This document shows, in pieces, positions 1-64,000 of a DNA stretch of 64,000 nucleotides; positions within the stretch are counted from its first letter, which is position 1, and each line of letters begins with the position of its first letter. The notes under the pieces were generated by a model, which worked only from the letters and a program-made list of their open reading frames with translations, had not been told where the DNA came from and did no database searches. The translations under genes were made by a program, and so were the position numbers. Source of the stretch: Basidiobolus meristosporus CBS 931.73 (Eukaryota > Fungi > Basidiobolomycota); NCBI GenBank assembly GCA_002104905.1, contig MCFE01000463.1, positions 1 through 64,000 of the forward strand, given 5' to 3'.

Positions 1-461
1 CACACAAGCAAATGTGTAGGTGCGTAACAGATCCAATAGCTGCAATTGTATTACAGATGACATATATATATGCAGGGTGTTTATTTATAGGGGTTTTGTC
101 TCAAATGTGAGACAACCTTGATATTACTTATATCAAAAATTTGATGATCACTGATTTGCAATGGCTCAATTTGGATTGCAAAAAAATGGGTTGTTGGGAT
201 CATTACAAATGTGTGCAATTCAAAGCAATTGCATCATCTTCTCCTGGGTTTTTTTCTCACAGGGATTACTACTGAAGCGTTTGGTAGTGACTCACTTTGC
301 ACACCTATACTACTTCCTGGCTGACTATCATCTTGGCTACTTGTGTATTTGTAGTCAGTATTTTGCCTCCTTGTTGATGAGTGCAATGCTGCAGCTTGGC
401 CATGCTGAATTGCTCCAACTGAACCAACTGAACCGGCCTGTAGTGCCATGCGCTGACGCGT

Positions 462-1538
462 TGTAGTGGGGTCACAGTGACACCCACAGGCAGATGTGCT
501 CATTCTCATACGTTCACTTCCCTAAAAAAGGATTACCCCCCTATATTAGTATCATCCCAAATTGCAATATTTTCTATTCTGTCTATGTGATTATTACTAT
601 GCAACCTGACAAACTATTTGTCACTATTAACCCATTGCACAAGCTATTCCTATTCCTTGCCAAAATGCCAAGATAAGATAGTTACCATATAAGGCAAGTA
701 CCCCCAACAGTGCCCATGTCATGTGACCATCTTGGTTTCATAATCCTCCTATCCTATTACCATAAGAGGCAACCACATGACACAGGGGTTTCATATTACC
801 ACTACCTGATTGGCTAGGTGCTACTATGTCTCATGGAACAATCCACCAAGAATTTGCGCTATTTTTAGTACGCAAAGACATGATTGGTTGTCTACTACCT
901 TCTGGAAACTTCCGGAAAGTATTTTCTAGCAAGAATTTGAGCAGCAAAAACGTATATAAGGGAGGCTATCCCTTAAAATAAATGATCCCTCTTCCAATAT
1001 TCCAACTTATTGATTAGTGAGATCACCGCTACCTATTACCACTATTTTCTGACTCAGACCTGACAACACTCCCAGGAAACTGTGCTGACAGCCAACTGAC
1101 CTTGGAGGCACTACTTGTGAGGAATACTCAGAGTAGGTATATTTTATTATATTGTTTGTTTTCCCAAGTTTATTCTTGTACAGGTAAAGATACTTTCAGT
1201 CTTTGTAACTATTGGTCAAAGCTGCATTCTTATCAAGTCCCTGTTGGTGGAGTTTACAGTTGTTTTGACTTTGGAAGCTTTAGTACATTGTCATCTCAAA
1301 GGACATTGAAGCCATTATAAACTTTTGTTAAGACACCAACTAAGTTGGGGATTGTAGTTCAATAGCTTTCCCTTGACAAGCTTGAGGCTTTATCCCTCAT
1401 CACATTAGATTAGACAAAAGACCCAGTATTCCTAGCAAGCTTTTGCCAGAGGTTATCGCACCCAGTGAACACCCCACACACATTTACACTTGAGAAGTCT
1501 TGGCCGTATTTTGCCCTTTGGACTTATGCACCACCACA
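462..1538 (+). repeat. 5' LTR (1077 bp), LTR family 1
   Basis: TGTAGTGGGG...CACCACCACA. Near-identical to 6572-7650, with roughly 25 differences by eye, many of them CpG-type. Confidence 0.97.
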
Positions 1539-1542
1539 TATT

Positions 1543-1560
1543 TGGAACCCAACGTGGGGG
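1543..1560 (+). promoter_or_regulatory. Primer-binding site, tRNA-Lys(CUU)-like
   Basis: TGGAACCCAACGTGGGGG here and TGGCACCCAACATGGGGG after the LTR ending at 57742. Both resemble the Lys1,2-type PBS TGGCGCCCAACGTGGGGC. Confidence 0.7.
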
Positions 1561-1679
1561 GTTCATACAAACTCCCTAGGACCCAACAAGATTTACCTGA
1601 AGATTTGAGCCGTTACCCATTTTATTGAAACAAGACTACAGATATAATCAAGACTATAGCACCAACCTACCTACCCAAA

Positions 1680-3637
1680 ATGAACTCTATGCCGTTACCA
1701 CTCTCACATGGAGCCCCACAGTTTGATGGAAAGAATGTGGAGAGCTTCCTATTCAGATGGGAGAAGCTCTGCAAGATGTGCAGCCTATCTGAACAAGAAA
1801 TGGCTGAAGACTTCCCCTACTACTGCACCAATGATATTACCACTAAGCTTCTCAGACAAGGAGACATTCTGACTGACTGGACCTTAATGAAGACCTACCT
1901 ACAGACCAAGTATGGTAGACCCCAGATATACTATGGAATTGAAGACCTCAGACACTTTGGATGGACAGGACTCTCCAAGCTACCACTTGAAGAGTTCATT
2001 CAACAGTATGAAGATATGGCCAAGCCACTCCTGGAGTCCCAGGCTATAACTGAGTTCACCATGACACTTTACCTTGCACAAGGGCTTCCCCAGAAATTGG
2101 CAAGCAAAGTTGACCTACATGCAGCCAAGGATGACAAGTCTGGCATTCCTTGCTTTGCAGAGATGAAATGTGTACTCCTAGAGGCAAAGCAAACTTCTAC
2201 TGTTATGAGACTCCTGACATCTAATCTGCCAGACCAGCCAACCAAGGAGCTAAAGAGTGCTGTTGCTGACAATCAGACCTACACTACCAACAGAATTGAC
2301 CAACTTGCTGAACAGCTACAAAAGCTAGCCCTCAAGATTAACGGCTCAGCTGAGGTAGCTACTGAGGGCCAAAGAGCTTTGCCTAGACACTGCATTTGGT
2401 GTGACTCTGCTCAGCATGCCAGACAAGAATGCTCAGAGCTTAGCCAGCTACTTAGAGAAGGAACAGTACAGTTTGATGCTGATGGAATTCTTGCTGATAA
2501 GGAAGGAAAAAGGATTCCCATTAATTTCCAAAGAGGTGGAATAAGAGCCCTTTTCCAGAAGTCTGACTCAGCAGCTAGAAAGATTACTGTTGATGCCCCT
2601 ATTGAGACTCATACAGTGAGTCCAAACAGCCCTGACAACAGAAAATACAAAGTAGACACCTTTGCTACTAAGAGACACCTTCCTGAAGAACCTGTCAAAC
2701 CCATCCTTAGAAGGCCACAATTTGAAGAGCCTGAGGTTATTATTGACAAGAGGCCTGGAACACTGCCCACCCAAGACCCATTACCGCACTTTCAGATGAC
2801 CTCAAAGATAGCAGGCTACTCAAGCCCCCAATTGATTACTGAGAAACTACTGAAGCAGAACCTCACTTTGTCAGTTGGAGAAATCATGAGTGTATCACCA
2901 TCTGTTAGGAAGACCTTTGATGAGCAGCTTAGAACAAGAAGACAAGCTGTTGAGCATATGGACACCCATATAATCCAGACAAACCATGAAGACCACAAAA
3001 AGGATGACAACACTACCAAATATAAGACCTTTTACTCAGTTGCAACTGCAGTGGTGAAAGGGTATATTTATGATGATCCTGTTGACTGCCATATTGACAG
3101 TGGTTCAGAGATTTGTGTTATGCTGCTAGACTTCTGGAAGACGCTTAGAAGCAAGGAGCTACTGCCTGTTGATAGAGATATTGGATGGAACATGACTGAT
3201 GCAAACTCAGGATCTAGTCCACTCTATGGTGTAGTGCACAAGTTCCTATTGAGGTACAAGGAATCAAGGTCTGGCTTCCCCTCTTTATCTGCCAGAAGGC
3301 AAACTTTGACCTTCTGTTAGGCAGATTATGGGAGACCAGTACTAAGGCTACAACTACCAACTATTCTGATGGGTCAGTGTGGTACACTATACAAGGATCC
3401 AACCCAGGACTACAGTCAACGTTCTGTGGGGTAACACCCAACAATAAGAGGACACATACCGCTTGCCAGAAGACACATCTTGTTATAGAAGATGATGAGG
3501 AGCCTGACAATATACACCCCAACAGTTGGAGCTGCTCATTAGGTATACAGGAGCAGACAGCTATGGTTTGCACAAAATACAAGACAGTAGAACAGAAGAT
3601 TAGACCATCACTTACACCTTTAACTGATGGATCTTGA
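1680..3637 (+). pseudogene. gag: Gag-protease, broken by a 1-bp deletion near 3243
   Basis: Zinc knuckle CIWCDSAQHARQEC and aspartic protease HIDSGSE. The copy at 57883 reads through this point in one frame (aagtttcc vs aagttcc). Confidence 0.9.
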
Positions 3638-6532
3638 CCTGCTGATTACATCAGACCACCAGAAGGAACACCAGAAGATATACAACTTACACCTGAGAGA
3701 CTTAAGCAACTTATCATTGGTGATGGAAACCTAACACCGGAGGAGATCCTACTATTTGAAGAAACCCTGATAAGGCATGATAAGGTTTTCTCATATAATG
3801 ACAAGGAGATGGGACTCTTAAAGACATTGGTTGAAAAACCTATCAAGATTCATACAGTGCCCCACACACCCTGGTCATTTAAGCCTTACCCACTACCTAG
3901 AGGACTCCAAGCTGATGTGCATGACCTACTTAAGAAGAAGATTGAAGCTGGTATCCTAGAACCTTGCCATGGACCTTATGCTAACAGATGGTTTGTGACC
4001 AAAAAGAAGAATGGGAAGCTCCAATTCATTCAAGACATGCAACCTGCAAATGCTGTCACTATCAGAGATGCTGCAATACCTCCATCTATTGATGACTTTG
4101 CAGAAAGCTTTAGTGGTCACTCCATCTACTCAACATATGATCTCTACTCAGGATATGACCAGATCCCCCTAGATGAGACGTCAAGAGATATGTTTGCACT
4201 CCAGACGCCATTTGGACTGTTAAGAATGACAAGACTCAGCCAAGGGGCAACAAACTTGGTGGCTCAGTTCCAGAGATGCATGGTAAATGTGCTCTACCAG
4301 TTTATACCTGAGAAACTTGCTGTCTTTGTTGATGACATAGGCATCAAAGGACCAAAACTCCGGGACACAACTGAAGTTATGCCTGGAGTAAGAAAGTTTG
4401 TCTATGACCATGTTTCAGACAATGATGCCATTTTAGGAGCCATTGAAGAAGCTGGACTCACCATCAGTGGTGAGAAAAGCAGCTTTGGTGTATCAGAGAT
4501 ATCCATTGTTGGACAAAAATGCAACACCTTTGGTTGTTCACCCGGAGACTCCAAGACACAAAAAATATGCAACTGGCCTACCCCCACAAATCTAACACAA
4601 GCTTGTGGCTTTGTGGCAGCTTGTGGATTCTTTAGGATCTGGATCCCAAGATTTTCTGAGATAGCAGAACCAATCTACCAACTACAGAGAAAGAATGCCC
4701 CATTTAACTGGGGAGAAGAGCAAGAAGAAGCCATGCAATTACTAAAAGAGGCCTTAGTATCTCCACCAGTTCTGAGACCTCTTGACTATCAGAACACCAA
4801 ATGCCCACCTATCTTGACAGTGGATGCAAGCCCTATAGGAGCTGGAGCACTACTTGGCCAAGAAGATGAAGATGGCAACCGCTATGCCTGCAGATATGAG
4901 AGCTGCCCCTTCTCTCCTAGAGAACAAAGATACTCACAGATTAAGAGAGAGCTACTAGGAGTTGTGAAGATGCTGAGAAAGCTGAAGTCACAACTCTACA
5001 TGACACATTTCATCCTGGAGACAGATGCTAAGCCACTTATAGGAATGATCAACAAGTATGATCTACCTGATGATGCCACAAATTGGTGGATGGCATGGCT
5101 GAAAATGTTTGACTTTGAGGTCAGACATATCCCTGGCAAGAAAAATGTTATGGCCAATGCACTCTCCAGGAAGGGACCACAGTTGTCTGAAGATATGGAC
5201 CCTGACTTTGATGACATAATTGATGCAGTAATCCAACAACTACATGTGAAGAAGCCCAGCTACTCTACATGGAACACCATTCAAGACTATCTGAGAGCCT
5301 TAGAGAAGCCACCAGGAATGAGCCCACATGATTTCAGAAAGCTCAGGAAGAAGGCCCATCATTTCTACATAAAAAATGGCCTCCACTTCAAATGAGTAAA
5401 GCCTGGACAGACACCAAGGAGAGTTATAGTTGAGCCCCAGGAACAACTGACTATTATGTCAAGCCTTCATGAAGGAAGACCTGGTGGTCATAGAGGCAGA
5501 GATGCCACTTACAATGTTGTTTCCAGTAGATACTACTGGGAGCATATGTATCATGATGTCCCACACTTTGTTGAATCTTGTGACATTTGCCAAAGAAGGT
5601 CAACCAAGAGATATGAGGAGCTGCTCCATTCAACCTACACACCTTGTCTATGGCAAAAGGTTGGCATTGACCTGGTCCACATGCCAACTGCTGGAACCAA
5701 GAAGTACCTTGTTGTTGCCAGAGATGATCTGAGTGGGTGGGTAGAAGCTTGAGCCCTATCCAATAACAAAAGCCACACCATATGGAGATTTATTCTTGAG
5801 GATATAATATGCAGATTTGGCTGCATCAGCCAGTTTGTTGCTGACCAAGGAGAAATGACTTCAAATTTGATCCAGGAACTCTGGTCACAATACAAGATTC
5901 ATATTGCTTTCACCACCGCTTATCACCCACAGGCCAATGGAATGGTTGAAAGAGGCCATGGCCCGTTGGTTAACTCCCTAGTCAAGAGCTGCAACAACAT
6001 GACACTACAGTGGCCTACACAACTTCATCTAGCACTCTGGGCGGATATAATCACTACAAAACGCAGCACAGGTCTATCTCCATTCAAATTGCTTTATGGA
6101 CATGATTGTGTTCTTCCCATAGAGCTTGACTCAACATCCTGGAACATGCTAGAGTGGAGAACTACAATGAGTACAGAAGAACTACTGACTACACGCATCA
6201 AACAGCTTGATCACCATGAACTTGATATTACCTAAGCAGCTGCTAAACTCAAAGAGACAAGACTTCAGAACAAGGAACCATTTGACAAGTCACATAGCCT
6301 TAGACCAAAACCATTACTGCAAGGAGATCCAGTACTGCTCTATGATTCCACTTTAGACAAGCAGTGGAGTTGCAAATTCAACAATAAATGGTCTGGCCCA
6401 TTTATTATCTCTAAGGTGATTGGAAATGGAAGCTACTACTTGTCTGAGCTTGATGAAACACCGCTAAGAACACCTGTGGCAGGAAACAGACTTAAGCTAT
6501 TCAAGCACCGGAATTTTGCACATCACATTTAG
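3638..6532 (+). pseudogene. pol: Pol: RT (FVDD), RNase H, integrase (zinc finger, DDE core, GPY/F module, no chromodomain); several in-frame stops
   Basis: Track ORFs 3809..5395, 5456..5752 and 5855..6235 are all in one frame, separated by TGA/TAA stops. Motifs include HEGRPGGH...CDICQ, DLVHMP and YHPQANGMVER. Confidence 0.95.
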
Positions 6533-6571
6533 TTTGCTTTGACCTGAGTTCAAAGCTGAGAGGGGGGTAGA

Positions 6572-7650
6572 TGTAGTGGGGTCACAGTGACACCCACAGG
6601 CAGATGAGCTCATTCTCATACGTTCACTTCCCTAAAAAAGGATTACCCCCCCTATATTAGTATCATCCCAAATTGCAATATTTTCTATTCTGTCTATGTG
6701 ATTATTACTATGCAACCTGACAAACTATTTGTCACTATTAACCCATTGCACAAGCTATTCCTATTCCTTGCTGAGATGCCAAGATAAGAAAGTTACCATA
6801 TAAGGCAAGTACCCCCAACAGTGCCCATGTCATGTGACCATCTTGATTTCATAACCCTCCTATCCTACTACCATAAGAGGCAACCACATGACACAGGGGT
6901 TTCATATTACCACTACCTGATTGGCTAGGTGCTACTATGTCTCATGGAACAATCTGCCAAGAATTTGCGCTATTTTTAGTACGCAAAGACATGATTGGTT
7001 GTCTACTACCTTCTGGAAACTTCCGGAAAGTATTTTCTAGCAAGAATTTGAGCAGCAAAAAAGTATATAAGGGAGGCTATCCCTTAAAATAAATGATCCC
7101 TCTTCCAATATTCCAACTTATTGATTAGTGAGATCACCGCTACCTATTACCACTATTTTCTGACTCAGACCTGACAACACTCCCAGGAAACCACGCTGAC
7201 AGCCAACTGACCTTGGAGGCACTACTTGTGAGGAATACTCAGAGTAGGTATATTTTATTATATTGTTTGTTTTCCCAAGTTTGTTCTTGTACAGGTAAAG
7301 ATACTTTTCAGTCTTTGTAACTATTGGTCAAAGCTGCATTCTTATCAAGTCCCTGTTGGTGGAGTTTACAGTTGTTTTGACTTTGGAAGCTTTAGTACAT
7401 TGTCATCTCAAAGGATGTTGAAGCCATTATAAACTTTTGTTAAGACGCCAACTAAGTTGGGGATTGTAGTTCAATAGTTTTCCCTTGACAAGCTTGAGGC
7501 TTTATCCCCCATCACATTAGATTAGACAAAAGACCCAGTATTCCTAGCAAGCTTTTGCCAGAGGTTATTGCACCCAGTGAACACCCCACACACATTTACA
7601 CTTGAGAAGTGTTGGCCATATTTTGCCCTTTGGACTTATACACCACCACA
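6572..7650 (+). repeat. 3' LTR (1079 bp), LTR family 1
   Basis: Direct repeat of 462-1538, preceded by a PPT. Confidence 0.97.
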
Positions 7651-8916
7651 GCATTCTTTTACTTGCCAAGGGCTCCAGTGGTTGAGGCACTTCATGTTGG
7701 TCATCATCAGTCAGTTCACCAGAAGTAACTCACTGATGGTCAGGCAAAACGGCATGCGCAGGCGCGCCTTGACACGTTGAGATGGCCCTTGGCTGAGTTC
7801 AATGTGATGCTGCATGTTGATGCAACTCAGTCCGCTCCAATAGACTTGTGTCTAAATGAGCAGTTTGGCAAGTTCTTGTAGTTTTGCTCTGAAGCACGCG
7901 CGTTGACTCAATGCGGGGCATTCTGGCAAAGGGTGTTGGCGTGGTCTGGACTGACGTGCGCTGGCACGCTTTAGTTGCAAGAGATGGTAGGGAATCTAGC
8001 AAGGCGTGCTGGCACAATCTGGACAATGTTGCTTGCGGTCTGTATTCTTCCTCCTGAAGCTCACCATCTGATTCCTCAAGGTATTCACTTACCCTCTGTC
8101 TGATACTTTGGAGCTGTTGCCTGGATGCATCCTGTGTATATTGCTCTTGGAAGCCACTTAGCTCTACTAATATATCACATAGTACATTAGTCATTTGAGG
8201 CAAAAACACATTCAAAATCTCTTTGGTTCCAAAAGTTGAAGCACAAACGGGCGTGTCTGGCCCGTACTGTGCAAATTGCGCGCAAAATTGTTCCCGCACG
8301 GCTTCTTTGTCGAATCCCCTCACTCTCAGCTCATTCTTGATTTCAATACTTGTCTTGTTATATATCTTCTTACATACATTAGCTGGCATCTTGATGTAGA
8401 ACTCATGCCACAGCTTTCTACTCAAATTCTTCCATCTTTGTCAACTCTCTGAGGTATCTAGTTCTGCTAGATTAATCAGTAGTGCCCAAATATCTGTATG
8501 AAGGCTCATTATAGACATTTAGGCCACACTAAAATCATTTGGTAAGAACTTGAACGGATCCAACATTGACTTTTCCGGACTGGCAGTATATTGGCATCAA
8601 CCTGGTCTTATATAAAATATATACAAAAACTAGTGTGATTGTTGAATTTTCCATATATTATGATTGATGCATCTTGGATTGCGTTGACACGGATTGGATC
8701 ACATCAATTGCAGATTTCCTATTTGATTATAGACCTATGATTAAAGCATCAAGAAAAGTACCAAGGCATTGTTTGCGGATGAATTTTGCAACATAGTGAT
8801 GGGATACATGGCAATCAATGGCGATTTAACCATAATGTATTAAAAATCAGATAAATAACTCAGATTGTGCTGAATTGAGTCAAACCGCCTCCATACAATC
8901 ATCCACCAATTTTATT

Positions 8917-9800
8917 ATGACTTACTCATCTGAATGGTCTTTTCTCATCAATCCCATCACTACCACTGGATTTCCTTTTGACACACTAGAGGAGATCTAT
9001 TCCAAGTACTGTGGACCATCAACCCCAATCTTCTCAGGGACATCCCTTGTTAAGCTTCTCTGCTATTACAAGAACTATTACCCACAAGGTTTCATCCCAC
9101 CATCCATGGCAACAAAAGTCCTGGAAGCTTTCATTCCCAGCTGACAGCAATGGAGAACCACCTTGCAGAGGGTATGAATGACTTAGAGCAAGCTTGGAAT
9201 ACTAGGTTCAGAAGCTCCAATAGACTTCCATATCCCAGAGTGTTCAGCAACAGGTTCCATATCAGGAGTATTTTGGATACCTTCCCAGTGAGGATTAACA
9301 GACCTTCTAGAGGGCAGAGGCACTTTTATTCTGGCAAGTACAAGGCACACTGTGTGAAGTTTCAAGCACTGTCTGACATTGAGGGTAACATCATCTGGTT
9401 TAGTGGGCCATTTGCTGGAAGTAGGCATGACAAAGCACTCTGGGTAGAGAATCATCCTGAACTCAGTAGAGGGGAGAAATGTATGGCAGACTTAACTTAT
9501 ATAGGAGAGGATTGTCAGAAATTCGGATGTATTACAGCTTATAGGAAGCCAAGGAATGGTGTGCTTAGCAGGAAGCAGAAGCTCTACAATGAGATATTTA
9601 ATCATTTCAGAGTGAGGGTAGAGCACACATTTGGATATCTGAAGAGATTCAGCATATTTGCAGGTAAATACAGAGGAAAGTCATATATAGGTGAAAACAG
9701 CAGAATAGGTAAAATAGTTAAGATACTTATTAATGCACAGTATGTGCATACAAGAAGACATCCACTGAGAGAAATGTGTCTGGAGCATTATGAAGAGTAA
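8917..9800 (+). pseudogene. DDE_Tnp_4-type (PIF/Harbinger/IS5-like) transposase with one frameshift near 9135
   Basis: Motifs ILDTFPV, FYSGKYKAHCVKFQ, SGPFAGSRHD, MADLTYIG and RVRVEHTFGYLKRF give a D-D-E triad. Track ORF 8875..9144 supplies the N-terminal part in another frame. Confidence 0.88.
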
Positions 9801-9983
9801 GTAAAGCAAGGAAAGAACTATTCTGAGCAACATAAGTAAGATTGAGCAAAATTACCAGTAATTGTATCATACCACTGGCATCATGGTAGAAATTATAGTG
9901 CCAGATATTGCCGTAGAGTGCCAGATCAGTCTGGCACCATAAACTGGCTGGCACTATGTGGCACTATCCAACGGAACAAGTCT

Positions 9984-11019
9984 ATTCCTTCTCCCTGCTG
10001 GATTTTAGTCCCCTTATATGTGCACTCTGGCTTTTGTGTATGTGAACTCTTTATTGAATGGTATAGAAGTTGGCTTATGACCATGAGAAATCTGGCATAT
10101 ATTGGTAGAGTTCTCCTTATAAAAATTAGTTGCTTGTTGCACCCAACCCAACCTTGCATTACATAACTGATTGCCCACATATTGGGGCTGCTTAGCTTCT
10201 TAATGCCATAGGCATAGGTGTCTCCATGTGCACATTTGTCCTCAGTATTTTCCAACCCTGTCTGGCTGTCCTCCATGTGCCAACCTATTGCATCCATGAC
10301 AGACTTGAAGGTAATATTCTTGATGAGATTGGGATATGGTAGTACCTGCAACTTGACTCATCTTGCTATCTCCCCACACACCTACTACATAGGAAACTCC
10401 TAAAAGGTGAAGCAAGGCCCAATATTCTCCACACACTGTGCAAGATGGAGTAGAGAATGGATACAGTAGTGGCAGAGATCTATGCATTCAGCTTCATGTT
10501 TGTAGTATAGCTGCTCAAATCCCATCACAAACTCCTCACACAACAGCTGTAGATGTGTCAAGTTGGCATTGGTGATCTGCTGCTGAATAAATATTCCTAC
10601 AATGTCCACATATGACTCCCAATGCTTCCAATGTACTCTTGGTAGGAATGGCTACAGAACACCACTGGAATAAATACATATCCAGTTCATCCAGTCTTTG
10701 CATTTGTATTGTTGCATATGCGTATGAATATTAATTGGAACCTGTGAGAAGTACTTAGGGTAATGGATACTCTGTAACAGACTTGTTCCATTGTGCCATT
10801 TATCATAGTGCCAGAAAGTGCTGTATATTTTGTTATTGATTTGATACTTTAAGGTCATATGCATGTTAAATTTGATCCCAAATTGGTACTGTATGGCACC
10901 ATCTAGCACTCTGTGGCATGATCAGGCACCATCTGGCATGCTATGGCACTATTGGGCACTATGATCAGATGAAATGATGGAACAAGTCCAATATCTTGCC
11001 AATTCTTTCAGATTTCTAC
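9984..11019 (-). pseudogene. CACTA/En-Spm-type (Tnp2/DUF4218-like) transposase fragment
   Basis: IHSLLHLAQCVENIGPCFTF(*)EFPM and YKCKDWMNWI motifs. Homologous to 31800-32868 and 53921-54700. Confidence 0.8.
10779..10989. mobile_element. Short MITE (211 bp) with AGACTTGTTCC termini
   Basis: AGACTTGTTCC...GGAACAAGTCC, flanked by AAC and AAT. The empty site CTCTGT-AAT-ATCTTGCC is present in the paralog near 54143-54159. Inverted relative of 48206-48378. Confidence 0.85.
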
Positions 11020-11956
11020 TGTCATGATCACATGACAACCATGAACACCCATGCCAAGTTTCAGCTTCCTAGCTCTATTTCTAAGAGATACCTTCTGGAA
11101 CCTTCTACCACCTTCCAGAAAGCTCCTGACCATTCCAAACCATTGTTACACAACAAAACATTCCATGGAAGCTTCCCATTGTATTTTCATAGTCCAGCAC
11201 CATATATGGAAATACCAGGTCACATGACTTAGTCACATGATCAGCCATTGGGCCTCACCATTGCCCCTGCTGTGTTTCAACACCTCATGAGTGAAATATT
11301 CTGTGAGCACCTTGACCAGTATGTGGTAATCTACCTTGATGATATTCTCATATACTCCCAAAGCCAAGATAAACATGATGAACATGTCAAGAAAGTATTG
11401 AGAAAACTAGACTCTGCCGGTCTCTATGCCAAGCTAGAGAAGTGTAAATTTGACTAGAGAGAAGTGGAATTTCTTGGTTACCTCATCAGCCCTGAGGGAA
11501 CAAGAATGGACCCAAAGAAAGTTGACTCAGTCCAATCCTGGAAAACTCCAAGTTCAGTCAAGGAAGTACAATCCTTCCTGGGATTTGCCAACTTCTATTG
11601 CAGGTTCATAGCCAACTACTCCAAGATAGTCACCCCTCTGACAAAGCTTATCCAGAAGAACACACCTTTTGCCTGGAATGAGGAGCAATCCACCTCATTC
11701 AATCAACTCAAAAAATCTTTCCTGAAGGCCCCTTGTTTGCCCACCCTGACCTTGAGAAGCAACTCATAGTGGAGACTGATGCTTCTGATTTTGCCCTTGG
11801 TGCTATACTCTCCCAGTATTATGAAGACAATGTGTTGCACCCCATTGCATTCTACACTTGGAAGTTTTCCCCTGCGGAGAACAACTATGATATATATGAT
11901 AAGGAGTTGCTTGCCATCATTGTAGCCTTTGAGCAATGGAGACACTACCTGGATGG

Positions 11957-12759
11957 TGTGGTGGTGTAGAGGTACTCCTGGGAGAAGCTACACAACTCAA
12001 GGTGTGTGAGGTGTTTGATGGGTGCAATAACCTCTGTGTCTAGACTGCCGGTGTCTTTGTCAATATGTCACTATGGTAAAAGCTCCTGCTTCTCTAGCTT
12101 CCTAGGTGCTCCAAGTGTCTCCAAAGGCCTCTGTGTGTCTTGTGCACAGCCCTGAAAAGCTCCTTGATGGCAGGTCTGAGATGTACTGTTGAAGGCAGGT
12201 GCAGTGATCTACTGCTAATCAATAAGGTAGAAGTGTTACTGATAGAAGGGATGATTAATTGATGAGGGATTGCTTTCCCTCAAATACTTTTCCTGATTGC
12301 CAAGTGATTACTAATGACAAGGTTCTAGAAAATTCTAGGCATCAGTGGAATTCTTGATGACATCACTATGAGCTAAAAATAAGGCAAGAATGTCCTGGAA
12401 GGTTCTAAAGGGTACAGCACATCCAACCAATCAGGAATCAGTAGTCTGAAACCTGTGCAACATAGAAATACCATACATGGTATTGAAATGGTAGGGATGG
12501 TAAAACAAACCTAGGTCATGTGTCATAGGTACTGACACAGGTACTTGCCTTATGTAGGTACATTTAATAATCACAAAGCTGAATAACATCTGGATAATTA
12601 ATGCTAATAACTAATCAAGGTCAACATCATATGGGGATAATACTGATAATATGGGCAAAAGAAGAATGGGATAATACTGATAAGATAAAATACGGATAAG
12701 TATATCATAATGACTATATGAATAAACTTGTCTGTGGGAGGTATGTTTACCCTACCACA
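11957..12759 (-). repeat. Solo LTR, family 2 (803 bp)
   Basis: TG...CA termini; homologous to 61832-62635. Flanks are ATGG and GTGG, and removal restores the host frame HYLDGAKH. Confidence 0.92.
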
Positions 12760-13585
12760 GTGGTGCAAAACACAAAATCAAAGTCTTCTGTGACCATAAG
12801 AACCTCAAGTACTTTGCAACTTCCAAAGTACTAAACCAGAGACAAGCCAGATGGTCACTCTTCCTGTCCAACTTTGACTTTACTATCACCTGTAGACCTG
12901 GTGCAAAGCAAGGAAAGCCTGATGCCCTGTCCAGAAAAAAGGAATATGCCCTGGAAGAGGGAGGTGAAGCCTGTTGGCAAATGGAACACCCATTGCTGAG
13001 CAAGAAATATTTTGAGATTCTTGCCACCTAGTCCTCAAGTCTTGTCATCCCTTCATTCCTAGTAAGGATATCAGAATCCCAGGCCTCTGATATGACTTCC
13101 AACACCGTCAAGAAATATCTGGAATCCCCAGTTTGGCCCCCTCTCAAGTTCCCAAACACCCAGAACCTGCATTTGGTAAACAACCTCATTTACCACAAGC
13201 AGCAGCTTCATGTCCTAGACCTTGCCACCCAGCTAGATATCATTAAGTCTTGGCATGATTCAATGGCTGCAGGCCACTTTGGTACTGCCAAAACCTTGAA
13301 TGCTATCAAAAGAGATTTCTGGTGGCCTAGAATGACAACTCTTATCAAAGAATACATTCTGACTTGTGATATTTGCAACCGTGCAAAACCAGCCAGACAC
13401 CAGCCCTATGGACATCTTCAGCCCTTGCATATCCCAGAACACCAATCACGATCTATCTCTATGGACTTCATTACTGACCTCCCTGAGTCCTGTGGCTTCA
13501 ATGCTCTACTTCTAGTAGCTGACTGGCTGACCAAGATGGCTCACTTTATCCCTTGCTGTAAGCACACTGATGCAAAAGAAACCGC

Positions 13586-14656
13586 TGTGGTGGTGTATAG
13601 GTCCAAGGGAGAGATACATCCAACACTTCTCAAGTGTTTTGTGTGTGGGGTGTTCACTGGGTGCAATAACCTCTGGCAAAAGCTTGCTAGGAACACTTGG
13701 GTTCTGTCTCTAATCTAATGTGAAGGGGAATAAAGCCACAAGCTTGTAAAGGGAAAACTATTGAGCTATAATCCCCAACTTAGTTGGTGTCTTAACAAAA
13801 GTATGTGCTGGGTTCAGCATCCTTTGAGATGACAATGTACTAAAGCTTCCAAAGTCAAAACAACTGTAAACTCCACCAACAGGGACTTGATAAGAATGCA
13901 GCTGTGGTCAATAGTTACAAAGACAGAAAAGTATCTTTGCCTGTACAAGAACAAACTTGGGAAAGAATCAAATATAATAAAAGATACCTACTCTGAGTAT
14001 TCCTCCCAAGTAGTGCCTCCAAGGTCAGTTGGCTGTCAGCGCGGTTTCCTGGGAGTGTCCTGTGGACTAGGGTTGGAGGTTCACATAGCAGCAGGTAGCA
14101 GTGATCACACTAATCAACAAGTTGGTATATTGATAAAAGGGATGATGATTTATTGTTGAGGGATAGCCTCCCTGATATACTTTTCTTACTGGCTAAGTGA
14201 TTACTAATCATGGTGTTCCAGAAGGTTCCAGATATCAATAGAAATCTCAATGACATCAGAATGACCTAAGAATGTTCTAAGTAGGTGCCGGAAGGTTCTC
14301 AGAGGCACAGCACATCCAACCAATCAGGAATCAGAATTCTGAAACCTGTGTAACATGAGGATACCATATATGATATGGAAAGGGTAGAGATGGTGACATG
14401 GGTTGATCATGTATCACGGGTACTGGCACGGATACTTGCCTAATATAGAAGTACTTATAGCTAGTAATCTTACATAAAGTGAGTGGTAACTTATGCAATA
14501 AGGTAAGCAGGTGTGATAGTCAACTGGCTTATGGGATAGTACTGATTGGGTAAGACAAATGGGATAAAACTAAAATCAGTGTAGTAGAGATATAGGGAAG
14601 TAGAAAATAAGGCAATGAGCACATCTGTCAGTGGGTGTCACTGTCACCCCACTACA
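13586..14656 (-). repeat. Solo LTR, family 1b (1071 bp)
   Basis: Perfect CCGC/CCGC TSD. Removal restores the integrase frame [16 protein letters not shown]. Confidence 0.95.
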
Positions 14657-15404
14657 CCGCTGCATTAGTCCTCAAAAATATTTTCCACCTTCATGGTATC
14701 CCCAGTGATATTGTGTCAGATAGAGGCCCACAGTTTGTGTCCAAGTCTTAGAAACACTTCATGCAATACCTTGGTGTTCAAGTCAAGCTCTCTGCTGCCT
14801 TCCATCCTCAATCTGATGGCCAGACTGAAAGTATTACCAGATTCTAGAGCAATACCTTTGGTGCTATATCAATTACCAGCAAGACAATTGGGTTGATCTA
14901 CTCCCTGTTGCCAAGTTTGCCTACAACAACTCAAGCCATGGTGCAACCGGTTTTACACCATTCTATGCAAACTATGGATTCCACCTTCACTCTGATATCC
15001 AGATTCCAACAAACACAATGAGCTCACATGCAGCTGAACATGCCCAAGCAATCCAGGACATCCGGAATACCCTCAAGGAAGAGCTATCCTTAGCTCAGGA
15101 AAGCTACAAGAAATTTGCCAATCTAAAACAGCATCCCAGCCCTGATCTTAATGAAGGAGATTCTGTATGGTTGCTCAGAAGAAACATCAGCACCAACCAC
15201 CCTTGTGACAAATTGGATTTCAAGAAACTTGTTCCCTTCAAGATCAAGAAGAAGCTTAGCCCTATAGTATATCAGCTATAGTTACCAGCAAGTATGAAAA
15301 TCCATGATACTTTCCATATGTCCTTCCTGGAGCCATATTGCAGGAACACCTTGCCAAACTGGCAAGAAGCAAAGCCCCAAGCCATCCAGGTTGACCAACA
15401 TCAA

Positions 15405-15575
15405 GAGTTTGGAGTTTAACAGATTCTAGACTCCAAGTATATCTGGTCAAAGCTGTACTACTTAGCAGACTGGATTGGTTATGGTCCAAGTGACCAAATA
15501 TGGGAACCAGCTACCCATCTCACTAATTGTCAAGAACTGGTTACCCAGTTCCACAAGCAATATCCTGCAAAACCT
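15405..15575 (+). pseudogene. Integrase C-terminal chromodomain
   Basis: EFGV*QILDSKYIWSKLYYLADWIGYGPSDQIWEPATHL, translated by hand. Confidence 0.8.
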
Positions 15576-16387
15576 GCCCAAAAGGGAAACAGAGCTTTGC
15601 CTGCAAGAGGAGAATAGTGTCATGATCACATGACAACCATGAACACCCATGCCAACTTTCAGCTTCCTAGCTCAAGTTCTAAGAGATTCCTTCTGGAACC
15701 TTTTACCACCTTCCAGAAAGTTCCTGACCATTCCAAACCATTGTTACACAAAGGAGCATTCCATTGAAGCTTCCCATTGTAGCTTTCTTATCCAGTACCG
15801 TATATGGAAGTACCAGGTCACATGACTTAGTCACATGACCAGGTGACCAAATCCACTTCCCCATCCTGTCTCAGAGCCTTGCCTTCTATATTAATATCCC
15901 CAGCACTGCTGCTGTGCCTCACCCCACAACCCCATTAGTATTAGCTAATATCTCTTGGCATCAGTATAGCCAAAAAGTATATATAGCCCTATCCCCCATT
16001 AGGTATTCCTCAGTCTGATAAACACAGGTCTTGAATAAACAGCCTTGCCTTGTTGATCCACACCTAAGTCCTTTCCTGGTCCTGCCTTGCCTATCCCTAC
16101 TCTCCTGCCTTGTGTCTATTCATAACAGGAGCATTATACAGAACTAGTTATAGGCCGCCATACTGCTGCTGTAATGCCATCATAATCTTGCTTTGAGGCC
16201 ATTGAAATACTGTCAAGATTTTTGCTATATAAGGTGATTGGATGTCCTGGCTTGTTGAATCTATTTAAATTAGTTGTAGAGCGCAATAAGACAGCAACAA
16301 TGCCATGCAATCTTTGTCTTTTCAAGCCCCCCTGGCCCCTTTATGGGGCCCCCCAAAAACTGGTGGGGGCCACCCCTTTGCCCCTAT

Positions 16388-17755
16388 ACTATAAGCCAGA
16401 TAGAGCAAATTCAGTTCTACTAGCTCTATATGTGGATGATCTTATTATAGCCACCAATAACCTAGCAACATTGGAAGAGACTAAATACAGCCTATCTAAG
16501 GAGTTCAAGATGTCCAATATAGGAGAACTCAGTTAATACTTAGGGACTGAGTTCTCCATAGACAGAAGTACCCAGACTATCACTCTAAGCCAATCCAAGT
16601 ATATTCCAGATATACTAAAGAAGTACCTTACGGAAGACTGCTAACTGGCAGCTACCACAATGGAGACAAACATGAACTTAGTCAAAACTCCACCAAATCA
16701 ACAGAGCTTGATTCCATCTGCAAGCCCTGACTCTCCTTATCAGTCCTTGGTGGCCAGTATGATATACACAATGCTTGGAACATGTCAAGATATCTCATAT
16801 TCAGTAGGAGTTGTCAGCTAACATAATCAGAACTATGGATCTGATCATATTGCAGCAGTTAAGCAGATTTTTAGATACCTAAAAGGAACTGCCAATATCT
16901 GCGTAAGATACACTCATAAGGATTCAGAACAGGATCTTGTGGGATACTCTCATGCTGATTGGGGACAAAACTTGGAAGACAGAATATCCACCACAGGATA
17001 CACCTTTCTTTACCATGAAGGAGCAATATCATGGAACTCAAGAAAGCAACCAACTGTAGCACTTTCTACCACAGAGGCAGAGTATATGGCAGCCTGTGAA
17101 TCTACAAAAAAAGCAATATGGTTATGAAAGCTTTTTATAGATTTAGGCCTATATCAAATAATGCCTATAACTTTATTTCAAGACAATCAGCAATGCATAC
17201 AATTATGTAGAAATCCAACTTTTCATGCTAGAACTAAACACATAGATATTAGACATCATTTCATATGTGAAGCTATAGCAAGTAACTAAGTTAGCTTAGC
17301 TTAATGTCCTTCAGCTGAAATGACTGCAGACATATTTACCAAACTATTAGCTAGAGACAAACTTGATATATTAGGCCAGAATTAGGACTAGGTAGTATGA
17401 ACACTTGGCTGAGTGGGAGTGTTGTAAAAACTCAAAATTCCACCTAAATACTCACCTAACTTAGTCACTTAGATCCTAGAGAATACTGACCAAATTTCTT
17501 GTTGGGATTTACCTTGAGAATTTTCATGTTCTGGGTACCAAATATTTTGGTGAAAATATTCTAAGTTCTCCAAACAGCCCCAAACTCTGCACACATGCTC
17601 TTGGGACCCTCCTTAGCATATTTTACATGTTTGCAATGCCAAGACCTTGTAAAAGTATAAATATTGCTTTCACATTCAATAAATTATTAAGTGAAAGCCA
17701 CATACTCTACTTGTCCTTCCAAATCACTTCCAATATCTCCAAGACTCTTACAACA
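16388..17755 (+). mobile_element. Ty1/copia 3' fragment (RT-RNase H, PPT, LTR at 17420-17755), copia family 2
   Basis: LYVDDLII and STTEAEYMAA motifs; PPT GAGTGGGAG; LTR TGTTGTAAAA...TTACAACA. Confidence 0.88.
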
Positions 17756-18319
17756 TATAAATATAGTGTTTTTACTTACTCATGGTCCTGGTGTAACAGA
17801 GATCTGCAATATATCCAAAAAGCTCTTTGATGAATATGTACATGATTTGGGCCTGGTTGGATGACTGTCAGATTTTCATGTACTTGCACCAGATGTTTTG
17901 GTGAAGATATTTGAAGTAAACTCTCACACAGAGCCAGACCAGAGTTCTTTAGAATTTGCAGGCAATGATCTTGGCAACAAGATTGTTGCCAGAGTTTTGG
18001 AGATATTGTAAGTGATTGGAGGAACAAGTGGACTATGTAGTTCTTGCCTAGTGATTTATTAAATGTGCAAGGAGTATTTGTATTGTTACATGGTGTTGGC
18101 TAATGCAAAAATACATAAGATATGACCAGAAAGATTGCAGAACAAGAGGGGCAATGTTTTGTGCTGTCTAGATAACCTTGAAAAACTTCATTCCTGGATA
18201 CCTGATGTTTTGGGGGAAATATTTCAATTCCTCTTGAGAGAGAATTAGGTCAGAGTTCTCTAAGATTTCAAGGTTATGATTTAAAGGACTAAGTTAGGTG
18301 ATTATTTAGGTGTATTACA

Positions 18320-21170
18320 TGCTGTAAGGATCTTGGAGATATTGGAAGTGATTGGGAGAACATGTAGACTACATGGTCTTCACCTAATAGACTAGTTCTG
18401 TTGGATAGTGCCACATTGAGCCATGAGTGCCAAATGATGCCATAGTATGCCAGTGAGGCCAAGTGAGTCTATACTTGGCCACAGAGTGTGAAACATAGCT
18501 CTGCATCTTCATGCAAAGCAGCCCTGCATTTCACCCATTGTACTGGAGAAAATCCATTTTTTGACCTTTTTTTTGAGATCAATGTTGTGCATGATGTGTA
18601 AGAGCACAAAAAGATTGAAGACATGTGCCTGGTACTCAATACCCATGGCACTCAGAATCAAGCCCCTGTGGCCTGTAACATGTCACAAAAATGCATGGCA
18701 CTATCTTGGTCCACTGGTACTATCTGGCACTATATTTAAATATTAGCCCTAAAGTAAAACCTATATAAAGCACTTATAGTACCATATAGTACCAGTGGAC
18801 CAAGATAGTGCCATGCATTTTTGTTACATGTTACAAGCCACAGGAGCTACATTCAGAGTACCATGGGTATTGAGTATCACATGCATGTCTTCAGTCTTTC
18901 TGTGCCCTCACACATCCTAACAATGTTGATCCAAAAAAAAAGGTCAAAAAATGGATTTTTGCCAGCACAATGGGTAAAACACAAGGGCTGCTTTGCATGA
19001 AGATGTAGGGTCATGTTTCACACTCTGTGGCCAGGTTTGGGTTTGCTATGCCTTTCTGGCATGCATTGGCACTATTTGGCACCCATGGCTCAATGTGGCA
19101 CTATCCATTGGAACAAGTCTAATGATTTTTTAAATGTAAAAGTAGTATTTGTATATAATCAAGGTCTTGGCATAAGAAGCCCATAGAATATATTTGGGAA
19201 GATCTTCAGATCAAGTGTTCAATGTTTGGGGCTATTTGGAAAACATTGAGAATTCTCATGTTCAGTGTACCTGATGTAGGGTGAGAATATTGTAAGTGTA
19301 TCTTAATATGGAACTTGGTCAGTACCCACAAAGATTTTAAGGTAATGATTCAAGTGACTAACTTAGGAGGGTACTTAGGTGGAAATAGGAATTCTTACAG
19401 CAATACAAAACATACTACACTCCCACTCAGCTAAATGATCACATTGACTAGTCCTAATTATGACCTAAGATATTAAAATATGTCTCTTGTTATTGGTTTG
19501 GTAAATATGTCTGCAATAGTTTCACTGGTGACACAGTGGACTAAGTTAATCAAGTTACTTTCTATAGCTTTATGTATGAACTGATGTCTAGCATCAATGT
19601 ACTAGGTTCTAGTATCAGCAATTGGATTTCTACCAGATTGTATACATCCTTGATTATCTTGCAATAAAGAAACAGACATTTTTGACATAAACCAAAGTTG
19701 TTTAAAAGCTTTATCAGTCACATTGCTTTGTTTAAAACTTCTCAGGCTGCCATATACTCTACTGCTGTGGTGGAGAGTGCTATTGTTGATTGCTGTCTTG
19801 AATTCCATAATATTGCCCATTTACAATAAAGAAAAGTTTAACTTGTTGTGAATCTTCTATTTTCTAAACTTTACCTGCAATCAATATCTTAGTATCCTGC
19901 AAGATCCAGCTGGGAGTCCTCAAGTATACCTTAAGCAGATATCTGGAGTCCATTTTACATATTTAAAAGTTGGTTTAACTGCTGCAATATGATCAGATCC
20001 ATGGTTCCTACTATGATGTCAGACAACTCCCATTAAATATAAGATATCTGTAGGTGCTCCAAGCATGATATAAATCAGACTACTGACCATTGATTCATAA
20101 GGAAAGTTGGAACTTTACAAGGCACCAAGCCCTTGTAAATTAGTTGAGTTTTGACCTAGTCAAAGCCTGTCTCCATTGTGGTTGCTGTCAGCTTACAATT
20201 TTCCATTTGATACTTCTTTAGTGTATCTTGAATATGCTGTAAGAGTCTTGGAGATGTTGGAAGTAATTGGGAGAACAGGTAGATTATGTAGTTTTCACTT
20301 AAAGACTTATTGAATGTAAAAGTAGTATTTATACTTTTGCATATTTGTGGCATAGCAAACATGTAGATTAGGTTTAGGAGAGCTTCAAGACCATGTGTCA
20401 AAGGTTTGGGGTTGTTTGGGCAACTTTGATAATTCTCATGATCTGAGTACCAGATATTTTGTTGAAAATATTCTAAGTATTCCTAACAAGGATTTTAGTC
20501 AGTATTCTTTGGAACTTGAAGGTAATGATCTAAGTAACTAAGTGAGGTGAATATTTAGGTGGAATTACAGAGCTTTACAACACTCCTGCTCAACTAATTG
20601 TTCATACTGACTAGTCCTAACTTTGACCTGAGATATATAACCTGGTTTTTAGCTAATGGTTTAGTGAATATGCCTGCAATCATTTCATCTGTGAACAGTA
20701 AACTTAGTTAATCAAGTTATTCTCTATAGCTTCACATATGAAATGATGGCCAATACCTATGTGCTTAGTTCTAGCATGAAAGGCTGGATTTTTACTTAAT
20801 TATTTACTTCCTTAATTATCTTGAAATAAAGTAATAGGAGTTTTTAACATAAGGCTAAATCTTTAAAGAGCTTCCTTAGCCACATTGCTTCTTTTGTAGC
20901 TTCACAGGCTGCCTTATATTCTGCCTATGCGGTATAAAGTGCTACAGTTGGTTGCTTTCTTAAATTCCATGAAATTGCCCCTTTAGAGAAAAGAAAGGTG
21001 TATCATGTGATGGATCATCTGTTGTCCAATTGTTGCCCCCAATCAGCATCACAGTATCCCGCAAGATACTTTTCTGCATCCCTATAAGTGGATCTTAAGC
21101 AGATATCAGCAGCTCCTTTAGGCATCTGAAAATCTGCTTCACTGTTCTCCATGAAAAAATCTGGTCCCAT
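18320..21170 (-). mobile_element. Tandem minus-strand copia family 2 3' units (RH-PPT-LTR at 20235-20582, then RT/RH-PPT-LTR at ~18320-19420)
   Basis: Reverse complements of the family 2 LTR and of RT/RNase H sequence. The leftmost LTR contains a foldback MITE. Confidence 0.75.
18389..19120. mobile_element. Foldback MITE copy 1 (732 bp)
   Basis: AGACT...AGTCT termini, AAT/AAT TSD, ~340 bp inverted arms. Confidence 0.93.
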
Positions 21171-21183
21171 GGATGGATCCAAT

Positions 21184-24100
21184 TGATGTAAAAATTTATA
21201 TTTCCACCTAAACATTCACCTAACCTAGTCACTTAGATCATTACCTTCAAATCCTAGAGAATACTGACCAAATTCCTTGTCAGGATTTACTTAAAATACT
21301 TTCACCAAAATACCAGGTACCCAGAACATGAATATTCTCAAAGTTGTCCAAACAGCCCTAAACTTTGCACACATGCTCTTGGGACCTTTTTTAGCCTATT
21401 CTATGTCTTAGTAATGCCAAGACCATGTGAAAGTATAAATACTACTTTTACATTCAATAGATCATCAAGTGAAACCATATAATCTACTTGTTCTCCCAAT
21501 CACTTCCAATATCTCAAAGACTTTACAACAGGTTATGAGCCTTGAGCTGTCACTCTCTGCAATGTCTACTACCACTATTACTGGAATTTTTCCCTCTGCT
21601 GAAAAGTTGGATGGATCTAGCCATTAAGTGTGGATGATGAAGATGAAGGTGCTGATACAAGAAAGAGGCCTTTGGGATATTGTCATGGGTGAAGAATCCC
21701 CTCCTAAAGATGTGGGAGAGGAAGCCTTAAAGTACCAGAAGAAAGAACAAAGAGCCTTTAACTGCATTTGCCTTAATGTGAAGGACAAATTGCTAGTTCA
21801 ATGCTCAAGAGCAAAAACGGCAAAGAATGCCTGGAAGAAATTAGATGACACCTACCAGTCATGCTCAGCTGCTAAGATAATGTATTTGAGATGAAAACTC
21901 TTTACTACAAAGAGGCTGTCAGGAGAAGAAATGAAAAATCTAATTAGCAGAACTACCCTGCCGGTAGATGAAATGAAATCTGTGGGTGTACCAACTACTG
22001 ATGAGGATATGATAGTTGCCATCCTGAATAGCTTGACAGACAGGTTTCAGGGCCTTGTATCAGCCCTAGAGTCCAGAACTGAAGATTTGACCTTAAATTA
22101 TGTATATGGAAGGCCCCTGGATGAAAAATCAATAAAATCAAGTGCCAATAAGAAGGAAGAGGAAAATGCTTTAACAAGCAGTGATCACCAACAAAGAAGG
22201 TACCTAAGACCCTACAAAAGCAACAGTAACCTGTTCTGGAACTACTGCAAAAGGAAAGGACACATATCAGACCAGTGCTTCAAATAGAAAGATATTCAGC
22301 AGAAAAAGCCTGAATATGGAAATGCTGCAATAACTGAAGAAAGGCTATTCATATCTGCACTAAATATGACCATAAAAAGGATTCTCAGGCCTGGTATATT
22401 GACTCTGGCGCACTTCAACACTTTACCCACCAAAAAGTACTTTTTACCCAATATCAAGAAATTCCCATTAAGAAGGTTCTCATGGGTGACAATAGAGCAC
22501 TTGATGCAGTGGGAGAAGGAACTATCCAAGTAAACCTACAAAGCAGTGCAGGAAGCCATACACTGACCTTTAAAGAAGTAGTCTATGTACCAGAAATAGC
22601 CAAGAACCTACTATCTGTAAGCAAGGCCACAGCAGAAGGCCTCAGTTTCAGCTTTGACAATTCCAGATGCAACATCAATGATCAAAATGGTGCCCACATT
22701 GCTTTGGATATCAGAGATCAGAATCTATATAAGTTTACTTGTTTCCATTTTATTTGGAAGCCAATATAAGTAACTAAACTAAAGAAACACCAATGCATTG
22801 GCACAGGAGATTTGGGCACATCAATTTTGATTATTTGCGCAAAATGATCAAAGATCAGTTAATTTCTGAAGTAAAAATTGCTCCCCCAGCTAATTTGGAG
22901 CACTGTGAAGCCTGTATATATGGGAGACTAGCCAGACAACCATTCAAGAGCTCTGGGTTAATTGAAACCATAAAAAATTTGGATCTAATTCCCCCAGATT
23001 GGTGTGGACCTATGCAAAATTTATTCTTAGGTGGGATGAAGTACTTGATCACTTTTATTGATGATTATACAAGATACACATGGGTCTACTTCATGGAGAG
23101 AAAGGAAGAAGCTCTGTCTAAGTTCAGGGAGTTTAAAGCCATGGTGGAGAGAGAAACTGGTGAAAAAATTAAGAAAATATGCTCTGACAATGGTGGAGAA
23201 TAAATCTCAAAACTCTTCATCCACTTCTGCAAAATTTATGGGATAAAGCAAGAGACTACTGTACCATACTCCCCATAACAAAATGGAGTAGCAGAAGGTG
23301 CTAACAGATCAATAATTGATATGGCAAGATCTATGATCCATGATCAACAACTATCCTATGATTTTTGGGCAGAATCAGTTGCCACTGCTGTATACCTTAA
23401 AAACAGGAGTTATAACAGGATTCATTGTGATTCTACTTCATTTGAAGCATGGTATAGATACAGACCAAGTGCAGAACATCTAAGGATATTTGAGTGTACA
23501 GCATATGCCAAAAAACTGGCTGGAAATCAGTCAAAATTTGAGCCAAAAAGTGTAAAATGCAAATTTTTGGGCTACTACAATGAGAGTAAGGCATACAGAC
23601 TCTACAATACCAAAACAAAGAAGCTGATCAAGTCCAGAGATCTGTTGTTTGATGAAAATTCAAAATATTTACAAGAAATGACATCATATTATGACAAAAA
23701 CTTTATCTCAAGTCCACCAATTGTCAGGATTGAATCAGAGCAAAACAATGAAAATTTTTCACTCCAGAGGACTCTGAAACCATGTTTCAGCCAGAATCAG
23801 TGCCCAACAATATCTCAGAAGTGATCATTCCAGTATCAAATGCCTGGAGATCCAATTGGACAAGAAATAGCCCAAATTACTATATCAATAAGGGTACAAA
23901 CTTGGTCTGTGCCTATTCAGTCCATATTGCTGAGCCCCAGACTGTAAAAGAGGCCCTAAATAGCCCTCAGACAAAGTTTTGGAGATCTGCAATGACTGAG
24001 GAATATCAAGCCCAATGGAAAATCAAACTTGGGACTTAGTCAAATTATCAATCAACCATATATCAATTGGATGCAGATGCATCTTCATGACAAAATACAA

Positions 24101-25856
24101 GGCGGATGGTACAATTGAAAGATACAAAGCAAGACTTGTAGCCAAAGGATACTCTCAAACAAAAGGACTTGATTATATTGAGGCCATTGCACTGGTAGCC
24201 AAGTTTAACTTCATCAGATTAATATTGGCTATTGCAGCCAAATATAAGTTTTTTGTTCATCAAATGGATGTAAAACTGCTTTTTTGAATGAATAACTTGA
24301 TGAGGATGTGTATATGGACCAGCCTGATGGGTTTGCAGACCAAGATAACCCCATTTGGTCCGCAAGCTACAAAGTCACTATATGGTCTCAAACAATCACC
24401 ACAAGCGTGGAATTGCAAGATAGATTCTTATTTGGAATTTTTGAGTTTCAAAAGGAGTAATGCTAGCAATAGTATATACTATAAGCCGGATAGAGCAAAT
24501 CCAGCTCTATTAGCACTATATGTGGATGATCTTATTATAGCTGCTGATAATGAAGAAACATTGGAAGAGACAAAGTCCAGCCTATTTAAGGAGTTCAAGA
24601 TGTCCTATCTAGGAGAACTCAGTTACTACTTAGGGATTAAGTTCTCTATAGACAGAAGAACCCAGACTATTACTCTAAGTCAATCCAAGTATATTCAAGA
24701 TATACTAAAGAAGTCCAAAATGGAAGACTGTCAACTGGCAGCTACCCCAATGGATACAAACCTTGACTTGGTCAAAACTAAACCAAATCAAGAGAGCTTG
24801 GTGCCATCTGAAAGCCTTGACTTTCCTTATCAATCAATGGTCAGCAGTCTGATGTATATCATGCTTGGAACACGTCCAGACATCCCATATTCAGTAGGAG
24901 TTGTCAGCCAACACAATCAGAACTAGGGATCTGATCATATTGCAGCAGTTAAGCAGATTTTTATACACCTAAAAGAAACTGCTGATATCTGCTTATGATA
25001 CACTTATCAGAATTCAGAACAGGATCTTGTGGGATACTCCAATGTTGATTGGGGACAAAATTGGGTAGACAGAAGATCCACCACAGGATACACCATTCTT
25101 TACTGTAAAGGAGCAATTTCATGGAATTCAAGAAAGCAACCAACCATGGCACTTTCTACCACAGAGGCAGAGTACATGGCAGCCTGTGAAGCTACAAAAG
25201 AAACAATGTGGTTAGGAAAGCTTTTTACTGATTGAGGCCTATTTAAAAAATGCCTATTACTTCATTTCAAGATAATCAAGGATGTATACAATTAGGTAGA
25301 AATCCAACTTTTCATGCTAGAACCAAGCACATAGATATTACACATCATACCATATGTGAAGCTATAGAGAATAACCTAGTTAGCTTAGTTTACTGTCCTA
25401 CAGATTTAAAGGATTGCAGACATATTTACCAAACCACTAGCTAGAGACAAGTTTCAATATCTTAGGTCAAAATTAGGATTAGTCAGTATGACATTTAGCT
25501 GAGTGGAAGTGTTGTAAAAATTTGTATTTCCACCTAAATATTGAACTAACTTAGCCACTTAGAGCATTACATCCATATCCTAGAGAATACTGACCAAATT
25601 CCTTGTTGGGATTTATTTAGAATATTGTCACCAAAATATCAGGTACCCAAAACATCAAAATTATCAAAGTTGTCCAAACAGCCCCAAACTTTGCACACAT
25701 GTTCTTGGGACCTTCCTTAACCTATTTACATGTTTGTTATGCCAAGACCAGGTAAGAGTATAAATACTAGTCTTACATTCAATAAATCATTAAGTGATAA
25801 CCACATAATCACTTGTTCTCCCAAACACTTCCAATATCTCCAAGACTCTTATAATA
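21184..25856 (+). mobile_element. Full-length but decayed Ty1/copia (family 2); LTRs at 21184-21530 and 25510-25856
   Basis: PBS GGTTATGAGCC at 21531. Fragments of gag, protease, IN (DNGGE), RT (YVDD) and RH occur in order with many stops and frameshifts. No TSD match found. Confidence 0.92.
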
Positions 25857-26093
25857 TTGAATTTCCTTTTTGCAGCAAAGATACTGCTTTCTCTACCTGA
25901 GATTTTGACTGCTTCAAAAATATTATCCGCTCATTTTGTTTCTGGACTATTTCCTGATTTCTCTGGGCCATTGCTTCAGTCCTATCAGCCACTGAACCTA
26001 ATTGCCTCACTAATGCCTTGTTATGAGCTGACAACACACAAGACTTATTCAGTTGGATAGTGCAACATAATGCCAGCCTGTTTTTGGTGCTGG

Positions 26094-26745
26094 AGTGGTG
26101 GTGTATAGGTCCAATGGAGAGATATGTCCAACACTTTTCAAGCATTTTCTGTGTCAGGTGCTCACTGGGTGCAATAACCTCTGGCAAATGCTTGCTAGGA
26201 ATACTTGGGTTCTGTCTCTAATCTGATGTGACAAGGAGTAAAGAAACAAGCTTGTCAAGGGAAAACTATTGAGCTACAATCCTCAACTTGGTTGGTGTTT
26301 TGACAAAAGTATGTGCTGGTTTCAGCTTCCTTTGAGATGACAATGCACCAAAGCTTCCCAAGTCAAACAACTGCAAACTCCACCAGCAGGGACTTGATAA
26401 GAAAGCAGCTGTGGTCAATAGTTACCAAGTGAGAAAAGTATCTTTGCCTGTTTCCTGAGAGTGTCCTGTGGTCTGGCGCTGGAAGTTCAGGTAGCAGCAG
26501 GTAGCAGTGATCACGCTAATAAACAAGTTGGTATATTGATGAAAGGGATGGTGATTTATTGCTGAGGGATGGCCTCCCTTACATAATTTTCTCACTGGCT
26601 AAGTGATTAATAATCATGGTGTTCCAGAAGGTTCCAGAGATCAATCAAAATCTCAATGACATCAGAATAAGCTAAGAGTATTCTAAGTAGGTGTTGAATG
26701 GTTCTAAGGGGCTGGGCACAACCAACCAATAAGGAATCAGTACTC
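26094..26745 (-). repeat. Truncated, diverged family 1 LTR
   Basis: (A)GTGGTGGTGTATAGG start, homologous to the LTR at 13586; outer flank is CTGG. Confidence 0.8.
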
Positions 26746-28260
26746 AAAAAAAAGAGATTTGAATGAGATTTTTGTCTCAAATTACTAATGTACTATGTGA
26801 TATATTAGTAGAGCTAAGTAGCTTCCAAGAGCAAAATACACCAGACTCATCCAGGCAGCAGTTCCAAAGTATCAGATAGTGGATAAGTGATTACCTTAAG
26901 GACTCAGAAGGTTAGCTTCAAGAGGAAGAATACATACCACAAGTAACAGTGTCAAGATTGCAGCAGTATGCCTTGCTAGATTCCTTACCATACCTTGCAA
27001 CTTCAGTGCACCAGCACATGTCAGTCTAAACTACACCAACACCCTTCACAAGAATGCCCCGCATCAGGTCAACATATGTTTGGTCAATGCTTGCACTTCA
27101 GAGCAAAACCACCAGAACTTGCCAAACTGCTCATTTAGACACAAGCCCATTGGAGCAGGCCAAGCTGTATCAACAAGTGGCATCACATCAAACTCAGCCA
27201 AGGGACATACCAGTGCATCAAGTCATGCTTTCACATGCCATTACACCTGACTATTAGCAAGTTACTTTGGGTGAACTGACTGATGATGACCCACATGAAG
27301 TGCCTCCACCATCAGAGCCTCTGGCAAGTAAAAGAACACATCAATGTGTAGCACTGCAGGCTGGTTGAGTAGCCTCATCCAGTGCAATTTGGCGCAGCCA
27401 AGCTGCAGCATGAGCTCATTAACTAGGAGGCAAAACACTGACTATAAATACGCAAGTAGCCTAGAGGTTAGTCAACAAGCAAGTAGTTTAGGTGTGCAAA
27501 GCAAATCCCTACCAGATGCTTCAGTAGTAATCCCCTTGGGAAAAAAACCTTTGAGAAGATGATGCGCTTGCATTGAATTGCTATTATTTGTCATAAATCA
27601 AATGACTCATTGTTGTTGTGATCCAAATTGAACCATTGCAAATTGCTGATCATTAAATTTTTGATATAAGTAAAATCAAGATTTTCTCACATTTGAGACA
27701 GAACCCCCATAAACAAGCACCCTGCATATATGTAATTATCTGTAACAATAGTGCAGCTATTTGAGCTGATTTGCGCCTAGAAAATTGGTTGTGTGCTTGC
27801 TTAATGGGCAAAATGGGATATATGATGGCAAACCAGGTAGCTTGTGTATGGTCAGAGTACCTATTGAGGGCTGACAGCCTCAGGATACTTTTGGACTAAT
27901 TAACCACCAAGATACCATCAAATAGGAGTGATGGTAGCCTTGATGGTAAGTATCAGAGTAGTTTTTAGTGTCGTATGCATTTATTTCCAGTTACATAAAG
28001 AAACATATCCAAATACTAGATATTACCTACCATAATAGTAGTATCCAATTGCGCACATAATGCAATCATTACAAGTAGACACAATCATTTGAGCCAACCT
28101 CACCATGTCAGATTGTGCCATAGTGTGCAAGATTGTGCCACATGGTGCAAAATTGCTCAAGAGCAATCCTAACTACTGCTAGCTATAATTTGGAGCCAGA
28201 TTGTTCTTAGAGACCACTGATTGTGCTGCACACCCTGGCACAGTACAATGGAATCAGTCT
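26746..28260 (-). mobile_element. Harbinger-like element copy 2 (inverted, truncated); includes the terminal TIR
   Basis: Reverse complement of positions 1-461 and 7651-8230 without the Ty3 insertion. It ends GGAATCAGTCT at 28260, followed by ACT. Confidence 0.85.
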
Positions 28261-28728
28261 ACTTACTAATATGGGTGGTGGTGATGTTATGATTGCTACT
28301 TGCTGGTCTTCAACTGAGGGTACTGTGCTTGCTACATTCTCATCTGCCTGAGCATAATAGTCAGCTTGTGGCTCTGCTGAGGTTCTCAATTCCTCACTTC
28401 ACTAAGAGCCTGAGGAGTCCACATTATTACCTTCAGTGGGCACACTATTGACATAGTCTTTTTTTGGATGTGGCCCTGCTTGTTACACTGAATGTCAAAG
28501 CAAGCTGTTGTCCAACCCTTCTTCTGCTGCCATCAGTGGTGGGGTTTTCCTGGGAACCAGACAACTTTGCTTTATTGTTCAGTGGCATATATATGGTGGT
28601 GAGTCAAACTAAAGAGGAAAAAGTGTTACATATATGTGAGTATGTAGTGCCACAACTTTATTTAAAATGCTTAATATGACAGGTTGTCACTGAATCTTAC
28701 CTTCATGTAGGTGCAATGTCTAAAATAC

Positions 28729-31700
28729 TGTTACAAGTGCTGATATACAAGTTGTAGAGGAATAGGGAGTTAAGCTAGTATTGTATTCACTAAAACTTGA
28801 GCTGATTTTTATTGAGGTTCCAGCAGCTCCTTATTTACATTTTGCCAGATCAATTGCCAACTAATTGTGTTTCCTAATGTAGGCTATGGCTGATGACTCC
28901 ATTGATTGCATAATCATCACCCAATTAAATCCTACTTAATATATTTATATCTGTCCAATAAGGATCTGCTGATTTGTTTGCTTACTAATGCTACTGATTT
29001 GACTAAAAATTGATCTTACTTAAACATTCAAGCAGTAGATCATAACATTCTCCCCCATTAATGTTGAGAGGGTTCTCCTGAATCTCTTACTTGTGGTACC
29101 AATATCTTGATGGTTCAGTATTATCAGCAAGTCTTGCAAGTTTGAGTCTGTCCCTATGCATTGAGTCTTCCCAGATATTGCCTTGTTTATCCACTAGTTA
29201 GTAAGTTGCAAATGGACATACTCTGATAATTTTGAATGGTCTTGACCATTGTGGCTCAAACTTCTTCTGAGTGTTGTTTCTTGGTAATACAAAGTTCCTA
29301 ACTGTCAATGCTTCCAGTGCTATAGTCATACCAAATCCCTGCTTCATCCTTTCTGCACATTGAAAACTTTGGTGCGTGTCTCTTGACGTCTTTTTTCCAG
29401 CTGCTGGTGTCTACATGGCTGACTGAGTTCAACTTCTAAGGTGTCTGTAAGCTATGGTTGTGTTAGATCCCCTGGAATCCTTGGTTTACACCCATGCACC
29501 AAGTAAAATGACAATTCTTGGGTGGTGTTGTGTACTCTGACTCTACATGCAAAGAGTGCTTAGTCTATATACTCATCCCAACTACTGACAACTACATTTG
29601 CATACTCGGTAAGCATTTTTCCGGATAATCCATTAAACCATTCAGTGACTCCATTAGTTCTGGGGTGATATGCCAAGATTTTCAAGTGTTTGATCTGCTG
29701 CATTTCCAGGTAAGCTTCCAATGTCTTTGCCATAATGCTTGCACCTCTATTGGATAGAATCTCTACAGGGCATCCAAGCTTCATAAGGATCTCATGGTAG
29801 ATGAAACTTGCAACATCTTGTTCACTGGCTATGGGTACAGCTTTAGCCACTGGCCATTTGGTGGCATTGTCAATTATTACTAGGATCCAACGGTTGCATT
29901 TCCTGATAGTTGGCAGTCTCCCAACAGAGTCAATTCCCCATCTTTCAAATGGTCTTGCAGGCTCCAAGGGGAAGAGTTCAGCAATTCTCTATGGTTGGCC
30001 TTGGTTGAGTTGGCAATTTGGGCATGTTTCATTCTGGGCCACCATGCTCTGGCTTTCACATGACTAAAGGTTCCTTCTATTCCAAGATGTACACATCCAT
30101 TGTGTAGTTTATGTATTAAATTCAGGCAAGCAACATGAGGGCAATATGCAATAGGGCTTCCATCATCAACTTTGTAGAGTGTTTCATCCTGTACTACAAA
30201 CTTGCTGGCTTCATCCCAGATTATCTTCTTGATCTCTTCATCCACCTCATTAGGAATGGCTTGGTTGTCCAAGCACTTTGGTAATAGGCTAGGCCAATCT
30301 GATTCATGCACTAAGCTGAATTGTGCAACTTGTTCTAGTCTTGATAAGGCATCAGCAATTATTCATTTATCTCAGGGCAGTAGACAATCTCTAAGTCAAA
30401 TTGCTGATGTATTCACTCCATCTTGACAATCCTCTGGAGAGTACTTTCTGAGTAATTTTATACTTGAGAGAGGCATGATCAGTCTTCACAGTGCATTTGA
30501 CTCCTTCCATATAGCATCTCCATGTCTTCAAACAGTGCATTATAGCAAGCATCTCTTTTGATGCACTGAATAGTTTTGTTCTGCTGAGCTCAGTTTCTTG
30601 AACTCAAAGGTAATTGGGTAGTCCTTTTCCTTGTATTCTGGGCTCAACACTCCACCAATTGCATAATCTGAAGCATCTGTTCACAGAGTATACCTCTCAC
30701 AGACTCCAATCATTATTCATATGCATAAGCAACAAATGCAAAGACTGGATGAGCTGGATACGGATTTATTCAAGTGGCATTCTAAAGCCATTCCTACCAA
30801 TAGTACATTGGAAGCATTGGGAGTCATATGTGGACATTGTAGGTATTTTTATCCAGAAGTGGATTGCAAATGCCTACTTGACACTGTTGCAATTTAAGAA
30901 GTGATTTGGATATAAGGAACCTATCAAGAAATAGTGATAATAGTTGAACTGTTGTTTATTAATAAAGAAGCTCAGTATTTATACCTTTGTAGAAGTAACA
31001 CAGCTCTAATACTGAGTAAGGAGGGTTTCTCAATATTCTGGAGCATTCTGTAACAGTTTCAGGGTTAGTATATAATAGTTAGTATTAGTGCTTTGATCCT
31101 GACTATAGGGGAATAATCATAAGATTGCAGATCTGAAGAAAGGGGCAAAGTTAGAGCTGTAAGTTAGTCCCGCAGTGACCAAGACTATTCCAGAATTGTC
31201 AAGTAAATTTTTAGCTGTAGAATGATACCAAATAGTCCAATATTTCAACAGATTCTTCTGCACAGCATCTATTTCTATTGGCACTGCAACTGATTAGCTT
31301 CTTTTATAGTGACTGTAGCCTCCCTGATTAGTCATTGTGGGCTCCCCAATTTCACACTAAGGTTGCTCTTGACATGGTTTTTGCTGGTTCTGCACCATGG
31401 TAGTCATTCTTTGTTGCTGCTGACTAAGGATCTGGAGTAACTGTTGCTGATGGACCATGATTTGCGGCATAGCATTCTTCCATTCTTGATTTTCAGATAT
31501 CTTGAGGGGGGGCTTATTTATTCAGGAGGGGGGGTGGTTTCTGGTGATTGCTGCTACCAATGTTACAAGTCTTGACATAAGAATTGTGGAGGAATAGGAA
31601 GTTTAGCCAGTATTGTATTCATCAAAACTTGAACTGATCTTTATTCAGATTCCAGCAGCTCTTTATATACATTTTGTCAGTTGCTGACTAAATGTGCTTC

Positions 31701-31800
31701 CTAATGTGGGCTGTGACTTATGACTCAATTGATTGCATCATCATCACCCAATTAGATTATACTCAAAATTTCTATTTCTGTACATCTGTCCTTAGTATTT
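28729..31800 (-). mobile_element. Decayed Ty3/gypsy: 3' LTR 28729-29047, IN, RH, gag fragment, partial 5' LTR from 31561
   Basis: Integrase motifs WGIDSVGRLP and YHPRTNGVTEWFN. PPT reverse complement next to 29047; TGGTAGCAG PBS-like sequence next to 31561. Confidence 0.8.
30885..31250 (-). repeat. Diverged LTR related to the young copia LTR
   Basis: Reverse complement of the 32869-33237 LTR with many substitutions. Flanks GACAC and GATTC do not form a clean TSD. Confidence 0.85.
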
Positions 31801-33237
31801 TCCAATTATTCCTAACTGTCCTCCATGTGCCAACTCAGCTTATTTGTGACAGACTTGAAGGTAATATTCTTGATGGGACTGGGATATGTTTGTACCTGCA
31901 ACTTGACTTGGCTTCCTATCTCCCAAAACTGCCATACCATAGGAAACTCCCAAAAGGTGAAGCAAGGTCCAATATACCCAGCAAACCAAGTAAGATGGAG
32001 TAGCAAATGAATACTGTAGCAGCAGGGATCTACATGTTAAGATTTATTTTTGAGGTACAGCCTCTGAAATCCCATTACTAACCACTTGCACAAAAGCTTT
32101 AGATGTGCCAAGTTAACATTAGTGATCTGCTTCTGGATAAGTATCCCTACAATGTACACATTTAACTCCCAATGCTTCTAAAGTACTGTTGGTAGAAATA
32201 GCTTCAGAAGGCCACTTGAATAAATACATACCCAGTTCATCTAGTCCTTGCACTTGTAGTGTGACATATGTGTCTGAATGTTGATTGGAGCTTGTGAGAG
32301 CTGCTTTGGGTAGTGGATACTCTGTAATATCTTGCCAATCATTCAAATATTTCCGGTATTCTTAAGGACTCATTTGGCTTGAAATGCCCCATATGCAACT
32401 TGGTTGCCAGTGTATGGATATTGCCAAAAAGCAAATGCATTGCTACCAGAGGAGGGCTTTTGCTCTAACAAATACCCTGTATCTTAAGTATATCTGGTTT
32501 CCAATCAATTCCATATTCTGGCTGATTGCTTATAGCTTGCCAACTCTATTGCAATTGCATGCTAACTTCTATACATTCTCTCTGTGGAAAATGATGATTT
32601 TAGTGTTGGTGTTGTGGTATATAATACGGGTTAGTTATGGAGTAAGACCCATGGATATCACATGTTTAACAGCAATACCATCCATTGTGTGCAGAAAAGC
32701 TGGCTATTTGCTCATAGCTGGGGTATCTCCAATGCAGATAATGAAATGCACTTTGCCATGACTGCCATTTACTTTTATTCTGCTGGAGGGCATATAAAAT
32801 CCATCCAGCAATGGATACAGGTAGCAATCCAGTTTAGACGGCAATATAGGCCCAGATACCAGTGAGACTGTTGAAATATTGGACTATTTGGTATCATTCA
32901 GCAGCTAAAAATTTACTTAACAATTCTAGGCTAGTCTTAGTCACTGTAGGACTCATTTACTGCCTTTACTTCGCCACTTTCTCCAGATATATGATCTTAT
33001 GATTATTCCCCTATAGTCAGGATCAAATTAGCACTATTACCAAACATTATGTACTAACCCTGAAACTGTTACAGAATGCTCCTGAATATTGAGAAACCCT
33101 CCCTACTTAGTGTTGCAGCTGTATTACTTCTACAAAGGTATAAATACTGAGCTTCTTTATGAATAAACAACAGTTCAACTATTATCACTATTTCTTGATA
33201 AGTTCCTTATATCCAAATCACTTCTTAAATTGCAACA

Positions 33238-33249
33238 GGTTATGAGCCC
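33238..33249 (+). promoter_or_regulatory. PBS complementary to the anticodon stem-loop of initiator tRNA-Met (half-tRNA priming)
   Basis: GGTTATGAGCCC directly after the LTR, the Ty5/Drosophila copia type of PBS. Confidence 0.85.
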
Positions 33250-33273
33250 CGATTGCCTTAATCTATTCTAAAG

Positions 33274-36200
33274 ATGACTTCTACCAGCAAACAAAGCAAT
33301 ACCAACATCTTCCCTGTAAAGGAGAGGTTTGATGGGAAGAACTACAGACTTTGGAGAATCAAGATGCAGATCCACCTTGAGGAAAGAAAGCTTTGGAATA
33401 TAGTAACAGGAAAGGAAGTTGAGCCCAAAGGAACAGCAGAAGATGTGGAGAAGTTTCAAGAGAAGGAGAGAAAGGCCTTCAATGCAATATGCATCAATGT
33501 GCAAGACTCCTTCATTGGACAAATCCATGCCTCAAATACTGCCAAAGCAGCATGGGAATCCTTGGAGAAGATCTTTAGAGCAAAGTCAGTATCAAGCAAG
33601 CTTTATTTGAAACGAAAGTTCTTCAACATGAGAAAAAAGCCAGATGATGACATGCTACAACTCATTACCAGAATGGAGACACTTGCAGAAGAACTTTACA
33701 GTATTAATGCTGGTGTAGATGATGAAGAAAAGATACTCTGTCTGCTTTGCAGCCTACCAGACGAGTATGAGCCACTCATACTTTCTTTTGAAAGCAGAGA
33801 AGACAACTTGACTTTAGACTATGTCAAAGGAAGACTTCTCCATGAAGAACTCAGACGTAATGACCAAGCAGAGAAAATTGAAGATAATGCTTTATTCAGT
33901 TCAGAAAGGCATACAGAAAAGAAGGGAAAGCAACAAAACCGAAGAAAACCTGGCTGCTGTAACTACTGTAAGAAGCCAGGACACTGGGCAAGAGAATGCA
34001 AGAAGAAACAAGCAGACGAAAAACAGAAACTAGAGCAGGCAAACCATATAACTACTGATGAACAGCTATTTGTCACTGTACAAGAGAGTGCAAGTAACCG
34101 AAGTAATGAATGGTATATTGACTCTGGAGCATCACAGCATATTTGTGGTATAAAGGATTGGTTCAGCAACTTAAAGACTATTCCCGTAAGAAAGGTTTAT
34201 CTGGGAGATAACTCTGCATTGGAAGCTACCGCCAGTGGGTCCATACAACTAAATATGAGTGATAACTCAGGGGCAACAACAGCAAAACTGACTGACGTAC
34301 TCTATGTACCTGGAATAGCTAAGAACCTACTCTCAGTCAGTAAAGCAACTACTCAGGGACTGAAATTCGTTTTTACTAAGCTGAGCTGCTCAATATTGAG
34401 TGAAAATGGACAAAAATTAGCTTCGGGAATCAGAGATCACAATATATACAAGTTACAATGCAAGATCATTGTACCTGAGTATGTCAACATTGCTGAAACC
34501 GATGAAACCAACTGGGAGACGTGGCATAGGAGGCTAGGACACATAGGGGAACAGAAAATGAGCCAATTGGTGAAAAATCAGCTTGTTTTGGGCCTAAAAT
34601 ACTCAATTCCGATCAAATTGAATGTTTGTAAAGGATGTTCATATGGCAAACAAGCTAGGCAACGTTTCAAGAGCTCAGAAGGCATCAATACCACCGAAAT
34701 ATTGGCTATTGTACACTCAGACATATGTGGCCCCATGAGAACACTGTCCTTTGGAGCCAAGAGATACTTTATGACGTTTATTGATGACAAGACAAGATAT
34801 ACATGGGTGTACTTCCTCAAAACAAAGGATGAAGCTTTAGAGACGTTTAAGCACTTCAAGAACATGGCAGAAACACAAACTGGGTGTAAATTGAAGGTAC
34901 TACGAAGTGACAATGGAGGAGAATACTGCTCAAAGGAGTTTGCAAAATACTGCTTGTCTACTGGTATACTTCAACAGACCACAGTTCCTCATACTCCACA
35001 GCAAAATGGAGTAGCAGAACGTGCAAACAGAACAATAGTAGAGATGGGAAGATCTATGCTACATGATAAGGGAATGGACTACAAGTTTTGGGCTGAATCT
35101 GTTGCTACCGCTGTATACATCAAGAACAGATGCCCAACAACAGCACTACGTGATTCTACACCCTTTGAAGCATATACAGGCAAAAAACCAGATCTCCAGC
35201 ACCTCAGGATCTTTGGCAGTGATGTTTTTTATCACATCCCTGACAAAAAACGCTCAAAGTTGGAACCAAAGAGTAGAAAAGGGATCTTTCTTGGGTATTG
35301 TGAAGGTACTAAAGGGTATAGAGTGTATGATGGCGAAATTCAGAAGCTGATCAAGAGCAGGGATGTTGTATTTGAGGAGAATTCAGATCAGAAAGCCACA
35401 GAAATCATTGGCCAGCTGCGTGATGATGCAATCAACACAAATGAAGAAGATACGTACCAAATCCAGCCAGAGATGGAAGATACTTCTACCAGTTCCAGAT
35501 CAGAACAGATTATCCCAGTTAGGAGATCTACCAGAATAAGAAATGCCCCTGGATCCTGGTGGCAGACATCCAATGATCATGAAGAAGCTTATCTTGCCTT
35601 ATGTGCCGAACCTCAGAATCTGGAACAGGCAATGCAAGGTCCAGATGCTACTAAGTGGCAACAAGCCATGCAGGAGGAGTACCAATCACTGATCAAGGCA
35701 AAAACGTGGGAACTGGTAGATTTACCAAATGGGAGAAAGCCAATAGGATGTAGATGGGTCTATAAGATCAAGATAACCTCAAATGGTGCCGTTGATAAGT
35801 ACAAGGCTAGATTGGTAGCTAAAGGCTATTCCCAGATCCAGGGACTAGACTTTAAGGAAACATTTGCTCCGGTTGCCAAGTTTAACTCTATTAGGACAGT
35901 TCTAGCCCTGGCAGCTGTACACAGTCTAGATCTACACCAAATGGACGTCAAAACAGCCTTTCTAAATGGGGATTTGCAAGAAACTATATATATGGAGCAA
36001 CCAGAAGGTTTTACCAATCCAAAAAGCCCCCATAAGGTGTGCAAACTTAGAAAATCGTTGTATGGGCTTAAGCAGGCACCCAGAGCATGGTATAACAAGA
36101 TTGACACATATCTAGAGGAAATTGGGTTCTCTCGTAGCACTGCAGATCACAGTATATATGTGAAACAGCTCAAAAAGGGTGTGATCATCCTAGTTCTTTA

Positions 36201-37191
36201 TGTGGACGACCTAATTATAGCTACAAGTGATCAAGAGGCACTTAAACAGACGAAATCAGATCTCTTCAGCAAGTTTGAGATGAAAGATCTTGGAAAATTG
36301 AGCTATTTTCTTGGAATTGAGGTCAAATTTGACATACCTACGCAGAAAATTGTGCTGAATCAGTCTAAGTACATCAGGGACATTCTTAGACGCTTCAAAA
36401 TGGAAAATTGCAAACCTGCAGCAACCCCTATGGACAATAACCTGAAATTAAGCAAATCTCAGCCAGTTATGGATGAAAACGGCTCAAATATGGACCAAAA
36501 CTTTCCCTATCAATCAATGGTCGGTAGCCTAATGTACTTGATGGTGTCTACACGTCCAGATATTGCAGTAGCAGTTGGAATAGTCAGTCAATTCATGCAG
36601 AATTATGGATCAGATCAAATTGCAGCAGTTAAGCGGATTTTCAGATATCTACAAGGTACCATAAATATGGTACTGGAATACTCTGGAGCAGCTAATAGGC
36701 GAAAATTTGATGGTTATAGTGATTCAGATTGGGGTAGAGATCTGATTGACAGACGCTCTACCACAGGCTATGTATTTCTTTATGCTGGTGCAGCTATTAC
36801 TTGGAATTGCAAGAAACAACCAACTGTGGCACTATCTACAACTGAAGCCAAATATATGGCTGCATGTCAAGCAACTAAGGAGGCTATATGGCTACAAAAA
36901 TTATTCAAAGACTTAGGTTTTAATTCAGGTGAACCAACATGTATTTACAAGGATAATCAAAGTTGTATTTCATTAGCTAGAAATCCTACTAATCATGCCA
37001 GAACTAAGCACATTGATATACAGCATCACTTTGTGAGGGAAGCTGTAGAAAATAACTTAGTAGAGCTGGTTTACTGCCCAACTGACAAAATGGTGGCAGA
37101 CATATTGACAAAACCACTAGCTAGGCCACAGTTTGAGATCCTTAGAGAGAAATTGGGATTAAGAAATTATTTAGTTGAGGGGGAGTGTTGA
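33274..37191 (+). CDS. gag-pol: Copia Gag-Pol polyprotein, 1305 aa (Gag, zinc knuckle, PR, IN, RT, RNase H)
   Basis: Uninterrupted ORF with CNYCKKPGHWAREC, WYIDSGAS, HSDICGPM, SDNGGEY, YVDD and YSDSDW. It reads TEAKY where other copies read TEAEY. Confidence 0.98.
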   Translation: MTSTSKQSNTNIFPVKERFDGKNYRLWRIKMQIHLEERKLWNIVTGKEVEPKGTAEDVEKFQEKERKAFNAICINVQDSFIGQIHASNTAKAAWESLEKIFRAKSVSSKLYLKRKFFNMRKKPDDDMLQLITRMETLAEELYSINAGVDDEEKILCLLCSLPDEYEPLILSFESREDNLTLDYVKGRLLHEELRRNDQAEKIEDNALFSSERHTEKKGKQQNRRKPGCCNYCKKPGHWARECKKKQADEKQKLEQANHITTDEQLFVTVQESASNRSNEWYIDSGASQHICGIKDWFSNLKTIPVRKVYLGDNSALEATASGSIQLNMSDNSGATTAKLTDVLYVPGIAKNLLSVSKATTQGLKFVFTKLSCSILSENGQKLASGIRDHNIYKLQCKIIVPEYVNIAETDETNWETWHRRLGHIGEQKMSQLVKNQLVLGLKYSIPIKLNVCKGCSYGKQARQRFKSSEGINTTEILAIVHSDICGPMRTLSFGAKRYFMTFIDDKTRYTWVYFLKTKDEALETFKHFKNMAETQTGCKLKVLRSDNGGEYCSKEFAKYCLSTGILQQTTVPHTPQQNGVAERANRTIVEMGRSMLHDKGMDYKFWAESVATAVYIKNRCPTTALRDSTPFEAYTGKKPDLQHLRIFGSDVFYHIPDKKRSKLEPKSRKGIFLGYCEGTKGYRVYDGEIQKLIKSRDVVFEENSDQKATEIIGQLRDDAINTNEEDTYQIQPEMEDTSTSSRSEQIIPVRRSTRIRNAPGSWWQTSNDHEEAYLALCAEPQNLEQAMQGPDATKWQQAMQEEYQSLIKAKTWELVDLPNGRKPIGCRWVYKIKITSNGAVDKYKARLVAKGYSQIQGLDFKETFAPVAKFNSIRTVLALAAVHSLDLHQMDVKTAFLNGDLQETIYMEQPEGFTNPKSPHKVCKLRKSLYGLKQAPRAWYNKIDTYLEEIGFSRSTADHSIYVKQLKKGVIILVLYVDDLIIATSDQEALKQTKSDLFSKFEMKDLGKLSYFLGIEVKFDIPTQKIVLNQSKYIRDILRRFKMENCKPAATPMDNNLKLSKSQPVMDENGSNMDQNFPYQSMVGSLMYLMVSTRPDIAVAVGIVSQFMQNYGSDQIAAVKRIFRYLQGTINMVLEYSGAANRRKFDGYSDSDWGRDLIDRRSTTGYVFLYAGAAITWNCKKQPTVALSTTEAKYMAACQATKEAIWLQKLFKDLGFNSGEPTCIYKDNQSCISLARNPTNHARTKHIDIQHHFVREAVENNLVELVYCPTDKMVADILTKPLARPQFEILREKLGLRNYLVEGEC

Positions 37192-40149
37192 AATATTGGA
37201 CTATTTGGTATCATTCAGCAGCTAAAAATTTACTTAACAATTCTAGGCTAGTCTTAGTCACTGTAGGACTCATTTACTGCCTTTACTTCGCCACTTTCTC
37301 CAGATATATGATCTTATGATTATTCCCCTATAGTCAGGATCAAATTAGCACTATTACCAAACATTATGTACTAACCCTGAAACTGTTACAGAATGCTCCT
37401 GAATATTGAGAAACCCTCCCTACTTAGTGTTGCAGCTGTATTACTTCTACAAAGGTATAAATACTGAGCTTCTTTATGAATAAACAACAGTTCAACTATT
37501 ATCACTATTTCTTGATAAGTTCCTTATATCCAAATCACTTCTTAAATTGCAACAGAGACTACCATCAGATTTCTGCCCTGATAGTGCAAGATAGGCAGCA
37601 GATTCAGATAGATAAGTATCAATGGCCAGCAGGATTTGGTAGTAGAGTACTTGTTAAATGAGAAACCATCAACTGCCAAGGCAAAAGCATGGTGATACAT
37701 ACCTTGAAAATAGCTCTGGCTTCTAAGCTGTTTGTAATGTTTGCCATCAAACAGACTGAATATATTTCTGCTTGATTGATACTGAGTGCAGTACTTTATA
37801 ACTTCACAATATGTGTTGGACTGTGTGAGCTTTTTATATGGGTATTACCAAAATATATCTGGAGTAATAACCATGTTATCCCCTAGTGGTGGTGGATACC
37901 TGACAAGTTGGATATGTTGCAATGGTGCATTTCCTGATATGAATGTCAAGCAAGTGTTAGCACATGCTGGTATCAGAACAGGCTCTTGGTCACATGCTAC
38001 CAGCAGCATGAGGGTTGTCTATTTATACCATGTACATGGTAAGTTGCATCCTGTGATGATCTTGGCAAGAAGTAATAGTAAATCCTCAAATCCCCCATTG
38101 CTGATATTAGCGGAAATGCACCGCTTCTCTAACCGCAACATCGCATCATTCATCAGTAGATGAATTACTGGGCACACTTGACCCCGTTAAGTCTCTTTGG
38201 CAATATTTCCACAGGTGTTGTCTCATTGCATAATGGGATTTTGCCAGGCTCATGAATGGTACTGTTGTCTGGGAAGATTGGCTCACAATGCATCAGTGAG
38301 CCTGCTTCTTCAGAGTTAGCACTCTGCATGCCATATTCAAAATGCTGGGGTGAGCCCAGAGGCATCACAAACTTGCCTTACTCAGTTTGCACTAGGTGAC
38401 AGGTACAGCTAGGTGCTTTTACAGAAGTATGAAGCAGCTGGCAAGATATTGTTGGATCATTAGTGACAGGTGAGTAGTCAAATATGACTTGCATGGCAAA
38501 GCACTGGCAGCAATCCTTGTAATACTTCCTATGCTGTATGCATGCTTCATGGTCAAGAGGCTTGCTACAATAGCCACATGATCTTTTTCTCTTAAGTCAT
38601 TGAATCATAGTGGTCTTGTCCATGGGGTAAACAGCTTGACACCCAACAAGGTAATGCTGTTATATGACTTTTTTGTCAATACCTATGTGAATATAAGGCC
38701 AAAGAATTGTTGAGGCAATTAGGTGCAGTGGTTGATAGAATAGATGCAATGGCCTAGAAGACAGGAAATAGTCCAGAAATAGGATAAGCAGATAATATGT
38801 GTAGAGCTAGCCATATCCCAGTGGAGAAAGCAATATCTTTGCTGCAAAGAAGCAACTCAAGTAGCTTAATGTCACAACCAACCATTGAGCCATTCCCCAA
38901 CATATCAGTAGCGGAATACTGTACTGTCTTTGAAGCACAACAACTGCAGCAGCTGATAAAGCCCATAGAAAAACCTATCACAGCAAAGGAGGGAGAGAAT
39001 GTAATGTTTATGCCAAGCCCTAAGAGTCAAGAGACATTGAAGATCCATTGAGCAGTTGAGTGCAAAAATGAAAAGTGGGCTAACATTCAACATGCTGTTA
39101 GAAATCTAGCACACCAACACCTTAAGGCCAGCATACCATGGGACCTTCAGGAACTCAAGGTCTAGCAGCATACTCATGACATGCTCCATGAGCATTATCC
39201 TGGACTCAAACAAGCAAATAGATACTGGGCTAGCATTGATATGCTAAGAAAGCATCTCAAGAATAACAGAGACTATCAAAGGTAGAAGACCAAAGGTGCA
39301 ATGTCTGAAGACATGTGGCTTCCTGAAGAGCCCTTCACAAGCAGGGCTGAGAGCTGTATACAAGCATCAGAGACAGGTTGGGTAGCCAGAAGAGTGCCAA
39401 TGAGGGAAAAGCCAGCAGACTCAGATGAGCCAGCATAACATAAACCAAGGAGATAGCATGGTTCTACTCAAGAAGCACTCAGTCAAAGTAGCAGTGAAGG
39501 AGCTGGCAGTGATAAAGACAAGCGGCTACCTCAAAAGCCCATCATAGCTTGGGCTAAGTGCCCAAGACAGGCAGAAACAAAGTGTTGAGTTGCCCACAGC
39601 ATGCCAGCAAGAGACAAGCAGGCCAATACAGATGCATCAGAGCAGCATCTAGCAGGAAGAAAAAAATAGTTCAGTACAAGAAGCACTTTGTCAAAGTAGC
39701 AGTGTGAGACCTGGCAGTGACAAAGGAGAAGACAAAAGGAAAATTGTCTACCCAAGTAAGTAAAAGGGAAGTATAAGAAAACAGATGTTTTCACAAGAGT
39801 TGCAAGTAGAGCTAGTTGAGGTACACTCTGGTGAGGCAGATGAGCTTGCAGAGAAAGGCAATTTGTCCACCACATCCTACATGCATTCTGTTGTTGACAG
39901 AGTGGAGATCCCTCCAACACACAAAGTAACAAGGTCAAGAACTCAAAAGGCTGTCACAATCCCTTCAGTGAAATCTTAGAACATTAATAGGTATACCAAG
40001 ATGTTGCAGCACTTCTCCAAGAGCAATGCTCAAGAAAATGCACTTGAGTATTGCAAGGATTTATTGCAAAGACTGGCAGACAAGGTGCTAAACCATGCAG
40101 TGCCAGCTGAAGACCAGGATGTGTGGGAGCCAGTGAATGAGCAGTGACA

Positions 40150-40834
40150 TTAAGCCAAATTTGAGAGCTTTGACTTTCCCAATCAATCTATGGTCAGTAG
40201 TCCAATGTATATCATTGAAGTGCAGCAGTTAAGTGGATTTCTAGATACCTAAAAGGAACTGCTGACATCTGCTTGAGATACACTTACATGAATTCAGAAC
40301 AAGATTTTGTGAGATACCCTGATGCTGATTGGGGATGAAATTTGGATGACAGATCATCCACCACAGAATACACCTTTCTATACTGTAAAGGAGCAATTTC
40401 ATTGAATTCAAGAATGCAACCAACCATAGCACTTTCTATCACAGAGGCAGAGTATATGGCAGCCTGTGAGGCTACAAGAGAAGCAATGTGGCTGAGGAAA
40501 CCTCTTAAAGATTTAGGCTTACTTAAAAAAATGCTTGTAACTTTATTTTAAGACAATCAAGGACGTATACAATAGGGTAGATATCAAACCTTTCATGCTA
40601 GTACTAAATACATGGATATTACAGACCATTTCATACGTAAAGCTATAAAGAGTAACTTTGTGAATTTTGTTTACTGATTTACAGATGAGATGAGTGCAGA
40701 CATACTTCTCAAACCATTAGCTAGGGATAAGTTTGCATGACTAAGGTCAAAATTAGGACTAGTCAGTATTAAAACCTAGTTAAGTAGGAGTGTTGTAAAA
40801 GTTTGTAATTCCTCCTAAATATTCACAAAACATA
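40150..40834 (+). mobile_element. Copia family 2 RT/RNase H fragment and start of an LTR
   Basis: ITEAEYMAACEATREAMWL motif; LTR start TGTTGTAAAA at ~40791. Confidence 0.8.
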
Positions 40835-41256
40835 TGTGGGTTACTACTGACTGTACAGGGTGAGTGGGAGAGCTTGTAGGTCAAGTCAGTACCACTTGGT
40901 TCAGAATAGCTTCCAATAGAAGGTAGCAAGGTAATCAAGACTTGTGGTTATTCTGTCCAAATCCTCTTGTCCTCTCACTTGGTTCAATTGGGTAGATATA
41001 TATATCACATGGGGGGGCTTAGATAATAGACAATGTGTTATAAAATAGGGGTGTGAGCACCTTCCTGTTATGGTAAGTGCTCTAACTAGATAAGGGTAGG
41101 GATTGGAGGGAGGGCATGTGGGGGAATCATAGGGAGGATACTGGGGGACTTTGGGTAGGACTCTGGGGAGAACTCTTTGGCAAAGAGTGGGTACTGCATT
41201 TAGTACTCACATATCCCAGGGGTTAAGAGGGAGCTTTGTCCTCAAAGTTCTTTTGA

Positions 41257-41997
41257 CTAACTTGCTTCTCCAGGGTTGATTTTGTTCACAGAGCATGGGG
41301 AGTCACCATAGTACCATTGCTGGTTGTCACTTGCAAGGGGGTTGTTGGCAAATACCTGATACCCTTTGGCAGCAGAGTGAGGTGCAGCTTGCATTGCTTG
41401 AGGGATGTTTTCCACAGAGCCAAATAGTTGGCAAACCATAGGGTTTGGAGTAAGTTCCTTAGGAGGGTTGGAGAACAAGAAAAGGAGCAATAGCGTGATA
41501 AAGTCTTGCTTCTTTATCTTGCAAACATTGTCAGGGCTTGTCCTTTTTGTGTTCAATATGACAGCAGAGGACCTTTTGAAGAGGGCGTACACTTGGTTGG
41601 CAGTCACCCGTTGTTGATAACATGTTTTTGCTTCTTCCAAGATGTATTGTAGTTCTTCTGTAGAAATTGTGGCACAATCAAGGCGCTTTTGTACTTGCCT
41701 CACAGTTTCTACAGAGTCTGTGGCAGTTTCTTTGGCTTCTTGGAGTTGGACTTTGTACTGGTTCCTGAGTTGTCCTATGGTAAGCTGCTGTAATAGTTGT
41801 AACACAGCAACTTGGTGGATTGCATGGGTTAACTGACCGGTTTATTTAATCCATTTGAGTATCTTCTCTAAGATGGTTCCTTCTTGGAAATATGGTTCAA
41901 GATGTTTGCAAATTTCTTGGAGGAGTCCTTCAATTGGGAGTTCTACTTCTGGTGCTCTTGCAGCTTGTGCCAGGTCTGGGTATACTTCAACAACCAT
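41257..41997 (-). pseudogene. Unknown ORF between integrase and 3' LTR (~246 aa, one internal TAA)
   Basis: The ATG at 41997 is in frame with track ORF 41257..41805. I recognise no domain. Confidence 0.55.
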
Positions 41998-44626
41998 GGT
42001 ATCTATCAATGGCAAATATGCAACAAAATAGGGGGGCTCTCAAGGTCTTGCAAGGGTGTGACAGTTGATTCCTTGTGTCTTCTGTCTAACTGTGTCCAGT
42101 ATGAACTTAAACTTTGTATGTATCCCGTGTCTTCCTCTATCCTTGTCCTGATAATTGTTTAATCACACTTCAGCTTTGGTGATGATAAGTGGATCATCAT
42201 GAGACGGTTTCAGATGGGTGGCACTATGTTGCTGATTGTCTTATTGTTCAGGGTAATGGTGTACTCTGGCCCGTGGTCCAAACTAATGATGGTGCAAGGG
42301 CCAATCCATTGGGGTGTAAATTGTGGGCAAAACTTGAAGCCTGCTATGGTTTGATTGTACCACACTGTAGTGCCTGGTTTCCACTTTTGTCCCATTAGTT
42401 TTTCATTTTTGGGTGGAGGGGGAATGTGCTTGTCAACATTTTTGAACACTTTTATGTATAGGTGGGCAATACAGTGTATCAACCTTTCTACAAAGTTGTT
42501 ATGTGTTGTCAAGGGGACACCTTCCATTGTCAATCCAGCTTCTTCATGCCACTTGGGCCTTTGTCCATACAGAACTTTGTACAGGGAGAAACCTGTTGTT
42601 TTATTTGGTATTGTATGCATTGCTAGAAGTGTCAGTGGGAGTAGCTTGGCCCATGATTGGGGAAGTTGCCAGTGGAGCTTCTCTAGTATGCGGCAACATG
42701 TCTGGTTCATCCTCTTGGTTAGTCTGTTGGTCTGGGGGTGATACACGGCCATGAAGACCTGTTTCACGCCCATCATTTTGCACAAATGGGCCACGGTGTT
42801 GTTCAGGAAGGAGCCACCATTGTTGGACAGGATTATCTGAGGATATCTGTGCTGGCAGATGAGGTGTTCTAGAATGAATTGGGCAGTTGTCTTCTGGTCT
42901 TTATTTTGAACAGCTTGGGCTTCTACCCACTTTGAGAAATAATTGTTAGCAATTATTATGTATTGTTCTCCTTTCTTTGTTTTCCTAGAGGGCCCAACAA
43001 AGTCAATCCCTACCCAATGGAAGGTTAGGTCAAGTGGTTTTGGTGTGGTTGTCCCTACCTTTTGACTCTAGTTAAATCTTTTGCAGGTGGAGCATCTTTG
43101 TAGTGAATGCACAACATTGGTCATCATTTCTTTCCAATAAAACGTCTTTCTTAACATCTTGTATGTCATTAGTGGGTTAGTGTGTCCTAATGACATATGT
43201 CTTACTTGTATGATTTCTCTGCAGGCAGGTACCTGGGGTACCTCAACTCTGAACTGTTCTTGGAGGAACCACAATTGGTTTTCTTGTACTTTGTACTGAC
43301 ACCATTTCTTTCAAAAGTCTCTCTTGTGCTTGTTTGTAATGACATGTCTGGGGTACTTCCCTCTTCTTTTAAAGCAGATTACGTCTTTGTAGTCATTGTT
43401 GATGAGTACCTGGCAAATGGGATAGCAACTGCGGAAGTCTGTGTCTTGGTGTTTCTTGCCTGCACAATGAATTATTTTGAAGTTGTATTCTTGTAGTTGG
43501 AGGGCCCAACATGCTAGTCAACCCATAGAGTCTTTAGTTTTCATCAGCCAGACCAGTGCGCTGTGGTCTGTTACTATTGTGAATTGGCAACCATGTATGT
43601 ATGTGTGGAATTGTTTAACTGAATAAACAACAGCCAGACATTCTATCTTGGTAACAGGGTAGTGACATTTGTGTTTGTTTAGCAAATGGCTAATGTAACC
43701 AATTGGGTGGAATTTGTTGGCTTGGTGATATTGTCCCAGTATGGCGCCTATACAGGTGAGACTTCCATCACAGTTAATAAAAAATCTTGTATCCCAATTG
43801 AGAAAACGTAACACTGACGGTGATGTTAGGGAATGTTTCAGCTGATCAAATGCTCTCTTTTGAGGCTCCAACCATACAAAACATTGGCCTTTTTGTGTCA
43901 ATTTTTACAGGGGGGCTGCTATTGTTGCAAAGTTTTTGACAAAGTGGCAATAGTAGCCGGCTAATCCTAGGAATCCCAACACTGCATTAATATCCTTTGG
44001 TGCAGGTGTATCTTGAACAGCTTTCAGGAGTGAAGTAGATGGGTATGTTCCATCTGCCAAGATCTTGTGGCCCAGGAACAGCAATTTTGTATACAGGAAA
44101 TGGCACTTCTTGGGATGTGGTTTGAGTTGGTTCTCAAGGAGAGCTGTCAGGATACGTTGCACATTGTGTATATGTTCTTCTACATTGGGGGAATATATTG
44201 TGATGTTGTCTATATACACAAGAGCGCATTCCCATTGTAGATTTTCTAGCACCTTGTTGATCATCCTTTGGAACATAGTGGGGGCATTGCACAAGCCAAA
44301 GGGTAGTCAGTTCCATTTGTACAATCCAAATGATGTTATAAAGTGGTTCTGGGTCAATCTTCCAGGGCTACTTCTACTTGCCAATACCCAGAGATTAAGT
44401 CAAGAGAGCTAAAATATTTGGCTCCAATTAATCTGTCCAACAGGTTGTCTATTTGCGGTAGTGGATACACGTCCTTCCAGGTGAAGGCGTTCAATTTTCA
44501 GTAGTCAATGCAAAAGTGTTGCTTTCTGTCTTTCTTTGGGACTATCATTACAGGGGAGGCCCACAGAGACTGGCTCTCTGTAATGATGTCATCTTTCAAT
44601 AAAGTTTCAATTGTCTCTTTGATATA

Positions 44627-45359
44627 AGACTTGTTCCGTTGGATAGTGCCACATTGAGCCATGAGTGCCAAATGATGCCATAGTGTGCCAGAGAGGCCCA
44701 GTGAGCCTCTACCTGGCCACAGAGTGTGAAACATAGCTCTGCATCTTCATGGACAGCAGCCCCTGTGTTTCACCCATTGTGTCTGAGAAAATCCATTTTT
44801 TGACCTTTTTTTTGGATCAATGTTGTGCAGGATGTGTTTGAGCACAAGCAGAATGACAATATGCATCTGGTACTCAATACCCATGGCACTCTGAATCTAG
44901 CTCCTGTAGCTTGTATCATGTCACAAAAATGAATGGCACTATCTTGGTCCACTGGCACTATCTGGCACTATATTTAAATATTAGCCCTAAAGTAAGAGCT
45001 ATACAAAGCACTTATAGTGCCAGATAGTGCCAGTGGACCAAGATAGTGCCATTCATTTTTGTGACATGATACAAGCTACAGGAGCTAGATTCAGAGTGCC
45101 ATGGGTATTGAGTACCAGATGCATATCTTCAGTTCTCCTGTGCTCTTACACATCCTGAGCTACATTGATCCACAAAAAAAGGTCAAAAAATGGATTTTCT
45201 CCTGCGCAATGGGTGAAACACAGGGGCTGCTATCCATGAAGATGCAGAGCTATGTTTCACACTCTGTGGCCAGGTAGAGGCTCACTTGGCCTCTCTGGCA
45301 CACTATGGCATCATTTGGCACTCATGGCTCAATGTGGCACTATCCAACGGAACAAGTCT
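44627..45359. mobile_element. Foldback MITE copy 2 (733 bp), inserted in gypsy RT
   Basis: ATA/ATA TSD. Removal restores the minus-strand frame KIDTDYIKETIETLL. Confidence 0.95.
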
Positions 45360-48205
45360 ATAGTCCGTGTCAATTTTCAAGTTCCTATAGGCCTTTTGCT
45401 TGATGGGGTATTTGTCAGTGAGGTGGATTTGGTAATATACCCCAGATATATGACCAATTACTTGGTTCTTAGAGAATACTTGGGCAAGCAGGCATATTCC
45501 TTCTGGGAACTTGTCTTGTAATGCAGGCGGTAGACCAGGGTCCACATCTAGTTTGGGGAGTTCTTCATCTGGTTCCTTGTTTGTAGGTGGTCCTTGGTTG
45601 TTTCCGTCAACTTCCTTTAGGTTTAATAAAGGCACTCCTCTAGGCAATGTCACCGTGTGTTGCCCATTGTTGACCACTAAGCACTTCAAACTTTGTGTTT
45701 CAAATTTTGGTAGTATCCATACTTTAGGGATCAAGATTCCATCCAGTTGCTTGGATGCCTTTGCTGCGGTTATTATTCTTCCGCTTGTCAAATAAGCTAT
45801 TGGTGTCTCTAATGAGATCACCATCTCACTGGCAGGTGGTATTTCTATCACCTTTTGTGTGATGATTGAAGACTGCAACGGTTTCACTTCTTCAATTGTC
45901 ACACTGTTGCTACATTCCTCATTCTCATCAGTGATATGAATCAGTGGGATACTCTTGGTATCCCATTTGCGTTCAGATGCACTGTAAAGTATATCCATCT
46001 TATGTTGGATAAACCATTTCTCACCAACGAGTAAGCTGTTGGCTGCAACAGGTAGAACCACAACATCTTGGTGTATAATCAAGTTGCCTAGCTGGATGGG
46101 GCAATTAGGCACCACTCCTACTGTTGTTTCCAGTTGGTCATTTGCTAGCCATACCAAAATGGTGTTGTTGCGGACTATATCTAACTTTAGATGTTTTGCT
46201 AATGATTCTGACATGATCAACATAGAGGATCCTGTGTCAATAAGGGCAAGAATCTCCTTATTCTCTATACACACCTTTACGTATGTACCTCTATTTGGTT
46301 CTTGCAGGACTGTCTGGTTGACATGAAGGGTTGTTATCTCCTTCAATCCCTCTTTAGTTCCTTGACTAGAGCTGGGGGCAGTCCCAGTAAATTGGTTACT
46401 GGGAGGGTTGCCTTGGTTTGCTCTAGTACCTTCATTATGGGGAATAGGCCATGGGAAGATGTGTTAGCGTTCTTTGTTTGCTTCAACACTTCTTCTCAAG
46501 GCTCATTCTGTACCGCTTTACCTAATTCCGTGTTCTTTCCTGTTGACAGAACCTCTACTACAGGTTCCTTTGCCTCCTGTCTAGAAGCATCATGTCAATG
46601 CTTCTTCTTCTGTACTTTGACTGTTCTAACTGGAGGGCTTAGATTGACTGAGTCCTGTTGGCCTCCTGGCAAGGGACTCTGTCTTTTGATGCCTTCTTCT
46701 CTTTTGTGTCTGGTACAGGTTCTTGTCCGTACAGTTTTTCACATTTGTGGGCTCTATGGACTACTTCTCCACATACATAGCATGGGTATTGTTGTTGCGG
46801 TTGTTCCATTGGTTTGGTCAGGGCTTGTACCTGGGCCTTTAAATCTACAACTGCTTCCCAGAGTTTATCACCTTCTTTGGGGACTTCTTGGACATTGTTG
46901 ATTGAGAGCTCTTGGACCTTTTGCCGTAATTCCTCTAACTCAGGGTCTTTTAGGAAGGCAATTTTTCCTTTCTTACGGGGGATCCCTGTCCTTCAATTAT
47001 TTGTATCATTATAAGGTAGCCCCCATAGCAAGATGACCCTTTGTACTTGTTCAACCATCTCTTGCAGCGTTTTACATCATTGTTGTTCTTTGGATGCCCT
47101 ATGTCTTATTTTGTTGTCTAAGCCCATGATGTAATACCTCATGAGCTGTCATTCAGCAATTTTGTCCTTTGGGAGACATCAAACTTGTTGGAGAAACAGT
47201 TCAGTGTAGGCTTCATAGCTCTCACTGCTTTTCTTCTGTGAGGACAGTAGAAGGGTTTTGTAGTGGTATCCTTTAGCATATAGAAAGCGTGTCTAGTAGG
47301 CTTCTTCTAATGCATCCCAGTTGTCTTTAACCGTGTCTTCCAACCCATAATGCCATTGCCATGCTGACCCTTCCATATGCCTTGCAAACTCCCTTACTTT
47401 CTTATTGCTGTCCCATCCTGCCTCAACCTCAACTCTCTCAAACTTATCAAACCACTCAAGGGCTTTCCCTCTCTTTCCCTTGTACGTTTTTAGTTTGATT
47501 GTAGTAGTCATTACCTCACTTGTGCTTATTTCCACAGAGATGGCACCAAATATGTGGGTTATTACTGACTGTACTGTGTGAGTGGGAGAGCTTGTAGGTC
47601 AAGTCAGCAAGGTAATAAAGACTTGTGTTTATTCTGTCCAGATCCTCTTGTCCTCTCACTTGGTCCAATTGGGTAGATATATATATCACTTAGGGGGGCT
47701 TAGATAATAGACAATGTGTTATAAGATAGGGGTGTGAGCACCTTCCTGTTATGGTAAGTGTTCTAACTAGATAAGGGTAGGGATAGGAGGGAGGGCATGT
47801 GGGGCAATCAAAGGGAGGATACTGGGGGACTTTGGGTAGGACTCTGGGGAGAACTCTTGGGCAAAGAGTGGGTACTGCATTTAGTACTCACAGCTTATAT
47901 TAATAACCAAGCTGTACATGGAGCATCTCAAGCTGAATGAGCTCTGTGAGATACCAGAAAACTCCAAAAGAATTGGCAAGATATTACATTATAACTTATA
48001 CCCACAGAGCTTCTTGTTAGTTCATGACCCCCCAAGTCTTATAGAATACAGATCAAATCCCTTGTTGTAGTTTACACAAAATGCAATCACCAAAATTCCT
48101 GACACCCTGAACATGAAAATTCTCCCAGTTGTCCAAAAAGCCACATACTTCACAATCATGTCCTTAAGACCTTCCTAGCCTATTCTACATAGTTTTTTAG
48201 CCAAT

Positions 48206-48378
48206 AGACTTGTTCCATCATTCCAGCTGATCATAGTGCTCAATAGTGCCATAGCATGCCAGATGGTGCCATACAGTGCCAGTTTGGGATCAAAATTGAC
48301 ATGCATATGACCCTAAAATATCATATTAATAACAAAATATACAGCACTTTCTGGCACTATGATCAATGGTACAAGCCT
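48206..48378. mobile_element. Short MITE (173 bp) with AGACTTGTTCC termini
   Basis: AAT/AAT TSD; GTGCCA subterminal repeats; related to 10779-10989. Confidence 0.88.
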
Positions 48379-49860
48379 AATACCATGTAAGAGTATGAAT
48401 GCTGCTTTTATATTCAGTTAATCACAATGCAAAGACCATGCAATCTGCTTGTTCTCCCAATCACTTTCATATCCCCAAGATTCTTACAACAGACTATGAG
48501 CCCCAGGCTGTCTCTCTCTGCAATGTTTACAGCTGCTATCACTGGGATTTTCCCTCTGCTGAAAAATTGGATGGATCCAACAACCAGTTGAGGAAGGTGA
48601 AGATGAAGATGCTGCTGCAAGAAAGAGACCATTGGGATATTGTCATGAGAGAAGAATGACCTCCTAAAATGTGGGAGTGGAAGCCTTAAGGTACCAGAAG
48701 AAAGAGCAAAGTGCCTTTAACTGCATTTGCCTTAATGTTAAAGGCAAATTGCTAATTCAATGCTCAAGAGCAAAGATGGCAAAGAATACCTGGAAGGCAT
48801 TAGAAGACACCTACCAGTCATACTCAGCTGATAAGAAAAGTTATCTTAGACAGAAGTTCCTTACTGCAAGTTGCTGCTAGCAGAGGAAATGAAAAATCTG
48901 ATTCTTAGATTTCCCTGCTGGTGGATGAGAGCAAATATGTGGGCATACCACCACTAATGAGGATGTGATGTTACCATCCTGAATAGCCTGACCAAGGGGT
49001 CTTAGGGATTTGTATCAGCCCTATAGTCCATAACTGAAGATTTGACCTTTAACTATGTATGTATAAGGCTCATGGATGAAGAATCAAGAAAATCAAGCAC
49101 CAACTAGAAAGAAGCCAAAAGTGCTTTAATAAGCAAAAATAGCAAACAAAGAAGGTATCCAAGACTCTGTGAAGGCAGAAGCAAACTGCTTTGCAACCAC
49201 TGTAAAAGGAAAGGACACACAGCAGACCAGTGCACTAAAAAGAAAGATGTTCAGCAGAAAAAGCCTGAATATAGAAATGCCGCAACAGCTGAAGACACAC
49301 TGTTCATATCTGCACTAAATTTCACCACAAACAAGAATTCTCAGACATGGCATATTGACTCTGAAGCATCTCAACACTTTGCACACCAAAAAGACCTCTT
49401 GGCCAGTATTAAAAAATTCCAATTAAGAACGTTCTCATGGGTGGCAATAGAACACTTCATACAGTGGGAGTAAGAACTAACCAAGTAAGTGTTATAAGCA
49501 GCAAAGGAAGTCACACACTTACATTCAAAAAAGCACCCTATGTACCAGAAATAGCACAGAACCTACTATCTGCAAGCAATGCCATAGCAGAAGGACTCAG
49601 TTTCAGCTTTGACAAATCTGGGTGCAGCATAACCAATCAAACTGGTGCACATGTTGCATTAGGTATCAAAGATCAGAATCTATCCAAGTTGACATATATT
49701 TTATCATACCTGGCAGCCAATATACAAAACTTGAATGAAGAAACACCAATGCTTTGGCACAGGAGATTTGGACACATCAATTTTGGTTATTTGTGCAAAT
49801 GATCAGAGATTGGCTTATTTCCAGAGTAATGGCTAATCCCCAATTTAATCTGGAGAGCGG

Positions 49861-50930
49861 TGTGGTGGTGTATAAGTCCAAGGGAGAGATACGTCCAACA
49901 CTTCTCAAGTGTTTTGTGTGTGGGGTGTTCACTGGGTGCAATAACCTCTGGCAAAAGCTTGCTAGGAATACTTGGGTTCTGTCTCTAATCTAATGTGAAG
50001 GGGAATAAAGCCACAAGCTTGTCAAGGGAAAACTATTGAGCTACAATCCCCAACTTGGTTGGCGTCTTAACAAAAGTATGTGCTGGGTTCAGCGTCCTTT
50101 GAGATGACAATGTACTAAAGCTTCCAAAGTCAAAACAACTGTAAACTCCACCAGCAGGGACTTGATAAGAATGCAGCTGTGGTCAATAGTTACAAAGACA
50201 GAAAAGTATCTTTGCCTGTACAAGAACAAACTTGGGAAAGAAACAAATATGATAAAAGATACTTACTCTGAGTATTCCTCACAAGTAGTGCCTCCAAGGT
50301 CAGTTGGCTGTCAGCGCGGTTTCCTGGGAGTGTCCTGTGGTCTAGGGTTGGAAGTTCAGGTAGCAGCAGGTAGCAGTGATCACACTAATCAACAAGTTGG
50401 TATATTGATAAAAGGGATGATGATTTATTGTTGAGGGATAGCCTCCCTTATATACTTTTCTTACTGGCTAAGTGATTACTAATCATGGTGTTCCAGAAGG
50501 TTCCAGATATCAATATAAATCTCAATGACATCAGAATGATTTAAGAATGTTCTAAGTAGGTGCCAGAAGGTTCTCAGAGGCACAGCACATCCAACCAATC
50601 AGGAATCAGTATTCTGAAACCTGTGTAACATGGGGATACCATATATGGTATGGAAATGGTAGGGATGGTGACACGGGTTGATCATGTGTCACGGGTACTG
50701 GCGCGGGTACTTGCCTAATATAGAAGTACTTATAGCTAGTAATCTTACATAAAGTGAGGGGTAACTTATGCAATAAGGTAAGCAGGTGTGATAGTCATCT
50801 GGCTTATGGGATAGTACTGATTGGGTAAGACAAATGGGATAAAACTATATAAGTGTAGTAGAGATATAGGGAAGTAGAAAATAAGGGAATGAGCACATCT
50901 GTCAGTGGGTGTCACTGTCACCCCACTACA
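49861..50930 (-). repeat. Solo LTR, family 1b (1070 bp)
   Basis: Perfect GCGG/GCGG TSD; very similar to 13586-14656. Confidence 0.96.
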
Positions 50931-51290
50931 GCGGTGAAGCCTGCATATATGGGAAACACACCATAGATCTGTGTAGACCTATGTAAAATCCATTCTTAGG
51001 TGGTAAGAAGTATTTGATCCCTTTTGTTGATGCTTATACAAGATAATCATGGGACTATTTTGTAGAAAGGGAGGAAGAAGCTCTGTCTAAGCTCAGGGAG
51101 TTTAATACTATGGGGGAGAGAGAAACTGGTGAAAAAATAAAAAAAATATGCTCTGACAATGGTGGATAATATACCTTAAAACTACCTCAAAACTCTTAAT
51201 CCTTTTATACAAGATTCATGCAATAAAGCAAGAGACTACTCTACTATACTCCCCACAGCAAAATGAAGTATCAGAGCATGCAAATAGATG

Positions 51291-51609
51291 ATTAACCTAT
51301 ATAGCAATATCTGTGAGCCATGATCAAAATCATCCTCTGCGGGTTGGGTGGGATATTCCCCATATTGTTCAAATCAAAATAAACTTTGGCCTCCTGCTTA
51401 CTAAGCTTTACAAACACGTACACCTGCCTCAATTGACATACTTCTATCACCACAACTTTATGGCTTTTTGTTGTGGTACTTACAAAGTTGCCATATACCT
51501 TGTACTGCTGGTAACATATACATCTTGCAAACATATGCTTGGTTTCTGCCACTTCTGTCATGAGTACCTGCTGAATATCTACAAAGAACTTTTTGGTGTT
51601 TTGCCAATT
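51291..51609 (-). pseudogene. Probable C-terminal part of the CACTA transposase ORF
   Basis: Track ORF ...QQYKVYGNFVS...; it lies downstream, in coding direction, of the CACTA segment at 53921-54700. Confidence 0.5.
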
Positions 51610-53920
51610 GACTTGTTCCATTGAACTGTGCCAGGGTGCATGGTGCAATCTGCGGTCTCTAAGAAGAATTTGGCATAATATTGTAGCTACCTGTAGGCAG
51701 GATTGCTCTTGAACAATTTTGCACCATGTGGGACAAACTTGCACACTATTGCACAATCTGACACAATGAGGCTGACACAAATGATTGCACCAACTTGTAA
51801 TGCTTGCATCATATGTGCAATTGGATACCATTATTATAGTAGGTAAAATCTAGTATCTGGATATAATTCTTTAATATATATGAAAATAAATGTATATGAC
51901 ACTATATACTACACTGATACTTACCATTTTTATTATTGTCACTCCAATTGGATGGTATCTCAGTGGTTAATTGGTCCAAAAGTATCCTTAAGCTGTCAGC
52001 AATGGCATGGCCCTTGGCTAAGTTCAATGTGATGCTGCTTATTGATGCACCTTGGCCCACTCCAATGGACTTGTGTAGGATGAGTCCTATGTATATAGCT
52101 CTTGGAAGCCACTTAGCTCTACTAATATATCACATAATACATTAGTAATTTGAGGTAAAAACTCATTCAAATATCTTTGGTTCCCAAAGTCATTGCACAA
52201 ATGAATGCATCCAGCCTGCACTGAGCAAACTGCGTGCAAAATTGTTCCTGCACAGCTTCCTCATCATATCCCCTGACTCTCAGCTCATTCTTTATTTAAA
52301 TACTTGTCTTGCTATATATCTTCTTACATACATCCACTGGCATCTTGATGTAGAACTCATGCCACAGCTTTCTACTCAGGTTCTTCCATCTCTGTCCACT
52401 CTCCAAGGTATTTAGTTCTGCTAGATTAGTCAGTAGTGCCAGAATATCTGTATGAAGGCTCAACATAGACACTTGGGCCATACTGAGATCATTTGGCAAG
52501 AACTCAAACAAATCCAACATTGACATTTCTGGTCCGGACCGTGCTTGTGAGCAGGGGGATGGGTTTTGTCTGGGTTGTACCAAAGATAAGTTGAGACTTG
52601 GTATAGAGACCATAGTGACAGATTGGAATACTTATATAGTAGTGTTTTGGCATCAACCTGGTCTTATATGAAATATATATGAAAACTAATGAGATTTTTG
52701 AATTTTCCATATATTAGACTTGTTCCATTGTATAGTGCCACATTGAGCCATGGGTGCCAAATGATACCATAATGTGCCAAGGAGGCCAAGTGAGCCTAAG
52801 CCTGGCCACAGAGTGTGAAACACAGCTCTTCATCTTCATGCAAAGCAACCCCTGTGTCTTACCCACTGTGTTGGAGAAAATCCATTTTTTGCCCTTTTTT
52901 TTTGGATCAATGTTGTGCATGATGCATAAGTGCACAGAAGAATTGAAGACATGCACCTGGTATTCAATACCCATGGCACTCTAAATCTAGCTCCTGTAGC
53001 TTGTATGATGTCACAAAAATGCATGGCACTCTCTTGGTCCACTGGTACTATCTGGCACTGCAAGTGCTTTGTATAGGTCTTACTTTAGGGCTAATATTTA
53101 AATATTGTGCCAGATGGTACCAGTGGACCTAGATAGTCCCATGCATTTTTGTGACATGATACAAGCTACAGGAGCTAGATTCAGAGTGCCATGGGTATTG
53201 AATACCAGGTGCATGTCTTCAGTCCTTCTGTCCTCTTACACATCCTGCACAACACTGATCCAAAAAAAAGGTCAACAAATGGATTTTCTCCAACACAGTG
53301 GGTGAAACACAGGGGCTACTTTGCATGAAGATGCAGAGCTATGTTTCACACCCTGGGGCCAAGTTTAAGTCTGCTTTGCCTCTCTGGCACGCAATGGCAC
53401 TATATGGCATTCATGGCTCAATGTGGCACTACCCAACGGAACAAGTCTATTATGCATGATGCATCTTAGATTGCTTTGACACGGATTGGATCACATCAAT
53501 TTCAGATTTCCTATTTTATTATAGACTTGTGAGTAAAACATCAATAAGAATATCAAGTCATTGTTTGAGGATGATTTTTGCAACATAATGATGGGATACA
53601 TGGCAATTGATGGAAATTTAATCATAATGCATCAAGAATCAGATAAATAAATCTGATCACGCTAAATCAATTCAAATCACCTCAGCCCAATCATCTACCA
53701 ATTGTAATATGACTTACTCATCTGAATGGTCTTTTCTCATCAATCTCATCACTACCACAGGATTTCCTTTTGACACACAAGAGGAGATACCAGGTACTGT
53801 GGACCATCTACCTTAATCTACTCAAGGAAATCCCTTGTTAAGCTTCTCTGCTATTATAAGAACTATTGCCCTACAAGGTTTCCTCCCACCATGCATGGCA
53901 ACAAAAGTCCTACAAAAGCT
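51610..53920 (+). mobile_element. Harbinger-like element copy 3 (internal deletions), fused to CACTA sequence on the right
   Basis: ATT followed by GACTTGTTCC at the left end. It matches 7780-9130 of copy 1, including ORF2 (track 52296..52613) and the transposase N-terminus. Confidence 0.85.
52716..53448. mobile_element. Foldback MITE copy 3 (733 bp)
   Basis: ATT/ATT TSD; empty site CCATAT-ATT-ATG near 8651-8662. Confidence 0.95.
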
Positions 53921-54700
53921 GTAGATGTGTCAAGTTGGGATTAGAGATCTGCCTTGGGATAAAGGTTCCTATAATGTCCACAAATGACTCCCAGTGCTTC
54001 CAATGCACTCTTAGCAGGAATGGCCTCAGAATGCCACTTGAGCAAATGCATATTCAGCTCAGCCAGTCTTTGCATTTGTATTGTTGCATATGAGTATGAA
54101 TATCAGTTGGAGCATGTGAGAAGTACTTAGGGTAGTGGATGCTCTGTAATATCTTGCCAGTCTTTCAGATTTCTCTGGTACTTCAAAGGGCCCATTCAGC
54201 TTGAAATGCCCATGTACAACTTAGTCATCAGTATAGTAATATTGTTGAAAGTCAAATGCATTGCTCCCAGTGGAAAGCTTTTGCTCCAACAGATACTCTC
54301 TATCTAAAGTATCACTAGTTTCCAATTGATTCCATATTCTGGCCAATGATTTATAGCTTGCCAACTTTGCTGCAATTGCATGCTGACTTCTGTCCATTCT
54401 GCCGGTGGGAAGATGATGTTCTTAGTGTTGGTGTTTGGGTAATAATAATGTATGTAAGTTATGGAGAAAATCCCCTGGATCTCACATGTTTGACCTCAAT
54501 ACCATCCATTGTGCCTAGAAAAGCCAGCTATCTTGCTGATGGCTGGGGTTAGCCTAATGCAGAAACCAATAAGCACTTTGACATGAGGGTCATTTACTGT
54601 TTTCCTGCTGGAAAGTAGACAAAATTTTTCCCGCAATGGATACAGGGAGCTATCCTGGTTGGATTGTGATTTATGCCCAGATACCATTGAGACTACCATC
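53921..54700 (-). pseudogene. CACTA transposase fragment
   Basis: Homologous to 10549-11019 and 32100-32868. Confidence 0.8.
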
Positions 54701-55239
54701 AGATTCCATATAAATAAATATTAAGATGATCCCATCAAGAAGTCATCACAAAGTTAAAGTCCCATGACTAAAAGGTATTGATCCTGTCAGGACATCATCC
54801 AGAGAATGTTGAGAAATAGTTGCCCCCCAGATTTCACAAAAAACTTGTTCAAAATTTTTCATCACAATAATGTATAGGTGGCTTTTGATTGGTTCCCTGC
54901 CAATTTGTTCACTTTCTGATCCCAGACACTCTATTGCCTCCTACATTTGTGTGCATTGATTGGCTATTACCTCTTTTTCACACTCCTCACTTCATAACTC
55001 AACTGTTTCTCTTACTTTCCATGCTTACAAATTGATTTACTTTTGTTGAAGCTTCAGTTGCACCTCAATTACCAATTGTATTGACCTATACAAGTCCTTA
55101 TACCCTACACCTACCTTAAGCCCCACCCCACACTTATAAAGTAACTTCATTAAAATCCACCACTCAATAAGTATTTCTGCTATATTGCTCTGGTTCCACC
55201 ACTTTGTCAGGAACCCATCTGCTTTATGCCACTGTTCAC

Positions 55240-55935
55240 TCACTGCTTCTCACACATCCTGGTTCTCAGCCAGCACTGCAAGGTCCAGCCCCTTATCTGC
55301 CAGTCTTTGCAATAAATCCTTGCAATATTCCAGTGTGTTCTCTTGAGCACTGCTCTTGAAGAAGTGCTGCAACCTTTTTGTGTGCTTATTAATGTTCCAA
55401 AACTCCACTGAAGGCATTGTGATAGTCATTCAAGTTCTTGACATTGTAGCCTTGTCTGTCAGTGGGATCTCCACTCTGTCAACAATGGAGGATATGGAGG
55501 GTGTAGTAGACAAACTGCCTTTTTCAGCAAACTCATCTACCTTGATAGCATGTAGCTGAGCTGCCTGTGCTTCCAACTATTGTGAAAACAGCTGCTTGCT
55601 TGTTGGTAATTCTTCTTGGCTATGATGGGATTCAGTCTGTTCTGGGCTTGCAGTGTTAATTGGCAAGAACTGCAGTTTTTTTTGCATGCCTTCCTGTCTC
55701 AGACTTGGGTAGATGTTTTTCCCTTTACCTTTTCCTTTATCACCACCAGGTCTTTCACTGCTACTTTGTCTGAGTGCTTCTTGTATAGAACTATGCTTTC
55801 TCCTGGATAAATTCTGCTCTGACGCATATGATTTGGCCTGCTTGCCCATTGCTGGCACTCTTCTGGCAACCAGACATTTCTTTTCCGCTTGTTTTGAGCT
55901 CTCAACCATAGTTTCATGGGCTTCTCTAAAAGCGG
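55240..55935 (-). pseudogene. Fragment homologous to the plus-strand second-ORF region at ~39300-40150
   Basis: Shared QEAL.QSSSE.PG.DKG and EYCKDLLQRLADK segments. A further fragment lies at 25857-26093. Confidence 0.6.
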
Positions 55936-56926
55936 TGTAGTGGGGTGACAGTGACACCCACTGACAGATGTGCTCATTCCCTTATTTTCTACTTCCCTAT
56001 ATATCTACTACACTTATATAGTTTTATCCCATTTGTCTTACCCAATCAGTACTATCCCATAAGCCAGTTGACTATCACACCTGCTTACCTTATTGCATAA
56101 GTTACCCCTCACTTTATGTAAGATTACTAGCTATAAGTACTTCTATATTAGGCAAGTACCTGTGCCAGCACCCGTGACACATGATCAACCCGTGTCACCA
56201 TCCCTACCATTTCCATACCATATATGGTATCCCCATGTTACACAGGTTTCAGAATACTGATTCCTGATTGGTTGGATGTGCTGTGCCTCTTAGAACCTTC
56301 CGGCACCTACTTAGAACATTCTTAAGTCATTCTGATGTCATTAAGATTTCTATTGATATCCGGAACCTTCTGGAGCACCATGATTAGTAATCACTTAGCC
56401 AGTGAGAAAAGTATATAAGGGAGGCTATCCCTCTACAATAAATTGTCATCCCTTTTATCAATATACCAACTTGTTGATTAGTGTGATCACTGCTACCTGC
56501 TGCTACCTGAACTTCCAACCCCAGACCACAGGACACTCCCAGGAAACTGCGCTAACAGCCAACTGACTTTGGAGGCACTACTTGTGAGGAATACTCAGAG
56601 TAGGTATCTTTTATCATATTTGTTTCTTTCCCAAGTTTGTTCTTGTAAAGGCAAAGATACTTTTCTGTCTTTGTAACTATTGACCACAGCTGCATTCTTA
56701 TCAAGTCCCTGCTGGTGGAGTTTACAGTTGTTTTGACTTTGGAAGCTTTAGTACATTGTCATCTCAAAGGATGCTGAACCCAGCACATACTTTTTTTAAG
56801 ACGCCAACCATGTTGGGGATTGTAGCTCAATAGTTTTCCCTTGACAAGCTTGTGGCTTTATTCCCCTTCACATTAGATTAGAGACAGAACCCAAGTATTC
56901 CTAGCAAGCTATTGCCAGAGGTTATT

Positions 56927-57660
56927 AGACTTGTTCCGTTGGATAGTGCCACATTGAGCCATGAGTGCCATATAGTGCCACAGTGTGCCTGAGAGTTATA
57001 GCAGACCTAAACTTGGCCACAGAGTGTGGCATAGAGCTCTTCATATTCATGCAAAGCAGCTCCTGTGTTTCACCTACTGTGCAGGAGAAAATCAATTTTT
57101 TAACCTTTTTTTTGGGATCAAAATTGTGCATGACATAAAAGAGCACAGACAGACTGAAGATATGCATCTGGTACACAATACCCATGGCACTCTAAATCTA
57201 GCCCCACAGGCTTGTAGCATGTCACAAAAATGCATGGCACTATCTTGGTCCACTGGTACTGTCTGGCACTATAAGTGCTTTGTATAGGTTCTACTTTAGG
57301 GCTAATATTTAAATATAGTGCCAGATAGTACCAGTGGACCAAGATAGTGCCACGCATTTTTGTGACATGCTACAAGCCTGTGGGGCTAGATTTAGAGTGC
57401 CATGGGTATTGTGTACCAGATGCATATCTTCAGTCTGTCTGTGCTCTTTTATGTCATGCACAATTTTGATCCCAAGAAAAAGGTTAAAAAATTGATTTTC
57501 TCCTGCACAGTAGGTGAAACACAGGAGCTGCTTTGCATAAATATGCAGAACTATATGTCACACTCTGTGGCCAAGTTTAGGTCTGCTATGACTCTCAGGC
57601 ACACTATGGCACTATTTGGCACTCATGGCTCAATGTGGCACTATCCAACGGAACAAGTCT
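56927..57660. mobile_element. Foldback MITE copy 4 (734 bp), inside the LTR
   Basis: ATT/ATG flanks; the uninterrupted LTR reads GGTT-ATT-GCACCC. Confidence 0.93.
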
Positions 57661-57882
57661 ATGGCACCCAGTGAACACCCCACACACAAAACACTTGAGA
57701 AGTGTTGGACGTATCTCTCCCTTGGACTTATACACCACCACAAAATTGGCACCCAACATGGGGGGTTCATACAAGCTCCCTAGGACCCAACAAGATTTAC
57801 CTGAAGATTTGAGCTGTTATCCACCTATTTAAAAGAGACTACCAATATTACCAAGATTACAACACCAACCTACCTGCCCAAA

Positions 57883-59775
57883 ATGAACTCTATGCCATTA
57901 CCACTCTCACATGGAGCCACACAGTTTGATGGAAAGAATGTGGAAAGCTTCATATTCAAATGGGAGAAGCTCTGCAAGATGTGTAGCCTATCTGAACAAG
58001 AAATGGCTGAAGACTTCCCCTACTACTGCACCAATGATATTACCACTAAGCTTCTCAGACAAGGAGACATTCTCACTGACTGGGCCTTAATGAAGACCTA
58101 CCTACAGACCAAGTATGGTAGACCCCAGATATACTATGGAATTGAAGACCTCAGGCACTTTGGAAGAACTGGACTTTCCAAGCTACCACTTGAAGAGCTC
58201 ATTCAACAGTATGAAGATATGGCCAAGCCACTCCTAGAGTCCCAGGCTATAACTGAGTTTACCATGACACTTTACCTTGCACAAGGGCTTCCCCAGGACT
58301 TGGCAAGGAAAGTTGACTTACATGCAGCCAAGGATGACAAGTCTGGCATTCCTTGCTTTGCAGAGATGAAATGTGTTCTCCTAGAGGCAAAGCAAACTTC
58401 TACCTTTATGAGACTCCTGACATCTAATCTGCCAGACCAGTCAACCAAGGAGCCAAGGAGTGCTGCTGCTGACAATCAGACCTACGCTACCGACAGAATT
58501 GACCAACTTGCTGAACAGCTACAAAAGCTAGCCCTTAAGATTAATGGCTCAGCTCAGGTTGCTACTGAGGGACAAACACCTTTGCCCAGGCACTGCATCT
58601 GGTGTGACTCTACTCAGCATGCCAGACAAGAATGCTCAGAGCTTAGTCAGCTACTCAGAGAAGGAGCAGCACAGTTTGATGCTGATGGAATGCTTGCTGA
58701 CAAGGAAGGAAGAAGGATTCCCACTAATTTCCAAAGAGGAGGGATGAGAGCCCTTTTCCAGAAATCTGACTCAGCACCCAGAAAGCTTACTGCTGATGCC
58801 CCTATTGGGACTCATAAATTGAATCCAAGCAGCCCTGACAACAGACAATATGAAGTTGATGCCTTTGCTACCAAAAGACACCTCCCTGAAGAACCTGCCA
58901 AACCCATCCTTAGAAAACCACAATTCGAAGAACCTGAAGTTGTTATTGACAAGAGGCCTAGTATGCTGCCCACCCAAGATCCATTGCCTCACTTTCAGAT
59001 GACCTCAAAGATAGCAAGCTACTCAAGCCCTCAACTGATTACTGAGAAGCTGCTGAAGCAGAACCTCACTTTGTTGGTTGGAGAAATCATGAGTGTATCC
59101 CCATCTGTTAGGAAGACCTTTGATGAGCAGCTTAGAACAAGACAACAAGCTGTTGAACATATGGACACTCATATAATTCAGACAAACCGTGAAGACCACC
59201 AAAAGGATGACAACACTACTGAATATAAGACCTTTTACTCAGTTGCAACTGCTGTGGTGAAAGGGTATATATATGATGACCCTGTTGACTGCCATATTGA
59301 CAGTGGCTCAGAGATTTGTGTTATGCCACTAGACTTCTGGAAGACACTTAAAAGCAAGGAGCTACTGCCTGTTGATAGAGATATTGGATGGAACATGACC
59401 GATGCAAACTCAGGATCTAGTCCACTCTATGGTGTAGTACACAAGTTTCCTATTGAGGTACAAGGAATCAAGGTCTGGCTTCCCCTCTTCATCTGCCAGA
59501 AGGCAAACTTTGACCTTCTGCTAGGTAGACCATGGGAAACCAGTACTAAGGCTACAACCACCAACTATTCCAATGGGTCAGTATGGTACACCATACAAGG
59601 ATCCAATCCAGGACTACAGTCAACCTTCTGCGGTGTAACACCCAACAATAAGAGGACACATACTGCTTGCCAGAAGGCACATCTTGTTATGAAAGAAGAT
59701 GAAGAGCCTGACAATATACACCCCAACATTTGGAGCTGCTCATTAGGTATACAGGAGCAAACAGCTATGGTTTGA
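57883..59775 (+). CDS. gag: Gag-protease, 630 aa open frame ending at a probably mutational TGA
   Basis: Zinc knuckle, HIDSGSEICV and LLLGRPW motifs. It is in the same frame as pol at 60013. Confidence 0.9.
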   Translation: MNSMPLPLSHGATQFDGKNVESFIFKWEKLCKMCSLSEQEMAEDFPYYCTNDITTKLLRQGDILTDWALMKTYLQTKYGRPQIYYGIEDLRHFGRTGLSKLPLEELIQQYEDMAKPLLESQAITEFTMTLYLAQGLPQDLARKVDLHAAKDDKSGIPCFAEMKCVLLEAKQTSTFMRLLTSNLPDQSTKEPRSAAADNQTYATDRIDQLAEQLQKLALKINGSAQVATEGQTPLPRHCIWCDSTQHARQECSELSQLLREGAAQFDADGMLADKEGRRIPTNFQRGGMRALFQKSDSAPRKLTADAPIGTHKLNPSSPDNRQYEVDAFATKRHLPEEPAKPILRKPQFEEPEVVIDKRPSMLPTQDPLPHFQMTSKIASYSSPQLITEKLLKQNLTLLVGEIMSVSPSVRKTFDEQLRTRQQAVEHMDTHIIQTNREDHQKDDNTTEYKTFYSVATAVVKGYIYDDPVDCHIDSGSEICVMPLDFWKTLKSKELLPVDRDIGWNMTDANSGSSPLYGVVHKFPIEVQGIKVWLPLFICQKANFDLLLGRPWETSTKATTTNYSNGSVWYTIQGSNPGLQSTFCGVTPNNKRTHTACQKAHLVMKEDEEPDNIHPNIWSCSLGIQEQTAMV

Positions 59776-60012
59776 ACAAAATACAAGACAGTAGAACAGA
59801 AGATTAGACCATCACTTACCCCACTGACTGATGGATCTTGACCCGCTGATTACATTAGACCACCAGAAGAAACACCAGATGATATACGACTTACACCTGA
59901 GAGACTTGAGCAACTTATCATTGGTGATGGAAACCTAACACCAGAGGAGATACTATTATTCAAGGAGACCTTGAAAAGGCATGATAAGGTCTTCTGATAT
60001 AATGACAAGGAG

Positions 60013-61831
60013 ATGGGACTCTTAAAGACATTGGTTGAAAAACCCATCAAGATTCATACAGTGCCCCACACACCCTGGTCATTTAAGCCTTACCCACTGC
60101 CCAGAGGACTCCAAGCTGATGTGCATGACCTACTTAAGAAGAAGATAGAAGCCGGTATCCTAGAACCTTGCCATGGACCCTATGCTAACAGATGGTTTGT
60201 GACCAAAAAGAAGAATGGAAAGCTCCGATTCATTCAAGACATGCAACCTGCAAATGCTGTCACTATCAGAGATGCTGCTATACCTCCATCCATTGATGAC
60301 TTTGCAGAAAGCTTTAGTGGCCACTCCATCTACTCAACATATGATCTCTACTCAGGATATGACCAGATCCCCCTTGATGAAACATCAAGAGATATGTTTG
60401 CGCTACAGACACCATTTGGACTGTTAAGGATGACAAGACTCAGCCAAGGGGCTACAAACTCTGTGGCCCAGTTCCAGAGATGCATGGTAAACGTGCTGTA
60501 TCAGTTTATACCTGAGAGACTTGCTGTCTTTGTGGATGACATAGGCATCAAAGGACCAAAATTCCAAGACACCACTGAAGTTATGCCTGGAATAAGAAAG
60601 TTTGTCTATGACCATATTACAGACAATGATGCTATATTGGGAGCCATTGAAGAAGCTGGACTCACCATCAGTGGTGAGAAAAGCAGCTTTGGTGTATCAG
60701 AGATATCCATTGTTGGACAAAAATGCAACACCTTTGGTTGTTCACCTGGAGACTCCAAGACACAAAAGATATGCAACTGGCCTACCCCCACAAATCTCAC
60801 ACAAGCTTGTGGCTTTGTGGCTGCTTGTGGGTTCTTTAGGATCTGGATCCCAAGATTTTCTGAGATAGCAGAACCAATTTACCAACTACAGAGAAAGAAC
60901 ACCCCATTTATCTGGGGAGAAGAGCAAGAAGAAGCCATGCAATTACTGAAAGAGGCCTCAGTATCTCCACCAGTTTTAAGACCTCTTGACTATCAAAACA
61001 CTGAATGCCCACCTATTTTGACAGTGGATGCAAGCCCCATAGGAGCTGGAGCACTACTTGGACAAGATGATGAAGATGGCAACCACTATGCCTGCAGATA
61101 TGAGAGCTGCCTATTCTCTCCTAGAGAACAAAGATACTCACAGATTAAGAGAGAACTACTAGGAGTTGTGAAGATGCTGAGGAAACTGAAGTCACAACTC
61201 TACATGACACATTTTATCCTGGAGACAGATGCCAAGCCACTTATAGGAGTGATCAACAAGCCTGACCTACCTGATGATGCCACAAACCGATGGATGGCAT
61301 GGCTGAAAATGTTTGACTTTGAGGTCAAACATATCCCTGGCAAGACAAATGTTGTGGCTGATGCACTCTCCAGGAAGGGACCACAATTATTTGAAGACTT
61401 GGACCCTCACTTTGATGATATTGTTGATGCAGAGATCCGACAGATTGCCATCAAAGACCAAGAGAGAACTACCTGGAGTCTGATCAAGTAATATCTAAGG
61501 ACACTTAAGAAATCTAGTTGGATGGATATTCAGGAGTTTAGAAAACTCAGGAAGAAGGCACACCACTACTATCTTAAAGATGATCTTCTCTTTAAGCAAG
61601 TGAAGCCTGGACTTATGCCAAGAAGAATAGTCACTACCCCTCAAGAGCAACTGAACATCATGACAAGTATCCACCAAGGAGAACCAGGAGGACATAGAGG
61701 ACAAGAAGCCACATACAACACTACAGCTCAGAGGTACTACTGGGAAAACATGTATTATGATATCCAATACTTTGTTGAGTCATGTGTAGCCTGCCAGAAG
61801 AGATCCTCCAAGTGTTATGAAGAACCACCGC
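60013..61831 (+). pseudogene. pol: Pol: RT-RNase H (track ORF 60013..61491) and integrase N-terminus
   Basis: FVDD, TVDAS and HQGEPGGH...CVACQ motifs. Confidence 0.93.
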
Positions 61832-64000
61832 TGTGGTGGTGTAGAGGTACTCCTGGGAGAAGCTACACAACTCAAGGTGTGTGAGGTGTCTGATGGGTGC
61901 AATAACCTCTGTGTCTAAACTGCTGGTGTCTTTGTCAATATGTCACTATGGTAAAAGCTCCTGCTTCTTTAGCTCCCTAGGTGCTCCAAGTGTCTCCAAA
62001 GGCCTCTGTGTGTCTTGTGCACTACCCTGAAAAGCTCCTTGATGGCAGGTCTTAGATGTACTGTTGAAGGCAGGTGCAGTGATCAACTGCTAATCAATAA
62101 GGTAGAAGTGTTACTGATAGAAGGGATGATTTATTGATGAGGAATTGCTTTCCCTTAAATACTTTTCCTGATTGCCAAGTGATTACTAATGACAAGGTTC
62201 TAGAAGATTCTAGGTATCAGTGGAATTCTTGATGACATCACTATGAGCTAAAAATATGCCAAGAATGTCCTGGAAGGTTCTAAAGGGCACAGCACTCTCA
62301 ACCAATCAGGAATCAGTAGTCTGAAACCTGTGCAACATAGAAATACCATATATGGTATTGAAATGGTAGAGATGGTAACACAGACCTAGGTCATGTGTCA
62401 CGGGTACTGACGCGGGTACTTGCCTTATATAGATACATCTACTGATCACAAAGCTGAATAACATCTGGGATAACTAATGCTAATAACTAATCAGGGTAAA
62501 CATCATATGGGGATAATACTGATAATATGGGCAAAAGAAGAATGGGATAATACTGATAAGATAAAATATGGATAAGTATATCATAATGACTATATGAATA
62601 AACTTGTCTGTGGGAGGTATGTTTACCCTACCACATCCACCCCCCACTTGAGCTAAAAAGTTTCAGGGAACTTTTTAGCTAACCACTGTAAGTTTGGAGA
62701 ACAAAGTGCTCTCTCAGTCTTCCTCAATGAAGCCACCTGTCCTTTCTTGAGATAGAAATCTACATGATGTCATTGATCGGATATTGTTTGAGTCCACACC
62801 ACAGAAGGTTGCTGTTAGTCCTGGGCTCTCTGAGTATATAGTATACCATGCTGAACCATCTGGGTAGTTCACTGCAGTTGCTCTTGCTTTTACCTCCCAT
62901 GGTCTTCCAAGAAGTAATTCAAAGTTAGCCTTTGCACATATGAATACTGGGATCTCATGGGGTATTCCTTCAATGATGAGAGGGAAGCTGTGAATAATTC
63001 CTAAAAGCTTTGATTGCCCTGAGTTGGCATCCTTCATGCTCCAATTGATATTGGTGTCTATGGGCAATAAGTCTTTGCATGGTAGTTGTTTCCAAGCCTC
63101 CAAAGGCATCACACATATCTCAGATCCACTGTCAATATGACATAGGATTTCTTGATTATGCACAGTTCCTGTAGTTGTTGCAGTTGCCACTGAGTAGTAG
63201 TGTTTCTGGCTTTGATGCAGCTTACTGATATTTTGGCTTCCTTGAACTGTCCTGACCTGGTTGCCTTGAGTTGATTCAATTGGATGCTTTCTTATTCTGA
63301 TATGCTCATCCAGAGTCTTTCTTACAGATGGTGATACACTGAGTAGCTCTCCAACCTTGATTGATATGTTGCTTCCTAGTATATGACTTGTCAGAGCCTC
63401 TGGGGTACCATTTTGCTTGACTCTAGGCTGCATGTGGTAGTTGTTGGCCTTGGCAGACTCTTGTAAAATTAATGGGGGTGATGCTTTCTTCTCAATCACA
63501 ACTTCTGGCTCACATCTTGGTACTTTTGTTGCTGGGCCTGGATTAGCCATTTTTTCAGGATGGTGTCTCTTTGAAGCATAAATTGAAGCTATATGATCTT
63601 GGGCCTCTCTGGGGTCCTCATAGTCAAAGTTCAGAACTTCAGCTGGATCAAAGTAGCCAGGATCTTCTTCGCCATGAAGGTGAACCTTTCTTGTATGAGA
63701 GGTGACTTGCTTGTAGTGAACTCTCATTCCTCCTTGTCCAAATGCTGTGGATAATTTGTCACCATGCTTACTGACTATGTATCCCTGAGGACTATATAGG
63801 ACATCACCTGTGGATAGTAATGACTGAAGCTCTTGGCAATTTCTCTTGGAATGGTTGGCAGAGTCACACCACATGCATGTATATTTGACTTCTTTCTCTA
63901 CTGGCTTCTGACCATATGCTTTGCTGGCAAGTAGCAAAGAGAGTTTCTCTAGTTGCTGTGTCAGCTCCTGAATTTGAGTGCTTTGATTGCTGGGATTAAG
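61832..64000 (-). mobile_element. Gag-protease-only (pol-less) LTR element, family 2; 3' LTR at 61832-62635; 5' part lies beyond the window
   Basis: The ORF stop at 62714 is followed by only 78 bp (hairpin plus PPT GTGGGGGGTGGA) before the LTR. Outer flank is CCGC. Confidence 0.85.
62714..64000 (-). CDS. gag: Gag-protease, partial (open to the window edge, at least 428 codons without a stop)
   Basis: CMWCDSANHSKRNC, HIDSGSEICVMP and ANFELLLGRPWE are homologous to the family 1 Gag-PR. Confidence 0.9.
   Translation of the reverse strand, partial: LNPSNQSTQIQELTQQLEKLSLLLASKAYGQKPVEKEVKYTCMWCDSANHSKRNCQELQSLLSTGDVLYSPQGYIVSKHGDKLSTAFGQGGMRVHYKQVTSHTRKVHLHGEEDPGYFDPAEVLNFDYEDPREAQDHIASIYASKRHHPEKMANPGPATKVPRCEPEVVIEKKASPPLILQESAKANNYHMQPRVKQNGTPEALTSHILGSNISIKVGELLSVSPSVRKTLDEHIRIRKHPIESTQGNQVRTVQGSQNISKLHQSQKHYYSVATATTTGTVHNQEILCHIDSGSEICVMPLEAWKQLPCKDLLPIDTNINWSMKDANSGQSKLLGIIHSFPLIIEGIPHEIPVFICAKANFELLLGRPWEVKARATAVNYPDGSAWYTIYSESPGLTATFCGVDSNNIRSMTSCRFLSQERTGGFIEED

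What the first reader, a model, noticed from the sequence alone, without database searches (positions are those of the whole stretch)
458..7654. Ylt1-like Ty3/gypsy group appears to integrate at CG-centred 4-bp targets in a CpG-depleted region
Seen: all seven readable junctions of LTR families 1 and 2 fit N-C-G-N or its deamination product. The paired TSDs are GCGT/GCAT (458 and 7651), CCGC/CCGC (13582 and 14657), GCGG/GCGG (49857 and 50931) and ATGG/GTGG (11953 and 12760). The single flanks are GCGG (55932), CCGC (61828) and CTGG (26090); four of the seven are CCGC/GCGG. The 4-bp length is supported by host reading frames restored on removal (KRTRQRM, KETAALV, HYLDGAKH) and by the paralogous empty site near 27337-27340. 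CG is visibly scarce across the window, so this is unlikely by chance, although n is small. Known: Yarrowia Ylt1 makes 4-bp TSDs, and Drosophila ZAM and tirant prefer CG-rich 4-bp sites; I know of no described CpG specificity for fungal Ylt1-like elements. Inference: the integrase has no chromodomain and may read CpG, or methyl-CpG, directly. That would steer it into young TEs, and CpG decay would erode its own target supply.
Basis: partly seen in the sequence, partly recalled or inferred. Interest (0 to 1): 0.85.

Follow-up and report, generated by a model that had tools for sequence, protein, structure and literature searches.

The report
Fungal gypsy elements that insert at CpG
A group of jumping genes in this CpG-starved fungal genome, and distant relatives in other organisms, insert almost only where a CG sits in the middle of their 4-base target; this looks like a built-in preference of their integrase, not a reading of DNA methylation.

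Summary
All seven junction sets are at the stated coordinates. Five have a central CG (GCGG/CCGC four times, GCGT/GCAT once) in a window whose CpG observed/expected ratio is 0.11. The chance of this is 4e-11 at the observed CG frequency and 3e-6 if CpG were undepleted. The 4-bp length is supported by restored host reading frames, a paralogous empty site, and public contigs that skip exactly LTR plus 4 bp.

New evidence:
- Consensus flanks of 24-55 other genomic copies per LTR tip read GCGG, ACGG or GCGC. A second run of the same sample reads GTGG and ACAG.
- Six insertions of distant relatives (RT about 41% identical, other organisms) are also CG-centred.
- A sister clade uses TA-centred 4-bp sites.
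- One Smittium relative is an exception (GAAA).

The integrase has the standard three domains, with no chromodomain or methyl-CpG-binding domain. The best reading is integrase-intrinsic, sequence-specific target choice, as in the Drosophila ZAM/Tirant/gypsy groups. The central base step differs from ZAM/Tirant and the host is a fungus. Methyl-CpG reading is unsupported, and "Ylt1-like" was not tested directly. The scan noted the same pattern on four other pieces of this genome. CpG here decays about 100 times faster than other sites, so targets and TSDs erode quickly.

The parts
458..461 (+). TSD copy 1 of element A (GCGT); the preceding base is C, so the filled site reads ACGCGT
462..1538 (+). 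5' LTR of element A (1077 bp, TGTAGTGGGG...CACCACCACA)
   Evidence: 97.6% identical to 6572-7650
1539..6571 (+). Internal region of element A. PBS-like stretch from 1539. gag ORF 1680-3320 (DUF4100). PR 3218-3634. RT-RNase H 3638-5392. IN 5396-6529 (H2C2 plus rve). PPT ends at 6571. In-frame stops at 3635, 5393, 5750 and 6233, so this copy is dead.
6572..7650 (+). 3' LTR of element A
7651..7654 (+). TSD copy 2 of element A (GCAT, CpG decayed to CpA)
27337..27340 (-). Paralogous empty site (about 80% identical flanks). It reads GTGT on the minus strand, inside ATGTGT, where the filled site has GCGT inside ACGCGT.
11953..12763 (-). Solo LTR of the related family 3 (11957-12759) with flanks ATGG / GTGG on + (CCAC / CCAT in element orientation). 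It sits inside the RNase H of an unrelated gypsy element.
   Evidence: contigs skip 807 = 803+4
13582..14660 (-). Solo LTR of family 2 (13586-14656) with TSD CCGC/CCGC on + (GCGG in element orientation). It sits inside the integrase of the same host gypsy element.
   Evidence: contigs skip 1075 = 1071+4
26090..26745 (-). Truncated family-2 LTR. Its 3' tip ends in T instead of A, and the flank is CTGG on +. The junction is doubtful.
49857..50934 (-). Solo LTR of family 2 (49861-50930) with TSD GCGG/GCGG on + (CCGC in element orientation). It sits inside a copia-like element.
55932..61831 (+). Element B. 5' flank GCGG (55932-55935). 5' LTR 55936-57742, interrupted at 56926-57660 by a 735-bp foldback element. 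Internal region about 90% identical to A, cut off in the integrase at 61831.
61828..64000 (-). Family-3 element lying on the minus strand. 3' flank CCGC on + (GCGG in element orientation). 3' LTR 61832-62635. PPT, then PR (62983-62711) and gag (63997-62978) directly beside the LTR, with no RT or IN between. This is a probable non-autonomous relative.

Best explanation
These are non-chromoviral Ty3/gypsy LTR retrotransposons. Their order is gag with DUF4100, protease, RT, RNase H and a three-domain integrase.

Their integrase joins the two LTR ends across a 4-bp stagger centred on a CpG. The consensus target is V-C-G-B, most often GCGG/CCGC. Outside the four bases there is only a weak A at -1.

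The preference belongs to the integrase-DNA complex itself and is inherited:
- It is shared by three LTR families in this window, one of them a gag-PR-only relative that presumably borrows the integrase.
- It is shared by a second clade of relatives in other organisms.
- A sister clade instead chooses TA-centred 4-bp sites.

Both CG and TA are flexible pyrimidine-purine steps. 4-bp-stagger intasomes need such a step at the centre to bend the target. On top of that requirement, each clade reads specific bases.

After insertion the TSD CpGs decay to TG/CA at this genome's very high CpG mutation rate. This explains GCGT/GCAT and probably the two CA-centred junctions.

Shown: the sites, the statistics, the 4-bp length, the spread across clades and the domain content. 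Inferred: that the integrase, and not a host tether or methylation, does the reading.
For: **In the window.**
- Five of seven events are CG-centred at CpG observed/expected 0.11.
- The TSD is 4 bp by restored frames, an empty paralog and contigs that skip the LTR plus 4 bp.

**Across the genome.** Flank consensus of other copies, by LTR tip:

| LTR tip | Run X1 | Run X2 |
|---|---|---|
| 14656 | GCGG, 55 contigs | GTGG, 45 contigs |
| 13586 | ACGG, 43 contigs | ACAG, 53 contigs |
| 11957 (family 3) | GCGC, 24 contigs | - |

Beyond four letters agreement falls to 0.36-0.41, so there is no longer motif. A joint LTR-GCGG-LTR also occurs.

**In other organisms (RT 40-43% identical).**
- L001 CCGC/CCGC
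- L004 ACGG/ACGG, with 100% identical LTRs
- L003 3' flank CCGT
- L005 ACGG/GCAT
- L092 3' flank GCGG
- L022 5' flank CCGT

The product of the local CG frequencies is 1.3e-10.

**Sister clade.** Its TSDs are ATAC, CTAG and CTAT. The tree gives three clades with SH-aLRT 96-99. CG-centred sites are 11 of 14 in clades 1 and 2 against 0 of 3 in clade 3 (Fisher p = 0.03).

**Control in the window.** Another LTR family has a 5-bp TSD, GAGAC.

**Domains.** The integrase has H2C2, rve and a weak SH3-like C-terminal domain only.

**Half-sites.** C at the inner position in 16 of 19 and T in the other 3. There is no T at the outer TSD position. Retroviruses that make 4-bp TSDs likewise disfavour T at that position (PMC4422553).

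**Precedent.** Errantivirus subgroups use TATA, CGCG or ATAT (PMC5408687).
Against: - The number of fully resolved sites is small: 7 here and 6 plus 1 in relatives.
- The genome-wide support is a consensus of contig ends, not a tally. Contigs whose flank begins like the reference flank are sorted into other rows, so the outer letters are biased.
- One relative in the same clade as the Basidiobolus elements does not fit. Smittium L007 has the TSD GAAA/GAAA if its LTR ends are read as TGTC...GATA.
- L005 has discordant flanks.
- Nothing here separates integrase-intrinsic reading from a host factor that binds CpG.
- No biochemical data exist.
- The relation of the two CG-using clades to each other is unresolved, so one origin or two cannot be told apart.
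Confidence: 0.78

Rival explanations
1. Methylation-dependent targeting. The integrase, or a partner, recognises 5-methyl-CpG. Insertions then go to methylated DNA, meaning TEs, and the target supply is eroded by 5mC deamination.
For: The genome is extremely CpG-depleted, and CpGs in the LTRs decay about 100 times faster than other sites. This fits heavy CpG methylation of repeats. All seven insertions lie in other repeats. Retrotransposons that read methyl-CpG exist: arthropod Copia elements carrying an MBD (PMC6673714).
Against: There is no MBD, SRA, CXXC or other reader domain in gag, pol or the integrase tail of these elements or their intact relatives. CG-centred sites are also used by relatives on contigs with little CpG depletion: L022 at observed/expected 0.91 and L092 at 0.63. 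The window is nearly all repeats, so 'insertions in TEs' is uninformative. No methylation data were available.
Confidence: 0.08
2. There is no base-specific reading. The intasome needs only a flexible pyrimidine-purine step at the centre, and insertions were made into CpG-rich, then-young DNA, so CG is over-represented by context.
For: CG, TG, CA and TA are all pyrimidine-purine steps. A central step of this kind is the strongest shared feature of 4-bp-stagger retroviral integration (PMC4422553). The sister clade uses TA.
Against: CG makes up only 1.9% of pyrimidine-purine steps in the window, which gives p = 5e-8 for 5 of 7. Even undepleted DNA would give CG at about 4% of positions (p = 2.6e-6). 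Clades 1 and 2 never show TA and clade 3 never shows CG. The outer TSD positions are also biased.
Confidence: 0.05
3. A host tethering factor that binds CpG-containing DNA, for example a CXXC-type or other sequence-specific protein, places the intasome. The integrase itself is not selective.
For: Most well-studied fungal LTR elements are targeted by tethering: Ty1, Ty3, Ty5 and Tf1 (reviewed in PMC5408687).
Against: Tethers position insertions within tens of bases. They do not fix a dinucleotide exactly at the dyad of the 4-bp stagger. The precision, and its conservation across hosts as different as this fungus and the unknown organisms of three other samples, points to the active site region.
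Confidence: 0.06
4. Artefact. The four bases belong to the LTR, or the copies are segmental duplicates of one insertion.
For: GCGG/CCGC recurs four times.
Against: The TSDs differ between copies (GCGG, CCGC, GCGT). The flanks beyond them are unrelated. Empty sites exist. Host reading frames close only when one 4-bp copy is removed.
Confidence: 0.01

Closest known systems
Drosophila errantiviruses of the ZAM/Tirant subgroup (and the gypsy and Idefix subgroups)
   Same: These are Ty3/gypsy integrases without a chromodomain that make 4-bp TSDs at short, GC- or AT-rich, near-palindromic targets. Specificity differs between related subgroups: TATA, CGCG or ATAT (PMC5408687). Here the CG-centred and TA-centred clades parallel that.
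   Different: The host is a fungus (and unknown microbial eukaryotes), not an insect. There is no env ORF. The central step is CG (V-C-G-B), whereas in CGCG the centre is GC. No insect protein was among the best 120 homologues. The cited review states that sequence-specific integration is exclusive to errantiviruses and their two-ORF derivatives.
Ylt1-like lineage of fungal Ty3/gypsy elements (Ylt1, Tca3)
   Same: A fungal host, no chromodomain and a 4-bp TSD. The 4-bp TSD of Ylt1 is from my own knowledge. The lineage definition is from PMC2864245.
   Different: Grouping with Ylt1 itself was not tested. In the papers searched I found no reported sequence preference for Ylt1-like elements.
Prototype foamy virus and gammaretroviral integration (4-bp TSD)
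   Same: A sharp target bend with a strongly preferred pyrimidine-purine step at the centre, and T disfavoured at the first TSD position (PMC4422553; my half-site table). The integrase core aligns to PFV integrase at E = 3e-12.
   Different: Retroviral preferences are weak and statistical. Here the central step is almost invariably CG.
Arthropod CopiaMBD retrotransposons
   Same: Retrotransposons whose insertions are linked to CpG-dense, methylated DNA (PMC6673714).
   Different: Those carry a captured methyl-CpG-binding domain and show a regional bias. Here there is no such domain and the CG sits exactly at the insertion dyad.

Membership tests
Ty3/gypsy (Metaviridae) LTR retrotransposon | LTRs with TG...CA tips, a PBS and PPT, and pol in the order PR-RT-RNase H-IN | tested here: met
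Chromovirus | Chromodomain at the C-terminus of the integrase | tested here: not met
   There is no PF00385 in the integrase tail of element A or of intact relatives. None of the 120 homologues lists it.
Ylt1-like lineage | Fungal, non-chromoviral gypsy element with a 4-bp TSD | tested here: met
   The organism identity comes only from earlier scan notes and from Smittium as the nearest named relative.
Ylt1-like lineage | RT/IN groups with Ylt1 and Tca3 in a phylogeny | not tested
   No Ylt1 or Tca3 sequence could be obtained by reference. The length window of the protein search excludes long polyproteins.
Errantivirus (ZAM/Tirant group) | A third ORF (env) between the integrase and the 3' LTR | tested here: not met
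   The integrase frame ends at 6529 and the 3' LTR starts at 6572, so there is no room for an ORF.
Errantivirus (ZAM/Tirant group) | 4-bp TSD at a palindromic CGCG target | tested here: not met
   The TSD is 4 bp, but the targets are GCGG/CCGC, GCGT, ACGG and CCGT. The centre is CG, not GC.
MBD-carrying retrotransposons | Methyl-CpG-binding domain encoded in the element | tested here: not met
   Pfam scans of all ORF pieces at E up to 1 found none.

The most novel reading that the evidence does not exclude
Integration depends on the methylation state of the central CpG, read by the standard integrase without any dedicated reader domain. The element would then home to methylated repeats. By attracting the genome's roughly 100-fold CpG hypermutation to its own targets, it would consume its target supply. 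That would make a self-limiting transposon-host feedback loop.
Probability: 0.08. Interest if true: 0.85.

Novelty: new variant of a known kind. Interest (0 to 1): 0.55.

Why it matters
**Outside insects.** Sequence-specific integration by LTR-element integrases has been treated as a peculiarity of insect errantiviruses (PMC5408687). Here the same kind of behaviour appears in fungal gypsy elements. Related clades choose CG-centred or TA-centred 4-bp sites. This gives a natural pair of integrases for mapping which residues read the target.

**A candidate residue.** The CG-using clades carry D-[R/Q]-G-E-[L/M] after the second catalytic Asp. The TA clade has D-G-G-x-E-[F/N]. The Glu aligns with PFV Ala188, a known target-DNA contact.

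**A testable evolutionary prediction.** In a genome whose CpGs mutate about 100 times faster than other sites, a CpG-requiring element can land only in young or protected DNA. That predicts nesting in young repeats and insertion into CpG-normal genes.

**A practical point for annotation.** TSD-based LTR annotation in this genome must allow CG/TG/CA mismatches between the two TSD copies.

Tried and rejected
- **Close copies by protein search.** The best hit to RT-RNase H was only 46% identical, so no further Basidiobolus copies could be fetched that way. The search sees only proteins of 322-1024 aa, so intact long polyproteins may have been missed.
- **Metagenome scan with a clade profile.** It gave 80 loci. 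Nearly all contigs collapse at the LTRs. Only L022 gave a usable flank. L015 and L024 were ambiguous and were excluded.
- **L002.** There is no clean TSD (5' atta, 3' gtat), so it is counted only as ambiguous.
- **L009 and L010.** They have no flanks.
- **Smittium L007.** The alignment boundaries gave no TSD. Reading the LTR as TGTC...GATA gives GAAA/GAAA, which I report as an exception.
- **An extended motif.** A T-rich run follows the TSD in four sites. However, the 30-letter flank consensus has only 0.36-0.41 agreement, and the half-site table shows only a mild A at -1. I do not claim it.
Not adopted. In PFV that residue contacts the base three positions upstream of the joining point (PMC4422553), and I see no preference at that position.
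- **TSD bases coming from unprocessed LTR ends.** Rejected. The bases next to the PPT and PBS (GA, TA, AA) do not match GCGG.
- **Literature.** I found no fungal CpG-centred target in the papers searched. The library is partial, so this is not proof of absence.
Full report
**What is in the window.** The window is a repeat-dense region with 41% GC and extreme CpG depletion. It holds 293 CG in 64 kb (observed/expected 0.109), with TG and CA in excess at 1.33-1.40. Earlier scan notes name the genome as Basidiobolus meristosporus. I did not verify this. The nearest named relatives of the element's RT are from Smittium, another zoopagomycete.

**Element A (462-7650).**
- The LTRs are 1077 and 1079 bp and 97.6% identical, with tips TGTAGTGGGG...CACCACCACA.
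- A PBS-like stretch follows the 5' LTR, and a PPT (GAGAGGGGGGTAGA) precedes the 3' LTR.
- The coding order is gag with DUF4100, protease, RT, RNase H, then an integrase with an H2C2 finger and rve core.
- Pol carries in-frame stops at 3635, 5393, 5750 and 6233, so this copy is dead.
- No chromodomain or other extra domain is detectable.

**The seven insertions.** A motif search finds no further tips of these families in the window. In element orientation the flanks are as follows.

| Insertion | Coordinates | 5' / 3' flank |
|---|---|---|
| Element A | 462-7650 | GCGT / GCAT |
| Solo LTR | 13586-14656 | GCGG / GCGG |
| Solo LTR | 49861-50930 | CCGC / CCGC |
| Element B | from 55936 | GCGG / - |
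| Family-3 element (3' LTR 61832-62635) | 61832-64000 | - / GCGG |
| Family-3 solo LTR | 11957-12759 | CCAC / CCAT |
| Truncated LTR | 26094-26745 | - / CCAG (tip ends in T, doubtful) |

The PPT sits to the right of 62635. Next to that LTR come protease and gag with no RT or IN between. This copy is a gag-PR-only derivative. Its LTR tips nearly match those of families 1 and 2.

**TSD length.** Three independent lines give 4 bp.
- Removing the LTR plus one 4-bp copy restores open frames containing KRTRQRM, KETAALV and HYLDGAKH. The last two lie in the integrase and RNase H of an unrelated host gypsy element.
- The paralog of element A's flanks (about 80% identical) aligns across the joined flanks with exactly a 4-bp gap. 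It reads ATGTGT where the filled site has ACGCGT.
- Public contigs of the probable source sample skip exactly 807 and 1075 bases at the two solo LTRs. That is LTR plus 4 bp in each case.

**Is it more than chance?** Five of seven events are CG-centred.

| Background model | Probability of at least 5 of 7 |
|---|---|
| Observed CG frequency in the window | 4e-11 |
| CpG not depleted | 2.6e-6 |
| Only a pyrimidine-purine step required | 5e-8 |

The two CA-centred junctions add nothing by themselves. A different LTR family in the same window (32869-37554) has a 5-bp TSD, GAGAC. The pattern therefore belongs to this group and is not general to the region.

**Genome-wide hint.** I laid Logan contigs of four public runs on 11400-15400. 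Dozens of contigs leave the LTRs exactly at their tips. The consensus of their flanks on the + strand is as follows.

| LTR tip | Run X1 | Run X2 (same sample) |
|---|---|---|
| After 14656 | GCGG (55 contigs) | GTGG (45 contigs) |
| Before 13586 | ACGG (43 contigs) | ACAG (53 contigs) |
| Before 11957 (family 3) | GCGC (24 contigs) | - |

- Agreement over the 30 letters is only 0.36-0.41, so nothing beyond about four bases is shared.
- This is a consensus, not a count. Flanks that begin like the reference flank are filed under other positions, so the outer letters are biased.
- A consensus CG next to the tips is still hard to get by chance where CG is 0.5% of dinucleotides.
- The CG/TG/CA mixture is what decay predicts.
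- A joint LTR-GCGG-LTR also occurs. It is as if one element had landed in the TSD of another.

**Relatives elsewhere.** The RT-RNase H piece has no close relative in the protein collection. The best hit is 46% identical. I fetched the DNA around distant hits and scanned metagenome contigs with a clade profile. A quick maximum-likelihood RT tree gives three supported clades whose mutual order is unresolved.

| Clade | Members | SH-aLRT |
|---|---|---|
| 1 | Basidiobolus A and B plus Smittium | 96 |
| 2 | P0001, P0002, P0008 and a family from sample ERZ25073694 | 99 |
| 3 | Twelve proteins, including one from Penicillium | 99 |

The TSDs found in clades 2 and 3 are as follows.

| Clade | Locus | 5' / 3' flank |
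|---|---|---|
| 2 | L001 | CCGC / CCGC |
| 2 | L004 (LTRs 100% identical) | ACGG / ACGG |
| 2 | L003 | - / CCGT |
| 2 | L005 | ACGG / GCAT (discordant) |
| 2 | L092 | - / GCGG |
| 2 | L022 | CCGT / - |
| 3 | L006 | ATAC / ATAC |
| 3 | L008 | CTAG / CTAG |
| 3 | L011 | CTAT / CTAT |
| 3 | L002 | ambiguous, 3' flank GTAT |

- Local CG frequencies at the clade 2 loci are 1.4-5.5%. Their product is 1.3e-10.
- These loci share no DNA similarity with the window, so they come from other organisms.
- The exception is the Smittium copy in clade 1. It reads GAAA/GAAA if its LTR is taken as TGTC...GATA.
- Overall, CG-centred sites are 11 of 14 in clades 1 and 2 against 0 of 3 in clade 3 (Fisher p = 0.03). 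Counting L002 as a fourth clade 3 site gives p = 0.011.

**Mechanism.**
- Retroviruses that make 4-bp TSDs bend the target sharply and strongly prefer a flexible pyrimidine-purine step at the centre. They also disfavour T at the first TSD position (PMC4422553).
- My half-site table of 19 half-sites has C at the inner position 16 times and T 3 times. The outer position never has T. There is only a mild A at -1.
- CG and TA are both pyrimidine-purine steps. The general requirement is therefore met in both classes, and each clade adds base-specific reading.
- The integrases of intact CG-class relatives have only H2C2, rve and a weak SH3-like C-terminal domain.
- After the second catalytic Asp, the CG-using clades read D-[R/Q]-G-E-[L/M]. 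These include element A, the ERZ25073694 family, L092 and over 35 metagenome loci. In the Smittium copy the Glu codon is a stop.
- The TA clade reads D-[G/K/A]-G-x-E-[F/N], with identical spacing.
- HMMER aligns the Glu with PFV Ala188, a known target-DNA contact. In PFV that residue touches the base three positions upstream of the joint.
- The gag-PR-only family 3 uses the same sites. This fits trans-use of the same integrase, which is an inference.

**Methylation.**
- No evidence supports methyl-CpG reading. No reader domain exists.
- CG-centred sites occur on contigs with nearly normal CpG content (L022 at 0.91).
- Repeat CpGs in this genome are nevertheless extraordinarily mutable. The two LTRs of element A differ at 12 non-CpG positions.
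  - At four ancestral CpGs one LTR has TG and the other CA.
  - At four more, one copy has decayed.
  - Only five are intact in both.
- That is roughly 100-150 times the rate at other sites.
- The stop at 5393 is TGA in A and CAA in B, as expected from an ancestral CGA.
- Targets and TSDs therefore erode fast.

**Comparison with known systems.**
- The nearest known behaviour is that of the Drosophila errantivirus subgroups, with targets TATA, CGCG and ATAT (PMC5408687). That review calls such specificity exclusive to errantiviruses.
- The present elements are fungal, lack env, and centre on CG rather than GC.
- Fungal gypsy elements fall mainly into chromoviruses and Ylt1-like elements, plus a small related lineage called SN_1006 (PMC2864245). 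By exclusion this group is probably on the Ylt1-like side, but I could not test that.
- I found no report of a CpG-centred target for fungal elements.

**Earlier notes.** Four other pieces of this genome carry the same idea (s1-212430, s1-218903, s1-222322, s1-202573). The one follow-up reached the same verdict as mine. I could not read their sequences, so they are not counted as evidence.

**Verdict.** It is a new variant of a known kind.

Noticed in passing
window 462-1538 vs 6572-7650; 5393 vs 61597: CpG hypermutability. The two LTRs of element A show CA against TG at the same dinucleotide four times. About half of the ancestral CpGs are lost at only about 1.1% other divergence, which is roughly 100-150 times faster. 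An ancestral CGA became TGA in A and CAA in B. This could be 5mC deamination or a RIP-like process aimed at CpG.
   Followed up: partly
window 18385-19123, 44622-45361, 52711-53452, 56926-57660: A foldback element of about 735 bp with two near-identical inverted arms, tips (TA)GACTTGTTCC...GGAACAAGTC(TA), apparently flanked by TA. One copy interrupts the 5' LTR of element B.
   Followed up: partly
window 61832-64000 (minus strand): A family-3 element has gag and protease directly next to the PPT and 3' LTR, with no RT or integrase. It is a probable non-autonomous relative. PR is 52% and gag 35% identical to element A, and the LTR tips nearly match.
   Followed up: partly
window 32869-33237 and 37186-37554; solo copy 30884-31251: A different LTR element (LTRs 99.7% identical, TGTTG...CAACA) with a 5-bp TSD, GAGAC. 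I used it as a control.
   Followed up: partly
window 3635-3637 and 59839-59841: Elements A and B share an in-frame TGA between protease and RT (DGS*PADYIRPP). It is either inherited damage or a programmed read-through stop.
   Followed up: no
joint 14656 to 13586: Public contigs join the 5' tip of the family-2 LTR to its 3' tip with exactly GCGG between them (depth about 600 in two runs). It is as if a second element had inserted into the TSD of a first.
   Followed up: no
L001 5118-5540; L003 7372-7794; L005 3340-3762 and 12043-12465: The 2.39-kb LTRs of the ERZ25073694 family each contain a 140-aa ORF with no Pfam match.
   Followed up: no
window 11251-11951, 13212-13415, 14650-14829; 44336-42564; 49700-51100: The host sequences of the nested insertions are an unrelated gypsy element (RT about 26% identical to A) and a copia-like element. 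Another distant gypsy pol lies at 44336-42564.
   Followed up: no
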